Virus record (IMG/VR): IMGVR_UViG_3300032288_005197
Span: 1-64,000 of that record
DNA from: a virus
Reading direction: 5' to 3' (one strand)
Length of the DNA stretch: 64,000 nt
In this document: piece after piece, positions 1 through 64,000 of the stretch
How the letters are laid out: every line of letters begins with the position of its first letter
Position numbering within the stretch: the stretch's first letter is position 1
Notes under the pieces: model-generated
What the model was told of the DNA's origin: nothing
Seen by the model: only the letters and a program-made list of their open reading frames with translations
Database searches by the model: none
Made by a program: the position numbers and the translations under genes

Positions 1-1
1 A

Positions 2-886
2 TTAAGCACAGTTAGAGCAAACATTTCTGAAATTCAAAAGAAGCTTGACATTTACAATAAGAATAAATGTCCTCATTGCCTTTCTGACTTAACTGATGAA
101 GTTCATTCTCAAATCAAGGACAAACTTGTTGCAAAAAAGATTGAACAGGAATCAACATTTCCTGAAATAGCGGAAAAAATCAAAGCTCACGAAAAGACCT
201 TATCTTCAGTAGAGAATGAATCTAGCGAAGCGAAAGGAAAGTATTATCAAATTGAGGCTCAAATCACAGCCGCTAAACGTGAAATATCTGAGCTGAGTAG
301 ACAGGGTACTCAAACGTCGGATAAACATTTGACCGAGGTCATCAATAGCATCAAAGCAGAGATTCAAACCTCGAGTTCTAGCCTATTGGACCGCCAAGAA
401 AAGTTGAAAGTTTCACAAGAAATGGAAATGATTCTATCAGACAATGGCATGAAGAAGATGCTAATGAGTCAAATCATTCCATTACTAAATAAGAAGATAC
501 TAAAGACTGCTAAAGTTCTAGAGTTTAAATTCGCCTTTGAATTCGATCTGGAATTCAATCCAATAATAACTCATTTAGGGATGCAGGTTTCTCCAGACTC
601 TCTATCAGCTGGTGAACAAAAGAAGATGAATCTAATTGTTTTACTCTGTATACTCGAATTAATTAAACTAAAACATAATAAAGTAAATCTACTCTTCTTG
701 GACGAAGTGTTTTCTTCACTAGACGTTGATTCAATATTCAGAGTAGTCGACCTTTTGAAAACTTTTGCTAAAAAGTACGGAATGACAGTTTTTGTTATTT
801 CTCATGATCCTTTACCTGAAGAGTATTTTGATACCAAGATACAGGTTGAAAATACTGATCATTTTTCTGACCTAAAGATCGTTTAG
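2..886 (-). other. Strand note: no feature on the minus strand here; the gp46 CDS is on the plus strand
   Basis: No supported minus-strand ORF in this interval. Confidence 0.05.
2..886 (+). CDS. gp46: SbcC/Rad50-like recombination endonuclease subunit (T4 gp46-like), 5'-truncated by the window
   Basis: Frame open from base 2 with zinc hook CPHC, signature LSAGEQ, Walker B LLFLDEVFSSLD and H-loop VISH. Confidence 0.92.
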   Translation, partial: LSTVRANISEIQKKLDIYNKNKCPHCLSDLTDEVHSQIKDKLVAKKIEQESTFPEIAEKIKAHEKTLSSVENESSEAKGKYYQIEAQITAAKREISELSRQGTQTSDKHLTEVINSIKAEIQTSSSSLLDRQEKLKVSQEMEMILSDNGMKKMLMSQIIPLLNKKILKTAKVLEFKFAFEFDLEFNPIITHLGMQVSPDSLSAGEQKKMNLIVLLCILELIKLKHNKVNLLFLDEVFSSLDVDSIFRVVDLLKTFAKKYGMTVFVISHDPLPEEYFDTKIQVENTDHFSDLKIV

Positions 887-916
887 GCTAACCTTTTCTC
901 ATTTTCTTAGTATTAT
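887..916 (+). promoter_or_regulatory. AAAC-N17-TATAAT class promoter (AACC-N17-TATTAT)
   Basis: Matches the motif seen upstream of several non-structural genes. Confidence 0.5.
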
Positions 917-941
917 ATTTGAATAGTATTATTTCCAAATT

Positions 942-1835
942 ATGATTACATTTAAGGGGCACACTTTTGCCCAAGCATACAAAGAGTCAATTGAGTACCT
1001 ATTGCAGAACGGGATGATCAATAATGCCAGGGGCACTACTAGTAAAGAATTGCTTGATGTTGCCATTGTTGTTGAAGATCCAGCCCAATGTCTTTACGAA
1101 AATGAAGTTAGAGGCTCCCAGCAAAAGTACATCGCTGCTGAATTTCTATGGTATTATGCCGGTAGAAATGACGTAGCATTCATTTCAAAATGGGCAAAGT
1201 TTTGGGAAACCATTCAGAACCCAGACGGAACTGCTAATTCTGCCTATGGAAATTTAATTTTTAACGAAAAGAATAATCACGGGCTTACTCAATATCAATG
1301 GGCAATTCAAAGCTTAATGAATGATTCGAATACTCGTCAAGCAATTCTTCACTTTAACAAACCGACTCATCAATACTTGACAAATAAGGACTTTGTATGC
1401 ACAATGTACGCAAATCTTCACATTCGTCAAAATAAGCTATACATGAGCGTCTATATGAGAAGTAATGATGCGATTTGGGGTACTCCGACGGACGTTGCTT
1501 TCTTTTGTTCTTTGCAAATGCAAATTCACGCTCATCTAAAGGAAATCTATCCGGATCTTGAACTTGGCACATATACTCATGTTGCAAATTCTTATCATGT
1601 TTACGATAGACACTATGATTTAGCTCAAAGGATGATTAGCTCAGACTTTGTGCCAGCTTCGCTGCCGTCAGTAAATACAGATCTAATAGAAATAGACGGA
1701 TCTCCAAGTCAAGATTTTAGTATTGTATTCGCAGCTTCTACTGGTCAAACTAATGAACTTGTACTTTTCCAACAGGACAATGATCTTTTGAAATGGATTT
1801 TTGAAAAACTAAAAGACGATACGAATGTCAATTAA
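942..1835 (+). CDS. Thymidylate synthase family protein, dCMP hydroxymethylase/methylase-like (T4 gp42-like)
   Basis: NSAYG, DSNTRQA, catalytic DFVCT, MRSNDAIWGTPTD with Asp at the substrate-specificity position, SYHVYDRH. Confidence 0.8.
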   Translation: MITFKGHTFAQAYKESIEYLLQNGMINNARGTTSKELLDVAIVVEDPAQCLYENEVRGSQQKYIAAEFLWYYAGRNDVAFISKWAKFWETIQNPDGTANSAYGNLIFNEKNNHGLTQYQWAIQSLMNDSNTRQAILHFNKPTHQYLTNKDFVCTMYANLHIRQNKLYMSVYMRSNDAIWGTPTDVAFFCSLQMQIHAHLKEIYPDLELGTYTHVANSYHVYDRHYDLAQRMISSDFVPASLPSVNTDLIEIDGSPSQDFSIVFAASTGQTNELVLFQQDNDLLKWIFEKLKDDTNVN

Positions 1836-2298
1836 CTCAACTAGCATACAGCGGCAGCATCTAATTGATGTTACCTACATCAAAATGGCCCAAACTTGGT
1901 CAGGCCTTTCTCATGCAATTCGTAAAAAGGTTGGAGCTCTAATCGTGAAGAACAATACGATCATCGCTGATGGTTACAACGGCACGCCTTCCGGTTTTGA
2001 AAATGAATGTGAGATTGCAATAAACCATGAGGACGGTTCATTCAAAGAGTACCAAACTAAATGGTACGTTTTGCACGCTGAATCCAATGCACTGGCTAAA
2101 GTTGCTAAATCGACTCAAAGTAGTGAAGGCGCTACTCTTTATATTACTTACTCTCCATGCACAGATTGTAGCAAATTAATTTTACAGGCGGGAATCAAAA
2201 GAGTCGTATATTTGGAAGAATACCGAGATATTGCCGGCCTTGAGTTCTTAAGAAGAGCTGGCGTTGAAGTCAAAAAAATCGACCCAGAAACCCTATGA
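1825..2298 (+). CDS. cd: dCMP deaminase
   Basis: KVGALIV, GYNGTPSG, HAESNA, PCTDC zinc motifs. Confidence 0.93.
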   Translation: MSINSTSIQRQHLIDVTYIKMAQTWSGLSHAIRKKVGALIVKNNTIIADGYNGTPSGFENECEIAINHEDGSFKEYQTKWYVLHAESNALAKVAKSTQSSEGATLYITYSPCTDCSKLILQAGIKRVVYLEEYRDIAGLEFLRRAGVEVKKIDPETL

Positions 2299-2696
2299 TC
2301 GATTCATTAGAAAGAAAGCTAGAGATAGTTTTCGTACGAGATCAAAAGCAGTTCATTCAAGCTTTTAATAAAAAGCAGAAATGCGATTATTTACTAAATG
2401 TGAATAAAATAATAAAGGAGAAATTCGATCACGAAATACTTGTGCCGAATAAAATCCAAGCATTCCTAATAAATTATGAGATTAAGAAATTAATTGATAA
2501 AGCGATCAATGTTAGGAATCGTAAGTACAACCGAATAATTTACGTTAATGCTGGACTCAGCGTTAGCAATATCAACAACACGATCAAGTTTCTAAATACC
2601 GCGTATGGAACAATCGAATTTGTTCCCAAATTAATAGACGGAGATTTTGAAATTGGAGAACTTTCGGGAGTAGAAACAATAAAAAAGGGGCATTAA
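2295..2696 (+). CDS. Hypothetical protein
   Basis: 133 aa ORF with ATGA overlap to the deaminase. Confidence 0.6.
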   Translation: MIDSLERKLEIVFVRDQKQFIQAFNKKQKCDYLLNVNKIIKEKFDHEILVPNKIQAFLINYEIKKLIDKAINVRNRKYNRIIYVNAGLSVSNINNTIKFLNTAYGTIEFVPKLIDGDFEIGELSGVETIKKGH

Positions 2697-2704
2697 GCCC
2701 CTTT
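2681..2704. terminator. Bidirectional intrinsic terminator
   Basis: AAAAAAGGGGC-ATTAA-GCCCCTTT between convergent genes. Confidence 0.75.
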
Positions 2705-2725
2705 CGTATTTTATTAATTCAGATT

Positions 2726-3076
2726 TTATGCTTTAACTTTCTCAACCTTTCCTGAATAAATCAATGCATCTTCCGGTTTATTCTTGTCATTAACTGCAAC
2801 AATATCGAAATCTCCATCTTTATCCGCTTTTGGCGAAATTGCAATGGTTGCACCGCCTTTAATGCTAGGATTAGTTGAGTTTATCACGTTAAACGAGATC
2901 ATTTCTTTTGTCGTGAATTCGCTATCGCTAGTTCCTTCAACTTCAAATGATTTTCCGTCTGCTGTGATTGTAAGCTTATAAGAACCAGGTTTCGCAGAAT
3001 TAGCCGGCTCCTCCTTTTTTGGAGAAGTTGCCATATCTTCCTCAGCTAACCATTGTTCAAATAATTTGAGCATCAT
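2726..3076 (-). CDS. Putative internal head protein
   Basis: N-terminal LKLFEQWLAEE resembles the T4 capsid-targeting sequence. Confidence 0.55.
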   Translation of the reverse strand: MMLKLFEQWLAEEDMATSPKKEEPANSAKPGSYKLTITADGKSFEVEGTSDSEFTTKEMISFNVINSTNPSIKGGATIAISPKADKDGDFDIVAVNDKNKPEDALIYSGKVEKVKA

Positions 3077-3080
3077 CTAA

Positions 3081-3737
3081 TTATGCGTTTTCGTCCTGGT
3101 TTTCGTCGTCTCCGATAGCGTTATCGTCATCGTCCTGGTTTTCGTCCTCATCGCTTTCTTCTGTGCAAAGTTTCTTAACTGCTGCACATAATAGATCGCA
3201 AATGTCTTCTTTTGCCATTTCCATCTTTTCAGCGATGTCTTCGATGATGTCTTTAAGATCATCTCCGAACTCTTCCATCAAAGTGGCTAATTGTTCTTCA
3301 TCGATTACTGGCTCGTCAGACGGCATATCGTCATCAGTTGGCATGTCATCGTTTGCTGGCATTTCTTCTTCTGCTTCAGCGAACATGTTGAAGTCTTCGT
3401 TAACGAATTGTTCAAAGCGAAGGATTTTTCCTTCTTCAACAGCGTCAACTGTTGCGATTGTTGGTTTTGCGTACATTGGGTCAAATGGTTTTTTCTTTGC
3501 CGTTCTTGAAATTAGGTCACGAGTTACTGCCTTCCAAGTTGGGTCATAATTATGATTGAATTTTCCACCTTCAAAATCGGCATTTCTGTCGATTACTCGC
3601 TGGTAGCCTTTCAATGTTTCTCTTTTTGATGTATCAAAGTCTTTCTTTGAATTTGGGCCTCCGAAACTAGGTTTCTTAGGATTCATGTAATCATCCATTG
3701 AAGGATTACGTCTGTCTTTAGTGTTGAACATGTCCAT
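3081..3737 (-). CDS. Hypothetical virion-associated protein with acidic C-terminus
   Basis: Internal KILRFEQFVNE motif; D/E-rich tail; follows the tail tube gene. Confidence 0.6.
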   Translation of the reverse strand: MDMFNTKDRRNPSMDDYMNPKKPSFGGPNSKKDFDTSKRETLKGYQRVIDRNADFEGGKFNHNYDPTWKAVTRDLISRTAKKKPFDPMYAKPTIATVDAVEEGKILRFEQFVNEDFNMFAEAEEEMPANDDMPTDDDMPSDEPVIDEEQLATLMEEFGDDLKDIIEDIAEKMEMAKEDICDLLCAAVKKLCTEESDEDENQDDDDNAIGDDENQDENA

Positions 3738-3755
3738 ACCTTTAGATGATTATTT

Positions 3756-4340
3756 TTATTGTCCAATTCGTGATTCTGTATAAGAATCAGCTGTGAATTG
3801 TACAGTTAATTTATAGATACCTTCACTTGTGTAATCAAGAACGGTTTCTGTCATTTTGTTTGGTCCAATGAATACTGGCGAGAACATAAAATCTCTAAAG
3901 ATTAGACCTGCTCGGTTGAACTGAGTTACTTGAATGCTAGCATCAGCGTAATCAGTTTTTAGACCTTGACGACCAGTTAGTGGGTTGTAAATTAGATCAG
4001 CCCATGCTCTTAATGCATTGTAAATGTACATATCGTTAGAATTATTCAAGTTGACTTCAAAATCAATTGTGAATTGGTGATATGTTTGAGCTGGTTTTGC
4101 TGGTGCGTAAGTTCTTTGTGAGAATTTATAGTTTTGGATAACTACCGCTGATCCTGAACCTGCGTATTCTGGTAAGCTAGTCACTTTCAATACGTGTTCA
4201 AGCATTAGATTATTACCGAAACCAATTTTTCCAGACACGGCAGGTGGCGGGGTAATGATAACCTCGAACTGGTTAAGGTAAATAGGTTCGTACTTACCGG
4301 GACCTGCTGTTGAATTTTTAAAATGTGGTAGACCTGCCAT
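3756..4340 (-). CDS. gp19: Tail tube protein (gp19-like)
   Basis: EPIYLNQFEV, LRAWADLIYNPLTG..G.K.DY, terminal F.ADSY pattern of T4-like tube proteins; late motif upstream. Confidence 0.8.
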   Translation of the reverse strand: MAGLPHFKNSTAGPGKYEPIYLNQFEVIITPPPAVSGKIGFGNNLMLEHVLKVTSLPEYAGSGSAVVIQNYKFSQRTYAPAKPAQTYHQFTIDFEVNLNNSNDMYIYNALRAWADLIYNPLTGRQGLKTDYADASIQVTQFNRAGLIFRDFMFSPVFIGPNKMTETVLDYTSEGIYKLTVQFTADSYTESRIGQ

Positions 4341-4361
4341 CTTATGTCTTTTATTTTTTAG

Positions 4362-5408
4362 TTATTTATTCTGATCCTGATCCACTTGTTTATCAGGAGC
4401 CTTTTCTTTTTGATCAGGTTCTCTAGCGGCCAGTTCTTTCTGTATTTGCTTTTGAATCGACTTGATTTCAGAAGTAGACTTGTTTCCAAGAGTTATGTTT
4501 GTTGCTTTGATAACGTCAGCTAAGTCGAGTTCAGGTTTTTCCTTTGAGTACACTGTATTAATTTCAGGGGTAAAGCTTAATTCAATTGATGGAAGTATTT
4601 GAGCAAGTAAATTTCCGCCAAACTTAAACTCCTTTTCGTTGAATTCATCAAATGCCATTTTAAATTTGCTACCGAAAGCCCCGCTCATTGAAATTTCTGC
4701 CCAAATCTTTGGCTTATTGTCAACCTGTTCGCCTGACACCTTCTTTGTTAGATTATTCGATATTTTATACAGGAACTTAACGCCAGCCGAGTAAGCTCCG
4801 CGTTCTTGTTGACCTTCAATGAATCTTAATTTGTCTCCACGAACGACTACTGTGTATGCATAGTCTCCAGGCTCAGCAGGCTTAGATTCCTCAGGCTTCA
4901 CCTCAGGTTCATCATTTGCTTTTGGCTTATTGTCTATCACAGCAGGCGGTTGGGGTTGCTCGTACTTAACTAGGGCACCTCCAGAAGAGCCTTGACCTAA
5001 TTGTTTAGGAGCATCAGGTCCGGCAGGTAGAGCTTTCTGATCAGAATCATCGTCTTCATCTTCTTTTCCTGGGCCTAATGCTTTTGGTGCGTCTGGTCCA
5101 GCTGGAAGCTCTGCCTCGTTCTTAGCAGGTTCTTCCTTTTTCTGATCCTTCTTCATCATTGCTATTTTTGCATCAATTATCTTATTGATTTCAACAATTA
5201 GTTCGTTTAGAAGAGACCCTGATGTGTACTTTACGTACTGTGGAGCACCGTATGCTGAGCTGTACTTTAAGTCAGGATACACGTCAGTTTCATGAATCTC
5301 AATCGATTGCTTAGTTTGATCCCATATAGGTTGTTGACCTTTTCCTGGGTTCTTCCAAGTGATTGCGAAACTGATTATTGATTCTGCTATTACGCCTTGC
5401 TCTGCCAA
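4362..5408 (-). CDS. Hypothetical protein with duplicated LPAGPDAPK.LG linker
   Basis: 348 aa ORF in the late operon. Confidence 0.6.
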   Translation of the reverse strand: MAEQGVIAESIISFAITWKNPGKGQQPIWDQTKQSIEIHETDVYPDLKYSSAYGAPQYVKYTSGSLLNELIVEINKIIDAKIAMMKKDQKKEEPAKNEAELPAGPDAPKALGPGKEDEDDDSDQKALPAGPDAPKQLGQGSSGGALVKYEQPQPPAVIDNKPKANDEPEVKPEESKPAEPGDYAYTVVVRGDKLRFIEGQQERGAYSAGVKFLYKISNNLTKKVSGEQVDNKPKIWAEISMSGAFGSKFKMAFDEFNEKEFKFGGNLLAQILPSIELSFTPEINTVYSKEKPELDLADVIKATNITLGNKSTSEIKSIQKQIQKELAAREPDQKEKAPDKQVDQDQNK

Positions 5409-5411
5409 TTA

Positions 5412-5717
5412 TTATCCAATTTCTTTTTCTCCCTGGAATTCTTTTCCACGGTTAGATTTCTTTCTAGTTGGGTCAACTGGCTTGTAGTTAGCCCAAATTT
5501 CATTGTAAATTCTGCAAGAAGCTCCCATGAAATTAACGATTCCAACGTACTTCTTACGGTCTTCTCCCTTCATTTTAGAGATTTTCTTTCCAATGCTTCT
5601 CGCATCGTCCAAATCCAATTCCTCATCATCGGTCTTTCCGACCAAATCTTTAAGAGAATTTTCCTGGACCACATAAGCTTGAAAGGACTGAGCCCTATGC
5701 TTGTTTTGATCTTTCAT
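5412..5717 (-). CDS. Hypothetical protein
   Basis: 101 aa ORF in the late operon; QSFQAYVVQE motif. Confidence 0.6.
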   Translation of the reverse strand: MKDQNKHRAQSFQAYVVQENSLKDLVGKTDDEELDLDDARSIGKKISKMKGEDRKKYVGIVNFMGASCRIYNEIWANYKPVDPTRKKSNRGKEFQGEKEIG

Positions 5718-5735
5718 TTCAGGATCGCTTTTTTA

Positions 5736-6101
5736 TTACTTAGGCATTTTAGCCATGCCAGGCTCAACATTCTTGTTGATAGTCTTTCCTTTGATAACTA
5801 ATTTAGCCATCTTAGGTTCAACTTCTTTCTTGATTGCGCTACCTTTAGTTGTAGGTAATTTAGAAGTTTTTTCGTCAACCGTTTTGTTAATAGCTTTACC
5901 TTTACCTTTAGGAAGGTCAGACATTTCAGGCTTAACTGATTTGCTGATCGTTTTACCATTTCCTTTAGGAAGATCTGAAGTGTTAGTGTCTACTGACTTG
6001 TTAGACTTAGAACCTTTACCTTTAGGAAGGTCAGCCATTTGTTGATCAATTGCCTTCTTTTCAAGAAGAAACTCGCCGTAGCTTAGAACTGATTTGCTCA
6101 T
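5736..6101 (-). CDS. Lys-rich protein with 19-aa tandem repeats, putative internal DNA-binding protein
   Basis: About five DLPKGKG-type repeats; SYGEFLLE at the N-terminus. Confidence 0.65.
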   Translation of the reverse strand: MSKSVLSYGEFLLEKKAIDQQMADLPKGKGSKSNKSVDTNTSDLPKGNGKTISKSVKPEMSDLPKGKGKAINKTVDEKTSKLPTTKGSAIKKEVEPKMAKLVIKGKTINKNVEPGMAKMPK

Positions 6102-6164
6102 TTTGTTTTATTATTTTATGTTGTCTTTAGGAATATTATTTATTTGAGCTCGAATCATAAAAAC

Positions 6165-6193
6165 AAAAAAAAGGCTCTCCATTGGAGAGCCTT
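6165..6193 (-). terminator. Intrinsic terminator after the major capsid gene
   Basis: AAGGCTCTCC-ATT-GGAGAGCCTT hairpin with a U-run on the minus strand. Confidence 0.85.
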
Positions 6194-6221
6194 CTGTTAT
6201 TGTCCTGTTTCGTTATTACGA

Positions 6222-7958
6222 TTAGTAAGAAGCAGAAGGACGAGTTGAACCAGTCAATACGCCTAGGCCAGTTACTTCCATAGTGATGTATTGAGTTTCA
6301 GGATGCCATCCAGCCTCAGTGATTGCATAACGAGACTTCATACCGATCTTAGGAGAGAAAGTTCCCTCTGCGATAGTTTGAAGAGACTCAGCCATGATGT
6401 AAGGTAAGAATTTAACACCTGGTTCTTCGTCAGCACCTTTACGTCCGATGTGGATACGGTTATCGCTGAAAGACAAGTTAGGATCTACGTAGATGGTTAA
6501 ACCATGTACTTTACCTGCAGGATACAATTGACCTGGAGTAGAAGGTAGATCGTTGTTGAATGGAGCGAAAGAGTAACCAGCAACATCAGCAAGAGCAGAT
6601 GCAACACGACCGTTAGTTACGATGTAAGTACCAGCACCGAAACGACCTCTGTGATAGATCAAGTTAGCCATTTCAAGGATTTTGGTTACAACGCGACGTT
6701 GTAGTGTTGAGATGTTCTCGAAACCAGTTGAACCTACAGTTAGGTCAAGGTTACAGATGTTAGAACCTTCAACCGCTTCAAGAGCAGTTTTGTGAGTAGC
6801 ACCTAAAGTTAATACTCTGTCAACCAATTTCTTGTTGATAGATTGAGCAAGTTCGTTAACCGCTACGTTTTCTAACATAGAGATTACGTCGAAATTCCAA
6901 ACTCTGTTAAGATCTTGGATTTGCTCAACTGTTGCAGAGATAGCAACTTGGTCGCCTTTAGCTTCGATGAACTTAGTGAACATACGAAGACCCATTTGAC
7001 GGAATTTAGAAACCTCAGCGTTAGCACGAGTCATTCCACCAAAGTTAGCTTGAGAACCAGTAGCGCCTAAGAAAGGACCGTCTACGTCTGTAGCTTCAGT
7101 TGAACCTGTACCAGTCCACTCGTTATCACTTAGAGAAGTGAAACCAGAGATATGGTTTTCAAGAGCTGAAACTAATTCGAATTTCTCAGAACCTGAGAAA
7201 GTGAATAGAGCAGAACCAGTTACTGAGTAAGCACCAGAGCTGATCGCAGAAACCGCTTTAAGAACTGGAGAACCAGTAGTTAAGTAGTCTTGGATAGAGT
7301 TAGTAGCTGAATCAGTAGCAGAGATTACTTTGAAGATAGGAGTACCGTCAACACGAGATCTTCCAACGTATTGGATGATCAAGTCATCAGTTAGAGCTCC
7401 ATCGATACCGTAGATAGTACCTGCAGTGATTGATGCGATCAAACCTGTACCAGCAGAACCTGCTAATACCGCGCCAGTAAGCTTCACTAGGAATGGCTCG
7501 TATTGTTTGTCGACGTTACCACCTTGGTATACGTAATCTAGGTAAGGTAGGAAACCTACAGGAGAATCCATAGGAACTACACCAACTAGGTCGAAACCGA
7601 TAGTTTTAGCAGCAACTTGGATAGCTACTGGTAAAAGGCTTGGGAATTTATCACCAGAACCTGATACAGTTGAACCGTAACCTGCTTTAGTAGCACCACC
7701 ACCTGAGAATGGAGTCATTGTAGATGTTGGAGCTGAAATAGCGCCCATTGCGCTAATTGAACCTGGTTGTTGTAGGAATAATCCTGGAGCAACCGAAGAC
7801 TCGTTGATAGCACCTGCGTTATCGAAGATAGCATGGTTGTGAGCTAAGTCAACTAACCAAGGACGAGCGTTGATGTCTGCGCCATAACCTTCTAAAACTG
7901 GAGCCCATGTTTCTTTGATTGAAGAGTCATTCAATCTTTTGAAAATTTTTGTTGCCAT
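6222..7958 (-). CDS. gp23: Major capsid protein (gp23-like)
   Basis: TWAPVLE, DLVGVVPMDSPVG, EQIQDL, ELAQSINK, IYVDP, FLPYI, FSPKIGMKSRY motifs; strong codon bias. Confidence 0.93.
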   Translation of the reverse strand: MATKIFKRLNDSSIKETWAPVLEGYGADINARPWLVDLAHNHAIFDNAGAINESSVAPGLFLQQPGSISAMGAISAPTSTMTPFSGGGATKAGYGSTVSGSGDKFPSLLPVAIQVAAKTIGFDLVGVVPMDSPVGFLPYLDYVYQGGNVDKQYEPFLVKLTGAVLAGSAGTGLIASITAGTIYGIDGALTDDLIIQYVGRSRVDGTPIFKVISATDSATNSIQDYLTTGSPVLKAVSAISSGAYSVTGSALFTFSGSEKFELVSALENHISGFTSLSDNEWTGTGSTEATDVDGPFLGATGSQANFGGMTRANAEVSKFRQMGLRMFTKFIEAKGDQVAISATVEQIQDLNRVWNFDVISMLENVAVNELAQSINKKLVDRVLTLGATHKTALEAVEGSNICNLDLTVGSTGFENISTLQRRVVTKILEMANLIYHRGRFGAGTYIVTNGRVASALADVAGYSFAPFNNDLPSTPGQLYPAGKVHGLTIYVDPNLSFSDNRIHIGRKGADEEPGVKFLPYIMAESLQTIAEGTFSPKIGMKSRYAITEAGWHPETQYITMEVTGLGVLTGSTRPSASY

Positions 7959-7977
7959 TTTGTTTTAAAATGTTTTT

Positions 7978-9261
7978 TTAGTTTTGTGCTCTTCTTTGGA
8001 GCATTTCAATGTAAGAATTAGAGTAGCCTCTTAGACTTTCATTGACTTGTTTTAACGAGACATAACCTTCTTTACCTTGGTTTTCGTTAATTGTTTGATT
8101 ATTTATATTTGCTTGGGTAGCAATTCTTTCACTAATTCCTCTAAGATTACGTGAATCCCAGAAAGCTTTAACTTGGTATGGAGTGTTCAACGACATGTTG
8201 TTAGCTTGTGCTGAAATCCAATTTTTTTCACCGTCTGTCATGCTTTCGTATAGCTCTTTGTATTGAGCAGGCATGAATTTAACGTAGTTAGGAGTGTTTT
8301 CAACTTGTTTGTTAAGAACAGCTTCCATGATGTTAACTACTTCGTCTTCTGTGAAGAAGATAGCGCCTTTCATAGTCTCAACGATTGCGGTTTTAGACTC
8401 TTGATCCAAGTTGTAGAAAGCTTGTTTTCTAGCTTCGTTTAACAATTTCAAGAAAGGGTATTTACCTTCCAATACGGCGTTTGCTGTGTTAGATTTAATA
8501 TGAGTTAAAATACCGTCAACTGCATTAACTAGATCGTCAACTGATGAAGTTTCAGAGATTTCAAAATCAGCACTTTCGTTTAATTTCTTAACCTCTCCCA
8601 ATAGAGAACGAGTTTTAGCCGTTGCTCCAGGAATCATTTTTTCATTCAAAGTTTCAACGATGTAGTTAGAATACTTGATACCTTTATCTAAATTTTCTCC
8701 TAAGTAGTTAGAGTATTTGATCGCTGTATCAAGATTCTCAGCTAAGTAGTTAGAGAATTTGATACCGTTTTCAGCATGTTCTGCAACGTGCTCAGAGTAT
8801 TGAATGCTTAGATCAACGTTTTCAGCTAGGTAGTTTGCGTATTCAACTGTCTTTTCAACGTTTTCTGCAACGTATTCAGCATAATTGGCTGTTTCGTTTA
8901 CTTTTTGTCCTAAGTAATCAGAGTAAGCAATGTTCTTTTGAACTTTGTCTCCTAAGTAATCAGAGTAATCAATTACGTTGTTTACTTTTTCTGCAACGTG
9001 TTCAGTGTAGTTAACGCTCTGATTCAACATTGTTGAAAGATAGTTAGTATATTCAACTAGGCTTTCCATTTCGCCAGCTAAGTAGTTTACGTACTCAACC
9101 ATTTTCGAAACTACTGGAGATTCGCCAGTTGAAGCGTTTTCAGAGATCTTTTGAAGACCTTTATTGTTTTTAGAGATGCTCTCTTGTAAAGCTGAGAATT
9201 TCTTTTTAACCAATTCAGAGTATTGGTTCATCTCGTCTTTTGTTACAAACTCATTAGCCAT
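7978..9261 (-). CDS. Putative nested in-frame scaffold protein (starts MANEFVTK)
   Basis: In-frame ATG at 9261, A-rich leader, late promoter motif at 9299-9306. Confidence 0.55.
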   Translation of the reverse strand: MANEFVTKDEMNQYSELVKKKFSALQESISKNNKGLQKISENASTGESPVVSKMVEYVNYLAGEMESLVEYTNYLSTMLNQSVNYTEHVAEKVNNVIDYSDYLGDKVQKNIAYSDYLGQKVNETANYAEYVAENVEKTVEYANYLAENVDLSIQYSEHVAEHAENGIKFSNYLAENLDTAIKYSNYLGENLDKGIKYSNYIVETLNEKMIPGATAKTRSLLGEVKKLNESADFEISETSSVDDLVNAVDGILTHIKSNTANAVLEGKYPFLKLLNEARKQAFYNLDQESKTAIVETMKGAIFFTEDEVVNIMEAVLNKQVENTPNYVKFMPAQYKELYESMTDGEKNWISAQANNMSLNTPYQVKAFWDSRNLRGISERIATQANINNQTINENQGKEGYVSLKQVNESLRGYSNSYIEMLQRRAQN

Positions 9262-9969
9262 TTGCTGTGTATTATTTTGTTTAGGTGTTGTTTCAGAATT
9301 ATTTATTTTATAGATTCTCACAGAATCTTCAAAATTGAAGTTTTCAGAAATATCCGTTAATTTGTTGGTAATCGCAGTAGTCTTTAGGTTGTCTAAAGAT
9401 TCAAAAATCGCTGAGAAGCTGCCTTGTAAGCTTTCAGATACTTGAGATAGTGAAGCTTGTGAGAAACCAGGTTCAGCCACTAGATCGTAAGTAAAAATCT
9501 TATGTAGCTTAACTTTACCGTTCTGGTCAACATTACCTGCCGCTCTAGACGATACTGAGGTTGTGCAGCCTGATTCAACTAGAGTCTTTGCGATCTTTCC
9601 ACATGGAGTGTCAAGAAGACGTAGTCTAATCTTTACGCTATTAGAACCTTCATCGTAACTAAGACCTTCGATTACGTGAGATACGTTAGCTAGAGAAATA
9701 TCAAATTTTTGTGGATGATCAAGTTCACCAAAGAGTCTGCGCTCTTCAATCTTCTTGTTTAGATACTGTAAGTGAGGTAAGTATTCGTTCTTTTCGTATA
9801 CACGATTATTTTCGTTTACGACGCCAAAAACGGCAGCAGTACCTTCAAGAATAACGTCACCGTTAGTTTCTTTAGTTACAGTAACGGCCTCGTTAATTCG
9901 TTCAATGATGAACACCGAATTTTCAGGAACGACCGTTTGGTTTAGGTTAGCGATTTTAGTATTACTCAA
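7978..9969 (-). CDS. gp21: Prohead protease (gp21-like) fused to a scaffold/core domain
   Basis: NENNRVY, GELDHP, SHVI, SSRAAG, YDLVAEPGF protease motifs; C-terminal 14-aa repeat coiled region; TTG start. Confidence 0.88.
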   Translation of the reverse strand: MSNTKIANLNQTVVPENSVFIIERINEAVTVTKETNGDVILEGTAAVFGVVNENNRVYEKNEYLPHLQYLNKKIEERRLFGELDHPQKFDISLANVSHVIEGLSYDEGSNSVKIRLRLLDTPCGKIAKTLVESGCTTSVSSRAAGNVDQNGKVKLHKIFTYDLVAEPGFSQASLSQVSESLQGSFSAIFESLDNLKTTAITNKLTDISENFNFEDSVRIYKINNSETTPKQNNTQQMANEFVTKDEMNQYSELVKKKFSALQESISKNNKGLQKISENASTGESPVVSKMVEYVNYLAGEMESLVEYTNYLSTMLNQSVNYTEHVAEKVNNVIDYSDYLGDKVQKNIAYSDYLGQKVNETANYAEYVAENVEKTVEYANYLAENVDLSIQYSEHVAEHAENGIKFSNYLAENLDTAIKYSNYLGENLDKGIKYSNYIVETLNEKMIPGATAKTRSLLGEVKKLNESADFEISETSSVDDLVNAVDGILTHIKSNTANAVLEGKYPFLKLLNEARKQAFYNLDQESKTAIVETMKGAIFFTEDEVVNIMEAVLNKQVENTPNYVKFMPAQYKELYESMTDGEKNWISAQANNMSLNTPYQVKAFWDSRNLRGISERIATQANINNQTINENQGKEGYVSLKQVNESLRGYSNSYIEMLQRRAQN
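9299..9306 (-). promoter_or_regulatory. Internal late promoter motif ATAAATAA
   Basis: Same motif precedes most structural genes; about 40 nt upstream of the internal ATG. Confidence 0.55.
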
Positions 9970-9988
9970 CGTAATTCGACTTTTTTGA

Positions 9989-9997
9989 TTATTTATA
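9989..9997 (-). promoter_or_regulatory. T4-type late promoter TATAAATAA
   Basis: Exact T4 late consensus upstream of gp21/gp23. Confidence 0.7.
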
Positions 9998-10033
9998 CGT
10001 GCCCCCTTTCATATAAGGTGAGCAGTACTATCA

Positions 10034-10927
10034 TTATTTATTAAAGTCGAGTAGCAAGTCTTTTAAAATCTGTAGTTTTTCTTCACTAATTTTTGAAAAA
10101 TCCGGCTTGGTCACAATTATCTTGAATATGTAATTGCCTCTATTGCCAAAGGCAGAGACCAACCCCTGATTGGGTATTCTGACAGTAATATCATTAAGGG
10201 TGTCCCGGTTGAAAGATTTTATACGATATTTCTTACCAAGTTGACTCTCCAATAGGGTCTCTTCATTGAATAAAACGTCATGCAGTGAGAGCTCAATTTT
10301 TTGAACAAGATCGCTTTGATCAATCTCAAGGCCTAGCGTGTCAATGTTTACTCTGACTACCAAGTCACCGGTCACTAGCATTTTTTTGGTTCTGCCGAAA
10401 AAATCCGTCTCGTTGGCCTCTTGCACGGAACCTCCACCTCTAATCTTTAACAGAATGCAGTATCGACCATTTTCAAATGCGATAGGATAGCCGTTTTCTG
10501 ACAAGTTGACCATCACCTTTACGTTCTTCAACTCGGAACTGGTCGAGCCTCCAACGTTTTTGCTTATTGAGTACTGTACTTCAAACGAACAACCTTCCAT
10601 CAGATCCTTGATTGATGCCCACTTATCAACCGTATGAGTCAAGTTCTTGAAATCCGCACGCCTTCCACTGAATGAAAAGTCTTGGAAGCTATCGTAAAAA
10701 TTATTGTGAGGTCCTCTAGGTCTACGAGAATCATCATAGGCTTTGCGTTTGGTCTCATTACCTAGAGTCTCGTATGCCTCTGCGATCTCTTTGAATTTAT
10801 CCTCTGATTCCTTGCTTCCGCCGTTTTTATCAGGGTGGTGTTCGGTCACAAGCTTTCGATAAACCTTTTTTATTTCTGCCTGAGACGCATTTTCCGCAAC
10901 CCCTAACGTTTGATAATAATTTTTCAA
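10034..10927 (-). CDS. dnaJ: DnaJ-class co-chaperone (J domain, no zinc finger)
   Basis: [25 protein letters not shown]; C-terminal GDLVVRV. Confidence 0.9.
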
Positions 10928-10991
10928 TGACTAAATCTAGTATGCTATTTACAGTATAATACTAAATACCTCAGACAAGTTTACGGTGTCA

Positions 10992-10999
10992 ATAAATAA
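10992..10999 (+). promoter_or_regulatory. Late promoter motif upstream of the glycosyltransferase cassette
   Basis: ATAAATAA 20 nt before the GTG start at 11019. Confidence 0.55.
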
Positions 11000-11018
11000 G
11001 AAAAAGTAAAATTCTCAA

Positions 11019-13055
11019 GTGAAATCAGTATTATTCACCTACTATTCAAATCCAGTACAGGATATTTTCTTGGAAAACGTCGAATCACTACTTAAAAATA
11101 GCGCATGTGTGTATGACGAAATTGTCGTTTGCTCACAAATCGACGTCCCAGTCAAAATAGTAAAAGCTCTATCAAGGCATGCAATAGTGAGTAGAGTTTT
11201 TCCTGATCATAACTCTCAGCAAGTTAAACGAGCATCTAATCCGACCAGGTCATATAAGGTCAATCCATTCATGTTAACTGCCCTCTCCTATAAAGAGTCA
11301 GTTGTTACCGTTTTTGATTCTCACCTGTTCGTAATTAACCCCATTCTTAACTATTCCGGCAACAATATTTTTTATAAGAATCATAGGGGGGTACTAAGCA
11401 CTCAACTTTTTACAATTGTCAATACTGAAGCAACATCCAATCTGCTAGTAAAGGGTTTGATTGATTGCGATTTCACAGATGATTCAACTAATCATAAGTT
11501 TACATTCATTGTTGCAAATGCAGTACCTTTCACGACAGCCATCATCTATGACAAATCATTCATATTTAGCAATCCGTCCGATCAGGATTCGATCGCAGAA
11601 GACAAGTTAATCGCATTTGACCTTTCCGAAACAATGACGTCTTCCGCTATCCACAAACAGATGTGGGCAATTCGAAAAACTTACATTCCAAAAGTATCGA
11701 CTTTGACAAAAATAGCAAATCATGCAAATTCAATAGTTTCAACAGCAGTTGCGGTAATCCAAGAAGTCGAAACTTCATTTACCAAGACTGGAAGTCAAGA
11801 TCCAACCATCCTATTCAAGTACACATCTAGAAGTAGACCCGATCAATTTTATCGAGGCTTAGTTAGCATCATAAATAAGTGCTCAAGTCCAAACTACTTA
11901 ATACTATGCAGCTTCGATCACAACGATCCGACTTTGCCAACCTACTTAGACTACATCAACGATCTAAATAACGATCGGATAACTGTCTGCTTGGGAGATA
12001 GTAAAAGCAAAATAGACGCGATAAACCGTGACATTAACTCTTATGACAAACACTGGGACATAGTCGTTAATATGTCAGATGACATGATTTTTACAAAAGA
12101 AGGATTCGATCTAATAATAAAAAGCGATTTCATTCAATACTTTCCGAAGTTCGATGGAGTGATGCACTATCCTGATCAGGACGCTGGTCAAAAATTAATG
12201 ACCTTATCAATATTGGGTAGAAATTATTATCTTCGATTCAATTACATATACCACCCAGATTATTCTTCTCTGTGGTGTGATAACGAAGCTATGGAAGTAT
12301 CAATGCTGCTTGGAAAATATCGATACTCTCCAGTTAGAATGTTCGATCACATTCACCCAGCGTACGGTCACTGTCAAACTGACGAGCAATATAAACACAC
12401 AGAATCATTTTATCACTCAGATAATGCTGTATACTTGCAGAGAAAAGCAAAAGGCTTTAAGTTGAAGTTTGCAATATTGATCGCAACGATTGAGACCAGA
12501 AAGCCGCAATTTGAAAAATTAAGAAGCTTCATACAGTCTCAAATCATTAAGAATTCTCTGATAGGTCAATGTGAGATCGTTCACATTAGTGACAATAAGG
12601 AAATTTCAGTAGGGTTAAAAAGGCAAAGGCTATTAGAATTAGCTAACAGCAATTACGTTGCATTCATTGATGATGACGATTGGGTAAGCGATGATTATTT
12701 GCAAGTGATCATTAATTCAATAGACTCAAACGCGCCAGACTCAATTGGATTTTTAGTTAGGTGCACGTTTGACGGTTCTGCACCAATCATGGCAAAGGCT
12801 TCAAACAAATACGCTGACTGGGCAGAAGACGTTGACGGTTATAAGTACGTTAGAACGCCATATCATAAAACACCAATCAGAAGAGACCTTGCTGTTCAAA
12901 TAGGCTTTAAGGATATTCGATACGCAGAGGATCATGATTACAGTCGCAGGTTAAAGGCAGCAGGTCTCATAAGAAAGGAAGATTTCATTGATTCTCCACT
13001 TTACTATTATAGTTATGTACACGAAAATCCAAATACAAAATACGGTTTAAAATAA
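11019..13055 (+). CDS. Multidomain glycosyltransferase (two GT-A/GT2-like domains plus a degenerate N-terminal domain)
   Basis: KYTSRSRP..SKIDAINRD..MSDDM..SLWCDNE domain; second domain VGLKRQRLL..VAFIDDDD..AEDHDY. Confidence 0.8.
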   Translation: MKSVLFTYYSNPVQDIFLENVESLLKNSACVYDEIVVCSQIDVPVKIVKALSRHAIVSRVFPDHNSQQVKRASNPTRSYKVNPFMLTALSYKESVVTVFDSHLFVINPILNYSGNNIFYKNHRGVLSTQLFTIVNTEATSNLLVKGLIDCDFTDDSTNHKFTFIVANAVPFTTAIIYDKSFIFSNPSDQDSIAEDKLIAFDLSETMTSSAIHKQMWAIRKTYIPKVSTLTKIANHANSIVSTAVAVIQEVETSFTKTGSQDPTILFKYTSRSRPDQFYRGLVSIINKCSSPNYLILCSFDHNDPTLPTYLDYINDLNNDRITVCLGDSKSKIDAINRDINSYDKHWDIVVNMSDDMIFTKEGFDLIIKSDFIQYFPKFDGVMHYPDQDAGQKLMTLSILGRNYYLRFNYIYHPDYSSLWCDNEAMEVSMLLGKYRYSPVRMFDHIHPAYGHCQTDEQYKHTESFYHSDNAVYLQRKAKGFKLKFAILIATIETRKPQFEKLRSFIQSQIIKNSLIGQCEIVHISDNKEISVGLKRQRLLELANSNYVAFIDDDDWVSDDYLQVIINSIDSNAPDSIGFLVRCTFDGSAPIMAKASNKYADWAEDVDGYKYVRTPYHKTPIRRDLAVQIGFKDIRYAEDHDYSRRLKAAGLIRKEDFIDSPLYYYSYVHENPNTKYGLK

Positions 13056-13058
13056 AAA

Positions 13059-13736
13059 ATGGAAGCGTCAAAAGTTAAAGTTTGCATATTGAATGCATCG
13101 AATGGAACTGGCTGGTATCCAGTAGGTTCTCAAAGGCTCAAAAGATCATTAATACATCATGGATACGCTCATGATCTTTTATTTTTTAGTAACTGGCCAA
13201 ACAACGAATTTGATAAAATGTGTCCGTATAACATAAAAGCGGCAGCATTCGCTGAGGCTCTAAAAAAGGACTACGATATTATATTATGGGCAGATTGTTC
13301 GGTATGGGCAATTAACTATCCATATCCAGTACTTGACATAATAAACCATGACGGTTATTATTTTTGGAGATCTGGTTATAATTGTGCCCAGACCTGCTCG
13401 GATGCATGTTTAGATTACTTTGGAGTTGATCGAGACACGGCAGAAACCTATCAAGATGTTTCAACTTCGCTATTTGGAATTCACACAAAGAACGAGCTTG
13501 GCGCAAGATTCATCAATGAATGGCTAAAATCAGCAAGGGAAGGACAATTCAAAGGTTCTAGAGAACATGACGGTCAATCCGCTGATCCCAGATTTCTATT
13601 TCACCGCCAGGATCAATCATGTGCGAGTCTCATTGCTAATAAACTTGGATTAAAGATTCACGAGGAAGGGAATCACATACAATATTACAAGAAAAAACAA
13701 CCTGATCATCTCATATTCACAATGAGAGGTCTTTAA
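13059..13736 (+). CDS. Putative glycosyltransferase (nucleotide-diphospho-sugar transferase-like)
   Basis: IILWADCS and HRQDQS motifs. Confidence 0.65.
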   Translation: MEASKVKVCILNASNGTGWYPVGSQRLKRSLIHHGYAHDLLFFSNWPNNEFDKMCPYNIKAAAFAEALKKDYDIILWADCSVWAINYPYPVLDIINHDGYYFWRSGYNCAQTCSDACLDYFGVDRDTAETYQDVSTSLFGIHTKNELGARFINEWLKSAREGQFKGSREHDGQSADPRFLFHRQDQSCASLIANKLGLKIHEEGNHIQYYKKKQPDHLIFTMRGL

Positions 13737-13749
13737 AAAACACTACTTT

Positions 13750-14373
13750 ATGTATTCACAAAACGACGAAGAAGCGATTCTTCTACAGCATCTAAATTCA
13801 TTCACTGGCACTTTGCTTGATATTGGAGCAAATGACGGAAAGACTCTTTCAAATTCACTGGCCTTAATTGAAAGAGGCTGGTCGGCGGTTTTAGTCGAAC
13901 CTGCAAAAACCCCATTTTCAAAATTGTCAGATTTGCATAAAGACAATGAGCGAATTCAGTGCGTCAATTTAGCAATCGGTACTCAAAACGGGGAACTTAA
14001 ATTTTATTCGAGCGGAACTCACCTAAATGAAGGTGATACTGATCTTCTTTCAACTTTATGTGAATCTGAATTATCTAGATGGGCAGGTACTGACAATGAG
14101 TTCACTGAAGAAACCGTATCGGTTGTGGATTTTAAAACCTTCTTGGAAAATTGCACCTTCAAACAATTCGATCTAATACTAATTGATGCAGAGGGTTTAG
14201 ATTACGACATATTGACTCAAATTAATCTAGAGGCAGTCGGCTGCTCGACCCTTGTCGTTGAGACGAATAGTAAGGACGATGAAAAGTACATAGAGTACTG
14301 TGCCTCTTTTAATCTAGTGCCTATTCATAAGACTCATGAAAACCTAATCTTTTCAAAAATTCAAATAGCTTAA
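13750..14373 (+). CDS. FkbM family SAM methyltransferase
   Basis: YSQNDEE, LDIGANDG, VEP, IDAEGLD. Confidence 0.88.
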   Translation: MYSQNDEEAILLQHLNSFTGTLLDIGANDGKTLSNSLALIERGWSAVLVEPAKTPFSKLSDLHKDNERIQCVNLAIGTQNGELKFYSSGTHLNEGDTDLLSTLCESELSRWAGTDNEFTEETVSVVDFKTFLENCTFKQFDLILIDAEGLDYDILTQINLEAVGCSTLVVETNSKDDEKYIEYCASFNLVPIHKTHENLIFSKIQIA

Positions 14374-15156
14374 ATGACCCATTTAGACATAACTTCCGGT
14401 ACTGGATTTTTTTCATGTTCGACTGAGGCTCTTCTTCAATTGGTGATTTACTCATCAATAAACGGAAATCTACCAGATTCGATTGATCGTAGTAAACAAT
14501 ACGAGTATCATAAAAACGACTCAGTTACGAATCTAATTCCCTATTATTTCAAGGAATCCGCTGAGGGTTTTGAAGTTCCCAATGGTGTTCAAATAAATTC
14601 AGACGGAGTCTATTCGCAATTCTGTGATTATCGGACAATCCAATTTGATATGATGAACTCTTACCTATCAAAGTACTTTCAACCCAGCGAAAGAGTTAAA
14701 TCTCGAGAATCTGAGTTCATTAAAAAGTATCAAATTTCTCCGGAAAATACTTGCGCGATTTTCTATAGGGGAAATGACAAGGCCAGAGAAACCGTGATCG
14801 CTAGTTATTCTGAATTCATTTCACAGGCTGAGGCGGTCAAAGCTGAAAATCCAAATATTGAATTCCTGGTTCAAACTGATGAGGCTGAATTTCTTGAACT
14901 ATTTTTAGGTAAATTCCCTGATTCTAAATACATATCAGAAATTCCAAGAATTTCCAAACAGGACAATTGGGTTACTCAAGTAATCGATAGAGATTCTCGT
15001 CCAGACTTTGGAGTGGACTTCTTTAGCGCGGTTTTGATACTTGCAAAATGCAAATCTCTCATAACTCATTCAGGCAATTGTGGATTTTGGAGCGTTCTCT
15101 ATCGTGGAACATTTGATGGGGTACGTCAATGGCAAAATGATCATTGGATAATTTAA
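14374..15156 (+). CDS. NodZ/O-fucosyltransferase-like GT-B glycosyltransferase
   Basis: IFYRGNDK, LVQTDE, ILAKCKSLITHSGNCG motifs. Confidence 0.7.
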   Translation: MTHLDITSGTGFFSCSTEALLQLVIYSSINGNLPDSIDRSKQYEYHKNDSVTNLIPYYFKESAEGFEVPNGVQINSDGVYSQFCDYRTIQFDMMNSYLSKYFQPSERVKSRESEFIKKYQISPENTCAIFYRGNDKARETVIASYSEFISQAEAVKAENPNIEFLVQTDEAEFLELFLGKFPDSKYISEIPRISKQDNWVTQVIDRDSRPDFGVDFFSAVLILAKCKSLITHSGNCGFWSVLYRGTFDGVRQWQNDHWII

Positions 15157-15169
15157 AAATTTTATTTGT

Positions 15170-16021
15170 ATGAAATTAGCTGCAGGTTACGTAGTTTTCG
15201 ATGGGCTTGAAACATTAGAAGCCTCAATCAGATCGGTCAGAGAATGCGTCGATATCGTGATTGTTTCTTATCAGACCGTTTCATGGGGAAATACTCAATG
15301 CTCTCCATTGCTTTTGCCCACACTAGAGAGGCTCAAGGAGAATGGTCTAATTGATGTAATAATGGAATTCACAAACTTCGTTCCATCATCCCTAGCTAAA
15401 CCGGACGATGTGATTCGAGCTAAAAAATACGAATGTGATAAGCGACAAACTTGTTTGGAGAAAGCTCTTGAACTTGGAGCAACCCACTACATGTCAATGG
15501 ACGCTGACGAATTCTACATAAAGGAACAATTCGAGGAGGCAAAGCGCCAAATCGTAAATGATAAGTTACAGGCAACAGCAGTTCGTTACATAAACTACTT
15601 GACTCCAACTCTGCATCAAGGCTATTCTAGATTTAAAGTACCATTCATTTATGAAATTGGGCCAAAGAGTCGACACCATTCTGTCCAGTTCATGTTTTCG
15701 GATATCGATCCAACTCGCGGACTCACTGATGATTCATACACCAGATCTAGGGTTTTTGAACGTGACTTGATAACGATGCACCACATGGAGATGGTTAGGG
15801 AAGATTTGCTTGGAAAGTACCAAGCCTCAAGCCGATATTTCAGGAAACGAGAGGATCTTCCAACCCTGGCTGAGGACATCGCTCATGCAAAGAAAACCAA
15901 GGAGCTTAGGTTTAGAGCAATCCATTTTGGTGATTCACTAAGCGGTTTAAATAAGGAGTTGGTATTGACTGAATGCGAAGACCGTTTCGATTTACATTCC
16001 TACCGTTACGGTACCAGATAG
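15170..16021 (+). CDS. GT2-like glycosyltransferase
   Basis: LEASIRSVR, KRQTCL, MSMDADEFY (DxD), MHH. Confidence 0.7.
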   Translation: MKLAAGYVVFDGLETLEASIRSVRECVDIVIVSYQTVSWGNTQCSPLLLPTLERLKENGLIDVIMEFTNFVPSSLAKPDDVIRAKKYECDKRQTCLEKALELGATHYMSMDADEFYIKEQFEEAKRQIVNDKLQATAVRYINYLTPTLHQGYSRFKVPFIYEIGPKSRHHSVQFMFSDIDPTRGLTDDSYTRSRVFERDLITMHHMEMVREDLLGKYQASSRYFRKREDLPTLAEDIAHAKKTKELRFRAIHFGDSLSGLNKELVLTECEDRFDLHSYRYGTR

Positions 16022-16795
16022 TAATTTAGGCAGCATCGATGTAACGTATGCTGAGTTTGCACCAGGCGTGCTTGGCATTTTAGCATCGATTGCTGAGGCC
16101 AGAGTCACCAACACTTCAAATAGAGTATTTCCCATCACAGCATGCTCAGCTTTTGCATTCGCGCCAATGTTGGTTAATTGCCCGTTAACGTTTATCGTTT
16201 GGCCCTCTAGAGTTATCACGTTAGACGTGACGTTTACCTGAGACGAGCTTTGAACGTTAATGACATTTCCATCAAATTCCATTGAGGACAGTCCGTCCTT
16301 ATGATAAATTTCAATCTTTGAATTTTGGTCAATCGTTAAGTACGAATCCTTCATTTCAAAAGTTAGTCCCCTACCCTTAGTGAAGTATATTTTAATATGC
16401 TCATCTCCGTCAAATAGAATGTAATGAGCTCCCTCATATTCGTAATCCGTGCTGGATTGTAGGGCCTCCTTGATATCGTCTCCTATTTCTTGGATCTGAC
16501 CGTACTCTGGTGAGTAGAGATTTCCATTATTAAAAACAACTTCAACAATTGAACCTTTCTTTGGAATTGAAATTGATCCAGCTTTGGCATATTGGCCAAA
16601 GAACGTCGGCTTTTTCATCTGTATTGCCCATGGAATGTCTTCGACTGCCAAATTATCGAATATGCTAAATACCCTGACTCTACAACGGCCTTCTCTCAAT
16701 GGATCTTTCACGTCAACCACCTCACCTAAGTATCGAGTAACGATTAGTTCTGCGCCAGTCGAGTCTTTTACAATTTCATTATTTGAAGTTATCAT
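15992..16795 (-). CDS. gp5: Baseplate hub/spike gp5-like (OB fold plus beta-helix, no lysozyme domain)
   Basis: GEVVDVKDPLREGRCRVRV, IPWA, IPKKGSIVEVVF. Confidence 0.85.
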   Translation of the reverse strand: MITSNNEIVKDSTGAELIVTRYLGEVVDVKDPLREGRCRVRVFSIFDNLAVEDIPWAIQMKKPTFFGQYAKAGSISIPKKGSIVEVVFNNGNLYSPEYGQIQEIGDDIKEALQSSTDYEYEGAHYILFDGDEHIKIYFTKGRGLTFEMKDSYLTIDQNSKIEIYHKDGLSSMEFDGNVINVQSSSQVNVTSNVITLEGQTINVNGQLTNIGANAKAEHAVMGNTLFEVLVTLASAIDAKMPSTPGANSAYVTSMLPKLLSGTVTVGM

Positions 16796-16802
16796 ATCTT
16801 AA

Positions 16803-17918
16803 TTATGGATAAACGTCTCCCAGTTCTCCGTCCCTAATTATTTTGTTTATGTCAGCTCCTGGATAAACATCATCATTGACGCCTTGACCTCCGGCCGGTC
16901 CAACCGGTGCACGTCTTCCGAATACCTCATTTGTTCCAAGAACTTCTGTACTTCTATTATACACGTTTTGTGATAAAGAGGTTTCAAGTCTGGTTTGCAA
17001 TTGATTGGTTAGGTCTCCAATGATTCTAGCGGGAAGTCTTGCTGCACTAGATAAGAACCTTTGAGCTCTACCCTCGAGTGAACTGGCGAGTCCCGCAAAA
17101 ATACCAAGTGAATGATAGTCTGAATCCGTTGAAGATTCGGATTCCTCTATGACCCAACCTGCCCTGATCTTGAACGATGTACTAAACGGTTTATCCTCAG
17201 TGTAGGCTTTAATTTCACTACCGCTGGTTGGACCACCTAGCGTCTCCGAAAAATCAAATTCGCATCTTTGTAGTCTGTACTTTATTTGGTGTAGCCCGCT
17301 CGCTAAATTAGCAGAACGATCGTCAATGTCTCTAATTTCAAATAGGGTGATCGTCATGTCGAAAGTTCTTAAATTATCGGGTAGGGTGTAGCATAGTTTA
17401 TCCGCATCGTAAATTGCTTTACGGTAGTACTCCGCGAACTTAAGCAAAGGCTGTTCGATTGAATCTAGGCAATTTATGGTAATTTCTACCTTTTTGTCTC
17501 CTTCCTTAACTCTCGATGAGGCTTTCCACAGTTGATCAACCCCTTGAATTGATTGGAAATACCATGGAGATTCTTGAAGTTTTCTTAACTGTGTAATCGC
17601 AGCAGTTAAGAACCCGGAAGTTCGTTTTGTCCATGCCGATCCGTACTCTAATAGCCAATCTTGAGCGGACCATTCTACGTTAACGTACTTAGAATTTTTC
17701 GCTAGAGACTCTTTATCTCTAGCTGGACGTAATAAGTTGTCCCAATACAAATCATCGCCTGTCGTCGAGGTTACCGTTGGAATCCAGGTAGAGTTTTCAT
17801 CAGCTTGATTTGGAAAAAAATCAAGATCAAAGGTTAGAAATACTGGGTCCTGTACATCGGCTAGCGCGCTCTTTACGAATTGTTTATAACGCTTAGGTCC
17901 GTTTATTAATTGAGCCAT
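16803..17918 (-). CDS. Putative baseplate/tail-tube-like protein
   Basis: Baseplate operon context; ITINCLDSI, PDNLRTFDMTITLFEIR. Confidence 0.55.
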   Translation of the reverse strand: MAQLINGPKRYKQFVKSALADVQDPVFLTFDLDFFPNQADENSTWIPTVTSTTGDDLYWDNLLRPARDKESLAKNSKYVNVEWSAQDWLLEYGSAWTKRTSGFLTAAITQLRKLQESPWYFQSIQGVDQLWKASSRVKEGDKKVEITINCLDSIEQPLLKFAEYYRKAIYDADKLCYTLPDNLRTFDMTITLFEIRDIDDRSANLASGLHQIKYRLQRCEFDFSETLGGPTSGSEIKAYTEDKPFSTSFKIRAGWVIEESESSTDSDYHSLGIFAGLASSLEGRAQRFLSSAARLPARIIGDLTNQLQTRLETSLSQNVYNRSTEVLGTNEVFGRRAPVGPAGGQGVNDDVYPGADINKIIRDGELGDVYP

Positions 17919-17923
17919 TATTA

Positions 17924-19423
17924 TTAAATTTTATTTTCCATTTTAGGTTCAGGTAACCAACTACGTCTACTTAGCATCATTACTGTTGAAAACTTTTGTC
18001 TAGGTTCAGCCATTGCATTGTAGTGATACTCTATACTTTTAACGTAATAAGCTCCACTTAAGTACTCATCCTTAATTTGAGCAGAAGCCGTATCTCTACC
18101 AGTCTTGTCTCTGTCCTGTTGGCTGTCTTGTACTATTAATTCGTCCTTGGTCGAATCATCGCTAGCTCTCTTTAATCTATCTCCATATATGTCAACCGCT
18201 ACTCTGGCTCCTCTGCTAATGTTATGATTAATGCCGTCAAGTTTGACTCTCATTAGATGCTTTTCAGTTTCTTCACGATTATGATGATTCACTAATTTTG
18301 CGTACTTGTAACTTAGGTGAGAATTTCCATAATCGGTTCCCATCCATTTGACTACTTCATTGCCTTCGTCCGTGTAATCGGTGAGATCTGGAGTTTGATG
18401 CACCTGTTCTCCGTCTGGTGAGACAGTTGATAGCGGTTCAACGAACCAATCTTTAAGAGCTTCTTCCTCTCCGTGTTGATACATTTGTAGTCGCTTTCTG
18501 AAACCTGATCTTTTTAGAATACTTCCATTTTCACTCATCATTGAGTATTCAACAATCGTAAAATCTGATCCTGCTCCAAGACTTGATCCGTTTGTCAAGA
18601 TTATTGGAACTTGTTCGTCAATGCTAAGACTTTCAGATGCATCTTTTGCCAAACTTAGGTCAATATATTCAGTTGAGGTCGCAGCATATCCCATTGGAAT
18701 GTCTTTATCACTGTCAAACGGTTTCAACTGATTTTCAACGTTCACTAAACACAGTGTGTAATATCGGTCAATGAAACACTCAAAAAAGGAGTCTTTATTT
18801 TTGAATGAGTGATCCGCAATCGTCTTGATGAAGGACTTATAGTTCAGATTTGGGTTGATCCATGTCATCTTATCATCAAATGTTTCTTCATTTGATGCGT
18901 ATCCGATTTCAAGCTCTCTAGCTATTTGCTGTAGTGCCTCTTGTGAAGTCATGTTTGAATATGACTTTATGAAATTTCCATTCAATTTTGGGATGTATAG
19001 TTCGCCATAGAAATCGTATCTAATGGTCGATTGACTCATTGGAATCGATTGAATGTCTGTTATTAAAAATGTCTGACATAGCTCATTTAGCTTAGCATGA
19101 CTTTTTGCAATGTAAATTGTTAATAGCGGATTCTTTTTGGGAAAAGTAACGGACGTGAATGTTCCAATTGAATCAAAAATGCTTACATGTATTTTCGGAA
19201 TAAAATCATCATAATAAATTGAGGCTGATATAATATCAGTAGATGCAATTCTAGCATTTCCTATCTTGATCAGCGGAGATTTCTTTCCAAGCTGATCTGC
19301 GTATCCAGTACGATCGGGCGTTCTCTGAACATCACCATCCGGTTTTTCTAGATCAAGAATGTCAAGACTCGGTGGAGTCAATTTAGGATCAATCTTAGTA
19401 AGAATTATGCTTTCTAATCCCAT
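17924..19423 (-). CDS. Putative baseplate hub protein (gp27-like)
   Basis: TSQEALQQIARELEIGYASN, LSGAYYVKSIEYHY, LSRRSW; upstream of gp5. Confidence 0.6.
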   Translation of the reverse strand: MGLESIILTKIDPKLTPPSLDILDLEKPDGDVQRTPDRTGYADQLGKKSPLIKIGNARIASTDIISASIYYDDFIPKIHVSIFDSIGTFTSVTFPKKNPLLTIYIAKSHAKLNELCQTFLITDIQSIPMSQSTIRYDFYGELYIPKLNGNFIKSYSNMTSQEALQQIARELEIGYASNEETFDDKMTWINPNLNYKSFIKTIADHSFKNKDSFFECFIDRYYTLCLVNVENQLKPFDSDKDIPMGYAATSTEYIDLSLAKDASESLSIDEQVPIILTNGSSLGAGSDFTIVEYSMMSENGSILKRSGFRKRLQMYQHGEEEALKDWFVEPLSTVSPDGEQVHQTPDLTDYTDEGNEVVKWMGTDYGNSHLSYKYAKLVNHHNREETEKHLMRVKLDGINHNISRGARVAVDIYGDRLKRASDDSTKDELIVQDSQQDRDKTGRDTASAQIKDEYLSGAYYVKSIEYHYNAMAEPRQKFSTVMMLSRRSWLPEPKMENKI

Positions 19424-20022
19424 TAACCGTTAATTTTATTTTTTAACAAAGTTGAAAGAAGCTTAGTTCTTGAAATTGGATCAGGGCAATCTTCTTTTTT
19501 AATCGATGTAACTCCTGAACCAAATACGACCTTTCCATTTGCTATCTTGACCGACGTGTCCTTGGCTGCAGTAGTCGGAGCGACCGCCGTTCCGTATTTA
19601 GTTGCTAAATAGTCAAGACGCTTTTGATCCTGCTTAGTAGCAGGCTTAATGAATTGAGGTTTCTTCTTCTTTCTGGTTGAGGTTGTCCAATTATTATCTG
19701 ATCCATTTAATCTATCTGGATTAGATAGCATTGCCGATAGTACTGAACCGTCAGGTAGTTTAAGGATGTCATTCACATCAATTGCAAATGGATTTGAAAT
19801 TCCATTGTATTTCAGTAAAAGACATAAAAGACTTGAAGTCTGATAAAATATTTTAGAAATTAAATCACCTCTCATCTGTAATCCATCTTCAACGATATAT
19901 GTTTTACCTTGATTTACAGTTACTCCCCTAAACGAAACGCTTCTCCTAGTTAGGTCAACCACCGAATCTCCGTTAGTTTTGGTAAAGCTTATCTTTTTTC
20001 CAAGTATTGCAAGTTCTATCAT
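19423..20022 (-). CDS. Baseplate wedge gp53-like (LysM-like)
   Basis: MRGDLISKIFY..LLKYNGISNPF..DILKLP. Confidence 0.7.
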   Translation of the reverse strand: MIELAILGKKISFTKTNGDSVVDLTRRSVSFRGVTVNQGKTYIVEDGLQMRGDLISKIFYQTSSLLCLLLKYNGISNPFAIDVNDILKLPDGSVLSAMLSNPDRLNGSDNNWTTSTRKKKKPQFIKPATKQDQKRLDYLATKYGTAVAPTTAAKDTSVKIANGKVVFGSGVTSIKKEDCPDPISRTKLLSTLLKNKING

Positions 20023-20028
20023 GTTTGA

Positions 20029-22038
20029 TTAGTTATTTCCGTATTGGCGCTGATAGTACAATAATAACAAGCTATCGTCCAATTTACTCTTGTCTGATGC
20101 AGCCGTGAAATTATTCCCAACCTTGTCAAATCCATAGCCTGTCAAGAATCTATCCCTAAACGATTGGTATGCCTGTTTCTTTCCAGGTTCAAGGTCAGAG
20201 TATACTTTGCCTAGCTTATCTGGAGTAGTTTCAGAGTTAGTTAAAGAATTCCAAACTTTATTATTTTGTTCTCCAAACGTATCATCGGCTGAAGAAGTTC
20301 TAAGAGCTCCAGCGGTCAATTTAGTTTGACCATGGTTCAGCATTCTTTCAATTGCAGTTTTATCTCTAGGCTTTCCTTGTCTTAATGTGACCGTGAACAT
20401 TACACCGGTTGGAAAATCATCCGGTCCAAGCTCATCATCCCATACCATTTTAACGTCTGAACAGAGTAGATCTCCCATTACAAATATGGGGTTCATTGGA
20501 TTTCCAACAACTATATGCCACTCGCCAACCGGTCTATCTGACAACGCTGACTTAATTGAAATTAGGTCCGGAATTGTTCCGCCCAGCAAATCAGGTCTCA
20601 TTAATCCAGTCTGTAAAACTTTTTGTCCAACTCCAAGCGGATCTGACACGATTTTACTGCCGGCCAATTTTACTGCGCCCACTAGATTTGCCCAAATTGT
20701 ACCGAATTCTTGTGAGTTATTACCAGCATGAGTTGAACCCCAGCTGGTCAAAATATTACCGATTGCCTCAGTTGTGGTAGGATCGAATTTTATTCCAAGC
20801 TTAGGAAAGTATCTTGCAAGCTGACCCAAGAATTGAGCATCTTGATATGTTAAGTTCATGAAGTTTGAAATAATATCAAGAGCAGCGATTTTCGGGCTCA
20901 TTCCATTGAATGATCTAAACGTGTAATGAAATTTCAAAACAATAGGATTTGACTCCCAGCCGGTTTGAATTCCTCGCTCTCTTCGAGTCGACTTGGTTAT
21001 CACGTTTACTGGTCCATATATTCTATTCCAATAAGGCCCGCTAGTTTGATCGTATAGATTCCTTTGATACCTCTGGATTTTTTCCTCGTATCCTGAAGCT
21101 TGCTGCATTTGTGCATCTGTTCCAACTGTTCCAACATACGCAGCTGTGATCGCTGACGCAATTTGATCTCCACCGGTTCCAACCTTTTTGACTAGATTCA
21201 ATAATTCGTTCAATGTAATCTCATTACCTTCAATCGTTTGACCAGTTGATCCGTCTACTGCATTAATTGTAGTCCATGGAATGTCCCAGTTGAAGACTCC
21301 AAGACTATTTAAAGTATTAGCAGTATCACCTCCGAACCAGGTAACTGCCTGTGCGACCGGTATAGCATTTCGACGCTCTCCACCAAGCCTCAATGAATCT
21401 CCTATCGGAAAAGGATACCTACGTAACGTGACCAATCGGTTGTTTGGAATTTTTCCGTAGTACTTACAATACATGAAATCAGTATATGAATATGGCTGAA
21501 AGCCTACAGAGGTTGATGCCGATACTTTCGAGCCCCAATCAATTAATCGGTTGGCAGTAGGGTTTGAGAGAACATCTGTTGAATTTTTGCTAAAATTCCT
21601 AGCCGCTGCTGAGACTGCACCCTCGCTGTTCTGATAAAACTTGATTCTAGCTTCAATATCTTTTACAAGAGCGTCCTTGCCTCTTCTAGCAGCGCTATTT
21701 TTTGCGTTTTGCAGAGCTGTTATTCTAAGTAAACTGTTTGCTTGAGACGCAGCTGTGTATTCTTGGTCAGATTTCAATTGACTTGAAAATCCAATAAAGT
21801 GCCCTTCTGCTCGATACGAGGCGCCTGCGTTTAGTGGAGCGTATTGAAACACCGTGAACTTGTTCATTATTGAACTCACGTTGTGTTGTAAGAAACCTTG
21901 GTCGTTTGGAGCAAGTAAAGAGTCACTAGCTTCAAATGGAGTCTTTGCTTCCATTCCGGCTAGCGCTTCCATGTAGTTGACTCCCGCGAACGCTTGTGTT
22001 ATCAATAGAGAATTAATATCTGCTGCCATTAAATGCAA
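20029..22038 (-). CDS. Putative baseplate structural protein
   Basis: Heads the baseplate operon; late motif at 22050-22057; GEWHIVVGNPMNPI..LGPDDFPT. Confidence 0.6.
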   Translation of the reverse strand: MHLMAADINSLLITQAFAGVNYMEALAGMEAKTPFEASDSLLAPNDQGFLQHNVSSIMNKFTVFQYAPLNAGASYRAEGHFIGFSSQLKSDQEYTAASQANSLLRITALQNAKNSAARRGKDALVKDIEARIKFYQNSEGAVSAAARNFSKNSTDVLSNPTANRLIDWGSKVSASTSVGFQPYSYTDFMYCKYYGKIPNNRLVTLRRYPFPIGDSLRLGGERRNAIPVAQAVTWFGGDTANTLNSLGVFNWDIPWTTINAVDGSTGQTIEGNEITLNELLNLVKKVGTGGDQIASAITAAYVGTVGTDAQMQQASGYEEKIQRYQRNLYDQTSGPYWNRIYGPVNVITKSTRRERGIQTGWESNPIVLKFHYTFRSFNGMSPKIAALDIISNFMNLTYQDAQFLGQLARYFPKLGIKFDPTTTEAIGNILTSWGSTHAGNNSQEFGTIWANLVGAVKLAGSKIVSDPLGVGQKVLQTGLMRPDLLGGTIPDLISIKSALSDRPVGEWHIVVGNPMNPIFVMGDLLCSDVKMVWDDELGPDDFPTGVMFTVTLRQGKPRDKTAIERMLNHGQTKLTAGALRTSSADDTFGEQNNKVWNSLTNSETTPDKLGKVYSDLEPGKKQAYQSFRDRFLTGYGFDKVGNNFTAASDKSKLDDSLLLLYYQRQYGNN

Positions 22039-22067
22039 ATCATTTTAGTTTATTTATCGCAGAAAAT

Positions 22068-22093
22068 AAAAAAGGAAGACTTGAGGTCTTCCT
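22068..22093 (-). terminator. Intrinsic terminator
   Basis: AGGAAGAC-TTGAG-GTCTTCCT with a U-run on the minus strand. Confidence 0.8.
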
Positions 22094-22120
22094 ACTATCG
22101 GTATTATATGGTCAGGCGAA

Positions 22121-22672
22121 TTACCATCCTCCAATCGTGAACTCGTAACTAAATTGACTAGCGTCAAATGACTTATTCATGTGAATTTCGACCGAAGTCG
22201 GCTCAATCGGAAAATGCTGTTTTGCATTGTCCCATTCAAATCTATCTCCGATGTTATCGTCGATCATTTCAATGAAAGTGTTCACCGATTCGTCGTTAGC
22301 TTCATCCCAGGTCTCAATATCAATCACCAATTTCATTCGTTTAGGAATGAATAACATGGTTTGAACACCAGAATCGTCCCACACTATTATTATATCGTAT
22401 TCAAGTTCCAGTTTGTGAGCTGACACGTATTCAATCTCAGTTGCACTGGCAAATCCCATTGCCCTAAGTTCAGCTTGCTCTTCCTTTGATATTCCCGGAT
22501 CTTCGTTGTCTATTGTGTCAGGATTGTCATACAGGCTAACTTCACTACGCTCGAATGTCTTTTTAAAAATTTCAGGCTTTCGATATTGGTATTGCGACCA
22601 CTTAAGTTGATCTGGCCCTTTATATGATTCAGTTATCAAGTAAGACCTAAATGATTCGGTTGCCTTTGACAT
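22121..22672 (-). CDS. Hypothetical acidic protein, putative internal head protein
   Basis: ESFRSYLITE and ELRAMGF motifs. Confidence 0.6.
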   Translation of the reverse strand: MSKATESFRSYLITESYKGPDQLKWSQYQYRKPEIFKKTFERSEVSLYDNPDTIDNEDPGISKEEQAELRAMGFASATEIEYVSAHKLELEYDIIIVWDDSGVQTMLFIPKRMKLVIDIETWDEANDESVNTFIEMIDDNIGDRFEWDNAKQHFPIEPTSVEIHMNKSFDASQFSYEFTIGGW

Positions 22673-23016
22673 TACTTTATTAGATTTTCTCTTTTCATCA
22701 GATCCGCAAATGACATTGCGTATCTTTCATTAATTCTCTTTTTGCTAGATCTGCTTGTTTTTTCAGCAGCCGCTTTTCTGCTTTTTATCAGTTCAATATT
22801 GTCAGAATACAGACCTGGAACAACATTGATTCGTTCCCCATTGTATTCAATAGGTTCATCCAGCTCAACTTCAAATCGATCGACGTCAGGCTCGTAGTTG
22901 TTTTGATAGATCTCTGAAATGGTACCCGTAGTACCATCGACCATTTCAATGACGCCATTTTGTAGCTCTTCAGCGTCCGCCTTAATCATAATTCTGTCTC
23001 CGATTGAGAATTTCAT
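22672..23016 (-). CDS. Hypothetical protein, SH3/KOW-like beta barrel
   Basis: KFSIGDRIMIK..GTTGTISEI..FEVELD. Confidence 0.55.
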   Translation of the reverse strand: MKFSIGDRIMIKADAEELQNGVIEMVDGTTGTISEIYQNNYEPDVDRFEVELDEPIEYNGERINVVPGLYSDNIELIKSRKAAAEKTSRSSKKRINERYAMSFADLMKRENLIK

Positions 23017-23282
23017 GCTGGTTCCTTTTTAATTTTTAAAGTTAGTGTACCGGTTCCCTTAATTAGACGATGCCATTCATGTCTTGGAATCAGTATAGTA
23101 TTATTTAACGAGGTCGGTAGTGCATTATCCAATTGGATCATCCAGTCCGTCTCATTTTCTGAAATTATTTCCCTAGCCTCATCATCACGGTGCCACTTTA
23201 ACTCTATTGGATCAATCGTTTGAGAAAATTCTCTAATCAGAACCCCATTCTCTTCCTTGAGATTAGTGTATGGCTTTTCCAT
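23013..23282 (-). CDS. Small cupin-like protein
   Basis: WHRD..IPRHEWHRLIKG. Confidence 0.55.
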   Translation of the reverse strand: MEKPYTNLKEENGVLIREFSQTIDPIELKWHRDDEAREIISENETDWMIQLDNALPTSLNNTILIPRHEWHRLIKGTGTLTLKIKKEPA

Positions 23283-23283
23283 A

Positions 23284-24249
23284 TTACCAAAAGCCTGGGT
23301 AAGTTTTGCCTCCCCATAAATGAGCGTATCGGTTAATTCTGCATGCCCAATAGCCAGCTTTCATTCTGTCGTTTTTTAGGTGACATTGATGTCTTGCTGC
23401 AAAACTTTTACGTGCTTTAGGATTACTTACCTTGGCAGTTAATCCTCCATGTACATCACCGAACGCGATCTTTTTAACTCTTTTTGTTTTCGGATTCATG
23501 ACATACACGTAGTACTTCTTTGTTCCGCCACGCATGGGTTTTCCGATCTCGACCTTCTTTCCATTGTATTCTGCTTCAAACAAAAAATCCAATGGAACAA
23601 TTTCTCCTCGATACTCACCAAATCTTCCAAGGTCGGTCTCTTCGAATAGAATCTGGTCGATCCCAGTAAGTTCAATTTCTCCTCGGTCGTATGCCGTTCT
23701 AGCTTCAGCCAGAAGTTCAAAATGAGCTTGACTTGCAGGTCGATACACTGACTCTGCTATTGAGATACCTTCGTTGATGTGATAAAGTAGGCTTTCAGAC
23801 ATCGGGTCAAGATCCGGATTTGGAATTTTATTCCATGATCTTTCAGCATTAACTCCTCTTCCTCTAGCCAGTTTAATCTCATGGGCTACTTGTTTTAGAT
23901 ACACTAAGGCTTCTTCATAGTCCCCACTACTCATTAATTCATCGATCTCTTCAGCCTCTTCTTTATCTAGTTTTGCCATGTAAACGACTGCATGCCTTTG
24001 AGCATTGAATTGACATCTCATTGCCATCATGCCTACCGTATGATTAAATTCCTTTGTAACAGAATCACTATCTTCCTTTGAAATGATTCCCATGTCAAGT
24101 AGTTCAGTAGCCGCTTCCATTTCAACATCGCTCGGAGCCTTCATGAATGACTCTAGACCTTTACAATCGGCAATACCATAGTACCATTCAGCTTGTGAAT
24201 TTCTAAATGATTCATTGAATTGGCCAAATGATTTTACGAGTCCTTTCAT
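23284..24249 (-). CDS. Modular hypothetical virion protein
   Basis: VKSFGQFNE start; basic C-terminal domain KKIAFGD..ARKSFAARHQC..AGYWAC. Confidence 0.65.
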   Translation of the reverse strand: MKGLVKSFGQFNESFRNSQAEWYYGIADCKGLESFMKAPSDVEMEAATELLDMGIISKEDSDSVTKEFNHTVGMMAMRCQFNAQRHAVVYMAKLDKEEAEEIDELMSSGDYEEALVYLKQVAHEIKLARGRGVNAERSWNKIPNPDLDPMSESLLYHINEGISIAESVYRPASQAHFELLAEARTAYDRGEIELTGIDQILFEETDLGRFGEYRGEIVPLDFLFEAEYNGKKVEIGKPMRGGTKKYYVYVMNPKTKRVKKIAFGDVHGGLTAKVSNPKARKSFAARHQCHLKNDRMKAGYWACRINRYAHLWGGKTYPGFW

Positions 24250-24254
24250 ATAGA

Positions 24255-24890
24255 TTATTCTCTAGTTAATGTACCTCCGCACTCACATAAATCGCCTTCG
24301 TTGATGACTGCTGCCTCATAAGAGATTCCACATTCATTACATTTGTAACTTCCATCGGCCATGTATTCTGCATTACCTGGATTATCTGAGAATCTACCAT
24401 TGTGCTCAGAACGCTCTTTCCCAGAAGAGTCTTTATCTTTAGGGCCAAAGTTCTTTAGTCTAGCTAAACTCTCGGCTCTTGCTTTAGGATCATAATCTCT
24501 CATAGTTCCTTTTACGTTTGTGTGAGGTGCTGATAAAATATCTCTATCATGAATACCTTCTTCAACTTCCTCAGTCATTTCACCGATTAAGAAGTTAGCA
24601 ACCTCTTCCATATCGTCCTTTGAAGTAGCGATATGATCTACTGCCCAGCTGTGTCCATTCTTTAAAATTTGATCAACCTTTAACGGATCCATTTTTAACA
24701 TGATCTCTGCTAATCTATGAACGGTTTCCAAGTTTCCAAAGAACATGTAGTTCTCAGTTTCATGATGATCATCATGGTCGATTTTAGCGGCTGGATGTTG
24801 CTGCATATCCGCGTTTGGTGCCTGGTGAGGCATCATGTCTTGGTCTTCATGACCATTAAAAAAACTTTCGAATGTTTTAACAATTCTCAT
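24255..24890 (-). CDS. Hypothetical protein with C-terminal Cys cluster
   Basis: IVKTFESF start; NYMFFGNL..GHSWAVDHI domain; CNEC..CEC. Confidence 0.6.
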   Translation of the reverse strand: MRIVKTFESFFNGHEDQDMMPHQAPNADMQQHPAAKIDHDDHHETENYMFFGNLETVHRLAEIMLKMDPLKVDQILKNGHSWAVDHIATSKDDMEEVANFLIGEMTEEVEEGIHDRDILSAPHTNVKGTMRDYDPKARAESLARLKNFGPKDKDSSGKERSEHNGRFSDNPGNAEYMADGSYKCNECGISYEAAVINEGDLCECGGTLTRE

Positions 24891-24894
24891 TTTA

Positions 24895-26460
24895 TTATCT
24901 GTTATTTTGTTCTTTTATAAAATCTGCGAAGCCCAATACTAATGAAGATTTCTTCTTTTTCCCTTTGGTATTTCCGCCAAGCGAAACGAATTTGTCTCCT
25001 GAGCCTATCGTATTTTGAGTCGGTGGAGTTATCGGGCCCATTGATCCGATTGAACCTGGAACCTGTGGAGTTACTCCAGGAGCTTCGCCTTCCTCAGTGA
25101 CCGCTTTCGGTTTAGGTTCGTCAACTACTGACGTGTCTAGAATAAAGAGTCTAGTGAAAGCATCAGCTTTCATTTCACCTTCTCTACCCTTGACTGCTTT
25201 ACCAATAGTTTTACCGACCGTATTCAAAGTTTTAGCGTACAGATCATGAACGTGTTTGCCTGTTCTGGCAAAAGCCTGACCTGTTGCCGTGTTCCCGGTA
25301 GTATCTGCTCCAAATACAAGGCCCATTAAAGCCTGTGAAGCCTTTCTGAATTTCATTATCTTTGTATCGTCAGCTATCTGCTTTCCAGTTACTGGAAGAA
25401 CCGTTCTTTCGTATAAAGGTAGTTTTTTATTGAAGTCGTAATGGATTCCTTTGTATTTCTTTGTCTCAAATTCTTTGCTCTTAGCTCTTTCAATAAGACT
25501 CTTTTGAATTCCTTCTACCATTCTAGCTAAGTACTCCTTGGCTTCATCAGACACGTCTGGAAATCCATTGATGCTTACCTTTAAGGCATTCGCTTCCCTA
25601 ATGATGTCCGCCTCATTTGTCCAGTTTGTGTACTGGAACTGAAAGATTCTTCTAATTATTGATGCTGTGTTTTTATTAATGAACACTCCGCTCTTAAGTT
25701 CAGCTGAGGTGCCGGTTCCTAACTTTGCATCAATTTTTTTCTCGTATTCGGTATTTGCTGCTTGAATTCCATCGGTAAGTTCATCTGACATATCGTCAGT
25801 GATTACTTCGGCCGTGTGTATTGCATTAAATACTTCTCCGGCTGCTTCTCTTTGAGCATCTTCGGTATCAGCTTGTTCAAATTTAGAGTAGGCCTGTTTT
25901 GCCTTATCTGCTGGAATTTTAACCTTTAATGAGAAAGCTTCAGCCAAATCCTCTTGAACTTGTTTAATTTTTTCATAGATTTCTCCACTGAATTCGGTGT
26001 TTCCCTTAGTGTCTAGCTTAGCATACACCTTTTCCAGAACGTGAATCCTTGAAACGAACGTGAGAATTTTACGGCTAATCTCTTCGATTTCAACCTCATT
26101 GATCTCCTTCTTAGATAGAGCCTCTTCTAGATTCTTACGAAATTCTTTGACTCTTTCGGTTAAGTAATTAAAATAACTATCTAGAACAGCCTTCATTTTT
26201 GGATTACCGAAGTACTTTTCAAATGCCGGATCGTCTAATTTTGAGTTTAGATCATCTTCTCCCATTGCAAAAAGGGCATCCAATAATCTATTCAACATTT
26301 CATTAGTATCCTCTTTCTTCTTTCCATCCTCACTTCCGGATTTCTTGTCTTTGTCCACAAGATTGTCCATCTGACCTCCGATCTGGATGATGTCAGCTTC
26401 TAGGATCAGGCTCTGAATTGCCTGCAGTCTTTTTACTTTTAAAAACATATTAGGCCTCAA
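24895..26460 (-). CDS. Hypothetical alpha-helical protein
   Basis: 521 aa ORF ending VLGFADFIKE. Confidence 0.6.
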   Translation of the reverse strand: MRPNMFLKVKRLQAIQSLILEADIIQIGGQMDNLVDKDKKSGSEDGKKKEDTNEMLNRLLDALFAMGEDDLNSKLDDPAFEKYFGNPKMKAVLDSYFNYLTERVKEFRKNLEEALSKKEINEVEIEEISRKILTFVSRIHVLEKVYAKLDTKGNTEFSGEIYEKIKQVQEDLAEAFSLKVKIPADKAKQAYSKFEQADTEDAQREAAGEVFNAIHTAEVITDDMSDELTDGIQAANTEYEKKIDAKLGTGTSAELKSGVFINKNTASIIRRIFQFQYTNWTNEADIIREANALKVSINGFPDVSDEAKEYLARMVEGIQKSLIERAKSKEFETKKYKGIHYDFNKKLPLYERTVLPVTGKQIADDTKIMKFRKASQALMGLVFGADTTGNTATGQAFARTGKHVHDLYAKTLNTVGKTIGKAVKGREGEMKADAFTRLFILDTSVVDEPKPKAVTEEGEAPGVTPQVPGSIGSMGPITPPTQNTIGSGDKFVSLGGNTKGKKKKSSLVLGFADFIKEQNNR

Positions 26461-26872
26461 ATTGTAATAAGTATTTAGTCTTGTTGACCAAATCTAAAAT
26501 TTCATCAGTCAAGTTGTATAGTTCTGAATCTTTATCCCTGTCGAATAGCTCGCAGAAAGTTCCTCTGAAGGTTACTTCAACCATGTCAAAAAATTCGCCG
26601 ACTGCCATTTCGTAATCGCATATTTCAATGGCTGCTTCTCCGAACTTCAGCTGGTCCTTTCCGTATTTACCGGCGATCGCTTCAACAATTATGTCCATTT
26701 GATCAATGAATCCCTCGTAAAAAGCACCATAATGGCGATGTTCTCTGTCATAACGAGTCTGCCAGTGAATTATTTTAGCCTGGTCAGCTATTTGCATCAA
26801 CGATAGCATGAAATATGCAATTGATACGTTTTGAGATTCTTCAGCTTCAGGTAGTTCTTCTAATCCAAACAT
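26450..26872 (-). CDS. Ferritin/Dps-like four-helix protein (DUF5856-like)
   Basis: HWQT...EH...FYE..D..VE...GKYG and DEI...NKTKYLL pattern. Confidence 0.65.
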   Translation of the reverse strand: MFGLEELPEAEESQNVSIAYFMLSLMQIADQAKIIHWQTRYDREHRHYGAFYEGFIDQMDIIVEAIAGKYGKDQLKFGEAAIEICDYEMAVGEFFDMVEVTFRGTFCELFDRDKDSELYNLTDEILDLVNKTKYLLQFEA

Positions 26873-27054
26873 TATTTGTTATGTGTTTTTTGTGACTTCT
26901 GCCATTTAGAAAATGGAGTTACCCAAAAATCACGATTCACGTTCTTTTTCAAGTAATCGTAAACGTCATTTCCGGTAGGGTGCTGTAGTACCGCATTACG
27001 TAGAGGTTCTTTGCCCTTGCGGTAATTGTCCAAATTTTTAAACGTGTTTTCCAT
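26872..27054 (-). CDS. Hypothetical protein
   Basis: 60 aa ORF after the late motif at 27060-27067. Confidence 0.5.
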   Translation of the reverse strand: MENTFKNLDNYRKGKEPLRNAVLQHPTGNDVYDYLKKNVNRDFWVTPFSKWQKSQKTHNK

Positions 27055-27104
27055 CTAGGTTATTTATTAAACGTCACCATCATTCTTTCGAGAGAGCTGG
27101 TTAA

Positions 27105-27131
27105 AACTTTATCGCCCGGGTAGATATAATT
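27105..27131 (+). promoter_or_regulatory. AAAC-N17-TATAAT promoter
   Basis: AAAC TTTATCGCCCGGGTAGA TATAAT upstream of 27158. Confidence 0.6.
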
Positions 27132-27157
27132 AATAAACATAAAAACTGTAATTACTG

Positions 27158-28729
27158 ATGAAGTTTGAAGAATTAACAAAGGAACAGGTATTACTAATTT
27201 CTGAAATTTACTGGAACAAAGAGCTAAGCTGGGACGATCGAATGAAACAGCTTAGTGACTATTTAGACAAATCGGAAAGAACTGTTCAAAAATGGTTAGC
27301 TAAGCTTGGAATAACCGAGAGCTCTGTTCAAGAGTCTCCGCAATTAATAAAGGCTAGGGAACGAAAGTTCGATAAGAAAAAGAAAAAATTTCTAATCACT
27401 TGGGCACAAAACGACACACCAGTTCATGAAGCTTTCGTTTGTAACTTGGAGGCCTATGCTAAAGAGATCAATGCTGACATTCATGTGATCGCCGGTCGGT
27501 ACAAAAATCCAACATCGGTTTTTACCGATAAGAACTATGAAACTTGGGCTGATCGCATTTTAGATTATCTAGATGCAAATCGTCATGAACTTCATAAGCA
27601 CATGTGGATCATGTCGGACGTAAAGATTCAACCGACCGCCGTTGACCCAATGACCGGTTTACAGGGAATGAGCGGAATCAATTCCTGCGTTTTTGGCTCT
27701 CCCAAAGTACATTTAGAAACAATTCCGGTACTTGAGGGTAATTTACCAAAAATGATGTTAACGACTGGTGCTTGCACCGTCAAGAATTACACCGACTCGA
27801 AGTCCGGTAAAAAGGGAGAGTTCCATCACACTCTTGGATTTGCAATCGTTGAAATCAAAAACTCAGAAGTGTTTTTTGTTCGTCAAGTAACAGCAACTGA
27901 GGACGGAAATTTCTATGATCTTAACTATAGAGTTGAGTACGACACGGACTCTTTTGAGAGTGCTGTTTCTAAAAATTCAGAAGTGTCAGCTGCCATTCTT
28001 GGAGATCTCCATTACGGCCAGCACGATCAAAGAGTGATTGATAAAACTCTAAATCTTTTCAAGGTTCTAAAACCTGATCACGTAGTCCTACATGACGTGT
28101 TTGATGGGTTATCAATAAATCATCACGAAAGCAAAGATCCATTCATCCAATATCAGAGAGAAATTGACGGATCCAACCGACTGCGTTGGGAGATCGATTC
28201 AATGCTTTCCGGGCTGGAAGATTTTAAAGAGTACGACGTGACCATCGTTAGAAGTAATCACGATGACTTTTTGGACAGATGGCTAAAGAGCACAGATTGG
28301 CGAAAAGCTACCACTCTTAAAAATTCGCTAGAGTACATGGAGTTTAGTACCCTTCTCTTAAAGGGCGAAGCTCCAAATGGAATCATACCTTACTTAATCA
28401 AGCAAAAATTTCCAAAGTTTAGGACCTTAGGCCGAAGCGATAGCTTTGTTGTTAACGGCTGGGAGCTCGGTCAACATGGAGATATTGGATCAAACGGTTC
28501 ACGCGGGTCTCTGTTACAATTTAGGAAGTTAAATACTAAAGTAGTAGTTGGCCATTACCATTCACCAGGCAGAAAGGACGGAGCATTAGCTGTCGGAACT
28601 TCAACTCTGCTGAGAGTCAATTATAACGTAGGCCCTAGCGGTTGGTTACAATCTCATGTGATCATCCATAAGGACGGAAAAGCACAACACATAAATTTCA
28701 TTAAGGGCGAATTTACGACCTTATTTTAA
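27158..28729 (+). CDS. HTH plus calcineurin-like metallophosphoesterase (T5 A1-like)
   Basis: N-terminal HTH (KSERTVQKW); AQNDTPVH, KGEFHH, GDLH, HDVFDG, SNHD, HGD, GHYHS. Confidence 0.7.
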   Translation: MKFEELTKEQVLLISEIYWNKELSWDDRMKQLSDYLDKSERTVQKWLAKLGITESSVQESPQLIKARERKFDKKKKKFLITWAQNDTPVHEAFVCNLEAYAKEINADIHVIAGRYKNPTSVFTDKNYETWADRILDYLDANRHELHKHMWIMSDVKIQPTAVDPMTGLQGMSGINSCVFGSPKVHLETIPVLEGNLPKMMLTTGACTVKNYTDSKSGKKGEFHHTLGFAIVEIKNSEVFFVRQVTATEDGNFYDLNYRVEYDTDSFESAVSKNSEVSAAILGDLHYGQHDQRVIDKTLNLFKVLKPDHVVLHDVFDGLSINHHESKDPFIQYQREIDGSNRLRWEIDSMLSGLEDFKEYDVTIVRSNHDDFLDRWLKSTDWRKATTLKNSLEYMEFSTLLLKGEAPNGIIPYLIKQKFPKFRTLGRSDSFVVNGWELGQHGDIGSNGSRGSLLQFRKLNTKVVVGHYHSPGRKDGALAVGTSTLLRVNYNVGPSGWLQSHVIIHKDGKAQHINFIKGEFTTLF

Positions 28730-28744
28730 ATAACCCAGCACTAA

Positions 28745-30031
28745 ATGATAGATTCATCAAACATTCAAACTCTTGTAGGAAACCATGTAGCTCCTTACAT
28801 TTACAACTCAAAAGAGTTTATTCCAGGAAAAACTCCAATTTATTACTCAGGGCCTTATTGGGACAATCGCGAAATCGAAGCTGCGATAAATGCTTTCGTA
28901 AACGGAAAATGGATAACTACTGGAGAGAATGTTTTCAAGTTCGAAAGAGCTTTTTCTCGTAGATTCAATGTGAAACATTCGCTAATGGTGAACTCAGGTT
29001 CTTCCGCTAATCTTGTGTTAATCACCGCTCTAAAAACTAGATTCGGTTGGCAAGATGAGGATGAGGTAATCGTTTCACCAGTTGGATTTCCAACTACAAT
29101 CTCTGTGCTTTACCAGAATCGACTTACCCCAGTGTTCGTTGATATTGAATGGGATACTCTTAACTTTGATGTTGATAAAATCGAAGAGAAGATCACTCCA
29201 AGAACAAAGGCAATTTTTGTTTCCCCAGTATTAGGTAATCCTCCTAACTTCGATAAACTAATTGAACTTTGCGAAAAACACAATCTGCAACTAGTTGGAG
29301 ATAATTGTGATAGCTTAGGTTCAAAATGGAAAGGTAAATATCTCAATGAGTATTATGTTGCATTTTCAAATTCATTTTATCCAGCTCACCACATTTCGAC
29401 GGGTGAGGGCGGAATGGTTTGTACAAACGACGATGAACTTAAAAAGATAATGACTAGCGTTGCTTGGTGGGGTAGAGACTGCTATTGCGTAGGTTCTGCC
29501 AATCTTTTAGCGTGTGGAACTTGTGGAAAAAGATTCGATAAATGGTTGGACTCCTATGACGGAATAATTGATCACAAGTACGTGTTCTCAAATATGGGAT
29601 ATAACTTAAAGCCACTAGACCTTCAAGGCGCAATCGGAACTGAGCAGTTGCTTAAGATCGATGAGATTGAAACTAATCGTAAGGCATCAAAATCTAGACT
29701 TGAAAAAATATTTTTGGAAAATATCCCTGGGATCAAAGCAGTTGCTAGTCTAGACGACTCTGATGCTTGCTGGTTCGGAACACCTTTCATTTGTGAAGAG
29801 CCTGGACTAAAGCATCGTTTGGTTCAGTATCTAGAAGATAATAAGATCCAAACTAGAAACTATTTTGCAGGTAATATCTTATTACACCCTGGGTACTCTC
29901 ACTTGGGAGATTCCAATGATTTCCCTGAATCAAATAAAGTGCTAGACAAAGTATTCTTCATTGGAGCAGCACCTCACTACACAGAACCGGTATTTGAATA
30001 CGTTGAACAAGTCATAAAGAATTTTAAATGA
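28745..30031 (+). CDS. rfbH: CDP-4-keto-6-deoxyglucose 3-dehydratase (RfbH/DdhC, DegT family)
   Basis: NSGSSANL, DNCDSLG, SFYPAHHISTGEGG (His in place of Lys), WGRDCYC..C Fe-S motif, DHKY..GYNLK. Confidence 0.88.
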   Translation: MIDSSNIQTLVGNHVAPYIYNSKEFIPGKTPIYYSGPYWDNREIEAAINAFVNGKWITTGENVFKFERAFSRRFNVKHSLMVNSGSSANLVLITALKTRFGWQDEDEVIVSPVGFPTTISVLYQNRLTPVFVDIEWDTLNFDVDKIEEKITPRTKAIFVSPVLGNPPNFDKLIELCEKHNLQLVGDNCDSLGSKWKGKYLNEYYVAFSNSFYPAHHISTGEGGMVCTNDDELKKIMTSVAWWGRDCYCVGSANLLACGTCGKRFDKWLDSYDGIIDHKYVFSNMGYNLKPLDLQGAIGTEQLLKIDEIETNRKASKSRLEKIFLENIPGIKAVASLDDSDACWFGTPFICEEPGLKHRLVQYLEDNKIQTRNYFAGNILLHPGYSHLGDSNDFPESNKVLDKVFFIGAAPHYTEPVFEYVEQVIKNFK

Positions 30032-31299
30032 TCGTAGTTTTAGGAGACGGATTACTTGCAACTGAAATAGTCAAACAGACAGGTTGGGCCCAAATCTCTA
30101 GAAAAAAGGATGGGTTCGACATCACGGATCTTTCTACTTGGCAAAATCTACTAGACGAAGCGACTGCTATTGTTAACTGCATTGCCTACACTAATACCTA
30201 TGACTCTAATAGGGAATTGAATTGGCAAGTTAATGTGGTCGGAGTAAAATCATTAATTGATTTTTGCAATCAACGATCTATCAAGCTGATTCACATTTCG
30301 ACCGATTACGTTTACTCAAATTCAGTAAGACTCGCGTCAGAAACCGATGTTCCAGTTCATTTACCTACCTGGTACGGCTACTCTAAATTGGTTGGGGATG
30401 CTCTTGTGCAATTAGAGTCAAATGACTATTTGCTGTGTAGAGAATCTCATAAACCGTATCCATTTCCATACGATAAAGCCTGGAATGATCAATTAACTAG
30501 CGGAGATTTTGTAACCACAATCTCACGATTAATAATTGACTTGATCGACAAAGACGCGAAAGGGCTCTACAATGTTGGCACTCGGTTAAAAACGTGGTAC
30601 TCATTAACCGTAAACGAATTCAATACTGAACCTATTCCTAGACCAAAACATGCCCCAGCTGATATTTCAATGAATACTTCAAAGCTCAAGAGCTTCTTAT
30701 CTCAAATCGATAAAGAAGTTGTCATTGCCGCGTATGATCGAGACTATTCATGGATTAATAAACTCGATTCAAATGTCAAAAAGACGGTCTATCGAAAAGG
30801 CGATCCTGCTCTAAGTAATGAGTTCGAAATCTACCTTCCAAATAATGTCGGAAGAGACGTTCACACGTTCTTTTATCATATTGTCAACCGATACGATAGC
30901 TTATCTGATTTTACGTTTTTTTCACAAGATGACCCTTTCGATCATGTCAATAATTACATTCATTTAATTAATGGAGTCCCTAGCGATTGGACTACTTGCG
31001 CAGTTCTCAAAATCGATGAAATTTGGTTTTTTGATACTTGCTACAAACGTGTCTTAAAGACAGATAAATTCGGAAATCCTCACCATACCGGATTGGAATT
31101 AGAACCAGTGTGGTCTCGAATATTCTCTGAGCCTTTTCCTGAGAGTCTTGACTTTGTCGCAGCTGGCCATTTTTGCGCTTCGCGCCAACAGATCCACACT
31201 AAACCAAAAGAGTTCTATGAAAAGATTCTTAGAGTTCTAGAGGATGATCCAATTTCTCCATGGTGCATTGAACGATTTGAATCTTACATATTCACATAA
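30028..31299 (+). CDS. RmlD-like NDP-sugar reductase fused to a DUF3431-like domain
   Basis: GDGLLA, HISTDYVY, YGYSK; C-terminal LPNNVGRDVHTFFYHIVNRYD..FSQDDPFDH..ERF. Confidence 0.75.
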   Translation: MIVVLGDGLLATEIVKQTGWAQISRKKDGFDITDLSTWQNLLDEATAIVNCIAYTNTYDSNRELNWQVNVVGVKSLIDFCNQRSIKLIHISTDYVYSNSVRLASETDVPVHLPTWYGYSKLVGDALVQLESNDYLLCRESHKPYPFPYDKAWNDQLTSGDFVTTISRLIIDLIDKDAKGLYNVGTRLKTWYSLTVNEFNTEPIPRPKHAPADISMNTSKLKSFLSQIDKEVVIAAYDRDYSWINKLDSNVKKTVYRKGDPALSNEFEIYLPNNVGRDVHTFFYHIVNRYDSLSDFTFFSQDDPFDHVNNYIHLINGVPSDWTTCAVLKIDEIWFFDTCYKRVLKTDKFGNPHHTGLELEPVWSRIFSEPFPESLDFVAAGHFCASRQQIHTKPKEFYEKILRVLEDDPISPWCIERFESYIFT

Positions 31300-31323
31300 A
31301 AAAAGCTCCCTTTGGAGCTTTTT
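31298..31323. terminator. Bidirectional intrinsic terminator
   Basis: AAAAAAGCTCC-CTTT-GGAGCTTTTT between convergent genes. Confidence 0.85.
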
Positions 31324-31326
31324 CTT

Positions 31327-33195
31327 TTAATCTTCAATTTGTATTATTGGTTCTGGGTAGGATTCATTAGGTTCATCAGCCGTCACATTAGAATGATTAA
31401 TACTTTCAGTTATTGATTCCATTAAATCCTTATTTAGATTATAAAATTCTGAATGGACTGATGACGGGGTGTATTCCTTGTAGGTACCGTAATTCTTTTC
31501 TTTTATTGAGTTTAAGATTGTTTCCGATACTAAATCGTTTGGAATTTCAATTAGCTTAGTATCTCTCTTAATGTTCAAGTTTCGTGATCTCTTTTTTGCT
31601 AATTCTAATTGTAGAGCAAGGTCCTTTATTCTGCTAGGTTCTGCTGCTATTGATAGCGGTTCGTACTGGGGTTTAATTGACTTAAGAATGCTTTCGATAT
31701 TTCCATCGCTAATTACTACATGTCCTGTAATATTTTGAGTATCACTTGCTGCTAATTTATTAAGAGCATTAGCTAATGTTTCCTTTTTAAACGGAAACCT
31801 TTTAGTTTGCTTTCCTGGATGAATACACACAAGCAAAGTGGGTACTCCAGTTTTTTCATTTAAGGTCTTTGCGGTTTTGATATGGCCTTTATGAATTGGT
31901 TGAAATTCAGATACCAATAAATTTACTTTTTTAACTTTGCGTTGCTCGTCTTGCTGTAAATCATAGGTTTCAAAATAACCTGGGGATTTTTCATCTCCAA
32001 CAAACTCATTAAACGAAGGAAAATAATTCTCGTATAGTTTTTCGCCCATTGCAACCTGATTTAATTTTTCAATTTGAGAAATCAGGTTAGCTTTCATTGA
32101 GTCAGTGAACAGTGGAGAATTTATTTTAATTTTCTTTTTACGAAAGGTATTAATAAAAACTCTGTATATTTCTTTGTAGTTCGGATTCTCTTGAATTATG
32201 GGTATAAGAATAGGATCGTTTATTAGATCAGTATTAATGTCAAATTCTTCACGTTTCAAGAATTCTGGCACCTGGATGTCAAGATCACTATACTTGTCTC
32301 CGTATTCATGGATGAACTCTACGAATAGATGATTAAGTAAAGATACAAATCTCTCTTCGACGGTTTCTCCAGAAATGGTGAATGATCTTAGGTCAGAAAG
32401 TCGATAGCTCTCAATGAAATTCATCAAGTCGCTCACAATTATCCAAATGTAATCGTCGCTTTTTTTACCAACTTGAGGTTTAGGCAAGTTCTTTGAATTA
32501 TCGTAAAATACCGGATCAACCAATTTTGCCAATACTGCAGAATCGTCAATTGAAGGTCCGTCGTCGTAGAATCTAAACACAACTTCGTCAATTGAACGCT
32601 CGTCAACCGGATTTTGAGAATTTTCATCAATGGTTGGGCTGAGTATTGATATGAGATGCTTAGTAAATGATTCAGTCTTGAACTTCTCTGATAACTTTTC
32701 CAAAGGGGTAAAAATGAATTCTTGGATCTTTACTTGTTGATCTTCAGAAAGCTTTCCTTGAAAAAGAATTGCTGGTTGATTAACGTTGAACGCTCCTGCC
32801 CATTTATTAAGTTCTTCTCTGTCGTGAATTACGCTAGAGGTTTGATAATTCTCATCTAACACCTTTATGTGACTTATCGTTAGCGGGGTCGCTCTGCCTG
32901 GAGCATAGTCAAATCCAAACACGTAGTTTTCAGGTAATGATTTTATTGCATCAATCCCAAGGCTCTCAAAATGTTTAACGCCTGGTTCATAGTACTTACT
33001 AAGAACTCGGTCGATGTAACTAATTTTGCTGTCCTTTTTAAAGAAGTTAAATTTATCTGTGCTCGCATCTCTTTTGACGCCAAAATACGCGCCTTCTATT
33101 TTTTCGTTAATGATGACGGTTTTATTAAGAAGATTCTCCAAGAACTCCTTGCCACGTTTTTCATAAACGTCTCGTAAATGTGATAGTCCTGCCAT
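31327..33195 (-). CDS. RNA-ligase-like N-domain fused to a cytidylyltransferase-like C-domain
   Basis: INEKIEGA, ILFQGKL, LAKLVDP ligase-like motifs; FQPIHKGH HIGH motif. Confidence 0.55.
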   Translation of the reverse strand: MAGLSHLRDVYEKRGKEFLENLLNKTVIINEKIEGAYFGVKRDASTDKFNFFKKDSKISYIDRVLSKYYEPGVKHFESLGIDAIKSLPENYVFGFDYAPGRATPLTISHIKVLDENYQTSSVIHDREELNKWAGAFNVNQPAILFQGKLSEDQQVKIQEFIFTPLEKLSEKFKTESFTKHLISILSPTIDENSQNPVDERSIDEVVFRFYDDGPSIDDSAVLAKLVDPVFYDNSKNLPKPQVGKKSDDYIWIIVSDLMNFIESYRLSDLRSFTISGETVEERFVSLLNHLFVEFIHEYGDKYSDLDIQVPEFLKREEFDINTDLINDPILIPIIQENPNYKEIYRVFINTFRKKKIKINSPLFTDSMKANLISQIEKLNQVAMGEKLYENYFPSFNEFVGDEKSPGYFETYDLQQDEQRKVKKVNLLVSEFQPIHKGHIKTAKTLNEKTGVPTLLVCIHPGKQTKRFPFKKETLANALNKLAASDTQNITGHVVISDGNIESILKSIKPQYEPLSIAAEPSRIKDLALQLELAKKRSRNLNIKRDTKLIEIPNDLVSETILNSIKEKNYGTYKEYTPSSVHSEFYNLNKDLMESITESINHSNVTADEPNESYPEPIIQIED

Positions 33196-33200
33196 ATTGG

Positions 33201-33809
33201 TTATTTATTAGGCTCAATGCCCAATAGCCTGCAGCATTCGTTATTAAATGAAACGACTGAGGCTTGATCAAATTGATTGAAAACAAAGCTCAGGCCATTA
33301 TTTTTATCTGAGTCTGCTAGATTTTTTAATCCGGACTCAATCAATGTTGCCATTAACTGCTGTTCTTCAATTGTTGAATGCTTGCCATCCCAAGTATCTT
33401 TGACTCTGTGAGAATCACCGGTTTGACCAGCAACTGAAACAACAAGAGTCTTTGAATTCTTATAGAGATCAGAGCTTATGAGTTTAAGAAACTCTAGCTC
33501 AGCTTGACTTCGGCCCAATCGCTTTCTTAGTATTGCCCAAGTATACGCAGATATGATAGCCCTATCGAATATCCAAATCTTGTCCTTGTATTCGGGCCTC
33601 AAGTTCATTTCCATGATGGTCATGATATTTCCTAGGCTAAAGTAGTGCAGTGCTGGAGTTTCATCAAGATCGACGAGATCGAGAGCCTTTACGTGATTTG
33701 CAAAATAAAACTTGTAATACTCGATTCTTGGATCCTTGTGATTCTCAAGGAATTGATTAATTAAAAACGTTTTGCCAGAGTGTCTGGCTCCTTCTACGAA
33801 TAGTATCAT
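33201..33809 (-). CDS. dNMP/thymidylate kinase-like P-loop protein
   Basis: VEGARHSGKT, IFDRAIISAY; start at 33809 inferred from ATGA overlap. Confidence 0.75.
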   Translation of the reverse strand: MILFVEGARHSGKTFLINQFLENHKDPRIEYYKFYFANHVKALDLVDLDETPALHYFSLGNIMTIMEMNLRPEYKDKIWIFDRAIISAYTWAILRKRLGRSQAELEFLKLISSDLYKNSKTLVVSVAGQTGDSHRVKDTWDGKHSTIEEQQLMATLIESGLKNLADSDKNNGLSFVFNQFDQASVVSFNNECCRLLGIEPNK

Positions 33810-34336
33810 AATAATTTTAATCTTTCTGCTTCTGAAAATTCTTCCAGGGATCTTGCCGAATCCCAATCTATTTTAATGACTCTGCTTTTGTCGACAAAAA
33901 CGAAATCGACTTTACAATTAAGCCCAATATCTAAAAAGTAGGAGGTGTACTTGATGATTTCCCAAAGAGAATCCTCAAATACGGTAATTGAATCAGCGCC
34001 AGTAGTTCTTATTAGCTCAATAACGGTCTCAGCTTTATCGCTTTCTCTTCCCAAGAAATAAGTTTTGTCGAACCTAATATTATACTCAGAAAGTAGATCT
34101 AGAACCGCAGATTCGCAGGCTTTAACTCGATGAGTTATCAAGTAGTTAAGACAATCGTCTCCAGTTCTTTCAATTGTGTTTGCAATTCCCCTAATGTTGA
34201 ATTTCTTTGACAAAGATTCTGGCGAATCGAACCATTGATAAGGTTCCATACCCGTTGCTTCGCTACAAGTGTATCCTGGCACCCTAAATAATGTCTCGTC
34301 AAAATCAAATATGTTAATATGTGGTCCGTTTTCCAT
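33806..34336 (-). CDS. HAD-family phosphatase
   Basis: FDFDETLF, LITHR, K, VFEDS. Confidence 0.75.
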   Translation of the reverse strand: MENGPHINIFDFDETLFRVPGYTCSEATGMEPYQWFDSPESLSKKFNIRGIANTIERTGDDCLNYLITHRVKACESAVLDLLSEYNIRFDKTYFLGRESDKAETVIELIRTTGADSITVFEDSLWEIIKYTSYFLDIGLNCKVDFVFVDKSRVIKIDWDSARSLEEFSEAERLKLL

Positions 34337-34387
34337 ACGATATTTTACTGATAAATAACCTAGTAGTTTTATCTAATATACCAAATA

Positions 34388-34855
34388 ATGAACAGAGTAC
34401 TAAGACACACACGCGAACACATGGGCAACCGCTATCACCTGGTTAGGGAATGCGTGCAGGCTCAAAAACCTTTCGCGATCTATAATTTCACGAATTCTAA
34501 GCAATACAACCAATTTCTTTACGATTTGGACAACTACGGTAAGCTTAATTACGTTTTGCAGACCATTACATCAGTTGACATGTCCAATCGAGCTAGAAGA
34601 GTTTTTCCAAGCATTTTTGTAACAAATGAGGGAACTGAAGTTAACCTAGATCAATTCAAAGAAATGGTCAAGGGCTCAATCAAGCACTACAACTTAGACT
34701 CTATCGTATGCCTATATGACGGAGCTGTATCAGTTTTCTACAAGAACGGAGAACACCATGAAATCGGAAGTTCTCTGTACGCAAGTAGTAGCATTCAGGA
34801 ATTCAATAGCGATTTCTATCAAATTGAGGGCATCTATTATTGTTTTATCAGATAA
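34388..34855 (+). CDS. Hypothetical protein
   Basis: 155 aa ORF after the late motif at 34351-34358. Confidence 0.6.
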   Translation: MNRVLRHTREHMGNRYHLVRECVQAQKPFAIYNFTNSKQYNQFLYDLDNYGKLNYVLQTITSVDMSNRARRVFPSIFVTNEGTEVNLDQFKEMVKGSIKHYNLDSIVCLYDGAVSVFYKNGEHHEIGSSLYASSSIQEFNSDFYQIEGIYYCFIR

Positions 34856-34887
34856 AACTTCGGTCAATATCTTGATAAAATATAAAG

Positions 34888-35328
34888 ATGGAAGAAACTA
34901 CTCAAAAAAGAACGATTGCCGAAGTATTTAGAGATAAGCGAGAGCTCTTCTCCGGCGAAATCTATACAGGAATCAAGTTACTTGAAAACGTACGTAAGAT
35001 TCCAGAAGCCCAGGTCACTTTCCTGAGCTTGAGACAGAGAATGTTGGAAGAAAACCACACTCTAATCGAACACTTTACTCAATTGAAAAAGACCTATCGT
35101 GAGAAAAAGGGAGAAGAGTGGATTGATGCTTCAAAAAGTCATCAAGTTCGATACAATTCCAATGAAAAGAATACAATAGTCGACGGTAAAACTGCCTCAA
35201 TCAAGGAAAAACTTGAACAGGTTGAAAATCAAATAGGGTTCTATGCAGAATCAATCAAAACAATAGACGCAGTACTGTTTGGGATTAAAACTCGTCTAGA
35301 CGTTCAAAAGCTCCTTGACGGACATTAA
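34888..35328 (+). CDS. uvsY: UvsY-like recombination mediator
   Basis: Helical ORF ending KTIDAVLFGIKTRL; directly upstream of uvsW. Confidence 0.6.
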   Translation: MEETTQKRTIAEVFRDKRELFSGEIYTGIKLLENVRKIPEAQVTFLSLRQRMLEENHTLIEHFTQLKKTYREKKGEEWIDASKSHQVRYNSNEKNTIVDGKTASIKEKLEQVENQIGFYAESIKTIDAVLFGIKTRLDVQKLLDGH

Positions 35329-35344
35329 AATTACTGATACTTGA

Positions 35345-36877
35345 TTGTTAACATTTAAAGTCACAGAGGACAGACGTCATCTACAATTAGTCTCTCACGA
35401 CCTAAAGGGCGAGCTCAAGGACCTGCAGCTTTATTTTAGAAAGAGGCAAAAGGGCTATCATTTCAATAAGCTTTATAAAAGAAAACTTTGGGACGGCTTT
35501 GACAAATTCATTGATCCTGAACTAAAAATAGGGGTCGGTTTGTGGAAAGAGGTCATTAATTTCGGCAAGAAATACGATTATGAGATCAATATTGAGGGCC
35601 TTGAGGATCTACTTAACCTAAAATTCACCAAGGAGCAGCTTGACAAATTTGCTTCAGTTTTACTAGATGGAACTGGAATTGACATGCGCGACTATCAGTT
35701 AGAAGCAGCCCATCGTGCTCTAAAATACAAGTTCTGTTCTCAAGAACTTGCAACATCCGCCGGTAAAACCTTGATTCTCTATATTTACCTCTCGTTTTTG
35801 AAACGTAAGGGCATCATTACTACTGACAAGAAAGCCTTGATTGTTGTTCCAAACATTTCGTTAGTCGGTCAGACCGCTGAGAAATTCGAAAAGGATTATG
35901 CGACAGGTTTAATCAACTACAATGTGCTCTCTATTGGAGGAACGAATAAGTATTCTGACAAGAAATTCGATGAGGCCGACTTAATCATATCGACTTATCA
36001 GAGTTTAAAGAACAAGGATGCTGAATTCTTCAAGAAGTTTTCAGTTTTGTGTATTGATGAATGTCACACGAGCCGAGGCGACTCAATCAAGAACATTTTA
36101 CTTTCATCAACTAACGTAGAATATAAATTGGGCTTATCTGGTACAATCAAAATCGAGGAGCAATACTCGGATTTCTTCAAGATTCAAGAATACTTGGGGC
36201 CGCTAAGCATGACCCTAAAGTCAAGCTTCTTAATCGATCAGCAACACTCTCCTAACGTCTATATTAAAATGATTAACCTACAGTATCCAGATAGCGAACC
36301 TTTCGTTAATCAATACAAAGCTTTGCGAGAATCAGGTCAAGCAGGTAAACAGTTATTTGATGCTGAGCGAGCTTTCATTGTGAGTTATGAACCTAGAGTT
36401 CAATTCATCTCTCAATTCGTTAGGAAACTTGGAGGAAATACGCTAATCCTATTCATTAATGTTAAGGATCAATACGGCCAGCGTATTTGCGATAAGATTA
36501 GGGAATGGAATGACCATGCGTATTACATCGACGGTGGAGTGGATGGAGACGACCGTGCTGACTACAAGGAGGCAATGGAACGTGAGGAAGGAGCCGTCAT
36601 TGTGGCAAGTTACGGAACGTTCTCAACTGGAATCGACCTCAAGAAGGTCAATAATATAATATTCGCTGAAAGTTATAAATCTGAAATCACGATCCGTCAA
36701 TCGATAGGTCGTGGAATGCGTAAGCTTGCTGGAAAGCATGAAGTCACGGTGTACGATCTAATTGACGATCTTGACGGATACATCGTGAAACACGGAAAAG
36801 TCCGCGAAGCAATTTATCTTAAGGAAAAATTCATTGTGTCAAAACACAGTTACGATCTAAGTAAGCTTAAGGGTTAA
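35345..36877 (+). CDS. uvsW: UvsW-like SF2 DNA helicase
   Basis: RDYQ, ATSAGKT, DECH, GLSGT, SYGTFSTGID, QSIGRGMR. Confidence 0.92.
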   Translation: MLTFKVTEDRRHLQLVSHDLKGELKDLQLYFRKRQKGYHFNKLYKRKLWDGFDKFIDPELKIGVGLWKEVINFGKKYDYEINIEGLEDLLNLKFTKEQLDKFASVLLDGTGIDMRDYQLEAAHRALKYKFCSQELATSAGKTLILYIYLSFLKRKGIITTDKKALIVVPNISLVGQTAEKFEKDYATGLINYNVLSIGGTNKYSDKKFDEADLIISTYQSLKNKDAEFFKKFSVLCIDECHTSRGDSIKNILLSSTNVEYKLGLSGTIKIEEQYSDFFKIQEYLGPLSMTLKSSFLIDQQHSPNVYIKMINLQYPDSEPFVNQYKALRESGQAGKQLFDAERAFIVSYEPRVQFISQFVRKLGGNTLILFINVKDQYGQRICDKIREWNDHAYYIDGGVDGDDRADYKEAMEREEGAVIVASYGTFSTGIDLKKVNNIIFAESYKSEITIRQSIGRGMRKLAGKHEVTVYDLIDDLDGYIVKHGKVREAIYLKEKFIVSKHSYDLSKLKG

Positions 36878-37595
36878 CTAGCTTTATCGTAAAGTCACGA
36901 GCATCTCCGAATTCAGAAGAAGACCAGGTGCTAACGTAAACGTCCAACTTTCCTACCTTGATGGGGTTTTGTTCAAAACCTTCTCCCCAACCGTCAGAGT
37001 ATTGACCGGATAACCATTCTTTCATTTCTTCAACTGACAAATCCGATGTTGCGTTAACCTCAACTCTAAACATTCCGTCATCGGTTACCTCAACCGCTTT
37101 GATTGACTCAACTCCTGGAATTTCACAAAACTGAACAAGATCAGTCTCATTGAAATCTTCAATCATTTCATCAGCTATATCAGCTGGATCAATACTGGTG
37201 TATTGAAGAGGTTGCGGACGATTGCTAGATTGACGACTCATGCTCTGAATTTCGCTCCAAACATCATCAAAGAATTCATCATCAGTTATTTCTTCATCTT
37301 GAAATTGTTTGTATTGCCATTCGAACTCTGCTTCATACCCAATTTCTCCCATTGCTTGCATGAATTGGTTCGGATCTCCCCATTGCATTGCATTTTCAGC
37401 GTATGCCTCAATGTCTTCTCTAATATAGATTGGCGATTCAAATATGAACGCGTGAGTTGTTGGAAAACCCATTGTCCCAAGTTCACGAGTTGAAGTATCA
37501 TCCATCGTGGGAGTGTCAGTTTCAGAATTACGATCAAAATCGAATTCTAACTGTTTTTCAGTTGTGAACTGTTCGAATAGTTTAATGTGTTTCAT
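36867..37595 (-). CDS. Acidic putative internal head protein
   Basis: MKHIKLFEQF start; ELGTMGF; GQYSDGWGEGFEQ domain. Confidence 0.6.
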   Translation of the reverse strand: MKHIKLFEQFTTEKQLEFDFDRNSETDTPTMDDTSTRELGTMGFPTTHAFIFESPIYIREDIEAYAENAMQWGDPNQFMQAMGEIGYEAEFEWQYKQFQDEEITDDEFFDDVWSEIQSMSRQSSNRPQPLQYTSIDPADIADEMIEDFNETDLVQFCEIPGVESIKAVEVTDDGMFRVEVNATSDLSVEEMKEWLSGQYSDGWGEGFEQNPIKVGKLDVYVSTWSSSEFGDARDFTIKLVNP

Positions 37596-37611
37596 TTATC
37601 TTTGCTTTATT

Positions 37612-38373
37612 TTATGAGTAAATATCGGTAATCCAATCATAGAAAAGATCTTCAGCCTTTTCTCTAAATCTTTCAATTTCTTCTGTTATGACTGCCAGGT
37701 CTTCCTTGATTTCAGTAAGTTCAGCGAGTTCCTTATTGACCCAGTTTAGCAAGTCTTGCCTAGATTTCATTGCCTCTTGACCATTCTCAAGCTCATCAGC
37801 GCTAATCAAGCCCATATCGGCAAGCTCCTTAATGTCTGGATTGCTCACCAAATTCTTAATTAGTTCAAGATCAGAATCGCCGTTGATGTAGTTCAAATAG
37901 TCTTCTATTTGATAACTTGCATCGTCTTCAATATTATCATGAGTCGCTTCAGGGTAAATTAACAACCAACCTCCGCTCTTACCGCCTGCTCCAACATCTT
38001 TTATCCATGAAAATGATTGTTTGTAGTCTTCAGCGTGCACTTCGTAAGTTCCTTCCATGTATCTAGCCCAGTCTTCATACATCATTTCATCATTAACATC
38101 CTCCAAGTCGTCTTCTCCTCTTGCTCGTGCCCATTTCGCTAAGTCTGGGTATTCATGAATTTTCATGTTCAACGCGTAGTGAGCTCTACCGCCCTCTCTT
38201 TCATACCAGTACTTGTTCTCCAGATCATTCAGCGCATTAGATAGTTCTTCTAATTTACCAATGACTTCAGTATCTTGCAGTTGATCTAACTTATTTAAGT
38301 AATACGAGCCAACATCTCGATTCGCTCTTTCCAATATGAATTGTGAAAACGTAAATATTCTATTACCTAGCAT
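37612..38373 (-). CDS. Acidic putative internal head protein
   Basis: IFTFSQFILE start; GGKSGGWL; ELADMGL. Confidence 0.6.
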   Translation of the reverse strand: MLGNRIFTFSQFILERANRDVGSYYLNKLDQLQDTEVIGKLEELSNALNDLENKYWYEREGGRAHYALNMKIHEYPDLAKWARARGEDDLEDVNDEMMYEDWARYMEGTYEVHAEDYKQSFSWIKDVGAGGKSGGWLLIYPEATHDNIEDDASYQIEDYLNYINGDSDLELIKNLVSNPDIKELADMGLISADELENGQEAMKSRQDLLNWVNKELAELTEIKEDLAVITEEIERFREKAEDLFYDWITDIYS

Positions 38374-38764
38374 TCCTCGCTTTACTTATTTCAATCGCCT
38401 GTAATTGCTTTACTGCTTTTTTACGGCTTGAGTGAGTTCCCAATACCTTGGTCCCCTTTTTGTTCTTTACTTCCCATTTATCTCCGTGCTTAACGATTTT
38501 TTCGTTCATCTCGCTAAACTCTGAAAAACTATGAACCTTATTTTCCTGAATCGCTAATTCCAGCTGTTTGACCTGTGCAACCGCGACTGGTTCTGATTCG
38601 GTACCGCAATTGCCAAAGGCAGCTGCGCAGGTTTCAACTTTTTTGACTATCTCGGCTACCTTATCTTTAATAACCTCAAGCTTTTGAACTTGAACTGTCG
38701 TTAATTCAGTCGTATTTTCTTCGATCATGTACAGATACTCAAGAAACTGGTCAATTTTTTCCAT
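38363..38764 (-). CDS. Hypothetical protein with basic C-terminal mini-domain
   Basis: VHSFSEF..NE then KWEVKNKKGTKVLGTHSSRKKAVKQL. Confidence 0.6.
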   Translation of the reverse strand: MEKIDQFLEYLYMIEENTTELTTVQVQKLEVIKDKVAEIVKKVETCAAAFGNCGTESEPVAVAQVKQLELAIQENKVHSFSEFSEMNEKIVKHGDKWEVKNKKGTKVLGTHSSRKKAVKQLQAIEISKARNAR

Positions 38765-39373
38765 TTACAGTGATATTTTTGAGGCAATTACGATGCCGAG
38801 TATTAATTTAGCGTAAACTAATTTAAAGTGAAAGTAGGTGAATATGATGTTTAAATTCTCCTTTGAGACAGAGATCACGCCTTTTTTCGTGTACATCTTG
38901 TTCACCGAGTTTATTACCGAAACTGCTTCAGCTAAAGGTTTTCCTCCAAGTAGAGACTGTATGACTTCGTTAAAGGTTTCCTTGCTTAGTGATGCAGATC
39001 GGTCTTTGATTTGATGGAGCCATGCTTCTGCCTCCATTGCAATATCTCTCTTAAGGAAAATGTCCCTAGTCTTAAGGCCCTTGTCTAATCTCTTTGCAAT
39101 TTTGTCTAGGCTTCGAATCGAGTCAGCAACATTACCTATCCATTCAAGCTCGTCAGAGTACATCGATATCACCATAGTTGATGGTGATCCGATATGGGTA
39201 AAATTTATTAAATTAGGGTTCGACTTTTTAAAAGTTGAAAAGTCTTCGTCAAACATCATGGCCATGACCGGCGGCGATGCTACTTCCATTGCAAATTCAT
39301 CCCCAAAAGGAAAATTCTTCATAAATGGAAACGCCCTGTTAATCTTGGTTCTCTCAGTAGTGACTTCTCTCAC
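38765..39373 (-). CDS. Hypothetical protein
   Basis: ORF downstream of the late motif at 39393-39400; start is likely GTG 39373 or ATG 39322. Confidence 0.55.
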   Translation of the reverse strand: MREVTTERTKINRAFPFMKNFPFGDEFAMEVASPPVMAMMFDEDFSTFKKSNPNLINFTHIGSPSTMVISMYSDELEWIGNVADSIRSLDKIAKRLDKGLKTRDIFLKRDIAMEAEAWLHQIKDRSASLSKETFNEVIQSLLGGKPLAEAVSVINSVNKMYTKKGVISVSKENLNIIFTYFHFKLVYAKLILGIVIASKISL

Positions 39374-39444
39374 CTGGCAACAAGCTTTTTGGTTATTTAT
39401 TTGGTAAATTAAACCAAATTGTGTATTTAAAGTACAACAAGTAT

Positions 39445-41070
39445 ATGTCAAAACAACTCGAACAACAAATCAAATCTCTAGATCTAAAGCAGAATGCAAT
39501 AAAGATCTTGATTAATTCATTTTACGGCGCCTTCGGCAATAGATACTTCTATTTTCACAATAATGATATTGCCCAGTCAATCACTTTGCAGGGACAAGAC
39601 CTGATCAAGTTCTCGATCAAAGCGGTCAACCACTATTTCACTCACAAGTGGCATTTGGATACTGAACTTCACGAAAAGCTTGGAATTTCTGGCATGAAGG
39701 TCAATCAAATTGAAAGAGAAGCAGCCGTTTACACTGATACTGATTCGGTTTATCTGTGTTTTGATTTTGCAGTTCAATCGGTTGAAGGCCTGAATTTATC
39801 CGACCGTGAAGCTCTTGAATTTTGCTTGGGAATCAATCGCCATCGATTGAAACACTATTTTGAACAGGCTTTTGAAAAGTACGCATCTCATTTCAACACA
39901 GATAACCGTCAAAACTTTGAGCTTGAAAATCTTTCGCGTGCAGGCATTTGGCTCGCAAAGAAAAAATACGTGCTAAAAGTTTCTTATAAGGACAATAAAC
40001 ATGAGCGTCTTCTAGACAAAGAATCTCTAATCATCAAGGGGCTTGAAGCAATTCAAGCATCATATCCAATTTGGGCACGTAAACATTTACAAGATCTTTA
40101 CTGGGAACTCTTAGATTTGGGATATAGTTTAGATCTTGAAAGAGACCTAATCCCAAGGCTCATGTCTCTCAAAGAAGAGTGCAGTCAACTCACGATTGAT
40201 GAGATAGCCTTCAACTTCTCAGTTAGAGTTTACGAAGATTACGTTAAGAAACTAAATCCTCTTGAACTCGAAACTGGCATGCCAATTTACGGAAGAGCAG
40301 CAGCTTACCATAACCACCTAATTAAAAAGACAAATAATCAAAAGTACAATCTAATTCGTAGCGGTTCAAAGATTAAGTTCTACTATGCTGCTGCTAATGA
40401 ACATAATTTTGATATTTTCGCCTATGCGCCAGGAGCCTTTCCTGAAGAATTCGCAATGCCTATGGATAGAGATCAACAGTTCTTTAGATTAATCGTTGAA
40501 CCTATTAATAAGCTATTAGTAGCAATGGGATATTCTGAGTTGACCCCAAGTCTTGCCCGAAAGGTTGACATAATCAAATCAAGAAGCCGCAGTAAGGAGT
40601 TCACTCCAGAAGAAACATTCCCATTGTACGCAGTCAGCTCAGTCACTCTAGAATACGCTGAGATTCCAGAAAGCTGTCAAGATTTCATCGGTAATCCTGA
40701 TCTGCAGGTTCCTCCAGCAATTTTTCCAATCTATATTTCATCAATTTCAAAATTTGGATTGAATACCGTAATTGTTCCAAAACATGAACTTAAGAAGTAT
40801 CGAGATCGAGTTGCAAAAAAATTAGGAATTGAAGTAGAAGATCCTTTTGCGATTTCAATTGAAACGATGCAAGACTACTTAAGACAAAACGGGTGGACTG
40901 AAATCATTGATAGCCCAAGCGGAGGTTCATGGTTGCAAACTGAAAAGTATGAAAAGGCGCTTAAGAGCGGAAAGGATGTTTACAAAATGGGGTATGATTT
41001 AGAAAAAGCCTACAAGAGTGCAATAAAGCCAAAACCTGTTAAAAAATCCGAAACGGTAGAATCCGAATGA
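39445..41070 (+). CDS. gp43: DNA polymerase family B, C-terminal subunit of a split enzyme
   Basis: KILINSFYGAFG, TLQGQ, YTDTDS, AKKKY, KGLE; no exonuclease domain or DxxSLYP motif. Confidence 0.88.
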   Translation: MSKQLEQQIKSLDLKQNAIKILINSFYGAFGNRYFYFHNNDIAQSITLQGQDLIKFSIKAVNHYFTHKWHLDTELHEKLGISGMKVNQIEREAAVYTDTDSVYLCFDFAVQSVEGLNLSDREALEFCLGINRHRLKHYFEQAFEKYASHFNTDNRQNFELENLSRAGIWLAKKKYVLKVSYKDNKHERLLDKESLIIKGLEAIQASYPIWARKHLQDLYWELLDLGYSLDLERDLIPRLMSLKEECSQLTIDEIAFNFSVRVYEDYVKKLNPLELETGMPIYGRAAAYHNHLIKKTNNQKYNLIRSGSKIKFYYAAANEHNFDIFAYAPGAFPEEFAMPMDRDQQFFRLIVEPINKLLVAMGYSELTPSLARKVDIIKSRSRSKEFTPEETFPLYAVSSVTLEYAEIPESCQDFIGNPDLQVPPAIFPIYISSISKFGLNTVIVPKHELKKYRDRVAKKLGIEVEDPFAISIETMQDYLRQNGWTEIIDSPSGGSWLQTEKYEKALKSGKDVYKMGYDLEKAYKSAIKPKPVKKSETVESE

Positions 41071-41285
41071 TAGTTCAGTTAAATCCAACAATACCATTAA
41101 CTACACCGAAGGGAGAGGGTTATGCTATTGCCGTGATAGACTATGGTGAAGATCATGACCTAAAGTGGGTGGTCATTCAGACCGAAACTGGCGAGATCTG
41201 GACTTGGAATAACGGTGATGTCCGTGGAGTCAAGAACATTACTAACGGGAGAGTTAACATAAGTAAAATTAAGAATGAAGATTGA
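41067..41285 (+). CDS. Hypothetical protein
   Basis: 72 aa ORF overlapping both neighbours; QLNPTIP..TPKGEG. Confidence 0.6.
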   Translation: MIVQLNPTIPLTTPKGEGYAIAVIDYGEDHDLKWVVIQTETGEIWTWNNGDVRGVKNITNGRVNISKIKNED

Positions 41286-42396
41286 GGAAGTAGCGGCCTT
41301 TTTAGAAATTCTCTTACGCAAGAGGTTTCATGATGTACCGGAAAAACAAAAGATTGAAGAGCACAGCTCACGTAAGTTAAATTTTGCGTGTCCAATATGC
41401 GGCGACTCTGAGAAAAAGGTCTCCAAAAAACGTGGTAACCTCTACTTGGATACTGGGGCTTACAAATGCTTCAATGACGGCTGCATGGCCTACTTGCCAA
41501 TAGGTGAGTTCATTGCCCGAATGAGTAAGGAACATGGTATCATGTTGCCGAGCTTCTTATTAGATGGCGATTATCAACCTGTGAAAGTAAAAAGGGTTGA
41601 GAACCAGCTTTTGAGATTCTTAACCTCTGATACAAGCCAACTCGTAACCATCACCGACATCATTAACCGGTTCTCATTAAAGAGGCTAGACCTTGTTCCG
41701 GAAACATCGACCGCATTTCAATACATCAAGTCCAGGGATCTTAACTTAATCGAGGATTTTGGTGATTGCCTCTATACTGATGCAAGCGATAATAAGGTTT
41801 ACATATTTAATTTTGATCGCAAGTCAGGTAGATTATTAGGCTTTGCAATTCGCAGCCTGGACCCTAATTCTGATCGAAAGTATATCATCAAGTCCTACAC
41901 CGATCTCTCTATTATTTTCGCTCAGCGTGGATTGAGCAAGGAATTGGTTGAGGATGCTAACTTCTTGAACAATTACTTTAATATCTTGAACGTTGATTTC
42001 ACCAAGCCGATTCTAATGACTGAAGGCCAGTTCGATTCACTGTTGCTGGAGAATTGTATTGCAACTTCCGGTGCTTCAAAGGCTCGTAGCATTCTTGCAA
42101 ACTTGGGAGCAAAGGGAGCTACTCGAGTGGTGTTTGATCGTGATAAAGCCGGCAAAACCCAAATGATGAATTTCATCAAGCAAGGCTACTCAGTTTTTCT
42201 ATGGAACAAGGCAATCGACTTTCTAAAAAAGAAATACTCTTCAATTGATGAACTAAAAGAGATTCAAAGAATCAAGGACATCAATGATATGTACTCATTC
42301 ATTCATTCCAAGGACTCCGAGTACAGTCCGCGTGATTTTAATCAATGGATCAATAGCTATTTTAGCGAAACCGTGTTTGACATGGCGTACCTATAA
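41275..42396 (+). CDS. gp61: DNA primase (gp61-like)
   Basis: CPICGDS..CFNDGC zinc finger; TOPRIM EGQFDS, FDRDKAG, KDIND. Confidence 0.85.
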   Translation: MKIEEVAAFLEILLRKRFHDVPEKQKIEEHSSRKLNFACPICGDSEKKVSKKRGNLYLDTGAYKCFNDGCMAYLPIGEFIARMSKEHGIMLPSFLLDGDYQPVKVKRVENQLLRFLTSDTSQLVTITDIINRFSLKRLDLVPETSTAFQYIKSRDLNLIEDFGDCLYTDASDNKVYIFNFDRKSGRLLGFAIRSLDPNSDRKYIIKSYTDLSIIFAQRGLSKELVEDANFLNNYFNILNVDFTKPILMTEGQFDSLLLENCIATSGASKARSILANLGAKGATRVVFDRDKAGKTQMMNFIKQGYSVFLWNKAIDFLKKKYSSIDELKEIQRIKDINDMYSFIHSKDSEYSPRDFNQWINSYFSETVFDMAYL

Positions 42397-42404
42397 ATAA
42401 CTAT

Positions 42405-42911
42405 ATGAAACCTAAAGAGCAGAAGAGCATCAAGACCTTCTTAAAACCACGAGCCGGATCAATCAGACAGGGCTATTTTAAACCAGCATTTCCTGAAAAA
42501 TACGTCGGCGATCCAACCCAAATCATATTTAGATCAAGTTGGGAATTCAAGTTTCTTAAGTGGTGTGATCACAGCCCAACCGTAATCAAGTATTCAAGCG
42601 AACCCGTTGGAATTCCCTATTACAGCCCGTTGGACAAAAGGGGCCACACCTATTACATTGATTTTTACGTTGTGACAAAGGATAATGAAGGTCGAGAACA
42701 GGCATGGCTCATTGAGATTAAGCCTGACAAGTACACTAAGCCCCCAACCGCACCTGAGCGAATGACTAATAAACAGACCGCAAACTATGTTTATGCTGCA
42801 AAGCAGTACATTGTTAACCAGGCCAAATTTGAAGCAGCAAAAGAATTTGCATCAGTTAGGGGATTAAAATTCGGAATAATTACCGAAAACTTTCTGTTCA
42901 AATCAATATAA
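42405..42911 (+). CDS. gp4: Head completion nuclease (gp4-like, TnsA fold)
   Basis: PEKYVGD, RSSWE, SSEP, YYIDF, EIKP, NQAKFEAA, ITE. Confidence 0.88.
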   Translation: MKPKEQKSIKTFLKPRAGSIRQGYFKPAFPEKYVGDPTQIIFRSSWEFKFLKWCDHSPTVIKYSSEPVGIPYYSPLDKRGHTYYIDFYVVTKDNEGREQAWLIEIKPDKYTKPPTAPERMTNKQTANYVYAAKQYIVNQAKFEAAKEFASVRGLKFGIITENFLFKSI

Positions 42912-42920
42912 AAGATAGTA

Positions 42921-43553
42921 ATGGCAATACAGCAAATAAAGGACTACATCGAAACCGGCAGGGTCGAGAACTTCGCTCAACCAGGTCCAAATTATCGGTT
43001 CTCTGAGGAATCGATACAAGTACCTTTCCTGATTCCAGGTCATGTCTATACGTTTGTTGCAAAGACCATCAAAGGAAATGATGGATTGCCTAGCCTAGAT
43101 GACTACACAACAGGCCAGAGCAAAGGAACTAAACCTTATGTTGACAATTATCCAATCTTCATTTCATTAGGAAGTAGCGGGCCGATTGAATTTGGTCTGA
43201 ACATCAAAGTAATGCCTCAGCAACTAAGACGAAGATTCATTCAGACCTACTTAAATCGGATTCTACCTGTGCTGTCTAACCTAACTGATGACAAGGGAGA
43301 ATTTATAGAATACCAAAAAAGAATCAGGCAACCAGAAATGAATCCGTTCGGCTCGGTGAATAAGAACTTTGTAATGAGCATCAGCCCGTATTCAGGTATT
43401 AAATTTGAGTTCCTGGTTGATAAATATAACAGAGACGAAATGAGATACTTGAGCTTGATAGATTGGCCGAATGTGCCAAAGGTCGGGGAGATTAACTACT
43501 CTCGTGATGAATCTATTGCGACAAGATCACAAATTTCAGACTTTTTGAAATAA
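42921..43553 (+). CDS. Putative DNA end protector (gp2-like)
   Basis: PGHVYTF..DNYPI..GLNIKVMP..R; lies between gp4 and portal. Confidence 0.5.
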   Translation: MAIQQIKDYIETGRVENFAQPGPNYRFSEESIQVPFLIPGHVYTFVAKTIKGNDGLPSLDDYTTGQSKGTKPYVDNYPIFISLGSSGPIEFGLNIKVMPQQLRRRFIQTYLNRILPVLSNLTDDKGEFIEYQKRIRQPEMNPFGSVNKNFVMSISPYSGIKFEFLVDKYNRDEMRYLSLIDWPNVPKVGEINYSRDESIATRSQISDFLK

Positions 43554-43567
43554 CATAACATAAATAA

Positions 43568-45253
43568 ATGGCAGGATTTTTAGATAGCAATCCAGTAAGA
43601 GGACTTAGATCAGGTTTAACAGCACTCAGCCGATTCGGTATGAAGTACGATGATCTACTCGTTAAGAATTCCCAAGCAATCGGTTACATTGAGGGCCAGC
43701 TAACGGGATTCAACAATTCGTTGGGCGACGACCTAATGAAAGCAACCCTTGCTCTATCGGACACTACGTCTTCACTCAAGAACAAATCAATTGCATTCTT
43801 TCAATTGGACTACGTTCAAAAAAGAGAACGTCTTCGTGATCTTGCATCAAACGGCGAGATTGAATTCATTATTGAAACGATCGCGGACGATGCAATCGTC
43901 TTCGACCAAGATAATCGATTCTGTTATCCAAACGATCTAGTTGGGGAAATCAACTATCGTGGAAAGAACAAGGACGAAAGATTGAACTACCAGCAAAAAA
44001 TCTTGGACAAGTACCAAGAAAATTTCGAAAAGATCTATAACGCATGGGGATTTGATCGAGGTATTTCCGCCTGGCAGTATTTCTATCAATGGTTGATTGA
44101 AGGTCACTTGGCCTTTGAAATCATCTACGATAATTTGACGAATCCTAAGGACATTATTGGTTTCAAGGAGTTGGACCCATCGACACTCTATCCTGAAGTT
44201 AAAAAGGACTCAAGTGGTCGTATTTACCTACAGTGGGCTCAACGCGATCCAGTCAATCGAATGAATCGTACCCTAACTGATTCGCAGATCATCTATATCT
44301 CGTATTCAAATGAATTTAGAACAAAAAGAGTTAGTTTTGTTGAGCGTCTGATTCGTTCGTTTAATCTATTGCGCCTGATCGAGCACTCAAAGGTCATTTG
44401 GCACACAATGAACGCTCCAATTCGTTTGAAGACGACTGTTCCAGTTGGAACCAAGTCAATGCAAAAGGCGAAAGAGGATGTTCGTGAATTCACAAATACT
44501 CTAAAAGAAGACATCACGTTTGACGGCAGCTCAGGAGAATTAATGGTGGACGGTAAGCCCAACATCTTGTTCTACAAGAACTACGTTTTACCAAAGAATG
44601 ATCGTGGCGAAGCAATCGATATTGAGGCGCTCGAGTATCCAGGACCAAACTTATCAGGTTCTGAACTCTTGAAGTACTTCCAAGATAAGTTAAAACTTGA
44701 TTCTAAATTGCCGTATTCTCGTTGGTCCGAGAATCAAGGTTCCTACACAATGAACGCTGAAGGAATCTCAAGGGAGGAAATTCGATACAATAAATTTGTC
44801 AAGCGTTTGCGCTCAGCTTTTAAAGAGCTTGTTACCAAACCTCTTTACTTGCAAATGTGTTTGGACGTGAAGGACCTTAAGTCCGATCACCGATTCGCGA
44901 ATGCGGTTGGTTTAACGTGGCACGATGATAACGTATTTGAGGAAATCAAGACTCAAGAGCTACTTAACAAGCGCCTTGCGACACTTAATGCAATGAAAGC
45001 CGTTGTTAACGATGAAAATAAACCTTACTTCTCAACCGAGTACCTGATCAAGGAATACTTAAAATTGAGTGATGAAGATATTGCCAAGAACAAGAGTTAT
45101 CAAGCTACTTCTGAAGGCGAAGCCGCTGCTGGAGCAGCAGGTGGAGCCGGGTCAGCCGCTGCTCCAGCAGGAGGCGCCGCTGCTACACCAGCTGGAGAAA
45201 CTCCGGCTTCTGGAGAAACTTCATCAGAAGTAGGAACTAAGGGACAATTGTAA
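43568..45253 (+). CDS. gp20: Portal protein (gp20-like)
   Basis: EIEFIIETIADDAIV, WLIEGHL, ELDP, FNLLRLIE, EGISREEIRYNKFVKRLR. Confidence 0.9.
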   Translation: MAGFLDSNPVRGLRSGLTALSRFGMKYDDLLVKNSQAIGYIEGQLTGFNNSLGDDLMKATLALSDTTSSLKNKSIAFFQLDYVQKRERLRDLASNGEIEFIIETIADDAIVFDQDNRFCYPNDLVGEINYRGKNKDERLNYQQKILDKYQENFEKIYNAWGFDRGISAWQYFYQWLIEGHLAFEIIYDNLTNPKDIIGFKELDPSTLYPEVKKDSSGRIYLQWAQRDPVNRMNRTLTDSQIIYISYSNEFRTKRVSFVERLIRSFNLLRLIEHSKVIWHTMNAPIRLKTTVPVGTKSMQKAKEDVREFTNTLKEDITFDGSSGELMVDGKPNILFYKNYVLPKNDRGEAIDIEALEYPGPNLSGSELLKYFQDKLKLDSKLPYSRWSENQGSYTMNAEGISREEIRYNKFVKRLRSAFKELVTKPLYLQMCLDVKDLKSDHRFANAVGLTWHDDNVFEEIKTQELLNKRLATLNAMKAVVNDENKPYFSTEYLIKEYLKLSDEDIAKNKSYQATSEGEAAAGAAGGAGSAAAPAGGAAATPAGETPASGETSSEVGTKGQL

Positions 45254-45271
45254 CCTTTTAATATTTTATAA

Positions 45272-46189
45272 ATGCTAATAAGAAAAGTAACAGTGATAGG
45301 TGGGGCCGGATTCATCGGATCTCACCTAGTCGAACTATTGATAGAGAAAGGCTTCTTTCCAGTCGTCATCGATAATTTTTCAACAGGCAAAAGATCTAAT
45401 TTGCCAAATTCAGGTATTGATGTAATAGATCTCGACATTACTGAGGATCCCCAGAGGATCGCTGAGATGATACATGGATCAGAATGCGTATTCCATTTAG
45501 CCGCATTAACCTCTGTCCAGGAGTCATTAGATCACCCTGACCGATATACTAAAGTTAACGTCGTTGGTACAGCAAATGTTCTTGAAGCCTGTAGAATCGC
45601 AGGAGTAAAAAAGCTCGTGTTTAGTTCGACCAGCGCGATTTACGGAAACACTGCAAAGTTCCCGACAGTTGAGACTCAATCGCCTGATCCAATCTCAGCC
45701 TATGCTCTATCTAAATTAGTCGGTGAAACTTATGCAAGGTATTATGCCGAAACTACTGACGTTACGACCACATGCTTAAGGTATTTCAACGTGTTCGGCG
45801 AAAGAACCAATCCCAGCAGTTCATACCGCTCAGTCATTCCAATCTTTTTAGACCAATTTAAAAACGGAAAACCGTTAACGATCACCAATGACGGCCTTCA
45901 ACAAAGGGATTTTGTCTATGTGAAAGACGTTGCTCTTGCAAACTTAAAGGCAATGAATCACACTCGAAGATTCGATGTTATTAACATCGGCGCCGGTAGA
46001 ACATGGGCAGTCAATCAAATCGCTGACATGATTTCAAAACGTCGAGAAAATATTGGATTTAGGTTGGAACCAAAGATTAGTTTAGCTGATGTAAGTAGAG
46101 CTCAGTCCGTTTTAGATTGGACAGCTTCCACCGATTTAGAAGTGTGGATTAAAGATCAAATAGCGTCGCGAACGCTGACTGGCCGTTAA
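45272..46189 (+). CDS. NAD-dependent NDP-sugar epimerase/dehydratase (GalE-like)
   Basis: GGAGFIGSH, HLAA, SSTSAIYG, YALSK, LRYFNVFG, RDFVYV. Confidence 0.9.
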   Translation: MLIRKVTVIGGAGFIGSHLVELLIEKGFFPVVIDNFSTGKRSNLPNSGIDVIDLDITEDPQRIAEMIHGSECVFHLAALTSVQESLDHPDRYTKVNVVGTANVLEACRIAGVKKLVFSSTSAIYGNTAKFPTVETQSPDPISAYALSKLVGETYARYYAETTDVTTTCLRYFNVFGERTNPSSSYRSVIPIFLDQFKNGKPLTITNDGLQQRDFVYVKDVALANLKAMNHTRRFDVINIGAGRTWAVNQIADMISKRRENIGFRLEPKISLADVSRAQSVLDWTASTDLEVWIKDQIASRTLTGR

Positions 46190-46541
46190 TCTTAATATCA
46201 AGGCCTAGTCCAACTTTGTAAGGATCAGCGATATCGTCAAGTGTGAATACTTTAGCGTCTATATTATAAGGCTTTGATAGCAAAACAAATTCTGATATTT
46301 GAGAATTCGCCTCTGCTTCCATCTCTGATAAATTGGAAAATTCAAACTCGAAAAGGTATTTTTCAGCATTGAATCCAATGTCTTCACCCAAAACTTCACC
46401 TGATCTAGTCAGCAACACCATTCTAACCTGTTGAATAGCGTTTTCCAGTGAATCATTTGATTCAAGGGTATCAGCCGTGTAGTTAGGATCCCCTGGCGAT
46501 CTTAAATATAAATCTTTTCCAATAGGTTGAATAGTTACCAT
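46149..46541 (-). CDS. gp25: Baseplate wedge gp25-like
   Basis: QQVRMVLLTRSGEVLG..G..YLFE. Confidence 0.75.
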   Translation of the reverse strand: MVTIQPIGKDLYLRSPGDPNYTADTLESNDSLENAIQQVRMVLLTRSGEVLGEDIGFNAEKYLFEFEFSNLSEMEAEANSQISEFVLLSKPYNIDAKVFTLDDIADPYKVGLGLDIKINGQSAFATLFDL

Positions 46542-46548
46542 ACGTTAA

Positions 46549-47289
46549 TTACCATCTAGCGAAGAACAAAAAGTCCGCTGTATTTTCTCCCTTCATCATC
46601 TCAATTACCTGGTTAAGCTCATTTTCAGCTTTAGTAACGAGATTCGTGTAGTTGGGCTTTATTCCACCCGGTAAATTATAGTCAAATGTCGTCAATAGAT
46701 CGCCCAATCTTAATTTAGCCTTGGCTCTTACGTATCTTTGAAATAATTCGTCGTTATAGAGATCGTCCGATGGAACTTTTTTTGCAATTTGTAAAACAAC
46801 TGATGAGGTTCTTGGCGTTCTACCCAAAATCATCAGTTTTCGAGTATTCTTATTGTAGTCATAGGCTAGAGTATCGATCGTAAATCCTTTAACTAAATCT
46901 AAAAACGAGAACACTACTGTTCTGTACATAATTGATTCACCAATGAACGGCGTTAAGAATACTTCAGAGCCAATGAATTTATTGTCAGCGAAATCGACGT
47001 CCATTGTTCCAAACATCGAGGTTGTGCCCTTTGCTTCTTTTACTTCATGTACGAATGCAACGCAATCCGGTAATTGAATCGTTCTCTCCTTTTTGAAAAG
47101 CGGGTGGTTGAACACAGCAGAAGGAATCACCATGTATCTTGCCTCAACTGCATGTCTCCAATTGTCATGAAAATATCTTTCAGCATTGGTGATAATACGC
47201 TGTATTTCCTTTTCCGGAATTGAGTAAGGTAGCGCTTTTGCAAATGTCAATTCCTCCTGTATGTCGAGTACTAATTCGTCTAAAGTCAT
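46549..47289 (-). CDS. gp13: Neck protein gp13-like
   Basis: FQRYVRAKAKLRLG..F.YNLPGGI..N. Confidence 0.7.
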   Translation of the reverse strand: MTLDELVLDIQEELTFAKALPYSIPEKEIQRIITNAERYFHDNWRHAVEARYMVIPSAVFNHPLFKKERTIQLPDCVAFVHEVKEAKGTTSMFGTMDVDFADNKFIGSEVFLTPFIGESIMYRTVVFSFLDLVKGFTIDTLAYDYNKNTRKLMILGRTPRTSSVVLQIAKKVPSDDLYNDELFQRYVRAKAKLRLGDLLTTFDYNLPGGIKPNYTNLVTKAENELNQVIEMMKGENTADFLFFARW

Positions 47290-47304
47290 TTGACTTGTGT
47301 ATTT

Positions 47305-47685
47305 TTAGATAGCTTTGCTAGCCTTGTTCTTTTGCTCTATTTGCTGTTGAACCTGCTTGATTCGGCTCAAGATAGAAAGACGTTTGTCATCCGTGTCAGC
47401 ATTCGCTAACTCTTTTCTAAGTTCGCGAGTTGCAGTGATTGCATCCATCTCAGATTGAGTATCCGCTGAACTTTCCTTGATCGGCTCAGTTACCGTTTTT
47501 GTGTAATCCGGTTCAGTCGCCTTTATTCCAGTAGACAGGCTTGCTCGCTTGACCTGATCAATTGATTTCTCCTTTTTTACTGGAGCTGCAGCTTTAACAT
47601 CAAGCGCAGTTTTCGGATCTTCAAGTTTCGGACCCTTTACGAATGAATCGAAGTTTAAAATTTTGTTACTCATAGTATTTGTCAA
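47305..47685 (-). CDS. Putative internal head protein
   Basis: KILNFDSF; late motif at 47692-47699. Confidence 0.55.
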   Translation of the reverse strand: MTNTMSNKILNFDSFVKGPKLEDPKTALDVKAAAPVKKEKSIDQVKRASLSTGIKATEPDYTKTVTEPIKESSADTQSEMDAITATRELRKELANADTDDKRLSILSRIKQVQQQIEQKNKASKAI

Positions 47686-47691
47686 TTTTTA

Positions 47692-47967
47692 TTATTTATC
47701 GCTGCTCTGATCTGGTTCAAATATTCCATCCACGAATTCGTTGAACGTTAGTACCTTTTTGGTCTTTGGGTTGACTCCTATTCCTGGAGTATTGTTCATT
47801 TTCATGTCCCTTCTTGAAATCGGCTGGGTCGCTAACCAATGATTCGGAATTCCACCCATGTGAATATTAATCGGAGTCGGTTGAATATTTGGATCATTAC
47901 TCTGGGTGAAAGCTGCTGCGGGTACTGACCCTGTGCTATTTGCCATATTTTTAGCGTGTTCTTTCAT
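47692..47967 (-). CDS. Hypothetical protein
   Basis: KVLTFNEF near the C-terminus; late motif at 47972-47979. Confidence 0.55.
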   Translation of the reverse strand: MKEHAKNMANSTGSVPAAAFTQSNDPNIQPTPINIHMGGIPNHWLATQPISRRDMKMNNTPGIGVNPKTKKVLTFNEFVDGIFEPDQSSDK

Positions 47968-47996
47968 AGGATTATTTATTCGGGTCTAACCAAAAT

Positions 47997-48019
47997 AAAA
48001 AAGCCCGATTTCTCGGGCT
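47997..48019 (-). terminator. Intrinsic terminator
   Basis: AGCCCGA-TTTC-TCGGGCT with a U-run on the minus strand. Confidence 0.8.
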
Positions 48020-48041
48020 CATTCACTTAATTAATTCTATA

Positions 48042-49487
48042 TTAGTATTCTGGGCTCCAGTTACGATCTCCGCAATTAGAACATCTCATTCTAGGATTCT
48101 CTGCAATCTCTTCGTGTTCTGCACGTTCTCCGCACGTATCACAAGAGTACGCAGTAGATTCATTAACGTTTAAATTTTCAACGGTGACTTTAAAAATCAC
48201 CTTATCCATATTTAATTCCCATGTACCGGTATTTTGCATGCGGGATGCTCCAATATTAACCGGCTTGCTATAAGTCTCGGTTTTACCACCGTTCATGAAA
48301 GTAACCTTTGTTCCGTTTGAGGAAAACGTTCCGTTTTTTGCAGCAGGGCCTAGTTTGTGACTAATCCAACTAGCTAAAGCATGGTCCATCACCGAGTATT
48401 GATTACCTGGACCAGTTGCAGGCTTTCCCTCAGTAACACGTAGGTTTGCAGCAGCTTCCATCATGCACTCTGTCATGTAAGAACCGCATTCATTCAAATA
48501 CGATTCGTAAGTGTGCATTGGATCCTTGTCCTCATCGCACATTTGAGCCTCTTTAATCAAAATTTCTTCGCAAATCGTCTTAACAGCTCTCTTTGCCTCT
48601 TCTGACATTGCTAGATTGTAGCCTTCTTCCATTGGATTCCAACACTCATTCACGAAACTCTGAAAAGACTCAACGACCTTTGTTGATTTGCTTTTTCTTA
48701 GCAATTCAAAATCATTTTTGTCCAACTTACCGTTTTTATTCTTATCAAGTTTCTTTTGACCCTTAGTTAATTTTTCAGAAACAGGTTCAATCATTGGACC
48801 TGGTACAGGCTTACGAAGTTCTTCGTGTCTAACTTTATCTACGAATCTAACTAATCGGCGTTGAATGTTATCTGGAAACTGCCCAGTCTTGTCAACTCGA
48901 CCGTCTGAATATATTACAATTCTTGCAAAAATTCCACGAGCTTCGTGAAACTCTATTGAAATCGACTGTTGATAATCATCAGAACTACCCATTCCGGTCT
49001 TTTTGACCTCAGCTGTAACATCATCTCCGAACATGCTTGCGATTGATTGAGCTTCTCTCTTGATTTCTGGGCTAATATGAGTTTCAAAAGAACGTGCTTG
49101 TTGCAATACTTTATTACGTCTGAATCCCTCTTTTTCTGGATCAAGCTCCTTTTCTTTATCCCAAGCTTTTATGAAAGCACTACGTTTAACCGCATTAGAA
49201 ATCTCGTCAACTTGGCTAGATTCTTCCATGCCAGAAACGATTTCAACCTCAACTGGAATTGAGTACTCGTGATCGCCGTGTTGAGCGATCAACATTCCGT
49301 CACCGTCATAGTCAAATCTCAACTCAACTTCTTGACCGTCGTGTGTTTTTATTAGGATCATGGCATGATCATCACCATGTCCACTTAATGATAATATTTC
49401 TGGATGAATTGATCTTCCCTCGTGTGATTCTGGAATGGGCTCTCCCATCATGAATTTAGGTATTCTCTTGTTACCGAACTTTCCCAT
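48042..49487 (-). CDS. Mosaic late protein with EF-hand-like loop and C-terminal zinc finger
   Basis: LDKNKNGKLDKNDF, VESFQSFVNE, CDTC..CSNC; TATAAATAA at 49508-49516. Confidence 0.65.
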   Translation of the reverse strand: MGKFGNKRIPKFMMGEPIPESHEGRSIHPEILSLSGHGDDHAMILIKTHDGQEVELRFDYDGDGMLIAQHGDHEYSIPVEVEIVSGMEESSQVDEISNAVKRSAFIKAWDKEKELDPEKEGFRRNKVLQQARSFETHISPEIKREAQSIASMFGDDVTAEVKKTGMGSSDDYQQSISIEFHEARGIFARIVIYSDGRVDKTGQFPDNIQRRLVRFVDKVRHEELRKPVPGPMIEPVSEKLTKGQKKLDKNKNGKLDKNDFELLRKSKSTKVVESFQSFVNECWNPMEEGYNLAMSEEAKRAVKTICEEILIKEAQMCDEDKDPMHTYESYLNECGSYMTECMMEAAANLRVTEGKPATGPGNQYSVMDHALASWISHKLGPAAKNGTFSSNGTKVTFMNGGKTETYSKPVNIGASRMQNTGTWELNMDKVIFKVTVENLNVNESTAYSCDTCGERAEHEEIAENPRMRCSNCGDRNWSPEY

Positions 49488-49511
49488 TTAATTATGGATA
49501 TTTTTGGTTAT

Positions 49512-50279
49512 TTATATGGACAAGTCAACCGAAACGACGCCCTTATGTGAAACCGCTTCGCCCGCGCATTGATTTGCGAACTTAATTGACTCTAAGATGT
49601 CACCGGTTTTGGCGTATTTTGCCACCAGGCCGGCTAAAAATGTGTCCCCTGCGCCAGAAACGTCCTTAACCTCAACTCTTTTTGTTTGCATCACTTTAAT
49701 TTTGCCTAAGTCCGCACCCTCTTCTCCCCTAGTGACTATGATCTTATCTAAACTAGAGCTAATGAAGTCTTTATCGTGCTCGGGATTTGCGAACTCCTTT
49801 TTATTGATCTTAATGTAGTCAAATTCCTCTGCCCATTTGCTCAAAGGCTTCTTTGTGTCAATAAAACTGATCTTTGCTATGCATGCAATATCCGATAAAT
49901 CATCCTCCGTTAAGAAACCTTTGTTGTAATCTGATACAACCACAATGTCAGCCTCATGTATCATGGAAATCACATCAGGGGTTAGCCTGAATGGATCAAC
50001 TGGCCCATCCTTATCGACTCTCAATATAATATAATTGGAAGCGGTGTCGACGAACCTATGCTTAATGATATCGCCGGCGAATTGATGAAGGAAGCTGATT
50101 TGCCAAGAGTTTGGGCAAATTTTGGTTAGATTTGTGTATACGTTACCTGCCATTCCACGATTCTGTATCACTTGATTTGATACGAAAACCGGTGTTGGGG
50201 CTTCTGGATTAAGTCGAGTGCAAATCCCGTACTCAAATATGTCAGTGCAGTCCTCGCCTATAACTAATATGTTAGCCAT
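49512..50279 (-). CDS. hldA: Heptose-7-phosphate kinase (HldE/RfaE domain I, PfkB family)
   Basis: ILVIGE, RLNPEAPTPV, GMAGNV, SDYNKG, DVSGAGDT. Confidence 0.85.
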   Translation of the reverse strand: MANILVIGEDCTDIFEYGICTRLNPEAPTPVFVSNQVIQNRGMAGNVYTNLTKICPNSWQISFLHQFAGDIIKHRFVDTASNYIILRVDKDGPVDPFRLTPDVISMIHEADIVVVSDYNKGFLTEDDLSDIACIAKISFIDTKKPLSKWAEEFDYIKINKKEFANPEHDKDFISSSLDKIIVTRGEEGADLGKIKVMQTKRVEVKDVSGAGDTFLAGLVAKYAKTGDILESIKFANQCAGEAVSHKGVVSVDLSI

Positions 50280-50664
50280 GAGTCTTTAGTATTTTTGAAG
50301 TCGATAGATCTTCGAATCTATCAAAATATTTTACTTCGTCAGCCCATTCGGATCCGATTACTCTTTTGCCTAGATAATCTGACCCTACTACCATCACTGC
50401 TGGTTTAAACGATTTAATGTGTTCAATTAGTTCGTTATCGGTTCCAAAGGTTACGACCGAATCCACGTACTTGATGGATTTTAAAAAGTCAATTCGATAT
50501 TGACAATTATTTATGGGTCTTGGAGAGCCCTTTAATTCAGTAACTCGATGATCGCGATCGATTCCGACCACTAGTACATCACCGAGACCCTTTGCGAATT
50601 CTAGGAGTTTGATATGACCCATGTGCATCACATCAAATGTTCCGTTAACCCACACAACTTTCAT
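50272..50664 (-). CDS. hldC: Heptose-1-phosphate nucleotidyltransferase (RfaE domain II)
   Basis: NGTFDVMHMGH, LKG..RPIN, VGSDY, STSKI. Confidence 0.85.
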   Translation of the reverse strand: MKVVWVNGTFDVMHMGHIKLLEFAKGLGDVLVVGIDRDHRVTELKGSPRPINNCQYRIDFLKSIKYVDSVVTFGTDNELIEHIKSFKPAVMVVGSDYLGKRVIGSEWADEVKYFDRFEDLSTSKILKTHG

Positions 50665-50966
50665 ATTTCTTCGATTCTTTTTGATTTATCGCAAATGAGA
50701 AGATCATAATGAGGTTTATGATTCATTTTAAGCTCATGAAATTTGCAGCCCCACTCATGCAACTGAACTAGAGTTAGAACACTCCAATCCTTTTTGGAAA
50801 CTTGACCTCTGGCTGTGTAATAAATGATCTCATGACCCTCATCGAAGAGTCGATTGATCTTTGCGATATTTTCAGATATTGGTTTAGCACGACTATACTC
50901 TGACTCTTGAGTACAGATGGTGCCATCAATATCAACGTAAATTATTTTTGACTGTCTCCCTTCCAT
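50661..50966 (-). CDS. Small HAD phosphatase
   Basis: VDIDGTIC, YTARG, KPHYDLLICDK. Confidence 0.8.
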   Translation of the reverse strand: MEGRQSKIIYVDIDGTICTQESEYSRAKPISENIAKINRLFDEGHEIIYYTARGQVSKKDWSVLTLVQLHEWGCKFHELKMNHKPHYDLLICDKSKRIEEI

Positions 50967-51319
50967 ACTCTATAAGAATCTTCGTCAAAATGTTGAGTTG
51001 ATACTTCAAATACAACTCCATCCTCAAGCGCTTCAAGCTGATGAGGTTGTCCAGGCCTCTGCCTAACCACATCTCCAGATTTTAAAACCTGTTCGTGTAC
51101 TTCAGCGTTTACAGTATCAATCCATCTGTAAACAAATGAGCCTTTGTCAACGTACCAAGTTTCATCCTTAATCATGTGATAGTGCATTGAAAACTTGAAA
51201 CCCTTTTTAAAGATCAAGAGCTTTCCGCAGTACTTTTCGTTATTTTCAATTATGATCTCTTCTCCCCAACCTTTCGGCACTCTGCACCCTTCACAAACCG
51301 TTGGCTTAATTCTCTCCAT
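50942..51319 (-). CDS. Cupin, sugar-phosphate isomerase-like
   Basis: KGWGEE, SMHYHMIKDET, PGQPH, EVST..DSYR. Confidence 0.75.
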   Translation of the reverse strand: MERIKPTVCEGCRVPKGWGEEIIIENNEKYCGKLLIFKKGFKFSMHYHMIKDETWYVDKGSFVYRWIDTVNAEVHEQVLKSGDVVRQRPGQPHQLEALEDGVVFEVSTQHFDEDSYRVWKGDSQK

Positions 51320-52139
51320 CTTGTTCTGATTTTTTTAAGTAGTCCAGGTATTCTGGAACCCCAGTATCGATATTGTGCTTTGGTGTCCATCCGCTAAGCC
51401 ATTCATTTGAGTTACTAACCGTAAAGAATTGATAGCCTTCAGGTATTTGAGACTCGTCCGCATATTCAAAAGGAATCTGCATAAGATTAAGCACATCTTC
51501 AAAAGATCTACTTTCTCCACTACCTACATCGAAGTGATTACCTTTAAAGTACTCGTAATGAGCCCATGCGTGCATGTTAGCATAGACTATATCATCAACA
51601 TGAACAAAGTCTCTGGTTGGATTCTTTGGAAATAGAATCACTCTTTCTCCTGCTTTGTGTTTTAAGTACGATTGATATGCAACTGATGCCATTCGACCTT
51701 TATGTTCTTCGCCTGGCCCATAAACGTTAAAGTATCTCAATGCAACTCCTCCAGTCAAAGTCACAACGTCTTCTGCTGCATACTTACTCCAACCATATAG
51801 ATTCGAAGGATGCTTTCCATCACTTCCGTAATTCGCAGCTGATGAAGAATAAATGAGCTTGCACTCAGTATAACTGCAGTAACTGGCAAGAATCTTAGTA
51901 GATTCATAATTGAGCTTCATCATGTAATTGACATCCTTCTCTAGAGTATCGGAACATGCACCAACATGGAATATTACGTCTGGTGAAAGGTCGGCAACAA
52001 TACTTGCAAGTTCTTTCTGCCAGTCTTCAGAGTTCATGAAGTCGTCCACATCAATTCCGAATACTGTAAAATTGCGGTCTAATTTTGAAATGAGTCTTTT
52101 TGCAATAAATCCGTTATCGCCAGTTACTAGTATCTTCAT
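51306..52139 (-). CDS. hldD: ADP-L-glycero-D-manno-heptose 6-epimerase-like
   Basis: IFHVGACSDT, YSSSAANYG, YGWSK, RYFNVYGPGEEHKGRMASV, YQFFT. Confidence 0.85.
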   Translation of the reverse strand: MKILVTGDNGFIAKRLISKLDRNFTVFGIDVDDFMNSEDWQKELASIVADLSPDVIFHVGACSDTLEKDVNYMMKLNYESTKILASYCSYTECKLIYSSSAANYGSDGKHPSNLYGWSKYAAEDVVTLTGGVALRYFNVYGPGEEHKGRMASVAYQSYLKHKAGERVILFPKNPTRDFVHVDDIVYANMHAWAHYEYFKGNHFDVGSGESRSFEDVLNLMQIPFEYADESQIPEGYQFFTVSNSNEWLSGWTPKHNIDTGVPEYLDYLKKSEQDGEN

Positions 52140-54118
52140 TACTTAATCGATAATTTTTCGTCCTTTGATTTACATGTGATTACTAAATGATCACCGTCCT
52201 TGATGTTACCGTCAATGTAGGCTTCAGCGATTAGGTCCTCAACGTAAGTTTGAATTGCTCTTTTTAGAGGTCGAGCTCCGAATTTTTCGTCATAACCTTT
52301 TTCAATCAAGAATTCTTTTGCCTGTTTAGTTAATTCAACAGAGTATCCGTTTTCTTTGACTCTTGAGTAGAGATCAACTAATTCAGTCTCAACGATTTTA
52401 GCGATATCTTCCCTCTTTAGAGATTCGAATATGATAATGTCGTCCAAACGATTTATGAATTCCGGTGCGAACTGTTTGCTAACAGCTTTTCTTAAAACAC
52501 CGGCCGCGATTTCTTTCTGCTTCTCATAGTTATTACCAGTCGCAAAGCCTATTCCATTTCCAAACTCCTGTAACTCTTTAACTCCAAGATTTGAGGTCAT
52601 AATGATCACTGTATTCTTGAAATCGATCTTGCGACCAAGTCCATCAGTCATGTGACCTTCATCCAATACTTGTAGTAGAGTGTGGAAAATATCAGGGTGA
52701 GCTTTTTCAACTTCATCCAATAGAACGACTGAGTAAGGCTTACGTTTTACGCGCTCAGTCAATTGACCTCCCTCTTCGTATCCAACGTAACCCGGAGGAG
52801 CTCCCAATAATTTAGTAGCATTGAACTTTTCTCCGTATTCTGACATATCAATTCGGATCATTGCATCCTCTGAATCGAACATGAATTTGGAAAGTTGTTT
52901 TGCCAATTCTGTTTTGCCTACTCCAGTTGGGCCCAAGAACATGAACGTTCCCACAGGTCTCTTTTTGGATTTTAGACCAGCTCTAGAGCGCTGAATTGCT
53001 TTAGTTAATTTAAGCACAGCTTCTGACTGACCAATTATTCTTGATTCCAACCATTTTGCCATGCTCGCAAGCCTTTCCAATTCCGATCCAGTTAATCTAG
53101 TGATCGGGATACCTGTCATTGTTGAGATCACTTGTGCAATATCGTCTTCCGTTACAGTCAATCGATTGACCTTCAAAGACTCTTCCCACTTGATTTTTTC
53201 TTCATCGATTTCCTTCTGCACGGAGAGAGCGTCATCTCTTAGTCGAGCAGCGGCTTCGTATTGTTGAGAATCCACTGCTTTTTGTTTTCTTGCAGTCGCT
53301 TCAACCAGCTTTTCTTCAAGTTTCTTAATTAAATCGGGTACTACGACGCCGTTGATGTGAACGCTTGAACCAGCTTCATCCATTAAGTCAATCGCTTTGT
53401 CCGGCAAGAACCTATCCTGTAAATATCGATCGCTATAGCTAACGCATGCATCAAGTGCAGCGTCCGTGTACTTAACTGAGTGATGATCTTCGTATTTAGA
53501 TCGAATATTCTCGATGATCTGGCGTGATTGTTCCGGAGTTGATGGTTCTACCATCACTTGCTGAAAACGGCGATTCAGAGCACCATCCTTTTCAATTGAA
53601 CCTCTGAACTCATCAAGAGTAGTTGCTCCCAAACACTGAATCTCTCCACGAGAAAGAGCCGGTTTTAGAATATTTGCTGCGTCCAACGAACCGCTCGCAG
53701 AACCTGCTCCAATCAAGGTGTGAATTTCATCGATGAATAGAATGATGTTTGGATTCTGTTGAACCTCATCAATGATCTGTTCCATTCTCTCTTCGAATTG
53801 GCCTCTATACTTTGTGCCAGCTACAAGATTCGCAAGCTCAAGCGAAACTATCTTTTTATCAAAAAGAACTCGAGGACAGGTTCTGTCCACTATCATTTTT
53901 GCTAAACCTTCAACTATCGCTGTCTTACCTACACCAGGTTCGCCAATCAATATTGGATTGTTCTTTTTTCTGCGAGCTAGAATTTGACTGCATCGCTTAA
54001 TTTCCTTTTCTCTACCAACTACTGGATCTAGCTTACCTTCAATTGCTAATTGAGTTAGGTCTTTGCCGTATGAATCCAACATTGGAGTCTTTCCTGGTTT
54101 ATTCACTTGTTTTGCCAT
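52139..54118 (-). CDS. clpC: ClpC-like AAA+ ATPase lacking the N-terminal domain
   Basis: Two Walker A motifs ([16 protein letters not shown]), UVR motif [12 protein letters not shown] loop, GARPL. Confidence 0.92.
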
Positions 54119-54139
54119 ATATTATTATTATACCATACT

Positions 54140-54745
54140 TTAGTCCCACCATCCTCGAATCCCGCTGCCGTCAAAATGACTATCCCAATCGTAATCTTCA
54201 CGCTTTTTAATATTTTCGTAGTCCTGGCCCTTTAGTATTTCCCAAAGCTCAGCCCACTCAGTCTCTCCCAGCTCACGGGCTCTTTCAAAAACCTTACGAT
54301 TGTGTTGCTTTTCTTCGGGCGTATCCTTATCGACCATTTGATAATACGACGGATGGTCTGGAGCCGGCTCAAATTCAATGTCATGTAGCACTAACTCGCC
54401 AAGCTCAGCCTCTGCCATGTCTATGTACAGATCATCATTGTAATTCCGGATAAGCTGTGAAGCTCTACGCATTTTAGCAACCTTCTTTAGTCGACTCTCG
54501 TCAACCTCAATACCTTGAGATTCGATTTTGTCCGCCATTTGATCTAATGCGATTTGCAGATGCATCAGTGGACCGTGATGATCCCACCAATAAGTATTCC
54601 ATAGAGATTTCCTAAATAACCAAACATTCCTAATGAACCTAGGAATGTCGTATCGGATTGTCTCGTAAGTTTTATACCACCAAGTGTTGTGGAGGATCAG
54701 CGTCTTTATACTCTTCGCAAAAGAGTCTGCAAATTTAATTTCCAT
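54140..54745 (-). CDS. Hypothetical protein
   Basis: Trp-rich ORF ending GIRGWWD. Confidence 0.6.
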   Translation of the reverse strand: MEIKFADSFAKSIKTLILHNTWWYKTYETIRYDIPRFIRNVWLFRKSLWNTYWWDHHGPLMHLQIALDQMADKIESQGIEVDESRLKKVAKMRRASQLIRNYNDDLYIDMAEAELGELVLHDIEFEPAPDHPSYYQMVDKDTPEEKQHNRKVFERARELGETEWAELWEILKGQDYENIKKREDYDWDSHFDGSGIRGWWD

Positions 54746-55052
54746 TTGTAATGTGTGAATCTTTTTGAATTGAGTCAATTCGTGTCAATGATTGACTTTT
54801 GCTTATGATTAGAGCGTTATCACAATGCCGTCTTGAACATGGAACCTCAATTCGGATTGTGTCACGAACAACACGCTCAACTACTCTTTCAATCCTAACT
54901 GTGTCCGCTCGGTCAATAGAATCCTGTATTTGTACTATAGGTCGATTCTCAATTGCCTGTTTTATTCCAAAATAGAGCATGGAAGAGCCAAGTACAATAA
55001 GTCCAATCACTATGGTTGAACCCAAGAGAGTGAGTCGCGTAAACTTATTCAT
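54735..55052 (-). CDS. Hypothetical membrane-anchored protein
   Basis: N-terminal hydrophobic helix; DTVRIERVVERVVRDTI. Confidence 0.55.
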   Translation of the reverse strand: MNKFTRLTLLGSTIVIGLIVLGSSMLYFGIKQAIENRPIVQIQDSIDRADTVRIERVVERVVRDTIRIEVPCSRRHCDNALIISKSQSLTRIDSIQKDSHITNGN

Positions 55053-55527
55053 CGATTTTTACCAATATTGTTTTTAAAGAGTGCTTAACGTTTTCTTTGA
55101 AACTTACTTCCATTTCAAGCCTGCGTTTTTCAAGCTCAATATTGAAAGCCTCATTCAATGATTTGTTAGTTTTTTGAGAAATACGAATGTTGTAACTAAA
55201 TACATGATTGATCACAGTCAATTCAGTGTTGTCTAAAATTAGCAAAATTCGCTTTTCATCGTTTCTAACGTATTGCTTTTGAGAAATTGGACTCATTAAC
55301 AGTTCGCTTTCTTGGCATTTAATCATCTTTCTAAAAATGACTGATGCATCTTTCTCTGCTTCGCCTGACCGAGTTTCGGATCGATCGGTTGGGTCCAACA
55401 TTCGATGGACTTTGATGCTGATCTTTTTAGAAAGCCTCTTAAATTTATGAATCGACCTTTTGGTTCCTTCTGAAAATTCCTTTGTAAGTTCCATTTTTAT
55501 TAATAAATTACCTTTAACTTTTTCCAT
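55045..55527 (-). CDS. Hypothetical protein
   Basis: ORF in a tightly packed run. Confidence 0.55.
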   Translation of the reverse strand: MEKVKGNLLIKMELTKEFSEGTKRSIHKFKRLSKKISIKVHRMLDPTDRSETRSGEAEKDASVIFRKMIKCQESELLMSPISQKQYVRNDEKRILLILDNTELTVINHVFSYNIRISQKTNKSLNEAFNIELEKRRLEMEVSFKENVKHSLKTILVKIDE

Positions 55528-55906
55528 TGAAAAACCCTCCCATTAGATTAATTATGAAGTTCTCATCAACCTCCTTGGGTTCAGGAAGTTCATACTCGAC
55601 AAAATCGTCCGCGCATCTAAGTTCTTCAACGCATTTCCATAGGCTTGGAATATCATAGCAAATCTCATTGCCGTCCTTGTCCCAAGCTTGTAAAATCTCT
55701 CCGCTAAAGCTTTCTTTTTCGTAAAGATACCAGCTTATCCAGTCCTCACCGTCTTTTCCGTAGTATGCTCTCAACAACAAAGTTATTACGGCCGCGTAAG
55801 AATCATCGTAGTTGATTAGATCAACTCCCATCTCCGCCAGCTTAAAACTCCGATCGTTGTGTTCCTTAATTAGAGTTATTATCTTTTCGAATACTTCCAG
55901 TTTCAT
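55514..55906 (-). CDS. Hypothetical protein
   Basis: DWISWYLYE..AWDKDGNEICYD. Confidence 0.6.
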   Translation of the reverse strand: MKLEVFEKIITLIKEHNDRSFKLAEMGVDLINYDDSYAAVITLLLRAYYGKDGEDWISWYLYEKESFSGEILQAWDKDGNEICYDIPSLWKCVEELRCADDFVEYELPEPKEVDENFIINLMGGFFNGKS

Positions 55907-56099
55907 TTATGATTATCTTTGATTGATTTTCGACCTCAATAACGTACTCTTCTAGAGCAGTTTCTATCCCGGATGCTATTAGTACAGTAAGTTCTTCCTG
56001 AGAAGAAACCATTCCCATTTGTTGGGCTAGCGCCAGTGCCTGTACTGTTTCTTCAGCGGCTTCTCTTGCGATTTTTTCAATTAGTCCTTGAGTTTCCAT
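55866..56099 (-). CDS. Hypothetical protein
   Basis: 77 aa ORF downstream of a TATAAT box. Confidence 0.5.
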   Translation of the reverse strand: METQGLIEKIAREAAEETVQALALAQQMGMVSSQEELTVLIASGIETALEEYVIEVENQSKIIINETGSIRKDNNSN

Positions 56100-56124
56100 G
56101 TTTCTTTTAGTTATTATACTACGT

Positions 56125-56721
56125 TTATTGTAAAAATTTCAAAATTTTATCCTTGACTCCACTTTGTTTGATTCCCTCCAATGATTTTGGAGTTAACACA
56201 AAATTCGTAAGACCCCAATCCCTTTCGGTTTCTCCCCAATGCTTGTCCTTATAGTGAAATCCCATGTTCAAATCATCAATTGCGACCCAATGAGTAACTT
56301 CCGGATGATCATGTAAATACTGCTTGATTTGAACCGCTCTACACTGTTCAAGATCCCAGTCCTTGGACCAGATAAAGACTTGGTCTAGGTGAGATGTGCA
56401 GTCCTTTAGATCTGGAGTGAATGCAATGGGTCTCTTCACAATGCCCTTCATCTCATAATAGTCACCCATCTCCTCGACAGTTGCCCATCTTGTCCAATCC
56501 GAACTTACGACGATTTCGGCGCCGGTCTCTTCAATGATTGAGTTAAGAACTGAGATAGCTTTTCTATTGAAATTATCGAATCTAACATCAACTGGTCCAT
56601 TCTGAGCAAGCCCCTGTCTGGGATTAGCTTCGGTGAAGTATGCTCGCTGTTTTTTGTATCTGCTACCCCATTCAGTTGAGAGGCAAATCACTCCATCATG
56701 ATCCAGAAATATTACTTTCAT
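56125..56721 (-). CDS. HAD domain protein (RNA-repair-associated type)
   Basis: IFLDHDGV, IVVSSDW, WVAIDD. Confidence 0.75.
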   Translation of the reverse strand: MKVIFLDHDGVICLSTEWGSRYKKQRAYFTEANPRQGLAQNGPVDVRFDNFNRKAISVLNSIIEETGAEIVVSSDWTRWATVEEMGDYYEMKGIVKRPIAFTPDLKDCTSHLDQVFIWSKDWDLEQCRAVQIKQYLHDHPEVTHWVAIDDLNMGFHYKDKHWGETERDWGLTNFVLTPKSLEGIKQSGVKDKILKFLQ

Positions 56722-56962
56722 AGTCTTTCTTGATTTGATTGATTAGATCCTGAGGAGCCTCAATCAATTCGAATTTTTGGTCAACGAGCCCAAATTCTGG
56801 ATTCTCGGTCAATTCCTTTAATAGGGAATCGTAATCAGCTGCGCTAGGTTTTTCAAAATACCCACAAAAGTGTAGCACATCGATTCCTTGTGAATCACCA
56901 ATTCGCTTTACTGCAGCAATGCCGTGAGTAATGTCCATTATGGTTTTATCGTCTGATCTCAT
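56696..56962 (-). CDS. Hypothetical protein
   Basis: Overlapping ORF in a packed run. Confidence 0.55.
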   Translation of the reverse strand: MRSDDKTIMDITHGIAAVKRIGDSQGIDVLHFCGYFEKPSAADYDSLLKELTENPEFGLVDQKFELIEAPQDLINQIKKDYESNISGS

Positions 56963-57242
56963 ATACTGAATTTTCTGTTTTGAATCTAATTAGCTCGTAA
57001 TAACCTTCATCGTCCTTTTTCTCTTCAACTATTTCAGTTACTTTAGTAGTTAGCCAATAGTCTTGAGCCGAGTAGCTTCGAGCTGTGACTGATCCGACTA
57101 ATAATGAACAGCCGACTACTGGCTTGGAATCAACGATCTCTTTGAAAGTACCGTCTTCATTCCATGCAATTGCTTCGACCCTTTGGCCTTGCTCTTTAAT
57201 TTCCTCGCGGCCGTCTTTGTGTATTTTAATTAGAGTTGGCAT
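56946..57242 (-). CDS. Hypothetical protein
   Basis: WLTTKVTEI..FKTENSVY. Confidence 0.6.
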   Translation of the reverse strand: MPTLIKIHKDGREEIKEQGQRVEAIAWNEDGTFKEIVDSKPVVGCSLLVGSVTARSYSAQDYWLTTKVTEIVEEKKDDEGYYELIRFKTENSVYEIRR

Positions 57243-57465
57243 CTTCTTGTATTTTATGAAGTCGTGTGTAAACCTTTTCATCTAAAAGGTTTCTTAGCTT
57301 TCTAGAGTACAAGGAATAGGCTCCCTTACCGTCTCTTAGTAGGCGCTCTTCAAAGAGCCTTAATAATTTTCTAGCAGTAATCTCCTGTTGCGGAGTTTCG
57401 CAAGAGTTGATTACCTTTTCTATCCAGATTCCAACGTCGCCGTCGTGATTACTTGTTGCTGCCAT
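57226..57465 (-). CDS. Hypothetical protein
   Basis: WIEKVINSCETPQQ. Confidence 0.55.
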   Translation of the reverse strand: MAATSNHDGDVGIWIEKVINSCETPQQEITARKLLRLFEERLLRDGKGAYSLYSRKLRNLLDEKVYTRLHKIQEDANSN

Positions 57466-57778
57466 GTAATTTAGTTTTTTTACGGTTATTAAATACGGCC
57501 TCACTGCGATCGATGGTTGACTGTCTGAATTGAACGCCCTTATCTGTTAACCATACTGAGCAGATCATGTTCTTATCTACCTGAAGGATCCATGCAGAAC
57601 AATTCTCTTCGCCAGCTTTAGTTAACAGAGCCACCGCATTATCTAGTGAATCTATTTGAAATACGTGGCCAGTTTCATAAACCAACCATCTTCCAGGTAC
57701 GCTGATCTCAGCAACCTTTGTTTGTGCGTTCAATGTAAGTGCAATCAAACACGCAATTATTAATATTAAATTTTTCAT
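57449..57778 (-). CDS. Hypothetical secreted protein
   Basis: Signal peptide MKNLILIIACLIALTLNA-Q. Confidence 0.55.
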   Translation of the reverse strand: MKNLILIIACLIALTLNAQTKVAEISVPGRWLVYETGHVFQIDSLDNAVALLTKAGEENCSAWILQVDKNMICSVWLTDKGVQFRQSTIDRSEAVFNNRKKTKLHGSNK

Positions 57779-57975
57779 GATTTTTCGTCAATTATTTTAA
57801 GTTCAAGATCATCGTTTACCTGCTGTATTCCCATTTTAAACATCCATGTTTGTAGCACAGGGCCGGCATTGAATTCAAGATACTCGATCACAGGCTTACC
57901 TTCGTGATTTTCAATGTAATCCAGAGCTCTCGCTCGGATACACTCGGTGTACAGCTCCTTATCGCTTTTCCACAT
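57775..57975 (-). CDS. Hypothetical protein
   Basis: 66 aa overlapping ORF. Confidence 0.45.
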   Translation of the reverse strand: MWKSDKELYTECIRARALDYIENHEGKPVIEYLEFNAGPVLQTWMFKMGIQQVNDDLELKIIDEKS

Positions 57976-58207
57976 ACTGATAGTATCTATAGGTTATTGT
58001 ATCTTGAGGTCTTGTAGTTCCGGTAACTGGAACAATATCGCCATTATCTAGAACGGCATAGTATCTTGGTGAAATTTCGTCGTGAATGCTGACCGGTCGC
58101 TTTTTAAAGACGCTCACAATCACGTGTTTTTCGACTTTTACAGAAGATGGGCCTGCGCAGCTTGCAATCAGGCCTAAGACCAATGTTAATATGATTAAAT
58201 TTCTCAT
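57959..58207 (-). CDS. Putative lipoprotein
   Basis: Signal peptide with lipobox LIASC. Confidence 0.6.
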   Translation of the reverse strand: MRNLIILTLVLGLIASCAGPSSVKVEKHVIVSVFKKRPVSIHDEISPRYYAVLDNGDIVPVTGTTRPQDTITYRYYQYVEKR

Positions 58208-58617
58208 ACGAAAGATTCTTTTGTTATTGCAGCAATTCGGGCTTTTTGCTCGTTAGTTAACAACCAACGGTCTTCCCAAAGTTTATGTAATACAGTACCA
58301 AATTCCTGTTCAGAATAGGTTCCGCCAGAGAAAAGCTCTTCGGGAGTTTTTGGCGAATCATCGTCATCTCCAAATTCCTCCTTTAAATCTTCGTACATTC
58401 GCTGCTTGTCCCATGAGCTTGCTTCCCAAAGTATGTCATCAATATCGACATAGGTGGAGGCTTCTAGATTTCTGGGATGATACTCTCCATCGGGAATTGG
58501 AGTGCCGAACTCTTCTTCCATATCCTCCCTTAAGTATTCAACCAGTTTTCGTTTTTCATTTAGGTTCAGATCGTCAACCAATTCGGTGACATCGACTGTG
58601 ACTCTTATGTCTGACAT
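58204..58617 (-). CDS. Hypothetical acidic protein with internal duplication
   Basis: VDVTELVDDL..EKRKLVEYLREDMEEEFG and VDIDDILWEA..DKQRMYEDLKEEFG. Confidence 0.6.
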   Translation of the reverse strand: MSDIRVTVDVTELVDDLNLNEKRKLVEYLREDMEEEFGTPIPDGEYHPRNLEASTYVDIDDILWEASSWDKQRMYEDLKEEFGDDDDSPKTPEELFSGGTYSEQEFGTVLHKLWEDRWLLTNEQKARIAAITKESFV

Positions 58618-58774
58618 GATAGTATTGTTATTTGTTTAATTTACTTGTTAATACTGATGGATTCATCCGCCTAGCACGTCTATGACAACTATGTCAATTA
58701 AACTTGCTACTATTTTAAGTCTTTTACCGGATCTTATCATCATTAATATTTAGGTTATTATACTCAATAAAAAC

Positions 58775-58798
58775 AAAAAAGTCCCCAATTGGGGACTT
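58775..58798 (-). terminator. Intrinsic terminator
   Basis: AAGTCCCC-AATT-GGGGACTT with a U-run on the minus strand. Confidence 0.8.
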
Positions 58799-58826
58799 AA
58801 TTAAATAGTGGTCGTAAAAATTAGCT

Positions 58827-59222
58827 TTACACAGATTTAAAAACTATGCTAACTAGTATGCCGGCAACTGCTGTGAATAGAATCCACAGAATTTTGGTTA
58901 CCGTGCTCTTCCATGACATTAATTCCTTGTGTTCGTCAATGATGTTTTGAAAAGTCTTTTCGGACTCCTCTTTTCTTTTACGAAATTCGGTGTTCTTATT
59001 AACTCTGACAACGATTCCGTCCTCTGGATCTAATAGTTGCTTTTTGATCTGTCTCAGATCTTCATGCATGTCCTCTTGAGCAGATTCAATATTCTCAATC
59101 TTGTCCTGTATTGACTTGATCTCGCCGTTTGGCATCTTGTCCTTGATCACATCAAGGGCATCAAGAATGTCATTCATCATAGAGTCAATATCGTGATTGA
59201 CTTCTCTGCGTCTTCCGCTCAT
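58827..59222 (-). CDS. Coiled-coil protein with a C-terminal transmembrane helix
   Basis: KILWILFTAVAGILVSIVF at the C-terminus. Confidence 0.6.
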   Translation of the reverse strand: MSGRRREVNHDIDSMMNDILDALDVIKDKMPNGEIKSIQDKIENIESAQEDMHEDLRQIKKQLLDPEDGIVVRVNKNTEFRKRKEESEKTFQNIIDEHKELMSWKSTVTKILWILFTAVAGILVSIVFKSV

Positions 59223-59232
59223 CTAGGAAAAA

Positions 59233-59541
59233 TTAGTCTTTTTTAGGCTCGTCATCCATCATGACGTTTGCATCAACGACAGGGGCATTAGCTTCTCCGT
59301 TTTCGTCATCCGTCATGTGAACTGCTGCGTCCGCTTCAGGCTCATCATCAATAGGCTCTTGAGCTGGAACTGGCATATCGTCACCAGTCGGCTCATCGCT
59401 AATTGGCTCGTCCATTACAGTAGGCAGTTCGTCTTGCATTGGCTCAATTTCAGAAGCTGGCATCTCTGGGCCAACTTGACCTTGTGCATTCTGCTTCACG
59501 AAATCCTCAAAGCTTAAGATTGTACTGTTATTAGTCTCCAT
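59233..59541 (-). CDS. Acidic disordered putative internal head protein
   Basis: ILSFEDFVKQ; late motif at 59562-59569. Confidence 0.55.
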   Translation of the reverse strand: METNNSTILSFEDFVKQNAQGQVGPEMPASEIEPMQDELPTVMDEPISDEPTGDDMPVPAQEPIDDEPEADAAVHMTDDENGEANAPVVDANVMMDDEPKKD

Positions 59542-59576
59542 TTTAGTGAAATAATTTGAGTTTATTTATCTGGGAA

Positions 59577-59601
59577 ATTGGAACAATTTGAGCCTCGCTC
59601 T
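59577..59601. repeat. Left copy of an imperfect inverted repeat flanking the 59612-60370 gene
   Basis: ATTGGAACA-ATTT-GAGCCTCGCTCT on the plus strand matches ATTGGAACA-TA-GAGCCTCGCTCT on the minus strand at 60446-60468. Confidence 0.8.
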
Positions 59602-59611
59602 AGGCTAATTG

Positions 59612-60370
59612 TTATTCTGAGACTGGGGTTCCGCAATTAGGACAGAACTTCCAGCTTGATTTTTTGTGACGGGTGCCACAGCCTGTGCAGTACGAGCGGA
59701 TTTCTCCCATCTCGACAGGTTTTTTGCTCTCGGGCAAGATTTGCCACTCGGAGGTGACGCTAGCCCAATCGCTAAAGTTGCCGTAACCGTTTGAGAACTC
59801 CTGTTTTGAATCGGAGCCCTGCTCAACTCGACCAGTTTCAAAGGACCCGGCAATACTTGAATTGCAGTAGTTCAAGCTAGCTCCAATTGAGCTTGTGAAA
59901 GTCGCTGGGCTTGATGAGTATGTGATTGTGCTTGGATAAAGCTGCCAGTTGGTCGTGCCTGAATTGCTTTTCCAGGCTGGAGAGATCTCGTCGTAAAAGA
60001 ACACTTTGATCTTACCATTGTTTGCAACTGCTGCTTTCGCTTCAGCCGAATCCTCAACCTCGTAAGTTTCAAAGACAAGTTTCTTTGCTACGTCAATGAA
60101 CCTTTCAAGATAAACTCGTTGGCCTGGTTTCAGGATGATGCCTGCTTCCGAAAGCCATTGACCATTCACCATGATCTTTGCAAGTACTTGGGTTGTTTTT
60201 GGATTAAAGAGCTCAATTTCGAAATTTGAACCCGTTTTTAAGTAGACCGTGTGGCCGTATGCCTTTAGTCTTCCTCTGCTCTTTGTGATGTGAGCGGTTG
60301 GTTGTGGTTGACTGTTAAAAGTATTGAATACTGCAGTCGAACCACCTAGTGTGATTGTTTGTTGGTACAT
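59612..60370 (-). CDS. Hypothetical protein with C-terminal double-CxxC zinc ribbon
   Basis: FEIELFNP..LKPGQRVYLERF..FETY; CTGC..CPNCG; likely start MYQQ at 60370. Confidence 0.7.
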   Translation of the reverse strand: MYQQTITLGGSTAVFNTFNSQPQPTAHITKSRGRLKAYGHTVYLKTGSNFEIELFNPKTTQVLAKIMVNGQWLSEAGIILKPGQRVYLERFIDVAKKLVFETYEVEDSAEAKAAVANNGKIKVFFYDEISPAWKSNSGTTNWQLYPSTITYSSSPATFTSSIGASLNYCNSSIAGSFETGRVEQGSDSKQEFSNGYGNFSDWASVTSEWQILPESKKPVEMGEIRSYCTGCGTRHKKSSWKFCPNCGTPVSE

Positions 60371-60389
60371 AGTAGTTATGTTATTTTTG

Positions 60390-60468
60390 CGCATCTCATC
60401 GTAACCTTTAGCGATTACTCAAGGGCTCGTAAACCCGAGACGAACAGAGCGAGGCTCTATGTTCCAAT
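60390..60468 (-). ncRNA. Structured 5' leader: hairpin plus three-way junction, includes the right inverted repeat copy
   Basis: GAACAUAGAGC-CUC-GCUCUGUUC hairpin; CGUCUC/GAGAUG closing GGGUUU-ACG-AGCCC and GUAAUC-GCUAAA-GGUUAC. Confidence 0.55.
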
Positions 60469-60471
60469 AAT

Positions 60472-60498
60472 ATTTAACTAAGTTCCCTAAAAAAGTTT
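60472..60498 (-). promoter_or_regulatory. AAAC-N17-TTAAAT promoter
   Basis: Same class as 27105; places the start site near 60466. Confidence 0.5.
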
Positions 60499-60499
60499 T

Positions 60500-60895
60500 T
60501 TACTTTCGTATCCACTTATTTTCAGAGGTTAGAGTAAAACTGCCAATGAAGCAGTCTGCTTTGCCCCATTCCTGAGGTGATATGAGGCTCAGTGTGTTCG
60601 TTCCATCAAAATCATATAAATGATAGGTTTTTCCAACGATTGGATCAAACGATATTTTAGATTCCCAAACCATTAGCGAATCGTTGAATTCAGTTGTTAG
60701 TTTCGCAGCTCTTTCAATTAGCTCAACCCGTTCTCTCTCAAAAACGTCCATCATCTTTTTGGACGACTCTGTTCGAATTAATGATACGTTGGGTAATTTG
60801 AATGCCGGGGCACCAATATTGGTTGGATAGGGCTTAAGATTTGCATCGTATCCATTTTCTTCTGACCAAACAACTAAATCGGGTTTTTTACTCAT
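60500..60895 (-). CDS. DUF2452-like protein
   Basis: PYPTNIGAPAF..FDPIVGKTYHLY..LSLISPQEW. Confidence 0.7.
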   Translation of the reverse strand: MSKKPDLVVWSEENGYDANLKPYPTNIGAPAFKLPNVSLIRTESSKKMMDVFERERVELIERAAKLTTEFNDSLMVWESKISFDPIVGKTYHLYDFDGTNTLSLISPQEWGKADCFIGSFTLTSENKWIRK

Positions 60896-60912
60896 ATCAT
60901 TTTTACTCTACT

Positions 60913-61260
60913 TTAATATTTCACCACTTTGACGCTAAGCCCAGCCTTTTTCGCCAGCTCAATCATGTGGCCTGTGCCCTTGCTTTGACCGTCCCAGAAA
61001 CATATACAGGAGTCAGCGTACTGAGCCATTTCAGCATTTCTCTTGAATCCAGCAGCCTTTCCGAATCTTTCCCAATCCGCTGGAAATCTTTTGACTGGCA
61101 GGTCCTTATCGATTGCATAATGCTCTCCCAGAAGATCAGCACCCTTTGCTCCACCCGACACAATCTCAACTCCTGGAACTCCTGAGATTAGCTTGCCCAC
61201 TTCCTCGCATAACAAATCGTAGTTAACGAAATTTCTGCCTCCTGCAATTATGAGTTTCAT
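60913..61260 (-). CDS. SLOG/DUF2493 (YspA-like) protein
   Basis: IIAGGRNF, VSGGAKGAD, ADWERFGKAAG..RN..M, WDGQSKGT. Confidence 0.85.
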   Translation of the reverse strand: MKLIIAGGRNFVNYDLLCEEVGKLISGVPGVEIVSGGAKGADLLGEHYAIDKDLPVKRFPADWERFGKAAGFKRNAEMAQYADSCICFWDGQSKGTGHMIELAKKAGLSVKVVKY

Positions 61261-61493
61261 CCTTGCTCTTTCATTAGATGTTGAGGTAGTTCCGATTCAT
61301 TGAACGCTCGACATAGCCCAAAGTGGATCCATCGATTAATGAAATCGGTTGAATACTCGTTGGCATCAGTAATGACCTTTCCTTTGATTGGGTCAGATGA
61401 TGCCTTAACAATCCTTTCCTGACGTTTGCCTTCCGCAAACACAAGAACCATTCCTTTTTTCAGTTTCATTTGTATTAGTGTTTTCTGATCCAA
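61257..61493 (-). CDS. Hypothetical protein
   Basis: Short ORF with ATGA overlap to the next gene. Confidence 0.45.
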   Translation of the reverse strand: MDQKTLIQMKLKKGMVLVFAEGKRQERIVKASSDPIKGKVITDANEYSTDFINRWIHFGLCRAFNESELPQHLMKEQG

Positions 61494-61593
61494 AATACAA
61501 TCTTCTAACCTTCTCTCCTAGTTCCATGTCATTTGGAATCGTTTGGATAAGCTCAATAACTTTTTTGCTGAAGACTTCGTCGATTTTGCTCAT
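61405..61593 (-). CDS. Hypothetical protein
   Basis: PNDMELGEKVR motif. Confidence 0.5.
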   Translation of the reverse strand: MSKIDEVFSKKVIELIQTIPNDMELGEKVRRLYFGSENTNTNETEKRNGSCVCGRQTSGKDC

Positions 61594-61621
61594 AGTTTAA
61601 TCGATTATTTTATGCAATATT

Positions 61622-61825
61622 TTACCCAAATTTTGCAATACTTTTATATTTCTTTTTAATATCGTCGATCTCTTTCATGGCCTCGTTAAACTTATCCTTG
61701 ATCTCATCGTTAACTGTAAAATCCAATATCGTTTGACAGTTAGGACAGACTGAAACTGGATGTTTCATTATGAATTGTAGGTCTATGCCTAGGGGTGTTC
61801 TGCATGCTGGACAAGGTAATGCCAT
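61622..61825 (-). CDS. Small zinc-ribbon plus helix protein
   Basis: CPAC..CPNC followed by an amphipathic helix. Confidence 0.7.
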   Translation of the reverse strand: MALPCPACRTPLGIDLQFIMKHPVSVCPNCQTILDFTVNDEIKDKFNEAMKEIDDIKKKYKSIAKFG

Positions 61826-61826
61826 A

Positions 61827-62540
61827 CTAAGAAGTTTTGTCAGTATGACTTACATCATCTAATTTTTGAATCAACATTTCGACTAATCGAGAAACGGCTT
61901 CCGGCTTTTCGTCCTTCTTGAATTTAACTTTCACAGTTGCCATACCTGCTTTACTTTCTGAATTTGGTGCATTACTGTCAACTGCAATATTAGTTACAGT
62001 ATGAGTGTAATCCGACGCAGTTGAGACTCCAAGTAGTTTACAAGTTGCATCATCCGCTTCTCCAGTTTGAGGTATCTTGTGTTTTGCTTGGTAAATCTTT
62101 AGGGCTTCTCTACATTTAGGCCCAATCACTCCATCCACTCCGTTCTTGTTGGCTCCAGTTTTTCCAAGTAAAGTCTTATAAGGCTCTCCCAGTTTAACTA
62201 GGGCTTCTTGAACTCCACGGATAGTTTGAACCTCAATCTTCTTAAATATGGGTAAAACATTTTCTTTAAGACTCGATGGAGTCCTATCGTCTGAAGCTAA
62301 CAACCTAATATCGAAATTAATATCGAGTTCTTCTAGTCCCATTGAAGAATGGTCAGCTAGAATGTAGAGAGGAATGTCTATCTCCTTATCGCCGATTAGA
62401 AATTTTTTAGTAAGTGGTGTACCGTCCGGCGTAAAGTACTTTGAAATAGTATTTATGTGTTGTCTTTCCTGAATACCGAGAACGATTAATGCTGCTTCTT
62501 GTAGACCTCCCAGTAATTCTTCTAGATTAATTTTAGCCAT
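61827..62540 (-). CDS. DUF2589-like protein with an inserted peptidoglycan-binding domain
   Basis: IPLYILADHSSMGLEELDINF..PEAVSRL flank VQEALVKLG..VDGVIGPKCREALKIYQAKHKI..TGEADDAT. Confidence 0.7.
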   Translation of the reverse strand: MAKINLEELLGGLQEAALIVLGIQERQHINTISKYFTPDGTPLTKKFLIGDKEIDIPLYILADHSSMGLEELDINFDIRLLASDDRTPSSLKENVLPIFKKIEVQTIRGVQEALVKLGEPYKTLLGKTGANKNGVDGVIGPKCREALKIYQAKHKIPQTGEADDATCKLLGVSTASDYTHTVTNIAVDSNAPNSESKAGMATVKVKFKKDEKPEAVSRLVEMLIQKLDDVSHTDKTS

Positions 62541-62592
62541 AGGTATGCGATTTTATTAAAAATTATACTAATTAAGTGCAATTGGTTTAAAC

Positions 62593-62620
62593 AAAAAGAG
62601 ACCAGCTAAACTGGTCTCTT
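62593..62620 (-). terminator. Intrinsic terminator between the two DUF2589 genes
   Basis: AAAGAGACCAG-CTAAA-CTGGTCTCTTT. Confidence 0.8.
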
Positions 62621-62644
62621 TATGATTTAATATCAAACTATCGA

Positions 62645-63241
62645 TTACTTAGTTGGATCAACAGTAAGAGGAATTAAAGAAGGCTCTAACATTTGAGTCA
62701 AATAGTCAGAAAGCTTCAACATACCTTCAGTTGCAGGTAACTGCTCAGCGTGAACTTTTACGTTATACTTTGCTGAGTTATCCGTGCTACGAGTGTTCTC
62801 TTTGTGAGTTGCAACTTTACCAGCCATGCTCACCGAGTATTTCATACCCCAGAATCCGCCAGACGCAGAAGCTGAAAAAGATCCCTCTTTGTCTTCGCTT
62901 GATTTATCTACTTCTGAAGTTTTTACTTCCATCGTGAATTCGATATCAGCTGAAGTGATAGCCAATGAAGGAAGTGGAACCAAAGGTAACATAGGAACCT
63001 TTGAGTATAGAGTTTGAACTGATTGTTCACCAGTCGTACCGTCAGTAACAACGCGGTTCATTTGGACGTCCAAAGAACGAGCTTCAGTTTTACCTTCGTC
63101 ATTTTTTACGAATGCAACCTCAGAGATATATTTCCAAGTTACATCGTTTAGTTTTGCCTGACCTTTGGCCATGCCTACAATTGGAGATACTATTAGATCT
63201 TCAATCGGTAATCCAGCAAATTGTTGTGCTATGTCTGCCAT
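62645..63241 (-). CDS. DUF2589-like protein
   Basis: QFAGLPIEDLI..P..AKGQ, VPMLPLVPLPSLAI..IEFTMEV, NTRSTDNSAKYNVKVHA..EGMLKL. Confidence 0.8.
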   Translation of the reverse strand: MADIAQQFAGLPIEDLIVSPIVGMAKGQAKLNDVTWKYISEVAFVKNDEGKTEARSLDVQMNRVVTDGTTGEQSVQTLYSKVPMLPLVPLPSLAITSADIEFTMEVKTSEVDKSSEDKEGSFSASASGGFWGMKYSVSMAGKVATHKENTRSTDNSAKYNVKVHAEQLPATEGMLKLSDYLTQMLEPSLIPLTVDPTK

Positions 63242-63321
63242 TATTCTTGATTTTTTTATTATTTATCTAGGCAGTCTACTCCGAGTCGATGAAAATTACA
63301 GCTTGTTAATATTCAGTTAAT

Positions 63322-63398
63322 TGGTACACCCGGAGAGATTCGAACTCCCAACCCCTTCGTCCGTAGCGAAGTGCTCTAATCCGTTGAGCTACGGGTGC
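63322..63398 (-). tRNA. tRNA-Arg(ACG)
   Basis: Cloverleaf; anticodon arm CTTCG-CTACGGA-CGAAG; encoded CCA. Confidence 0.95.
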
Positions 63399-63403
63399 AA
63401 AAT

Positions 63404-63480
63404 TGGTGATCCCGACAGGGCTCGAACCTGTAACCCCCAGCTTAGAAGGCTGGTGCTCTATCCAGTTGAGCTACGGGACC
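63404..63480 (-). tRNA. tRNA-Arg(TCT)
   Basis: CCAGC-CTTCTAA-GCTGG; encoded CCA. Confidence 0.95.
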
Positions 63481-63503
63481 ATTTTTTGTTATTATACTAA
63501 ATC

Positions 63504-63592
63504 TGGCGGAGAGCGGAGGGATCGAACCTCATACGTTTTACCGTACGTCGCGCTTAGCAGGCGGACCCACTCGCCGTTGTGGATCACTCTCC
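63504..63592 (-). tRNA. tRNA-Ser(GCT), 8/4 fold
   Basis: 8-bp acceptor GGAGAGTG/CGCTCTCC, 4-bp T stem GAGG/CCTC, long variable arm, G73, CCA. Confidence 0.85.
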
Positions 63593-63593
63593 A

Positions 63594-63681
63594 TGGTACC
63601 TCAGGCCGGACTCGAACCGGCACGGACCTTACGGTCCACTAGATTTTAAGTCTAGCGTGGCTACCTTTACACCACTGAGGC
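63594..63681 (-). tRNA. tRNA-Leu(TAA)
   Basis: CTAGA-CTTAAAA-TCTAG; variable arm; CCA. Confidence 0.95.
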
Positions 63682-63686
63682 ATTCG

Positions 63687-63767
63687 TACCCAGAGTCGGA
63701 CTCGAACCGACACGTCTTTCGACACTAGTTCCTAAGACTAGCGCGGCTACCATTACGCCATCTGGGC
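63687..63767 (-). tRNA. tRNA-Leu(TAG)
   Basis: CTAGT-CTTAGGA-ACTAG; no encoded CCA. Confidence 0.93.
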
Positions 63768-63770
63768 AGA

Positions 63771-63848
63771 TGGGGTGACCGATGGGAATCGAACCCACGA
63801 CCTCTTGAACCACAATCAAGCGCTCTAACCAACTGAGCTACGGCCAAC
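63771..63848 (-). tRNA. tRNA-His(GTG)
   Basis: CTTGA-TTGTGGT-TCAAG; encoded G-1 and C73; CCA. Confidence 0.93.
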
Positions 63849-63849
63849 G

Positions 63850-63932
63850 CGGAAGAAGAGGGAATCGAACCCCCAAGGCTTTTACACCCAGCTGTTTTCA
63901 AGACAGTTTCCTCGTCCATTCGGACTCCTTCC
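63850..63932 (-). tRNA. tRNA-Ser(TGA), atypical
   Basis: ACTGT-CTTGAAA-ACAGC; long variable arm; G73; no CCA. Confidence 0.85.
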
Positions 63933-63941
63933 AATTTTTCG

Positions 63942-64000
63942 AGGTCAGTGTTGGAATCGAACCAACTCCGCAGATTTTGCAGACCTGCCGGCCTCCACGA
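63942..64000 (-). tRNA. tRNA-Cys(GCA), 5' end beyond the window
   Basis: GCAGGT-CTGCAAA-ATCTGC; T arm GTTGG-TTCGATT-CCAAC; U73. Confidence 0.85.

Follow-up and report, generated by a model that had tools for sequence, protein, structure and literature searches.

Background

The use of 5-hydroxymethylcytosine (5hmC) in phage DNA is a well-known means of escaping restriction. In the T4 scheme the modified nucleotide is made by gp42, a dCMP hydroxymethylase (EC 2.1.2.8; PDB 1B49/1B5D/1B5E/6A9B) with the thymidylate synthase (TS) fold, whose gene lies beside nuclease genes of the gp46/47 type within the replication module and whose partners include the dCMP deaminase Cd, the dCTPase gp56 and the canonical ThyA, Td. 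The same fold is found in MilA (PDB 5JNH, 5B6D), a CMP hydroxymethylase of mildiomycin biosynthesis and thus of bacterial secondary metabolism, and in RB69 gp48 and DLP3 gp80, of which RB69 gp48 is reported as a proven 5-hydroxy-dCMP (5hodCMP) synthase (PMC13326640, NAR 2026). Contigs on which a D177/T147-type TS homologue occurs together with a dCMP deaminase and an NTP pyrophosphohydrolase are described by Yang et al. (eLife 2021, PMC8670742) as cytosine-modified.

Residue rules for these enzymes (E. coli ThyA numbering) have been put forward in the same studies. N177D is associated with cytosine specificity (PMC13326640, PMC8670742), and, as cited in PMC8670742, this change alone shifts ThyA towards dCMP and yields 5mdCMP. 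An acidic residue at position 143 is described in PMC13326640 as giving access to water and so a hydroxymethyl product, L143D yielding hydroxymethyl rather than methyl, whereas methylating ThyA keeps Leu; D169N is present in all 5hodCMP synthases tested there, and this residue successfully picked nine further active enzymes. Ser167 and Arg126 are reported to mark deoxyribose substrates, the ribose-preferring MilA and BcmA carrying Ala and Lys (PMC5175136). These residue rules derive from few tested enzymes.

A TS homologue in a jumbo phage replication module

The window analysed here is a 64,000-nucleotide stretch (positions 1 to 64,000 of IMG/VR record IMGVR_UViG_3300032288_005197) of an 85.6-kb contig, which represents ~32% of the genome of a ~250-270 kb jumbo phage that is not close to T4 and has a split DNA polymerase gene. 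At 942-1835 (plus strand) it encodes a 297-aa TS-fold enzyme that we predict with good confidence to be a folate-dependent deoxycytidylate 5-hydroxymethyltransferase of the T4 gp42 type, acting in a T4-like scheme that would give virion DNA with 5hmC in place of C. Because its active-site residues are T4 gp42-like, the phage very probably builds 5hmC into its own DNA. The hmC strategy of T4 is itself known, and what is described here is one more phage group that carries it; full replacement of C by 5hmC would thereby extend to uncultured jumbo phages that form a widespread clade.

Membership of the TS family is seen in a match to Pfam Thymidylat_synt (PF00303; 79.3 bits, cut-off 24.3, residues 12-261) and in the aligned catalytic Cys (E. 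coli C146), which lies within DFVCT. The closest solved structures are MilA (2.6e-20) and then T4 dCMP hydroxymethylase (5.3e-14), with the top true thymidylate synthase at 2.9e-12 and E. coli ThyA at ~3e-8. T4 gp42 itself shares 27% identity overall (E 3e-15), and RB69 gp48 is a poorer match (E 1.6e-8). These comparisons support assignment to the cytosine-type members of the family. Canonical ThyA (EC 2.1.1.45) was rejected, since the protein has D177, D143 and T147 rather than Asn177, Leu143 and His147 and scores 35-62 bits against the six NCBIfam ThyA equivalog models, all of which it misses (cut-offs 108-405); in practice the genomes of this clade are mis-annotated with "thymidylate synthase". 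The protein differs from T4 gp42 in length (297 versus 246 aa), in its C-terminal tail, and at A21 and Q127, where T4 gp42 has K and R.

As in T4, a gp46-like gene stands next to the gene of the enzyme in this replication/recombination module, here on its upstream side. The ORF at 2..886 (plus strand), truncated by the 5' end of the contig, corresponds to the C-terminal part of an SbcC/Rad50 recombination nuclease subunit (phrog_77, SbcC-like, E 2e-40; tblastn to T4 gp46, E 3.7e-13; weak Pfam matches to SbcC_Walker_B and the Rad50 zinc hook). Downstream, the ORF at 1825-2298 (plus strand) encodes a 157-aa dCMP deaminase of the T4 Cd type, with the zinc motifs HAE and PCxxC in its translation and matches to Pfam dCMP_cyt_deam_1 (PF00383; 78.8 bits, cut-off 25), phrog_174 (E 1.1e-49) and T4 Cd (37% identity, E 2e-27). 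The overlap of this gene with the TS homologue, reported in an earlier preliminary description of the window, is real and amounts to 11 nt (ATGTCAATTAA), through which the deaminase is predicted to be translationally coupled to the hydroxymethylase. The third gene, orf133 (2295..2696, plus strand; 133 aa), is likewise predicted to be coupled, to the deaminase gene, through 4 shared nucleotides (ATGA). Its product has no hit passing the thresholds applied to Pfam, PHROGs and the PDB, and no NCBIfam match near cut-off; its counterpart in relative G001 is 83% identical.

This arrangement is strongly conserved. The SbcC-like gene adjoins the TS homologue in 66 of the 67 related loci with at least 1 kb upstream, the deaminase lies immediately 3' of it in 79/80 loci with room, orf133 follows the deaminase in 79/80, and the whole block of SbcC, TS homologue, Cd and orf133 is preserved in 79/80 loci with room. 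A DNA search of the phage collection with bases 1-20000 found no match. Assignment to the freshwater bS21 jumbo-phage group (PMC9723584) was considered and rejected, as nothing in the contig scored above the cut-off for an S21 gene. Among public sequencing runs, 20 rows contain part of the stretch, all as assembled contigs.

Residues that set substrate and product

The residue signature of the protein is E58, W80, R126, D143, C146, T147, R166, S167, D169, D177, H207 and Y209. The motifs to which the preliminary description drew attention (RSNDAIWGTPTD, NSAYG, DFVCT and SYHVYDRHY) are all present in the translation, and its reading of an Asp where ThyA has Asn is borne out: the final D of RSNDAIWGTPTD corresponds to ThyA Asn177 and T4 gp42 Asp179, both in HMMER alignments with the T4 and MilA hydroxymethylases and by MAFFT and offset mapping onto E. 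coli ThyA, with RSNDAIWGTPTD aligning to RSNDVVFGFRND in T4 and RSCDVFLGLPFN in E. coli. Positions 143, 169 and 177 were taken by motif and residue offset from the catalytic Cys besides alignment, because fast MAFFT placed gaps wrongly in the stretch preceding the Cys and in the RB69 sequence.

Position 143, three residues N-terminal of the Cys, is Asp in both this protein and T4 gp42, and the two share D/D/D at 143/169/177. The corresponding triplets are E/N/D in RB69 gp48 (which has RSQN where our protein has RSND, with Asp169), L/D/N in E. coli ThyA and the second ThyA of the relatives, and D/D/N in the SPO1-like dUMP hydroxymethylase. Among close relatives 119 of 120 have D/D/D, as do 132 of the 139 distant representatives. 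Identity with T4 gp42 extends over positions 58, 80, 94, 126, 143, 146, 147, 165-169, 173, 177, 207 and 209, and at 94, 147, 165 and 168 the protein sides with T4 gp42, not ThyA. The alignment columns also hold the deoxyribose-type Ser167 and Arg126, which point to a deoxyribose substrate.

Modified cytosine is the best-supported reading of this phage's DNA, as the preliminary description had suggested, and the three products it had entertained (5-hydroxymethyl-, 5-methyl- and 5-hydroxy-dCMP) can be narrowed; D143 together with the retained D169 supports 5-hydroxymethyl-dCMP as the predicted product. The published three-residue code splits 5m, 5hm and 5ho products unambiguously here, making this group a useful test case for it. 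The phylogeny that had been proposed as a check agrees: in a tree of 50 rows (SH-aLRT support only) the clade of the TS homologue is separate from ThyA (99), from the DoCa10 enzyme and from RB69 gp48, and falls inside the radiation containing T4 gp42. The hydroxymethylase radiation is poorly resolved internally, and T4 gp42, RB69 gp48 and SPO1 form long branches in the tree.

Pathway partners in related genomes

At E <= 1e-10 a protein search with the TS homologue recovered 641 relatives; such a relative is encoded on 278 viral contigs. The three near-complete relatives are 253-271 kb in length, and the TS homologues of the relatives in which partner genes were found are 67-90% identical to that of the contig. 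A search for thyA, thyX and a dCTPase, also proposed earlier, found none on the 85.6-kb contig and was successful in the relatives: a canonical ThyA (L143/D169/N177) is present besides the D/D/D enzyme in all three near-complete genomes, and a homologue of the T4 gp56 dCTPase in all four relatives searched, namely these three and one more (E 1e-21 to 1e-23, 32-36% identity). Both escaped the preliminary description because the contig holds only about a third of the genome. In G004 the dCTPase gene adjoins the DNA polymerase gene and precedes the TS homologue by ~10 kb, so the equivalent position would fall past the 5' end of the contig. The closest relatives, G004 and G005, are incomplete and show a single TS homologue each.

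Family searches of the contig and four relatives gave no trimeric dUTPase (PF00692), which T4 likewise does without, and no DHFR (PF00186). Carbamoyltransferase PF02543 is also absent from these five, which sets them apart from the 5hmC carbamoyltransferase route described in PMC8670742. Neither the contig nor the four relatives has a homologue of the T4 dNMP kinase gp1, and the T4 glycosyltransferases a-gt (alpha-GT) and b-gt (beta-GT) have no match in them, an empty answer that proves little; GT2-type genes do occur elsewhere.

Proposed pathway

By homology to characterized members of the family, the Cys equivalent to C146 would attack C6 of dCMP, with Asp177 selecting cytosine, and the methylene of CH2-THF would be transferred to C5; Asp143 would allow the exocyclic methylene to be resolved by water rather than hydride, releasing 5-hydroxymethyl-dCMP (hmdCMP). 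A gp56-like dCTPase/dUTPase, seen in the relatives, would convert dCTP to dCMP and exclude dC from DNA, the hydroxymethylase would turn dCMP into hmdCMP, and kinases, the first perhaps the thymidylate-kinase-like protein encoded at 33201-33809, would raise this to hmdCTP. Incorporation by the phage polymerase would then replace C by 5hmC in virion DNA. The coupled deaminase would divert some dCMP to dUMP for the separate canonical ThyA found in the complete relatives, sustaining dTTP; it fits this T4 role because the relatives hold both a canonical ThyA and a gp56-like dCTPase. If so, the DNA of the clade likely resists most restriction enzymes and may misbehave in bisulfite, enzymatic-methyl and nanopore workflows.

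Alternative products

Other products of the TS homologue would leave different marks. A dCMP methyltransferase of the kind in Xanthomonas phage XP12 would make 5-methyl-dCMP and give DNA with 5mC; Xanthomonas phage DoCa10, which we take to be XP12-like, has a comparable layout, with a D177 TS homologue beside a dCMP deaminase gene and a HAD gene close by. N177D alone can lead to 5mdCMP (PMC8670742) and W80 and E58 are kept in our protein, but its Asp143 is the hydroxymethyl marker, Leu in ThyA (PMC13326640) and Asn in DoCa10, and both its agreement with T4 gp42 at 94, 147, 165 and 168 and the position of DoCa10 outside the clade make methylation unlikely. The N177D and acidic 143 pair is shared with RB69 gp48 and DLP3 gp80 (PMC13326640), and a flavin-dependent synthase of their type, whose 5hoC is then glycosylated, would find uses for the sugar-nucleotide islands and for the homologues of the RB69 gp51 phosphatase and gp45 kinase in this genome. 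Asp169 is retained, however, whereas all synthases tested in PMC13326640 are D169N, and RB69 gp48 is both outside the clade and a weaker match than T4 gp42; we consider 5hodCMP synthesis most improbable. A further difference from the RB69 gp48/DLP3 gp80 type is that the sugar genes here form no cluster with the TS homologue. MilA, the top PDB match, also shares Asp at 177 and 143 (PMC13326640), and the enzyme could by analogy supply RNA or a small molecule, rather than DNA, with hydroxymethyl-CMP or a different nucleotide. This is hardly credible given Ser167 and Arg126, where Ala176 and Lys133 of MilA favour ribose (PMC5175136), and given a location in a phage replication module beside a dCMP deaminase, with a dCTPase in the relatives.

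A different use of the product was also raised in the preliminary description, in which the deaminase would convert hmdCMP or mdCMP to hmdUMP or dTMP and so provide an alternative route to thymidylate or hmU. The coupled and invariably adjacent genes, on a contig that lacks ThyA and ThyX, invite this idea, but the contig is incomplete, and the route is not needed because all three near-complete relatives have a canonical ThyA. The gp56-like dCTPase found in four relatives makes sense only if dC is kept from DNA and so counts against it, T4 has the same set of gp42, Cd and Td, and D177 TS homologues with a dCMP deaminase and an NTP pyrophosphohydrolase are reported on cytosine-modified contigs (PMC8670742). 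We regard such a route as very unlikely and retain dCMP hydroxymethylation for 5hmC-containing DNA as the preferred reading.

A putative kinase and phosphatase gene pair

Two adjacent minus-strand genes had been suggested as a dNMP kinase and HAD pair that could complete the pathway. Both ORFs are real and their models have appropriate folds, and nothing ties either to hmdCMP. The P-loop protein encoded at 33201..33809 (AF2 pLDDT 76) matches thymidylate kinases best in Foldseek (E 6e-6, TM ~0.6) and RB69 gp45, a 'nucleotide kinase', in hhalign (89%, E 2.4e-6), with no similarity to T4 gp1 or PseT; it thus models as a thymidylate-kinase-like nucleotide kinase homologous to RB69 gp45 and is a candidate substitute for gp1 on hmdCMP. 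The protein encoded at 33806..34336, with a DxDxT motif, gives a model (AF2 pLDDT 89.5) that resembles the HAD-superfamily phosphatases AphA and e(P4). These acid phosphatases of class B/C lead its Foldseek list (E 2e-4, TM ~0.5), and its atlas feature neighbours are the HAD_SAK_1 and T5 dNMPase clusters. It has no Pfam or PDB sequence match, and its profile shows no relation to RB69 gp51. All 15 related loci keep the two genes together.

An RNA-repair reading, in which the pair would form a polynucleotide kinase-phosphatase like T4 PseT and the neighbouring 622-aa protein would be an RNA ligase, was dropped for the kinase: BLASTP to PseT proved not significant, the model fits thymidylate/deoxynucleoside kinases best, and two ordinary RNA ligases are found elsewhere in the contig. 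Pnkp1 reaches only rank 17 in the Foldseek list of the HAD protein. PDB sequence searches with the P-loop, HAD, 622-aa, 678-aa and 481-aa proteins and orf133 returned nothing significant.

Sugar islands

Genes for activated sugars lie in several variable islands. One at 49512-52139 encodes a PfkB kinase, a cytidylyltransferase-like enzyme, an RB69 gp51-like phosphatase (38% identity to gp51, E 3e-11), a cupin isomerase and an epimerase; another at 28745-31299 encodes a DegT aminotransferase and an RmlD-like enzyme; and a third, at G000 78305-80177, a GDP-mannose 4,6-dehydratase and a reductase. A 481-aa protein is encoded next to a sugar island, and a 678-aa protein (11019-13055) has ~230 N-terminal residues kept in all five relatives and a variable glycosyltransferase part. 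It is conceivable, though doubtful, that 5hmC is glycosylated after replication with a phage-activated sugar that differs between close relatives. Should the islands act on DNA, the outcome would be hmC hypermodifications of a new family, made by non-T4 glycosyltransferases; the gp1-replacing kinase and the possible decoration of DNA by the sugar islands are the only parts of the system able to lead to new chemistry.

Restriction-site statistics

The preliminary description also took the frequency of four restriction sites as a sign of DNA protected by modification. The sites are indeed common, but they occur at expectation and are not enriched, so that the argument is weak: GATC is found 466 times (456 expected), TCGA 370 (372), AAGCTT 42 (44) and GAATTC 58, against 27.8 expected from base composition and 56.5 from a maximal-order Markov model. 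Observed/expected ratios of G/C-containing 4-mer palindromes are 0.88-1.10. As support for C modification the site statistics are circumstantial. NdeI (CATATG) is listed in PMC7653180 as one of a small number of enzymes able to cleave T4 DNA in its fully modified form, and a host system of the NdeI type could by itself account for avoidance of the site. CATATG is the sole 6-mer with zero copies, both here (10.5 expected) and in G001 (29.6 expected), and across the 80 related loci 117 copies are observed against 174 expected; its avoidance is lineage-specific.

Three-gene block

The source contig is 85,560 bp long and is rated 32% complete by CheckV; the window comprises its first 64 kb. Near the left end lie three translationally coupled genes, all on the plus strand. 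The first (942-1835; 297 aa) encodes a protein with a thymidylate synthase (TS) fold (PF00303, 79.3 bits; cut-off 24.3), and the second (1825-2298; 157 aa), which overlaps it by 11 nt, a dCMP deaminase (PF00383, 78.8 bits) with 37% identity to T4 Cd (E 2e-27). The third (orf133, 2295-2696; 133 aa) overlaps the deaminase gene by 4 nt, has no detectable family, and could belong to the nucleotide module as its third member. Directly upstream, the contig carries the coding sequence for the C-terminal end of an SbcC/gp46-like protein, and the order SbcC, TS homologue, deaminase, orf133 is conserved in 79 of the 80 loci with at least 600 nt downstream; the sole exception is the 462-kb phage LR756500, with a TS homologue 47% identical. 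The translation contains all motifs quoted in the preliminary description, and the last Asp of RSNDAIWGTPTD falls in the alignment column of E. coli ThyA Asn177 and T4 gp42 Asp179. We predict, with fairly good confidence, that ORF 942-1835 encodes a dCMP hydroxymethylase of the T4 gp42 type, and that nucleotide metabolism in this clade of uncultured jumbo phages follows a T4-like scheme. This type of system is already known, and the present one is a further example.

Predicted product of the TS homologue

Among solved structures, the best matches to the TS homologue are the cytosine hydroxymethylases MilA (2.6e-20) and T4 gp42 (5.3e-14), with true thymidylate synthases ranking behind (2.9e-12 and weaker), and six NCBIfam ThyA equivalog models are all missed by far (35-62 bits, with cut-offs of 108-405). 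N177D is described as conferring cytosine selection, Leu143 as keeping water out to give a methyl product, and Asp or Glu at position 143 as accompanying hydroxymethylation (PMC13326640, 2026). Residues 143/169/177 (E. coli ThyA numbering), determined both by aligning the sequences and by counting from the catalytic Cys, are D/D/D in the TS homologue and T4 gp42, E/N/D in RB69 gp48, L/D/N in E. coli ThyA, D/D/N in a SPO1-like dUMP hydroxymethylase and N/D/D in the Xanthomonas phage DoCa10 enzyme. After removal of rows shorter than 220 aa, the D/D/D pattern is shared by 119 of 120 close relatives; among the more distant cluster representatives it occurs in 132 of 139. T147 is also common to the TS homologue and T4 gp42, and positions 147 and 177 are reported to separate modified from unmodified contigs better than any others (eLife 2021, PMC8670742). 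Ser167 and Arg126 are both present; these are deoxyribose-type residues, in place of which MilA has Ala and Lys (PMC5175136).

D169N is given as the mark of flavin-dependent 5-hydroxy-dCMP synthases, including RB69 gp48, DLP3 gp80 and nine further tested enzymes (PMC13326640); the TS homologue keeps D169, and by this residue test such an identity is ruled out. A quick maximum-likelihood tree of 50 rows (nine references, six close relatives and every fourth distant representative within 230-420 aa) places its clade within the radiation holding T4 gp42, apart from ThyA (SH-aLRT 99), DoCa10 and RB69 gp48, with branching inside that radiation poorly resolved and the reference enzymes forming long branches.

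Deoxynucleotide supply in related phages

An alternative dTMP route through the deaminase had been proposed because the contig, at 32% completeness, contains neither a second TS homologue nor ThyX. Relatives of the TS homologue are encoded by 278 viral contigs, including a complete 270,962 bp genome with terminal repeats (G001), two of 253 kb each that are 93-94% complete (G002 and G003), and one of 180 kb whose TS homologue protein is 90% identical (G004). Our contig is collinear with G001, with tblastn matches for 88 of its 114 ORFs. A second ThyA, of the canonical kind (280-290 bits to PF00303), is encoded in all three near-complete relatives; its motifs VLPPCH, RSVD and GLPFN correspond to L143/D169/N177, and it lies 105-148 kb from the TS homologue, in a part of the genome outside our contig. 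A homologue of the T4 gp56 dCTPase/dUTPase is present in all four relatives (E 1e-21 to 1e-23, 32-36% identity), and a trimeric dUTPase in none of the four. The gene order in G004 is NTP pyrophosphohydrolase, DNA polymerase (N-terminal part), UvsX, DnaB-type helicase, SbcD, SbcC, TS homologue and deaminase, with the dCTPase ~10 kb upstream of the TS homologue, in a region corresponding to that past the 5' end of our contig. This is how T4 is arranged, with gp56, gp42, Cd and Td; here the dCTPase and ThyA are seen in the relatives. TS, dCMP deaminase and NTP pyrophosphohydrolase are reported to co-occur on cytosine-modified contigs (eLife 2021, PMC8670742). Given this gene set and the reported co-occurrence, the deaminase is best read as supplying dUMP for ThyA rather than converting modified dCMP, and the alternative route is not upheld.

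The canonical ThyA proteins of the relatives (L082, L083 and L084) are 380-401 aa long and contain two large insertions, placed behind the catalytic Cys region and ahead of the C terminus. The family-B DNA polymerase is seemingly split into two genes far apart, with the C-terminal part at 39421-41070 (+) in the window; the N-terminal part adjoins the dCTPase gene in G004 (50081-51457) and lies upstream of the end of our contig.

Kinase and phosphatase genes

Searches of the contig and four relatives returned no homologues of T4 gp1, alpha-GT or beta-GT, empty answers that prove little, and neither a carbamoyltransferase nor DHFR was found. The preliminary description suggested that a dNMP kinase and HAD pair (33201-33809 and 33806-34336, both minus strand) could complete the pathway. 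The pair exists, both genes being present in 15 of 15 related loci, and the fold assignments hold; its pathway role is only a candidate one. The P-loop protein belongs to no Pfam, PHROG or NCBIfam family, and its AF2 model (pLDDT 76, from an 8-row alignment) best matches thymidylate kinases (E 6e-6, TM about 0.6). Profile comparison (89% probability, E 2.4e-6) identifies it as a homologue of RB69 gp45, a thymidylate-kinase-like "nucleotide kinase" listed beside the RB69 cytosine-modifying genes (PMC13326640, Table 1). Phosphorylation of hmdCMP by this protein is plausible. For the HAD protein, the model (pLDDT 89.5) is most similar to AphA and e(P4), acid phosphatases that act on nucleotides (E 2e-4). 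Adjoining the pair is a gene for a 622-aa protein (31327-33195, minus strand; 70% identical in G001). Its C-terminal domain is a nucleotidyltransferase of the HxGH type (NMN adenylyltransferase-like, weakly matching CTP_transf_like), and its N-terminal region is assigned to no family.

Restriction sites

The restriction sites previously cited as common, in support of modified DNA, occur at expectation and not above it, and G/C-containing 4-mer palindromes have observed/expected ratios of 0.88-1.10. CATATG is absent from the contig (10.5 expected), from the complete 271-kb G001 (29.6 expected) and from the first 60 kb of G004 (7.3 expected); among the 6-mers expected five times or more (3860 here, 4072 in G001), no other has a count of zero. 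Other relatives do contain it, at 117 copies in 782,598 redundant bases where 174 are expected. T4 DNA is reported to resist 214 of 227 enzymes, NdeI (CATATG) being among the few said to cut its fully glucosyl-hmC form completely (PMC7653180). The absence of CATATG is consistent with protection of the genome at most C-containing sites and continuing selection at a site that lies outside that protection; a host-specific NdeI-type system would by itself be enough to account for the avoidance. GATATC is scarce as well (observed/expected 0.50 and 0.57).

Sugar-nucleotide and other genes

Genes for sugar-nucleotide enzymes are numerous on the contig and differ among relatives; the enzymes may serve to modify hmC, the virion or the host surface. 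A five-gene NDP-sugar island (49512-52139, minus strand) encodes a PfkB-family kinase, a cytidylyltransferase-like enzyme (phrog_7878), a small HAD phosphatase of the RB69 gp51 family (38% identity), a cupin isomerase and an NAD epimerase, a logic akin to ADP-heptose synthesis and the RB69 NDP-arabinose pathway; G002, G003 and G004 have its kinase gene, a further relative (G005) retains a remnant of it, and G001 lacks it. Also absent from G001 are both a DegT/EryC1 aminotransferase and an RmlD-like reductase fused to DUF3431 (28745-31299, plus strand). An NAD epimerase/dehydratase (45272-46189, plus strand) is conserved, and it is to this epimerase that a GDP-mannose 4,6-dehydratase (388 bits) and epimerase/reductase pair (contig positions 78305-80177, minus strand) finds its matches in G001, all weak (24-26% identity). 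Between the capsid and baseplate genes, a plus-strand island (11019-15156) contains a gene for a 678-aa protein with two glycosyltransferase-like regions (11019-13055), then an FkbM methyltransferase and ORFs of no assigned function. The N-terminal ~230 residues of the 678-aa protein are kept in five of five relatives (32-91%; frames of 608-861 aa), and the GT2 part and remainder are variable.

Elsewhere in the window, the product of 27158-28729 (+) closely matches the T5 A1 'DNA transfer protein' family, a metallophosphoesterase (phrog_1745, E 4e-148), and may act in host DNA degradation, and 52139-54118 (-) encodes a ClpB-like double AAA+ chaperone. The contig also encodes two RNA ligases, at positions 71421-72497 and 80205-81341 (-); one resembles Rnl2 and has an OB domain, and the other resembles T4 Rnl1.

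Follow-up and report, generated by a model that had tools for sequence, protein, structure and literature searches.

Two segments that flank the coding sequence of a phage zinc-ribbon gene are complementary to each other in the predicted mRNA, and this complementarity is preserved in most relatives, among which the paired segments have changed their sequences. Downstream of the first of these segments lies a covarying three-way-junction leader, whose association with the zinc-ribbon gene family is exclusive. The unit was found in a stretch of viral DNA of 64,000 nucleotides (positions 1 to 64,000 of IMG/VR record IMGVR_UViG_3300032288_005197, referred to here as the window), and it seems to represent a rare bacterial-type mRNA that closes on itself. 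To our knowledge, only a handful of 5'/3'-UTR interactions have been documented in bacterial-type mRNAs, each in a single gene. The end-pairing design described here is instead shared by dozens of divergent lineages of phages, with relatives also in 460-kb 'huge' phages, and it is coupled to a leader that has no Rfam match and to a protein family with more than 2000 members. Since the arms change sequence while the design persists, natural compensatory variants are at hand to work from, and the unit offers a testable system for studying the control of mRNA fate through pairing of the two ends.

The whole unit is encoded on the minus strand of the window. Its 5' arm (60446-60468, ATTGGAACA-TA-GAGCCTCGCTCT) would be located at or near the transcript start, and its 3' arm (59577-59601, AGAGCGAGGCTC-AAAT-TGTTCCAAT) begins 10 nt past the stop codon (TAA, 59614-59612). 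The helix formed by them, called S0 below, consists of 12 and 9 perfect pairs (21 in total) placed round an asymmetric 2x4 internal loop; the 12+9 complementarity that a first-pass annotation had described for the ORF-flanking segments was thus confirmed, at 60468-60446 and 59601-59577. In a fold prediction for the 941-nt RNA, S0 was included in the minimum-energy structure. The arms are single-copy in the genome, and S0 had the highest complementarity of 5' and 3' flanks among the 99 ORFs of this genome (score of 34, with 28 for the runner-up, a mean of 19.0 and sd of 4.1), which was also above all 1120 shuffled tails (maximum 27). Perfect 12-mer inverted repeats less than 2 kb apart are common in this genome (30 k-mer matches in 85.6 kb). 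The signal derived from this genome alone is modest, and we judge the complementarity to be real because homologous relatives settle the matter.

Among viral contigs we found 110 relatives, of which 80 were kept; together with three added loci, they gave 62 non-identical loci with 56 distinct leaders. When the 5' segment of each of the 56 loci was compared with its own 3' tail, the mean score was 29.8, against 14.2 (sd 2.8) for shuffled tails, and 47 loci exceeded the 99th percentile of the latter; such shuffle and binomial figures overstate independence, because the loci are related. There are about 10 arm types, differing in sequence and all keeping the complementarity. Tails taken from other arm types scored 15.2 (sd 3.4), and the own tail outscored every other-type tail in 39/56 loci. 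Within arm types, 75-97% of cells stay paired, compared with 17-60% when the arms are slid, and compensatory changes are few there (13 of 144 pair positions). These values come from a strict local helix score on defined segments, which was used instead of RNAduplex; the latter, run on windows of 230 x 83 nt, gave -38.0 kcal/mol for cognate and -28.6 kcal/mol for non-cognate tails, with poor ranks, and is noisy in A/T-rich DNA. Examination of the flanks of homologs had been proposed in the annotation as a check, and the complementarity does recur there with differing arm sequences.

Inspected by eye, S0 is kept in 46 of the 56 loci. Its length ranges from 11 pairs (L077) to about 35 (L030) and is often 20 pairs or more, the L018 group and L077 having only 11-15; the 3' arm begins 2-14 nt past the stop codon in the S0-positive loci. 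Transcripts cut back to the arms, a step that biases towards pairing of the ends, were also folded; of 18 representatives chosen from S0-bearing lineages, 17 had S0 in the minimum-energy structure. Pairing probabilities were 0.69-0.96, as compared with 0.36 and 0.19 in two S0-lacking controls. The helix is absent, again by eye, from 10/56 loci (eight of type C, L050 and L072), and two of the three huge-phage loci with the leader have no clear S0, indicating that closure is dispensable. The S0-lacking lineages retain the junction leader and a local hairpin, H1, that overlaps the 5' arm. The eight loci of type C bear a stronger local hairpin and a terminator directly behind the stop codon.

A further reading is that S0 has no function of its own. 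It could be a by-product of a 5' stabiliser and 3' terminator-like hairpins that were selected separately and share a G/C-rich core. Both H1 and 3' hairpins do exist locally, a GNGCC/GGCNC core is common to many arms, cross-type scores rise where the core is shared (24-29 between GGTGCC types, for example), and the 10 loci mentioned above manage without S0. However, pairing runs well past the shared core into non-palindromic, type-specific flanks, and cognate tails reach about twice the score of cross-type ones. Moreover, the H1 loop reads CTC and the corresponding part of the 3' arm GAG; such complementarity, in place of identity, is expected of an inverted repeat and not of one palindrome copied twice. 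We consider a functionless S0 extremely improbable.

The most conserved part of the unit is one that the first-pass annotation had overlooked, namely the leader located between the 5' arm and the start codon (60392-60442). It is composed of stem A (60437-60442 with 60392-60397), hairpin B (60423-60436), the linker UUGA, hairpin C (60401-60418) and GAU, and is followed by an A-rich spacer (60371-60391), which is unpaired in the single-sequence fold and A-rich in all aligned lineages. The consensus structure was obtained with RNAalifold from the 56 distinct leaders: 14 of its 15 pairs had changed on both sides, while 97.2% of cells remained paired, a level reached by 0 of 500 shuffles and contrasting with 41-50% in slid controls. 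The leader of the window, folded as a single sequence, adopted the same three-way junction. In the nine closest loci, identity to the window was 87-97% for the leader and 62-94% for the ORF at the nucleotide level. A covariance model of the leader found one match per locus in 47/47 loci, on the + strand only and upstream of the ORF, and a single match in the window's own record (E 1.5e-15). At the Lak-B5 and Lak-C1 loci the model had no match at E up to 1; judged by eye, a diverged version may be present there.

Rfam 15 contained no relevant match for 59300-60800 at E up to 10, and at gathering score only tRNAs were detected across the window and 16 related loci. Known ribozymes, hammerhead included, and riboswitches were rejected on this ground; the junction sequences of the leader also do not fit the hammerhead core. 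A tRNA-like or tmRNA-like element was rejected as well, ARAGORN finding only a tRNA array at 63322-63932, and so was an integron attC site, as the arms do not fit its RYYYAAC/GTTRRRY core sites. The junction may already be listed, under a DNAVirus number, among the roughly 8,500 structured-RNA candidates catalogued from IMG/VR (PMC10690425). As only intergenic regions entered that pipeline, it would miss the 5'-3' helix.

A separate problem is whether the arms work in RNA or in DNA, where they might delimit an invertible segment, form the terminal repeats of a mobile cassette or serve as a paired operator for a looping regulator. The inverted repeats seen here, 20-25 bp long and set round about 0.9 kb with the promoter just outside, have the layout of invertase switches. 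Paired repeats bound by one protein would co-vary too, DNA binding by the zinc-ribbon protein is conceivable, and a comparison of the window with L002/L008 shows the upstream neighbour changing exactly at the promoter/5' arm. Nevertheless, there is one fixed orientation: the promoter-like block, 5' arm, leader and ORF follow each other in constant order in 56/56 distinct leaders, in keeping with the strand of all 47 model matches. Contigs of four runs bridged both arms colinearly, with no inversion or excision joints, though contigs can drop rare variants. The stretch is contained in DNA runs from 15 studies, and no run recorded as RNA was found to contain it. Within the window's lineage the downstream neighbour is constant and only the upstream one varies. 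There is no target-site duplication in the flanks adjoining the arms and no recombinase among the seven ORFs scanned at 58204-62540 (of an 85.6-kb fragment, 32% complete).

The character of the pairing itself also speaks against a DNA element. Under symmetric scoring, mismatches in S0 were G.U in 17 cases and A.C in five, and the helix tolerates bulges (52 gap positions in 38 helices) that differ between arms. Arm sequences are wholly different between lineages save for the short G/C core, and the 5' arm overlaps a hairpin adjoining a leader rich in sense-strand G.U pairs (for instance, GU in 45/56 leaders at one pair and UG in 54/56 at another). On the opposite strand these pairs would be A.C, which favours a sense-strand RNA. 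The preference for RNA over DNA expressed in the first-pass annotation is thereby strengthened, while its suggestion of a new mobile or selfish cassette is not supported, given the colinear contigs, the constant downstream neighbour and the lack of a recombinase among the seven ORFs scanned. Taken as a whole, the sequence evidence favours a feature that acts at the RNA level of a phage mRNA, not an inverton or mobile cassette, and we regard a role of the arms in DNA as very improbable.

The two ends of the presumed transcript differ in how well they can be placed. Directly upstream of the 5' arm lies a promoter-like block (60471-60498, minus strand; AAAC-N17-TTAAAT(A)). A similar AAAC-N17-TTAAAT-like block recurs ahead of the 5' arm in several lineages, and AAAYYTTY is found no more than 45 nt upstream of it in 23/56 loci. 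The stricter pattern AAACYTTTN{9,14}TWWATA has this block as its sole match in the window and hence defines no promoter class here. The promoter named in the annotation is thus a putative one, with its recurrence among lineages on one side and its absence from the list given by a sigma-70 scan of the window on the other. In L077, the 5' arm begins about 4 nt past the 3' end of a tRNA. Of the transcript ends described in the annotation, the one at the 5' arm is as putative as the promoter, and the one on the 3' side is not supported in this window: past the 3' arm, a scan gave no terminator-like site before 58798-58779, so the arm may sit inside a longer transcript. In about 10 loci an intrinsic terminator follows the 3' arm (by eye).

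As to the function of the pairing, we put the chance slightly above even that end-to-end closure by S0 chiefly sets the fate of the mRNA, through protection from decay or through processing by RNase III. In such a mechanism, transcription would start at or a few nucleotides from the 5' arm, which would fold, while nascent, as the weak H1; the junction leader, the unpaired A-rich spacer and the ORF would follow. Once made, the 3' arm, about 10 nt past the stop codon, would displace both H1 and the local 3' hairpin in favour of the far more stable S0, and the whole cistron would be closed into a loop. This could then result in either of two outcomes. The closed form might hide the 5' end and the post-stop region from 5'-end-dependent and 3' exonucleolytic decay, as in the hbs mRNA discussed below; the S0-lacking loci with a hairpin and terminator after the stop codon fit end protection as the common role. 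Alternatively, an S0 of about 20 pairs or more might be an RNase III site freeing the cistron from a longer transcript. RNase III processing stems flank 16S and 23S rRNA and occur in phage T7 early mRNAs, and there, too, distant segments form a helix of 20 or more pairs, interrupted by internal loops, from which the RNA in between could be set free. The RNA enclosed here is, by contrast, a protein-coding cistron and the cleavage is putative; the 11-15 pairs present in several lineages (the L018 group and L077) fall short of the length typical of an RNase III site.

The closest parallel for decay control is the Bacillus subtilis hbs mRNA, in which a 14-bp 5'/3'-UTR interaction modulates RNase Y access and hence mRNA stability (PMC5737220). 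The likeness consists in a leader that pairs with the post-ORF region of the same mRNA beside a highly structured 5'-UTR. In contrast to that single cellular gene, the phage S0 is kept with changed sequences across many lineages; it is also situated at the presumed very start of the RNA, usually longer, and accompanied by a gene-specific three-way-junction leader. Pairing of the 3'- and 5'-UTRs of one mRNA is also described for Staphylococcus aureus icaR, whose 3'-UTR binds the Shine-Dalgarno region, blocks initiation and creates a duplex that is an RNase III substrate (PMC3868564). As in both these mRNAs, complementary leader and post-stop segments appear to belong to one transcription unit in the phage. 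The icaR pairing covers the ribosome-binding site, whereas S0 is placed some 75 nt ahead of the start codon, with this codon and the A-rich spacer left uncovered.

This difference bears on another explanation, namely that S0 is mainly a translational conformational switch. Local hairpins would hold the arms apart until ribosomes melt the 3' hairpin at the stop codon, leading either to re-initiation on the closed loop or to a stable, inactive mRNA awaiting 3' trimming, in a hok-like manner. The alternative local folds pointed out at both ends in the first-pass annotation are indeed predicted, and each is mutually exclusive with S0. H1 (60442-60464, minus strand; GAAC-AU-AGAGC / CUC / GCUCU-GUUC) has an energy of -7.1 kcal/mol. 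The local 3' hairpin (59582-59613, minus strand; AACAAUUAGCCU / AGAGCG / AGGCU-CA-AAUUGUU) starts within the stop codon and extends into the 3' arm, with -10.3 kcal/mol and a z of -2.2 predicted for AACAAUUAGCCU/AGGCUCAAAUUGUU. Given the size of the ribosome footprint, a terminating ribosome should be able to reach a 3' arm that begins 2-14 nt beyond the stop codon. Across loci, 0-8 nt separate the inner end of S0 from the junction leader, and the unpaired A-rich spacer is conserved in phages whose hosts are probably Bacteroidota. These bacteria initiate translation on unpaired A-rich leaders rather than by Shine-Dalgarno pairing, so the classical mode of initiation is probably lacking in these hosts. 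On the other hand, the start codon and spacer are untouched by S0, S0-less lineages carry the same leader, and H1 is weak: most of 44 distinct 5' segments are predicted to form a weak hairpin over the 5' arm (mean z -1.5), with energies of -2 to -9 kcal/mol and 0.0 in four, and the local 3' hairpin is retained in the closest relatives (L002, L015 and L016) but not beyond the window's lineage. A switch of this kind appears to us an unlikely, though credible, main role for S0.

The analogy with hok that the annotation had drawn can be followed only in part. Reportedly, as established in the work of Gerdes, Franch and Gultyaev, hok/sok mRNAs show tac-fbi fold-back pairing, metastable 5' hairpins and covariation among homologs. 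The phage RNA resembles them in that the extreme 5' end is predicted to pair with a 3' segment, that a local 5' hairpin, weak in the present case, would form first and compete for this end, and that covariation among homologs backs the pairing. In contrast to hok, which encodes a membrane toxin of about 50 aa, the product here is a zinc-ribbon protein of 252 aa, and in this window the RNA may extend past the 3' arm. Neither an overlapping reading frame nor an antisense RNA gene of the hok/sok type was seen; a consensus scan of the + strand over 59577-60498 gave no promoter-like site, which bears only weakly on an overlapping antisense RNA gene.

A more elaborate scheme, for a large family of big Bacteroidota phages, would be a translation-coupled closed-loop mRNA. 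Closure would bring terminating ribosomes next to the junction leader, and each termination event would switch the RNA from its H1/3'-hairpin form to the closed form or back, so as to recycle ribosomes to the start codon or count rounds of translation, while the zinc-ribbon product reads the junction. Our literature searches revealed no description of an RNA switch of this kind for phage or bacterial mRNAs, and we think it rather improbable that the unit operates in this way.

Returning to closure as a determinant of mRNA fate, the junction leader would play a part separate from that of S0, as a gene-specific binding platform, most simply for the zinc-ribbon protein on its own mRNA. Binding of the product to its leader is suggested by their exclusive association. 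A similar arrangement is known from the T4 gene 32 operator, in which a pseudoknot and an unpaired A/U-rich leader precede the coding sequence of a zinc-binding protein that autoregulates its synthesis. The phage unit likewise has a structured 5' element, an unpaired A-rich leader and a zinc-binding product; it differs in that the element is a three-way junction instead of a pseudoknot, and autoregulation is a guess here. No relation in sequence or family to gene 32 was seen, the gp32 family not being among the best 25 of 50 Pfam families matched at E up to 1.

The unit also offers a way into an uncharacterised core gene of large Bacteroidota phages. The ORF finder placed its start at 60394 (260 aa), which falls within stem A of the leader; conservation points instead to the ATG at 60370, giving an ORF of 252 aa at 59612-60370 on the minus strand. 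Its product comprises an N-terminal domain without family assignment and a C-terminal CxxC...CxxC zinc ribbon (PF13240, E 7.9e-5, below the curated cut-off), joined by a variable linker of low complexity, in agreement with the Zn-ribbon product proposed at first. Cys236, 239, 251 and 254 are invariant among homologs, and M9 is nearly so. There are 2354 homologs, with no informative name among the 120 matches listed; the protein clusters are mostly viral, and the protein atlas returned unnamed viral clusters only. Pfam, PHROGs and NCBIfam revealed zinc ribbons and nothing further, a profile search of PDB sequences gave matches at the zinc-ribbon level only (best E 0.036), and a weak match to Csl4 (9/56 members, best E 0.061) was read as an echo of the zinc ribbon. 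The family extends to Lak megaphages.

Beyond the RNA unit, a late-promoter-like motif of the next gene (AGATAAATAAAC, 59560-59571, minus strand; ATG at 59541) is conserved after the 3' arm within the window's lineage. The sequence ATAAATAA occurs in 21 copies in the window, where 6.1 are expected and 0 of 100 shuffles reached as many, and several of these copies lie just ahead of ORF starts, as judged by eye.

The two ends of the minus-strand RNA of the zinc-ribbon gene can form a long-range helix, S0, between a 5' arm (ATTGGAACA-TA-GAGCCTCGCTCT, 60468-60446), preceded by a promoter-like block AAAC-N17-TTAAAT (60498-60471), and a 3' arm (AGAGCGAGGCTC-AAAT-TGTTCCAAT, 59601-59577), located 10 nt past the TAA stop codon (59614-59612). 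The 12 + 9 pairs described for it in the first-pass annotation are exact in the window sequence, where they flank a 2x4 internal loop, and both local hairpins described there fold as claimed (5', -7.1 kcal/mol; 3', -10.3 kcal/mol). S0 is contained in the minimum-energy fold of the full 941-nt RNA (z -6.4, from only 20 shuffles), and its 5'/3' flank complementarity is the highest among 99 ORFs (34; runner-up 28; mean 19.0, sd 4.1). Perfect 12-mer inverted repeats less than 2 kb apart are common in this genome (30 k-mer hits). Within its own genome alone S0 exceeds chance only moderately, and it is the complementarity found in relatives, not the window genome, that decides the question of chance.

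Scanning viral contigs gave 110 sites that encode a relative; 80 of them were retained (identity 42-94%). Species genomes contributed three more, on metagenome-assembled contigs from bins assigned to Bacteroidetes, Saprospirales and Polynucleobacter. With the truncated locus L003 and identical flanks removed, the final set comprised 62 loci with 56 distinct leaders. S0 was scored as a strict local helix between the segment from the -10-like box to the leader junction and the first 60 nt from the stop codon. The complementarity, whose presence around homologs had been proposed as a test, does recur there: the mean score with the locus's own tail was 29.8, against 14.2 for shuffled tails (sd 2.8, maximum 27), and 47 of 56 loci exceeded the 99th percentile, figures which are not true probabilities because all loci are related. 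Tails of other arm types scored 15.2 (sd 3.4), and the own tail surpassed all of them in 39/56 loci. About ten arm types can be distinguished, unrelated in sequence (for example, GTATTGAAGGGTGCCTTTCGTAC with GTACAAAGGCACCCATTCAATAC, and GAAACACCCATAAT with GTTGTGGGTGTTTC); within types, 75-97% of cells are paired versus 17-60% with the partner slid, and strong conservation of the arms inside each type leaves few compensatory changes (13 of 144 pair positions). In most lineages, otherwise unrelated arms have in common a short G/C core, GAGCC, GTGCC, GCGCC or ACACC, with GGCTC, GGCAC and similar as partners (60451-60455 and 59592-59596 in the window). Frequently this core lies open in the local 5' hairpin's loop; it may be where the long helix nucleates, or serve as a recognition element.

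Judged by eye, S0 is present in 46 of 56 loci, the exceptions being L050, L072 and the eight loci of type C (L028, L035, L042-L046, L051). These calls partly disagree with the numeric ones, as three type C loci owe a score of 23 to matches with their terminator that are rich in A/U and G.U, and perfect 11-pair helices in L024 and L077 score exactly 22. Type C represents one lineage in which the long-range helix was lost; here the local 5' hairpin (CTAGA/TCTAG) is stronger, a strong terminator comes some 8 nt past the stop codon, and the lineage, as a natural 'open' variant, would make a useful comparison. An intrinsic terminator follows the 3' arm in about ten loci (by eye). When full-length transcripts were folded, the minimum-energy structure contained S0 for 17 of 18 representatives, its probability being 0.69-0.96 compared with 0.36 and 0.19 for two S0-lacking controls, the folded transcripts having been cut at the arm ends, which biases them towards end pairing.

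Pairing at the RNA level, with its two RNA-level explanations taken jointly, is well supported and, in our estimation, highly probable. It is favoured because G.U exceeds A.C among S0 mismatches under symmetric scoring (17 to 5; binomial p 0.017, treating loci as independent), because the leader contains sense-strand G.U pairs, and because the 5' arm lies at the inferred transcript start and the 3' arm begins 2-14 nt past the stop codon across loci. The asymmetric loop had been read in the same sense, and bulges and asymmetric loops indeed differ between arms across loci. The other possibility raised initially, a new mobile or selfish cassette, or a DNA inversion, is disfavoured: gene order and strand are identical in every locus, contigs of four runs cross both arms colinearly and contain no joints (rare variants can escape contigs), the unit is single-copy in the genome, and in the window's lineage the downstream neighbour is constant, only the upstream one varying. 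Nor was a target-site duplication found adjoining the arms, or a recombinase among the seven neighbouring ORFs scanned (DUF2452, a YspA-type SLOG domain, DUF2589/peptidoglycan-binding, XhlA-like, the rest matchless), both in agreement with the first-pass annotation. Two close relatives, L002 and L008 (94% and 65% protein identity), carry another upstream gene; compared with window positions 60469-60520, their homology stops at the promoter/5' arm boundary, which suggests that recombination joined sequences at this point.

Between the 5' arm and the ORF lies a structured leader, which RNAalifold, unguided, predicts to be a three-way junction upstream of the start codon; the window sequence alone also folds in this way, into stem A (60437-60442 with 60392-60397, minus strand) and hairpins B (60423-60436) and C (60401-60418), followed on the 3' side by an A-rich spacer unpaired in the predicted fold. 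Paired cells make up 97.2% across the 56 leaders (41-50% in slid controls), 14 of 15 pairs have changes on both sides, and the covariation score is 0.725 versus 0.285 after shuffling (0/500 as high); the structure can be assigned to the mRNA strand because G.U pairs are frequent in it. A covariance model made from this alignment found a single match per locus, always directly upstream of the ORF, in all 47 loci searched, and one in the window's record (E 1.5e-15; next best E 0.6). It also matched three of five loci from GenBank records of huge phages, one of which (L090, a 462-kb phage) has S0 as well, the remaining two having no clear S0; Lak-B5 and Lak-C1 gave no match at E up to 1. The leader has no match in Rfam. 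In the window's lineage conservation is higher in the leader than in the coding sequence (87-97% versus 62-94% nucleotide identity in the nine closest loci; 92% versus 63% in L016). Compared with window positions 59577-60468, six loci (L010, L013, L015, L016, L017, L081) have leader identities of 87-92%, 3' tail identities of 73-83% and ORF nucleotide identities of 62-68%. Such better conservation of the UTRs suggests that the sequence itself is constrained beyond the needs of pairing, or that recombination carries the UTRs.

Since hbs, icaR and hok provide examples of 5'/3'-UTR interactions, the S0 unit is not categorically new. The closest documented behaviour is that of Bacillus subtilis hbs, where a 14-bp 5'/3'-UTR helix beside a structured leader modulates RNase access (PMC5737220). 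In Staphylococcus aureus icaR, such pairing occludes initiation directly (PMC3868564); S0, by contrast, is predicted to leave the initiation region untouched, one of four differences from the three systems. The unit falls outside the hok family, since its ORF is not of the toxin kind found there. The other differences are conservation over many phage lineages despite changed arm sequences, predicted enclosure of a full-size ORF from the RNA's first nucleotides to just beyond the stop codon, and coupling to a new, gene-specific junction leader. No description of the S0-leader-gene unit turned up in the literature searched; the leader may already be listed among the candidate structured RNAs catalogued from IMG/VR in 2023 (PMC10690425).

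As to mechanism, the local 5' hairpin H1 would form first, and once the 3' arm is transcribed, the far more stable S0 would displace both H1 and the local 3' hairpin; these competing hairpins are weak and missing from some lineages. About 75 nt separate S0 from the start codon, and the spacer takes no part in it, which makes icaR-style occlusion unlikely. In S0-lacking lineages the local 5' hairpin is stronger and a terminator comes directly after the stop codon, which would fit a common function of the two arrangements in end protection or processing. In the window there is no terminator between the 3' arm and 58798-58779, the first terminator-like site, beyond two further small ORFs (a perfect 20-nt palindrome, AAGTCCCCAATTGGGGACTT, then a T-run on the minus strand), and ATAAATAA, absent from the zinc-ribbon gene, precedes the next gene directly after the arm; thus, S0 may also mark out the cistron within longer transcripts. 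There it could possibly serve as an RNase III site where long enough, a role that cannot apply to the 11-15-pair versions. That the product autoregulates its mRNA is a guess, prompted by the exclusive linkage of the leader to this gene.

The ATG chosen by the ORF finder (60392-60394) falls within stem A. The conserved start is the ATG at 60368-60370, eight codons downstream, corresponding to M9, nearly invariant in homologs, so annotation pipelines probably call the start of this family too early. Counted from there, the protein has 252 aa, with an N-terminal domain bearing invariant residues (no family assigned in profile searches), which a variable linker joins to a zinc ribbon with four cysteines at the C terminus. 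It has 2354 homologs in mostly viral clusters, with relatives also in huge phages, among them the Lak megaphages of Prevotella, and names among the 120 matches listed are only 'hypothetical protein' or 'zinc-ribbon domain'.

The viral record is 85,560 bp long, classed as linear and about 32% complete, with the window covering its first 64 kb; G+C content is 0.40, and many of the small ORFs are co-oriented. The octamer ATAAATAA occurs 21 times in the window versus 6.1 expected (0/100 shuffles as high), including 59562-59569 and 63259-63266; by eye it closely precedes several ORF starts and looks like a T4-type late promoter. The unit is flanked by an XhlA/hemolysin-like small membrane protein (58827-59222; phrog_937, E 1e-4) and a DUF2589 protein into which a peptidoglycan-binding domain is inserted (61827-62540), neighbours which may be lysis-related. 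About 3 kb upstream of the unit lies a minus-strand array of seven tRNA genes (63322-63932; Arg-ACG, Arg-TCT, Ser-GCT, Leu-TAA, Leu-TAG, His-GTG, Ser-TGA). In three other phages (L070, L075, L077) a tRNA immediately precedes the leader, and in L077 the 5' arm starts about 4 nt beyond the tRNA 3' end.
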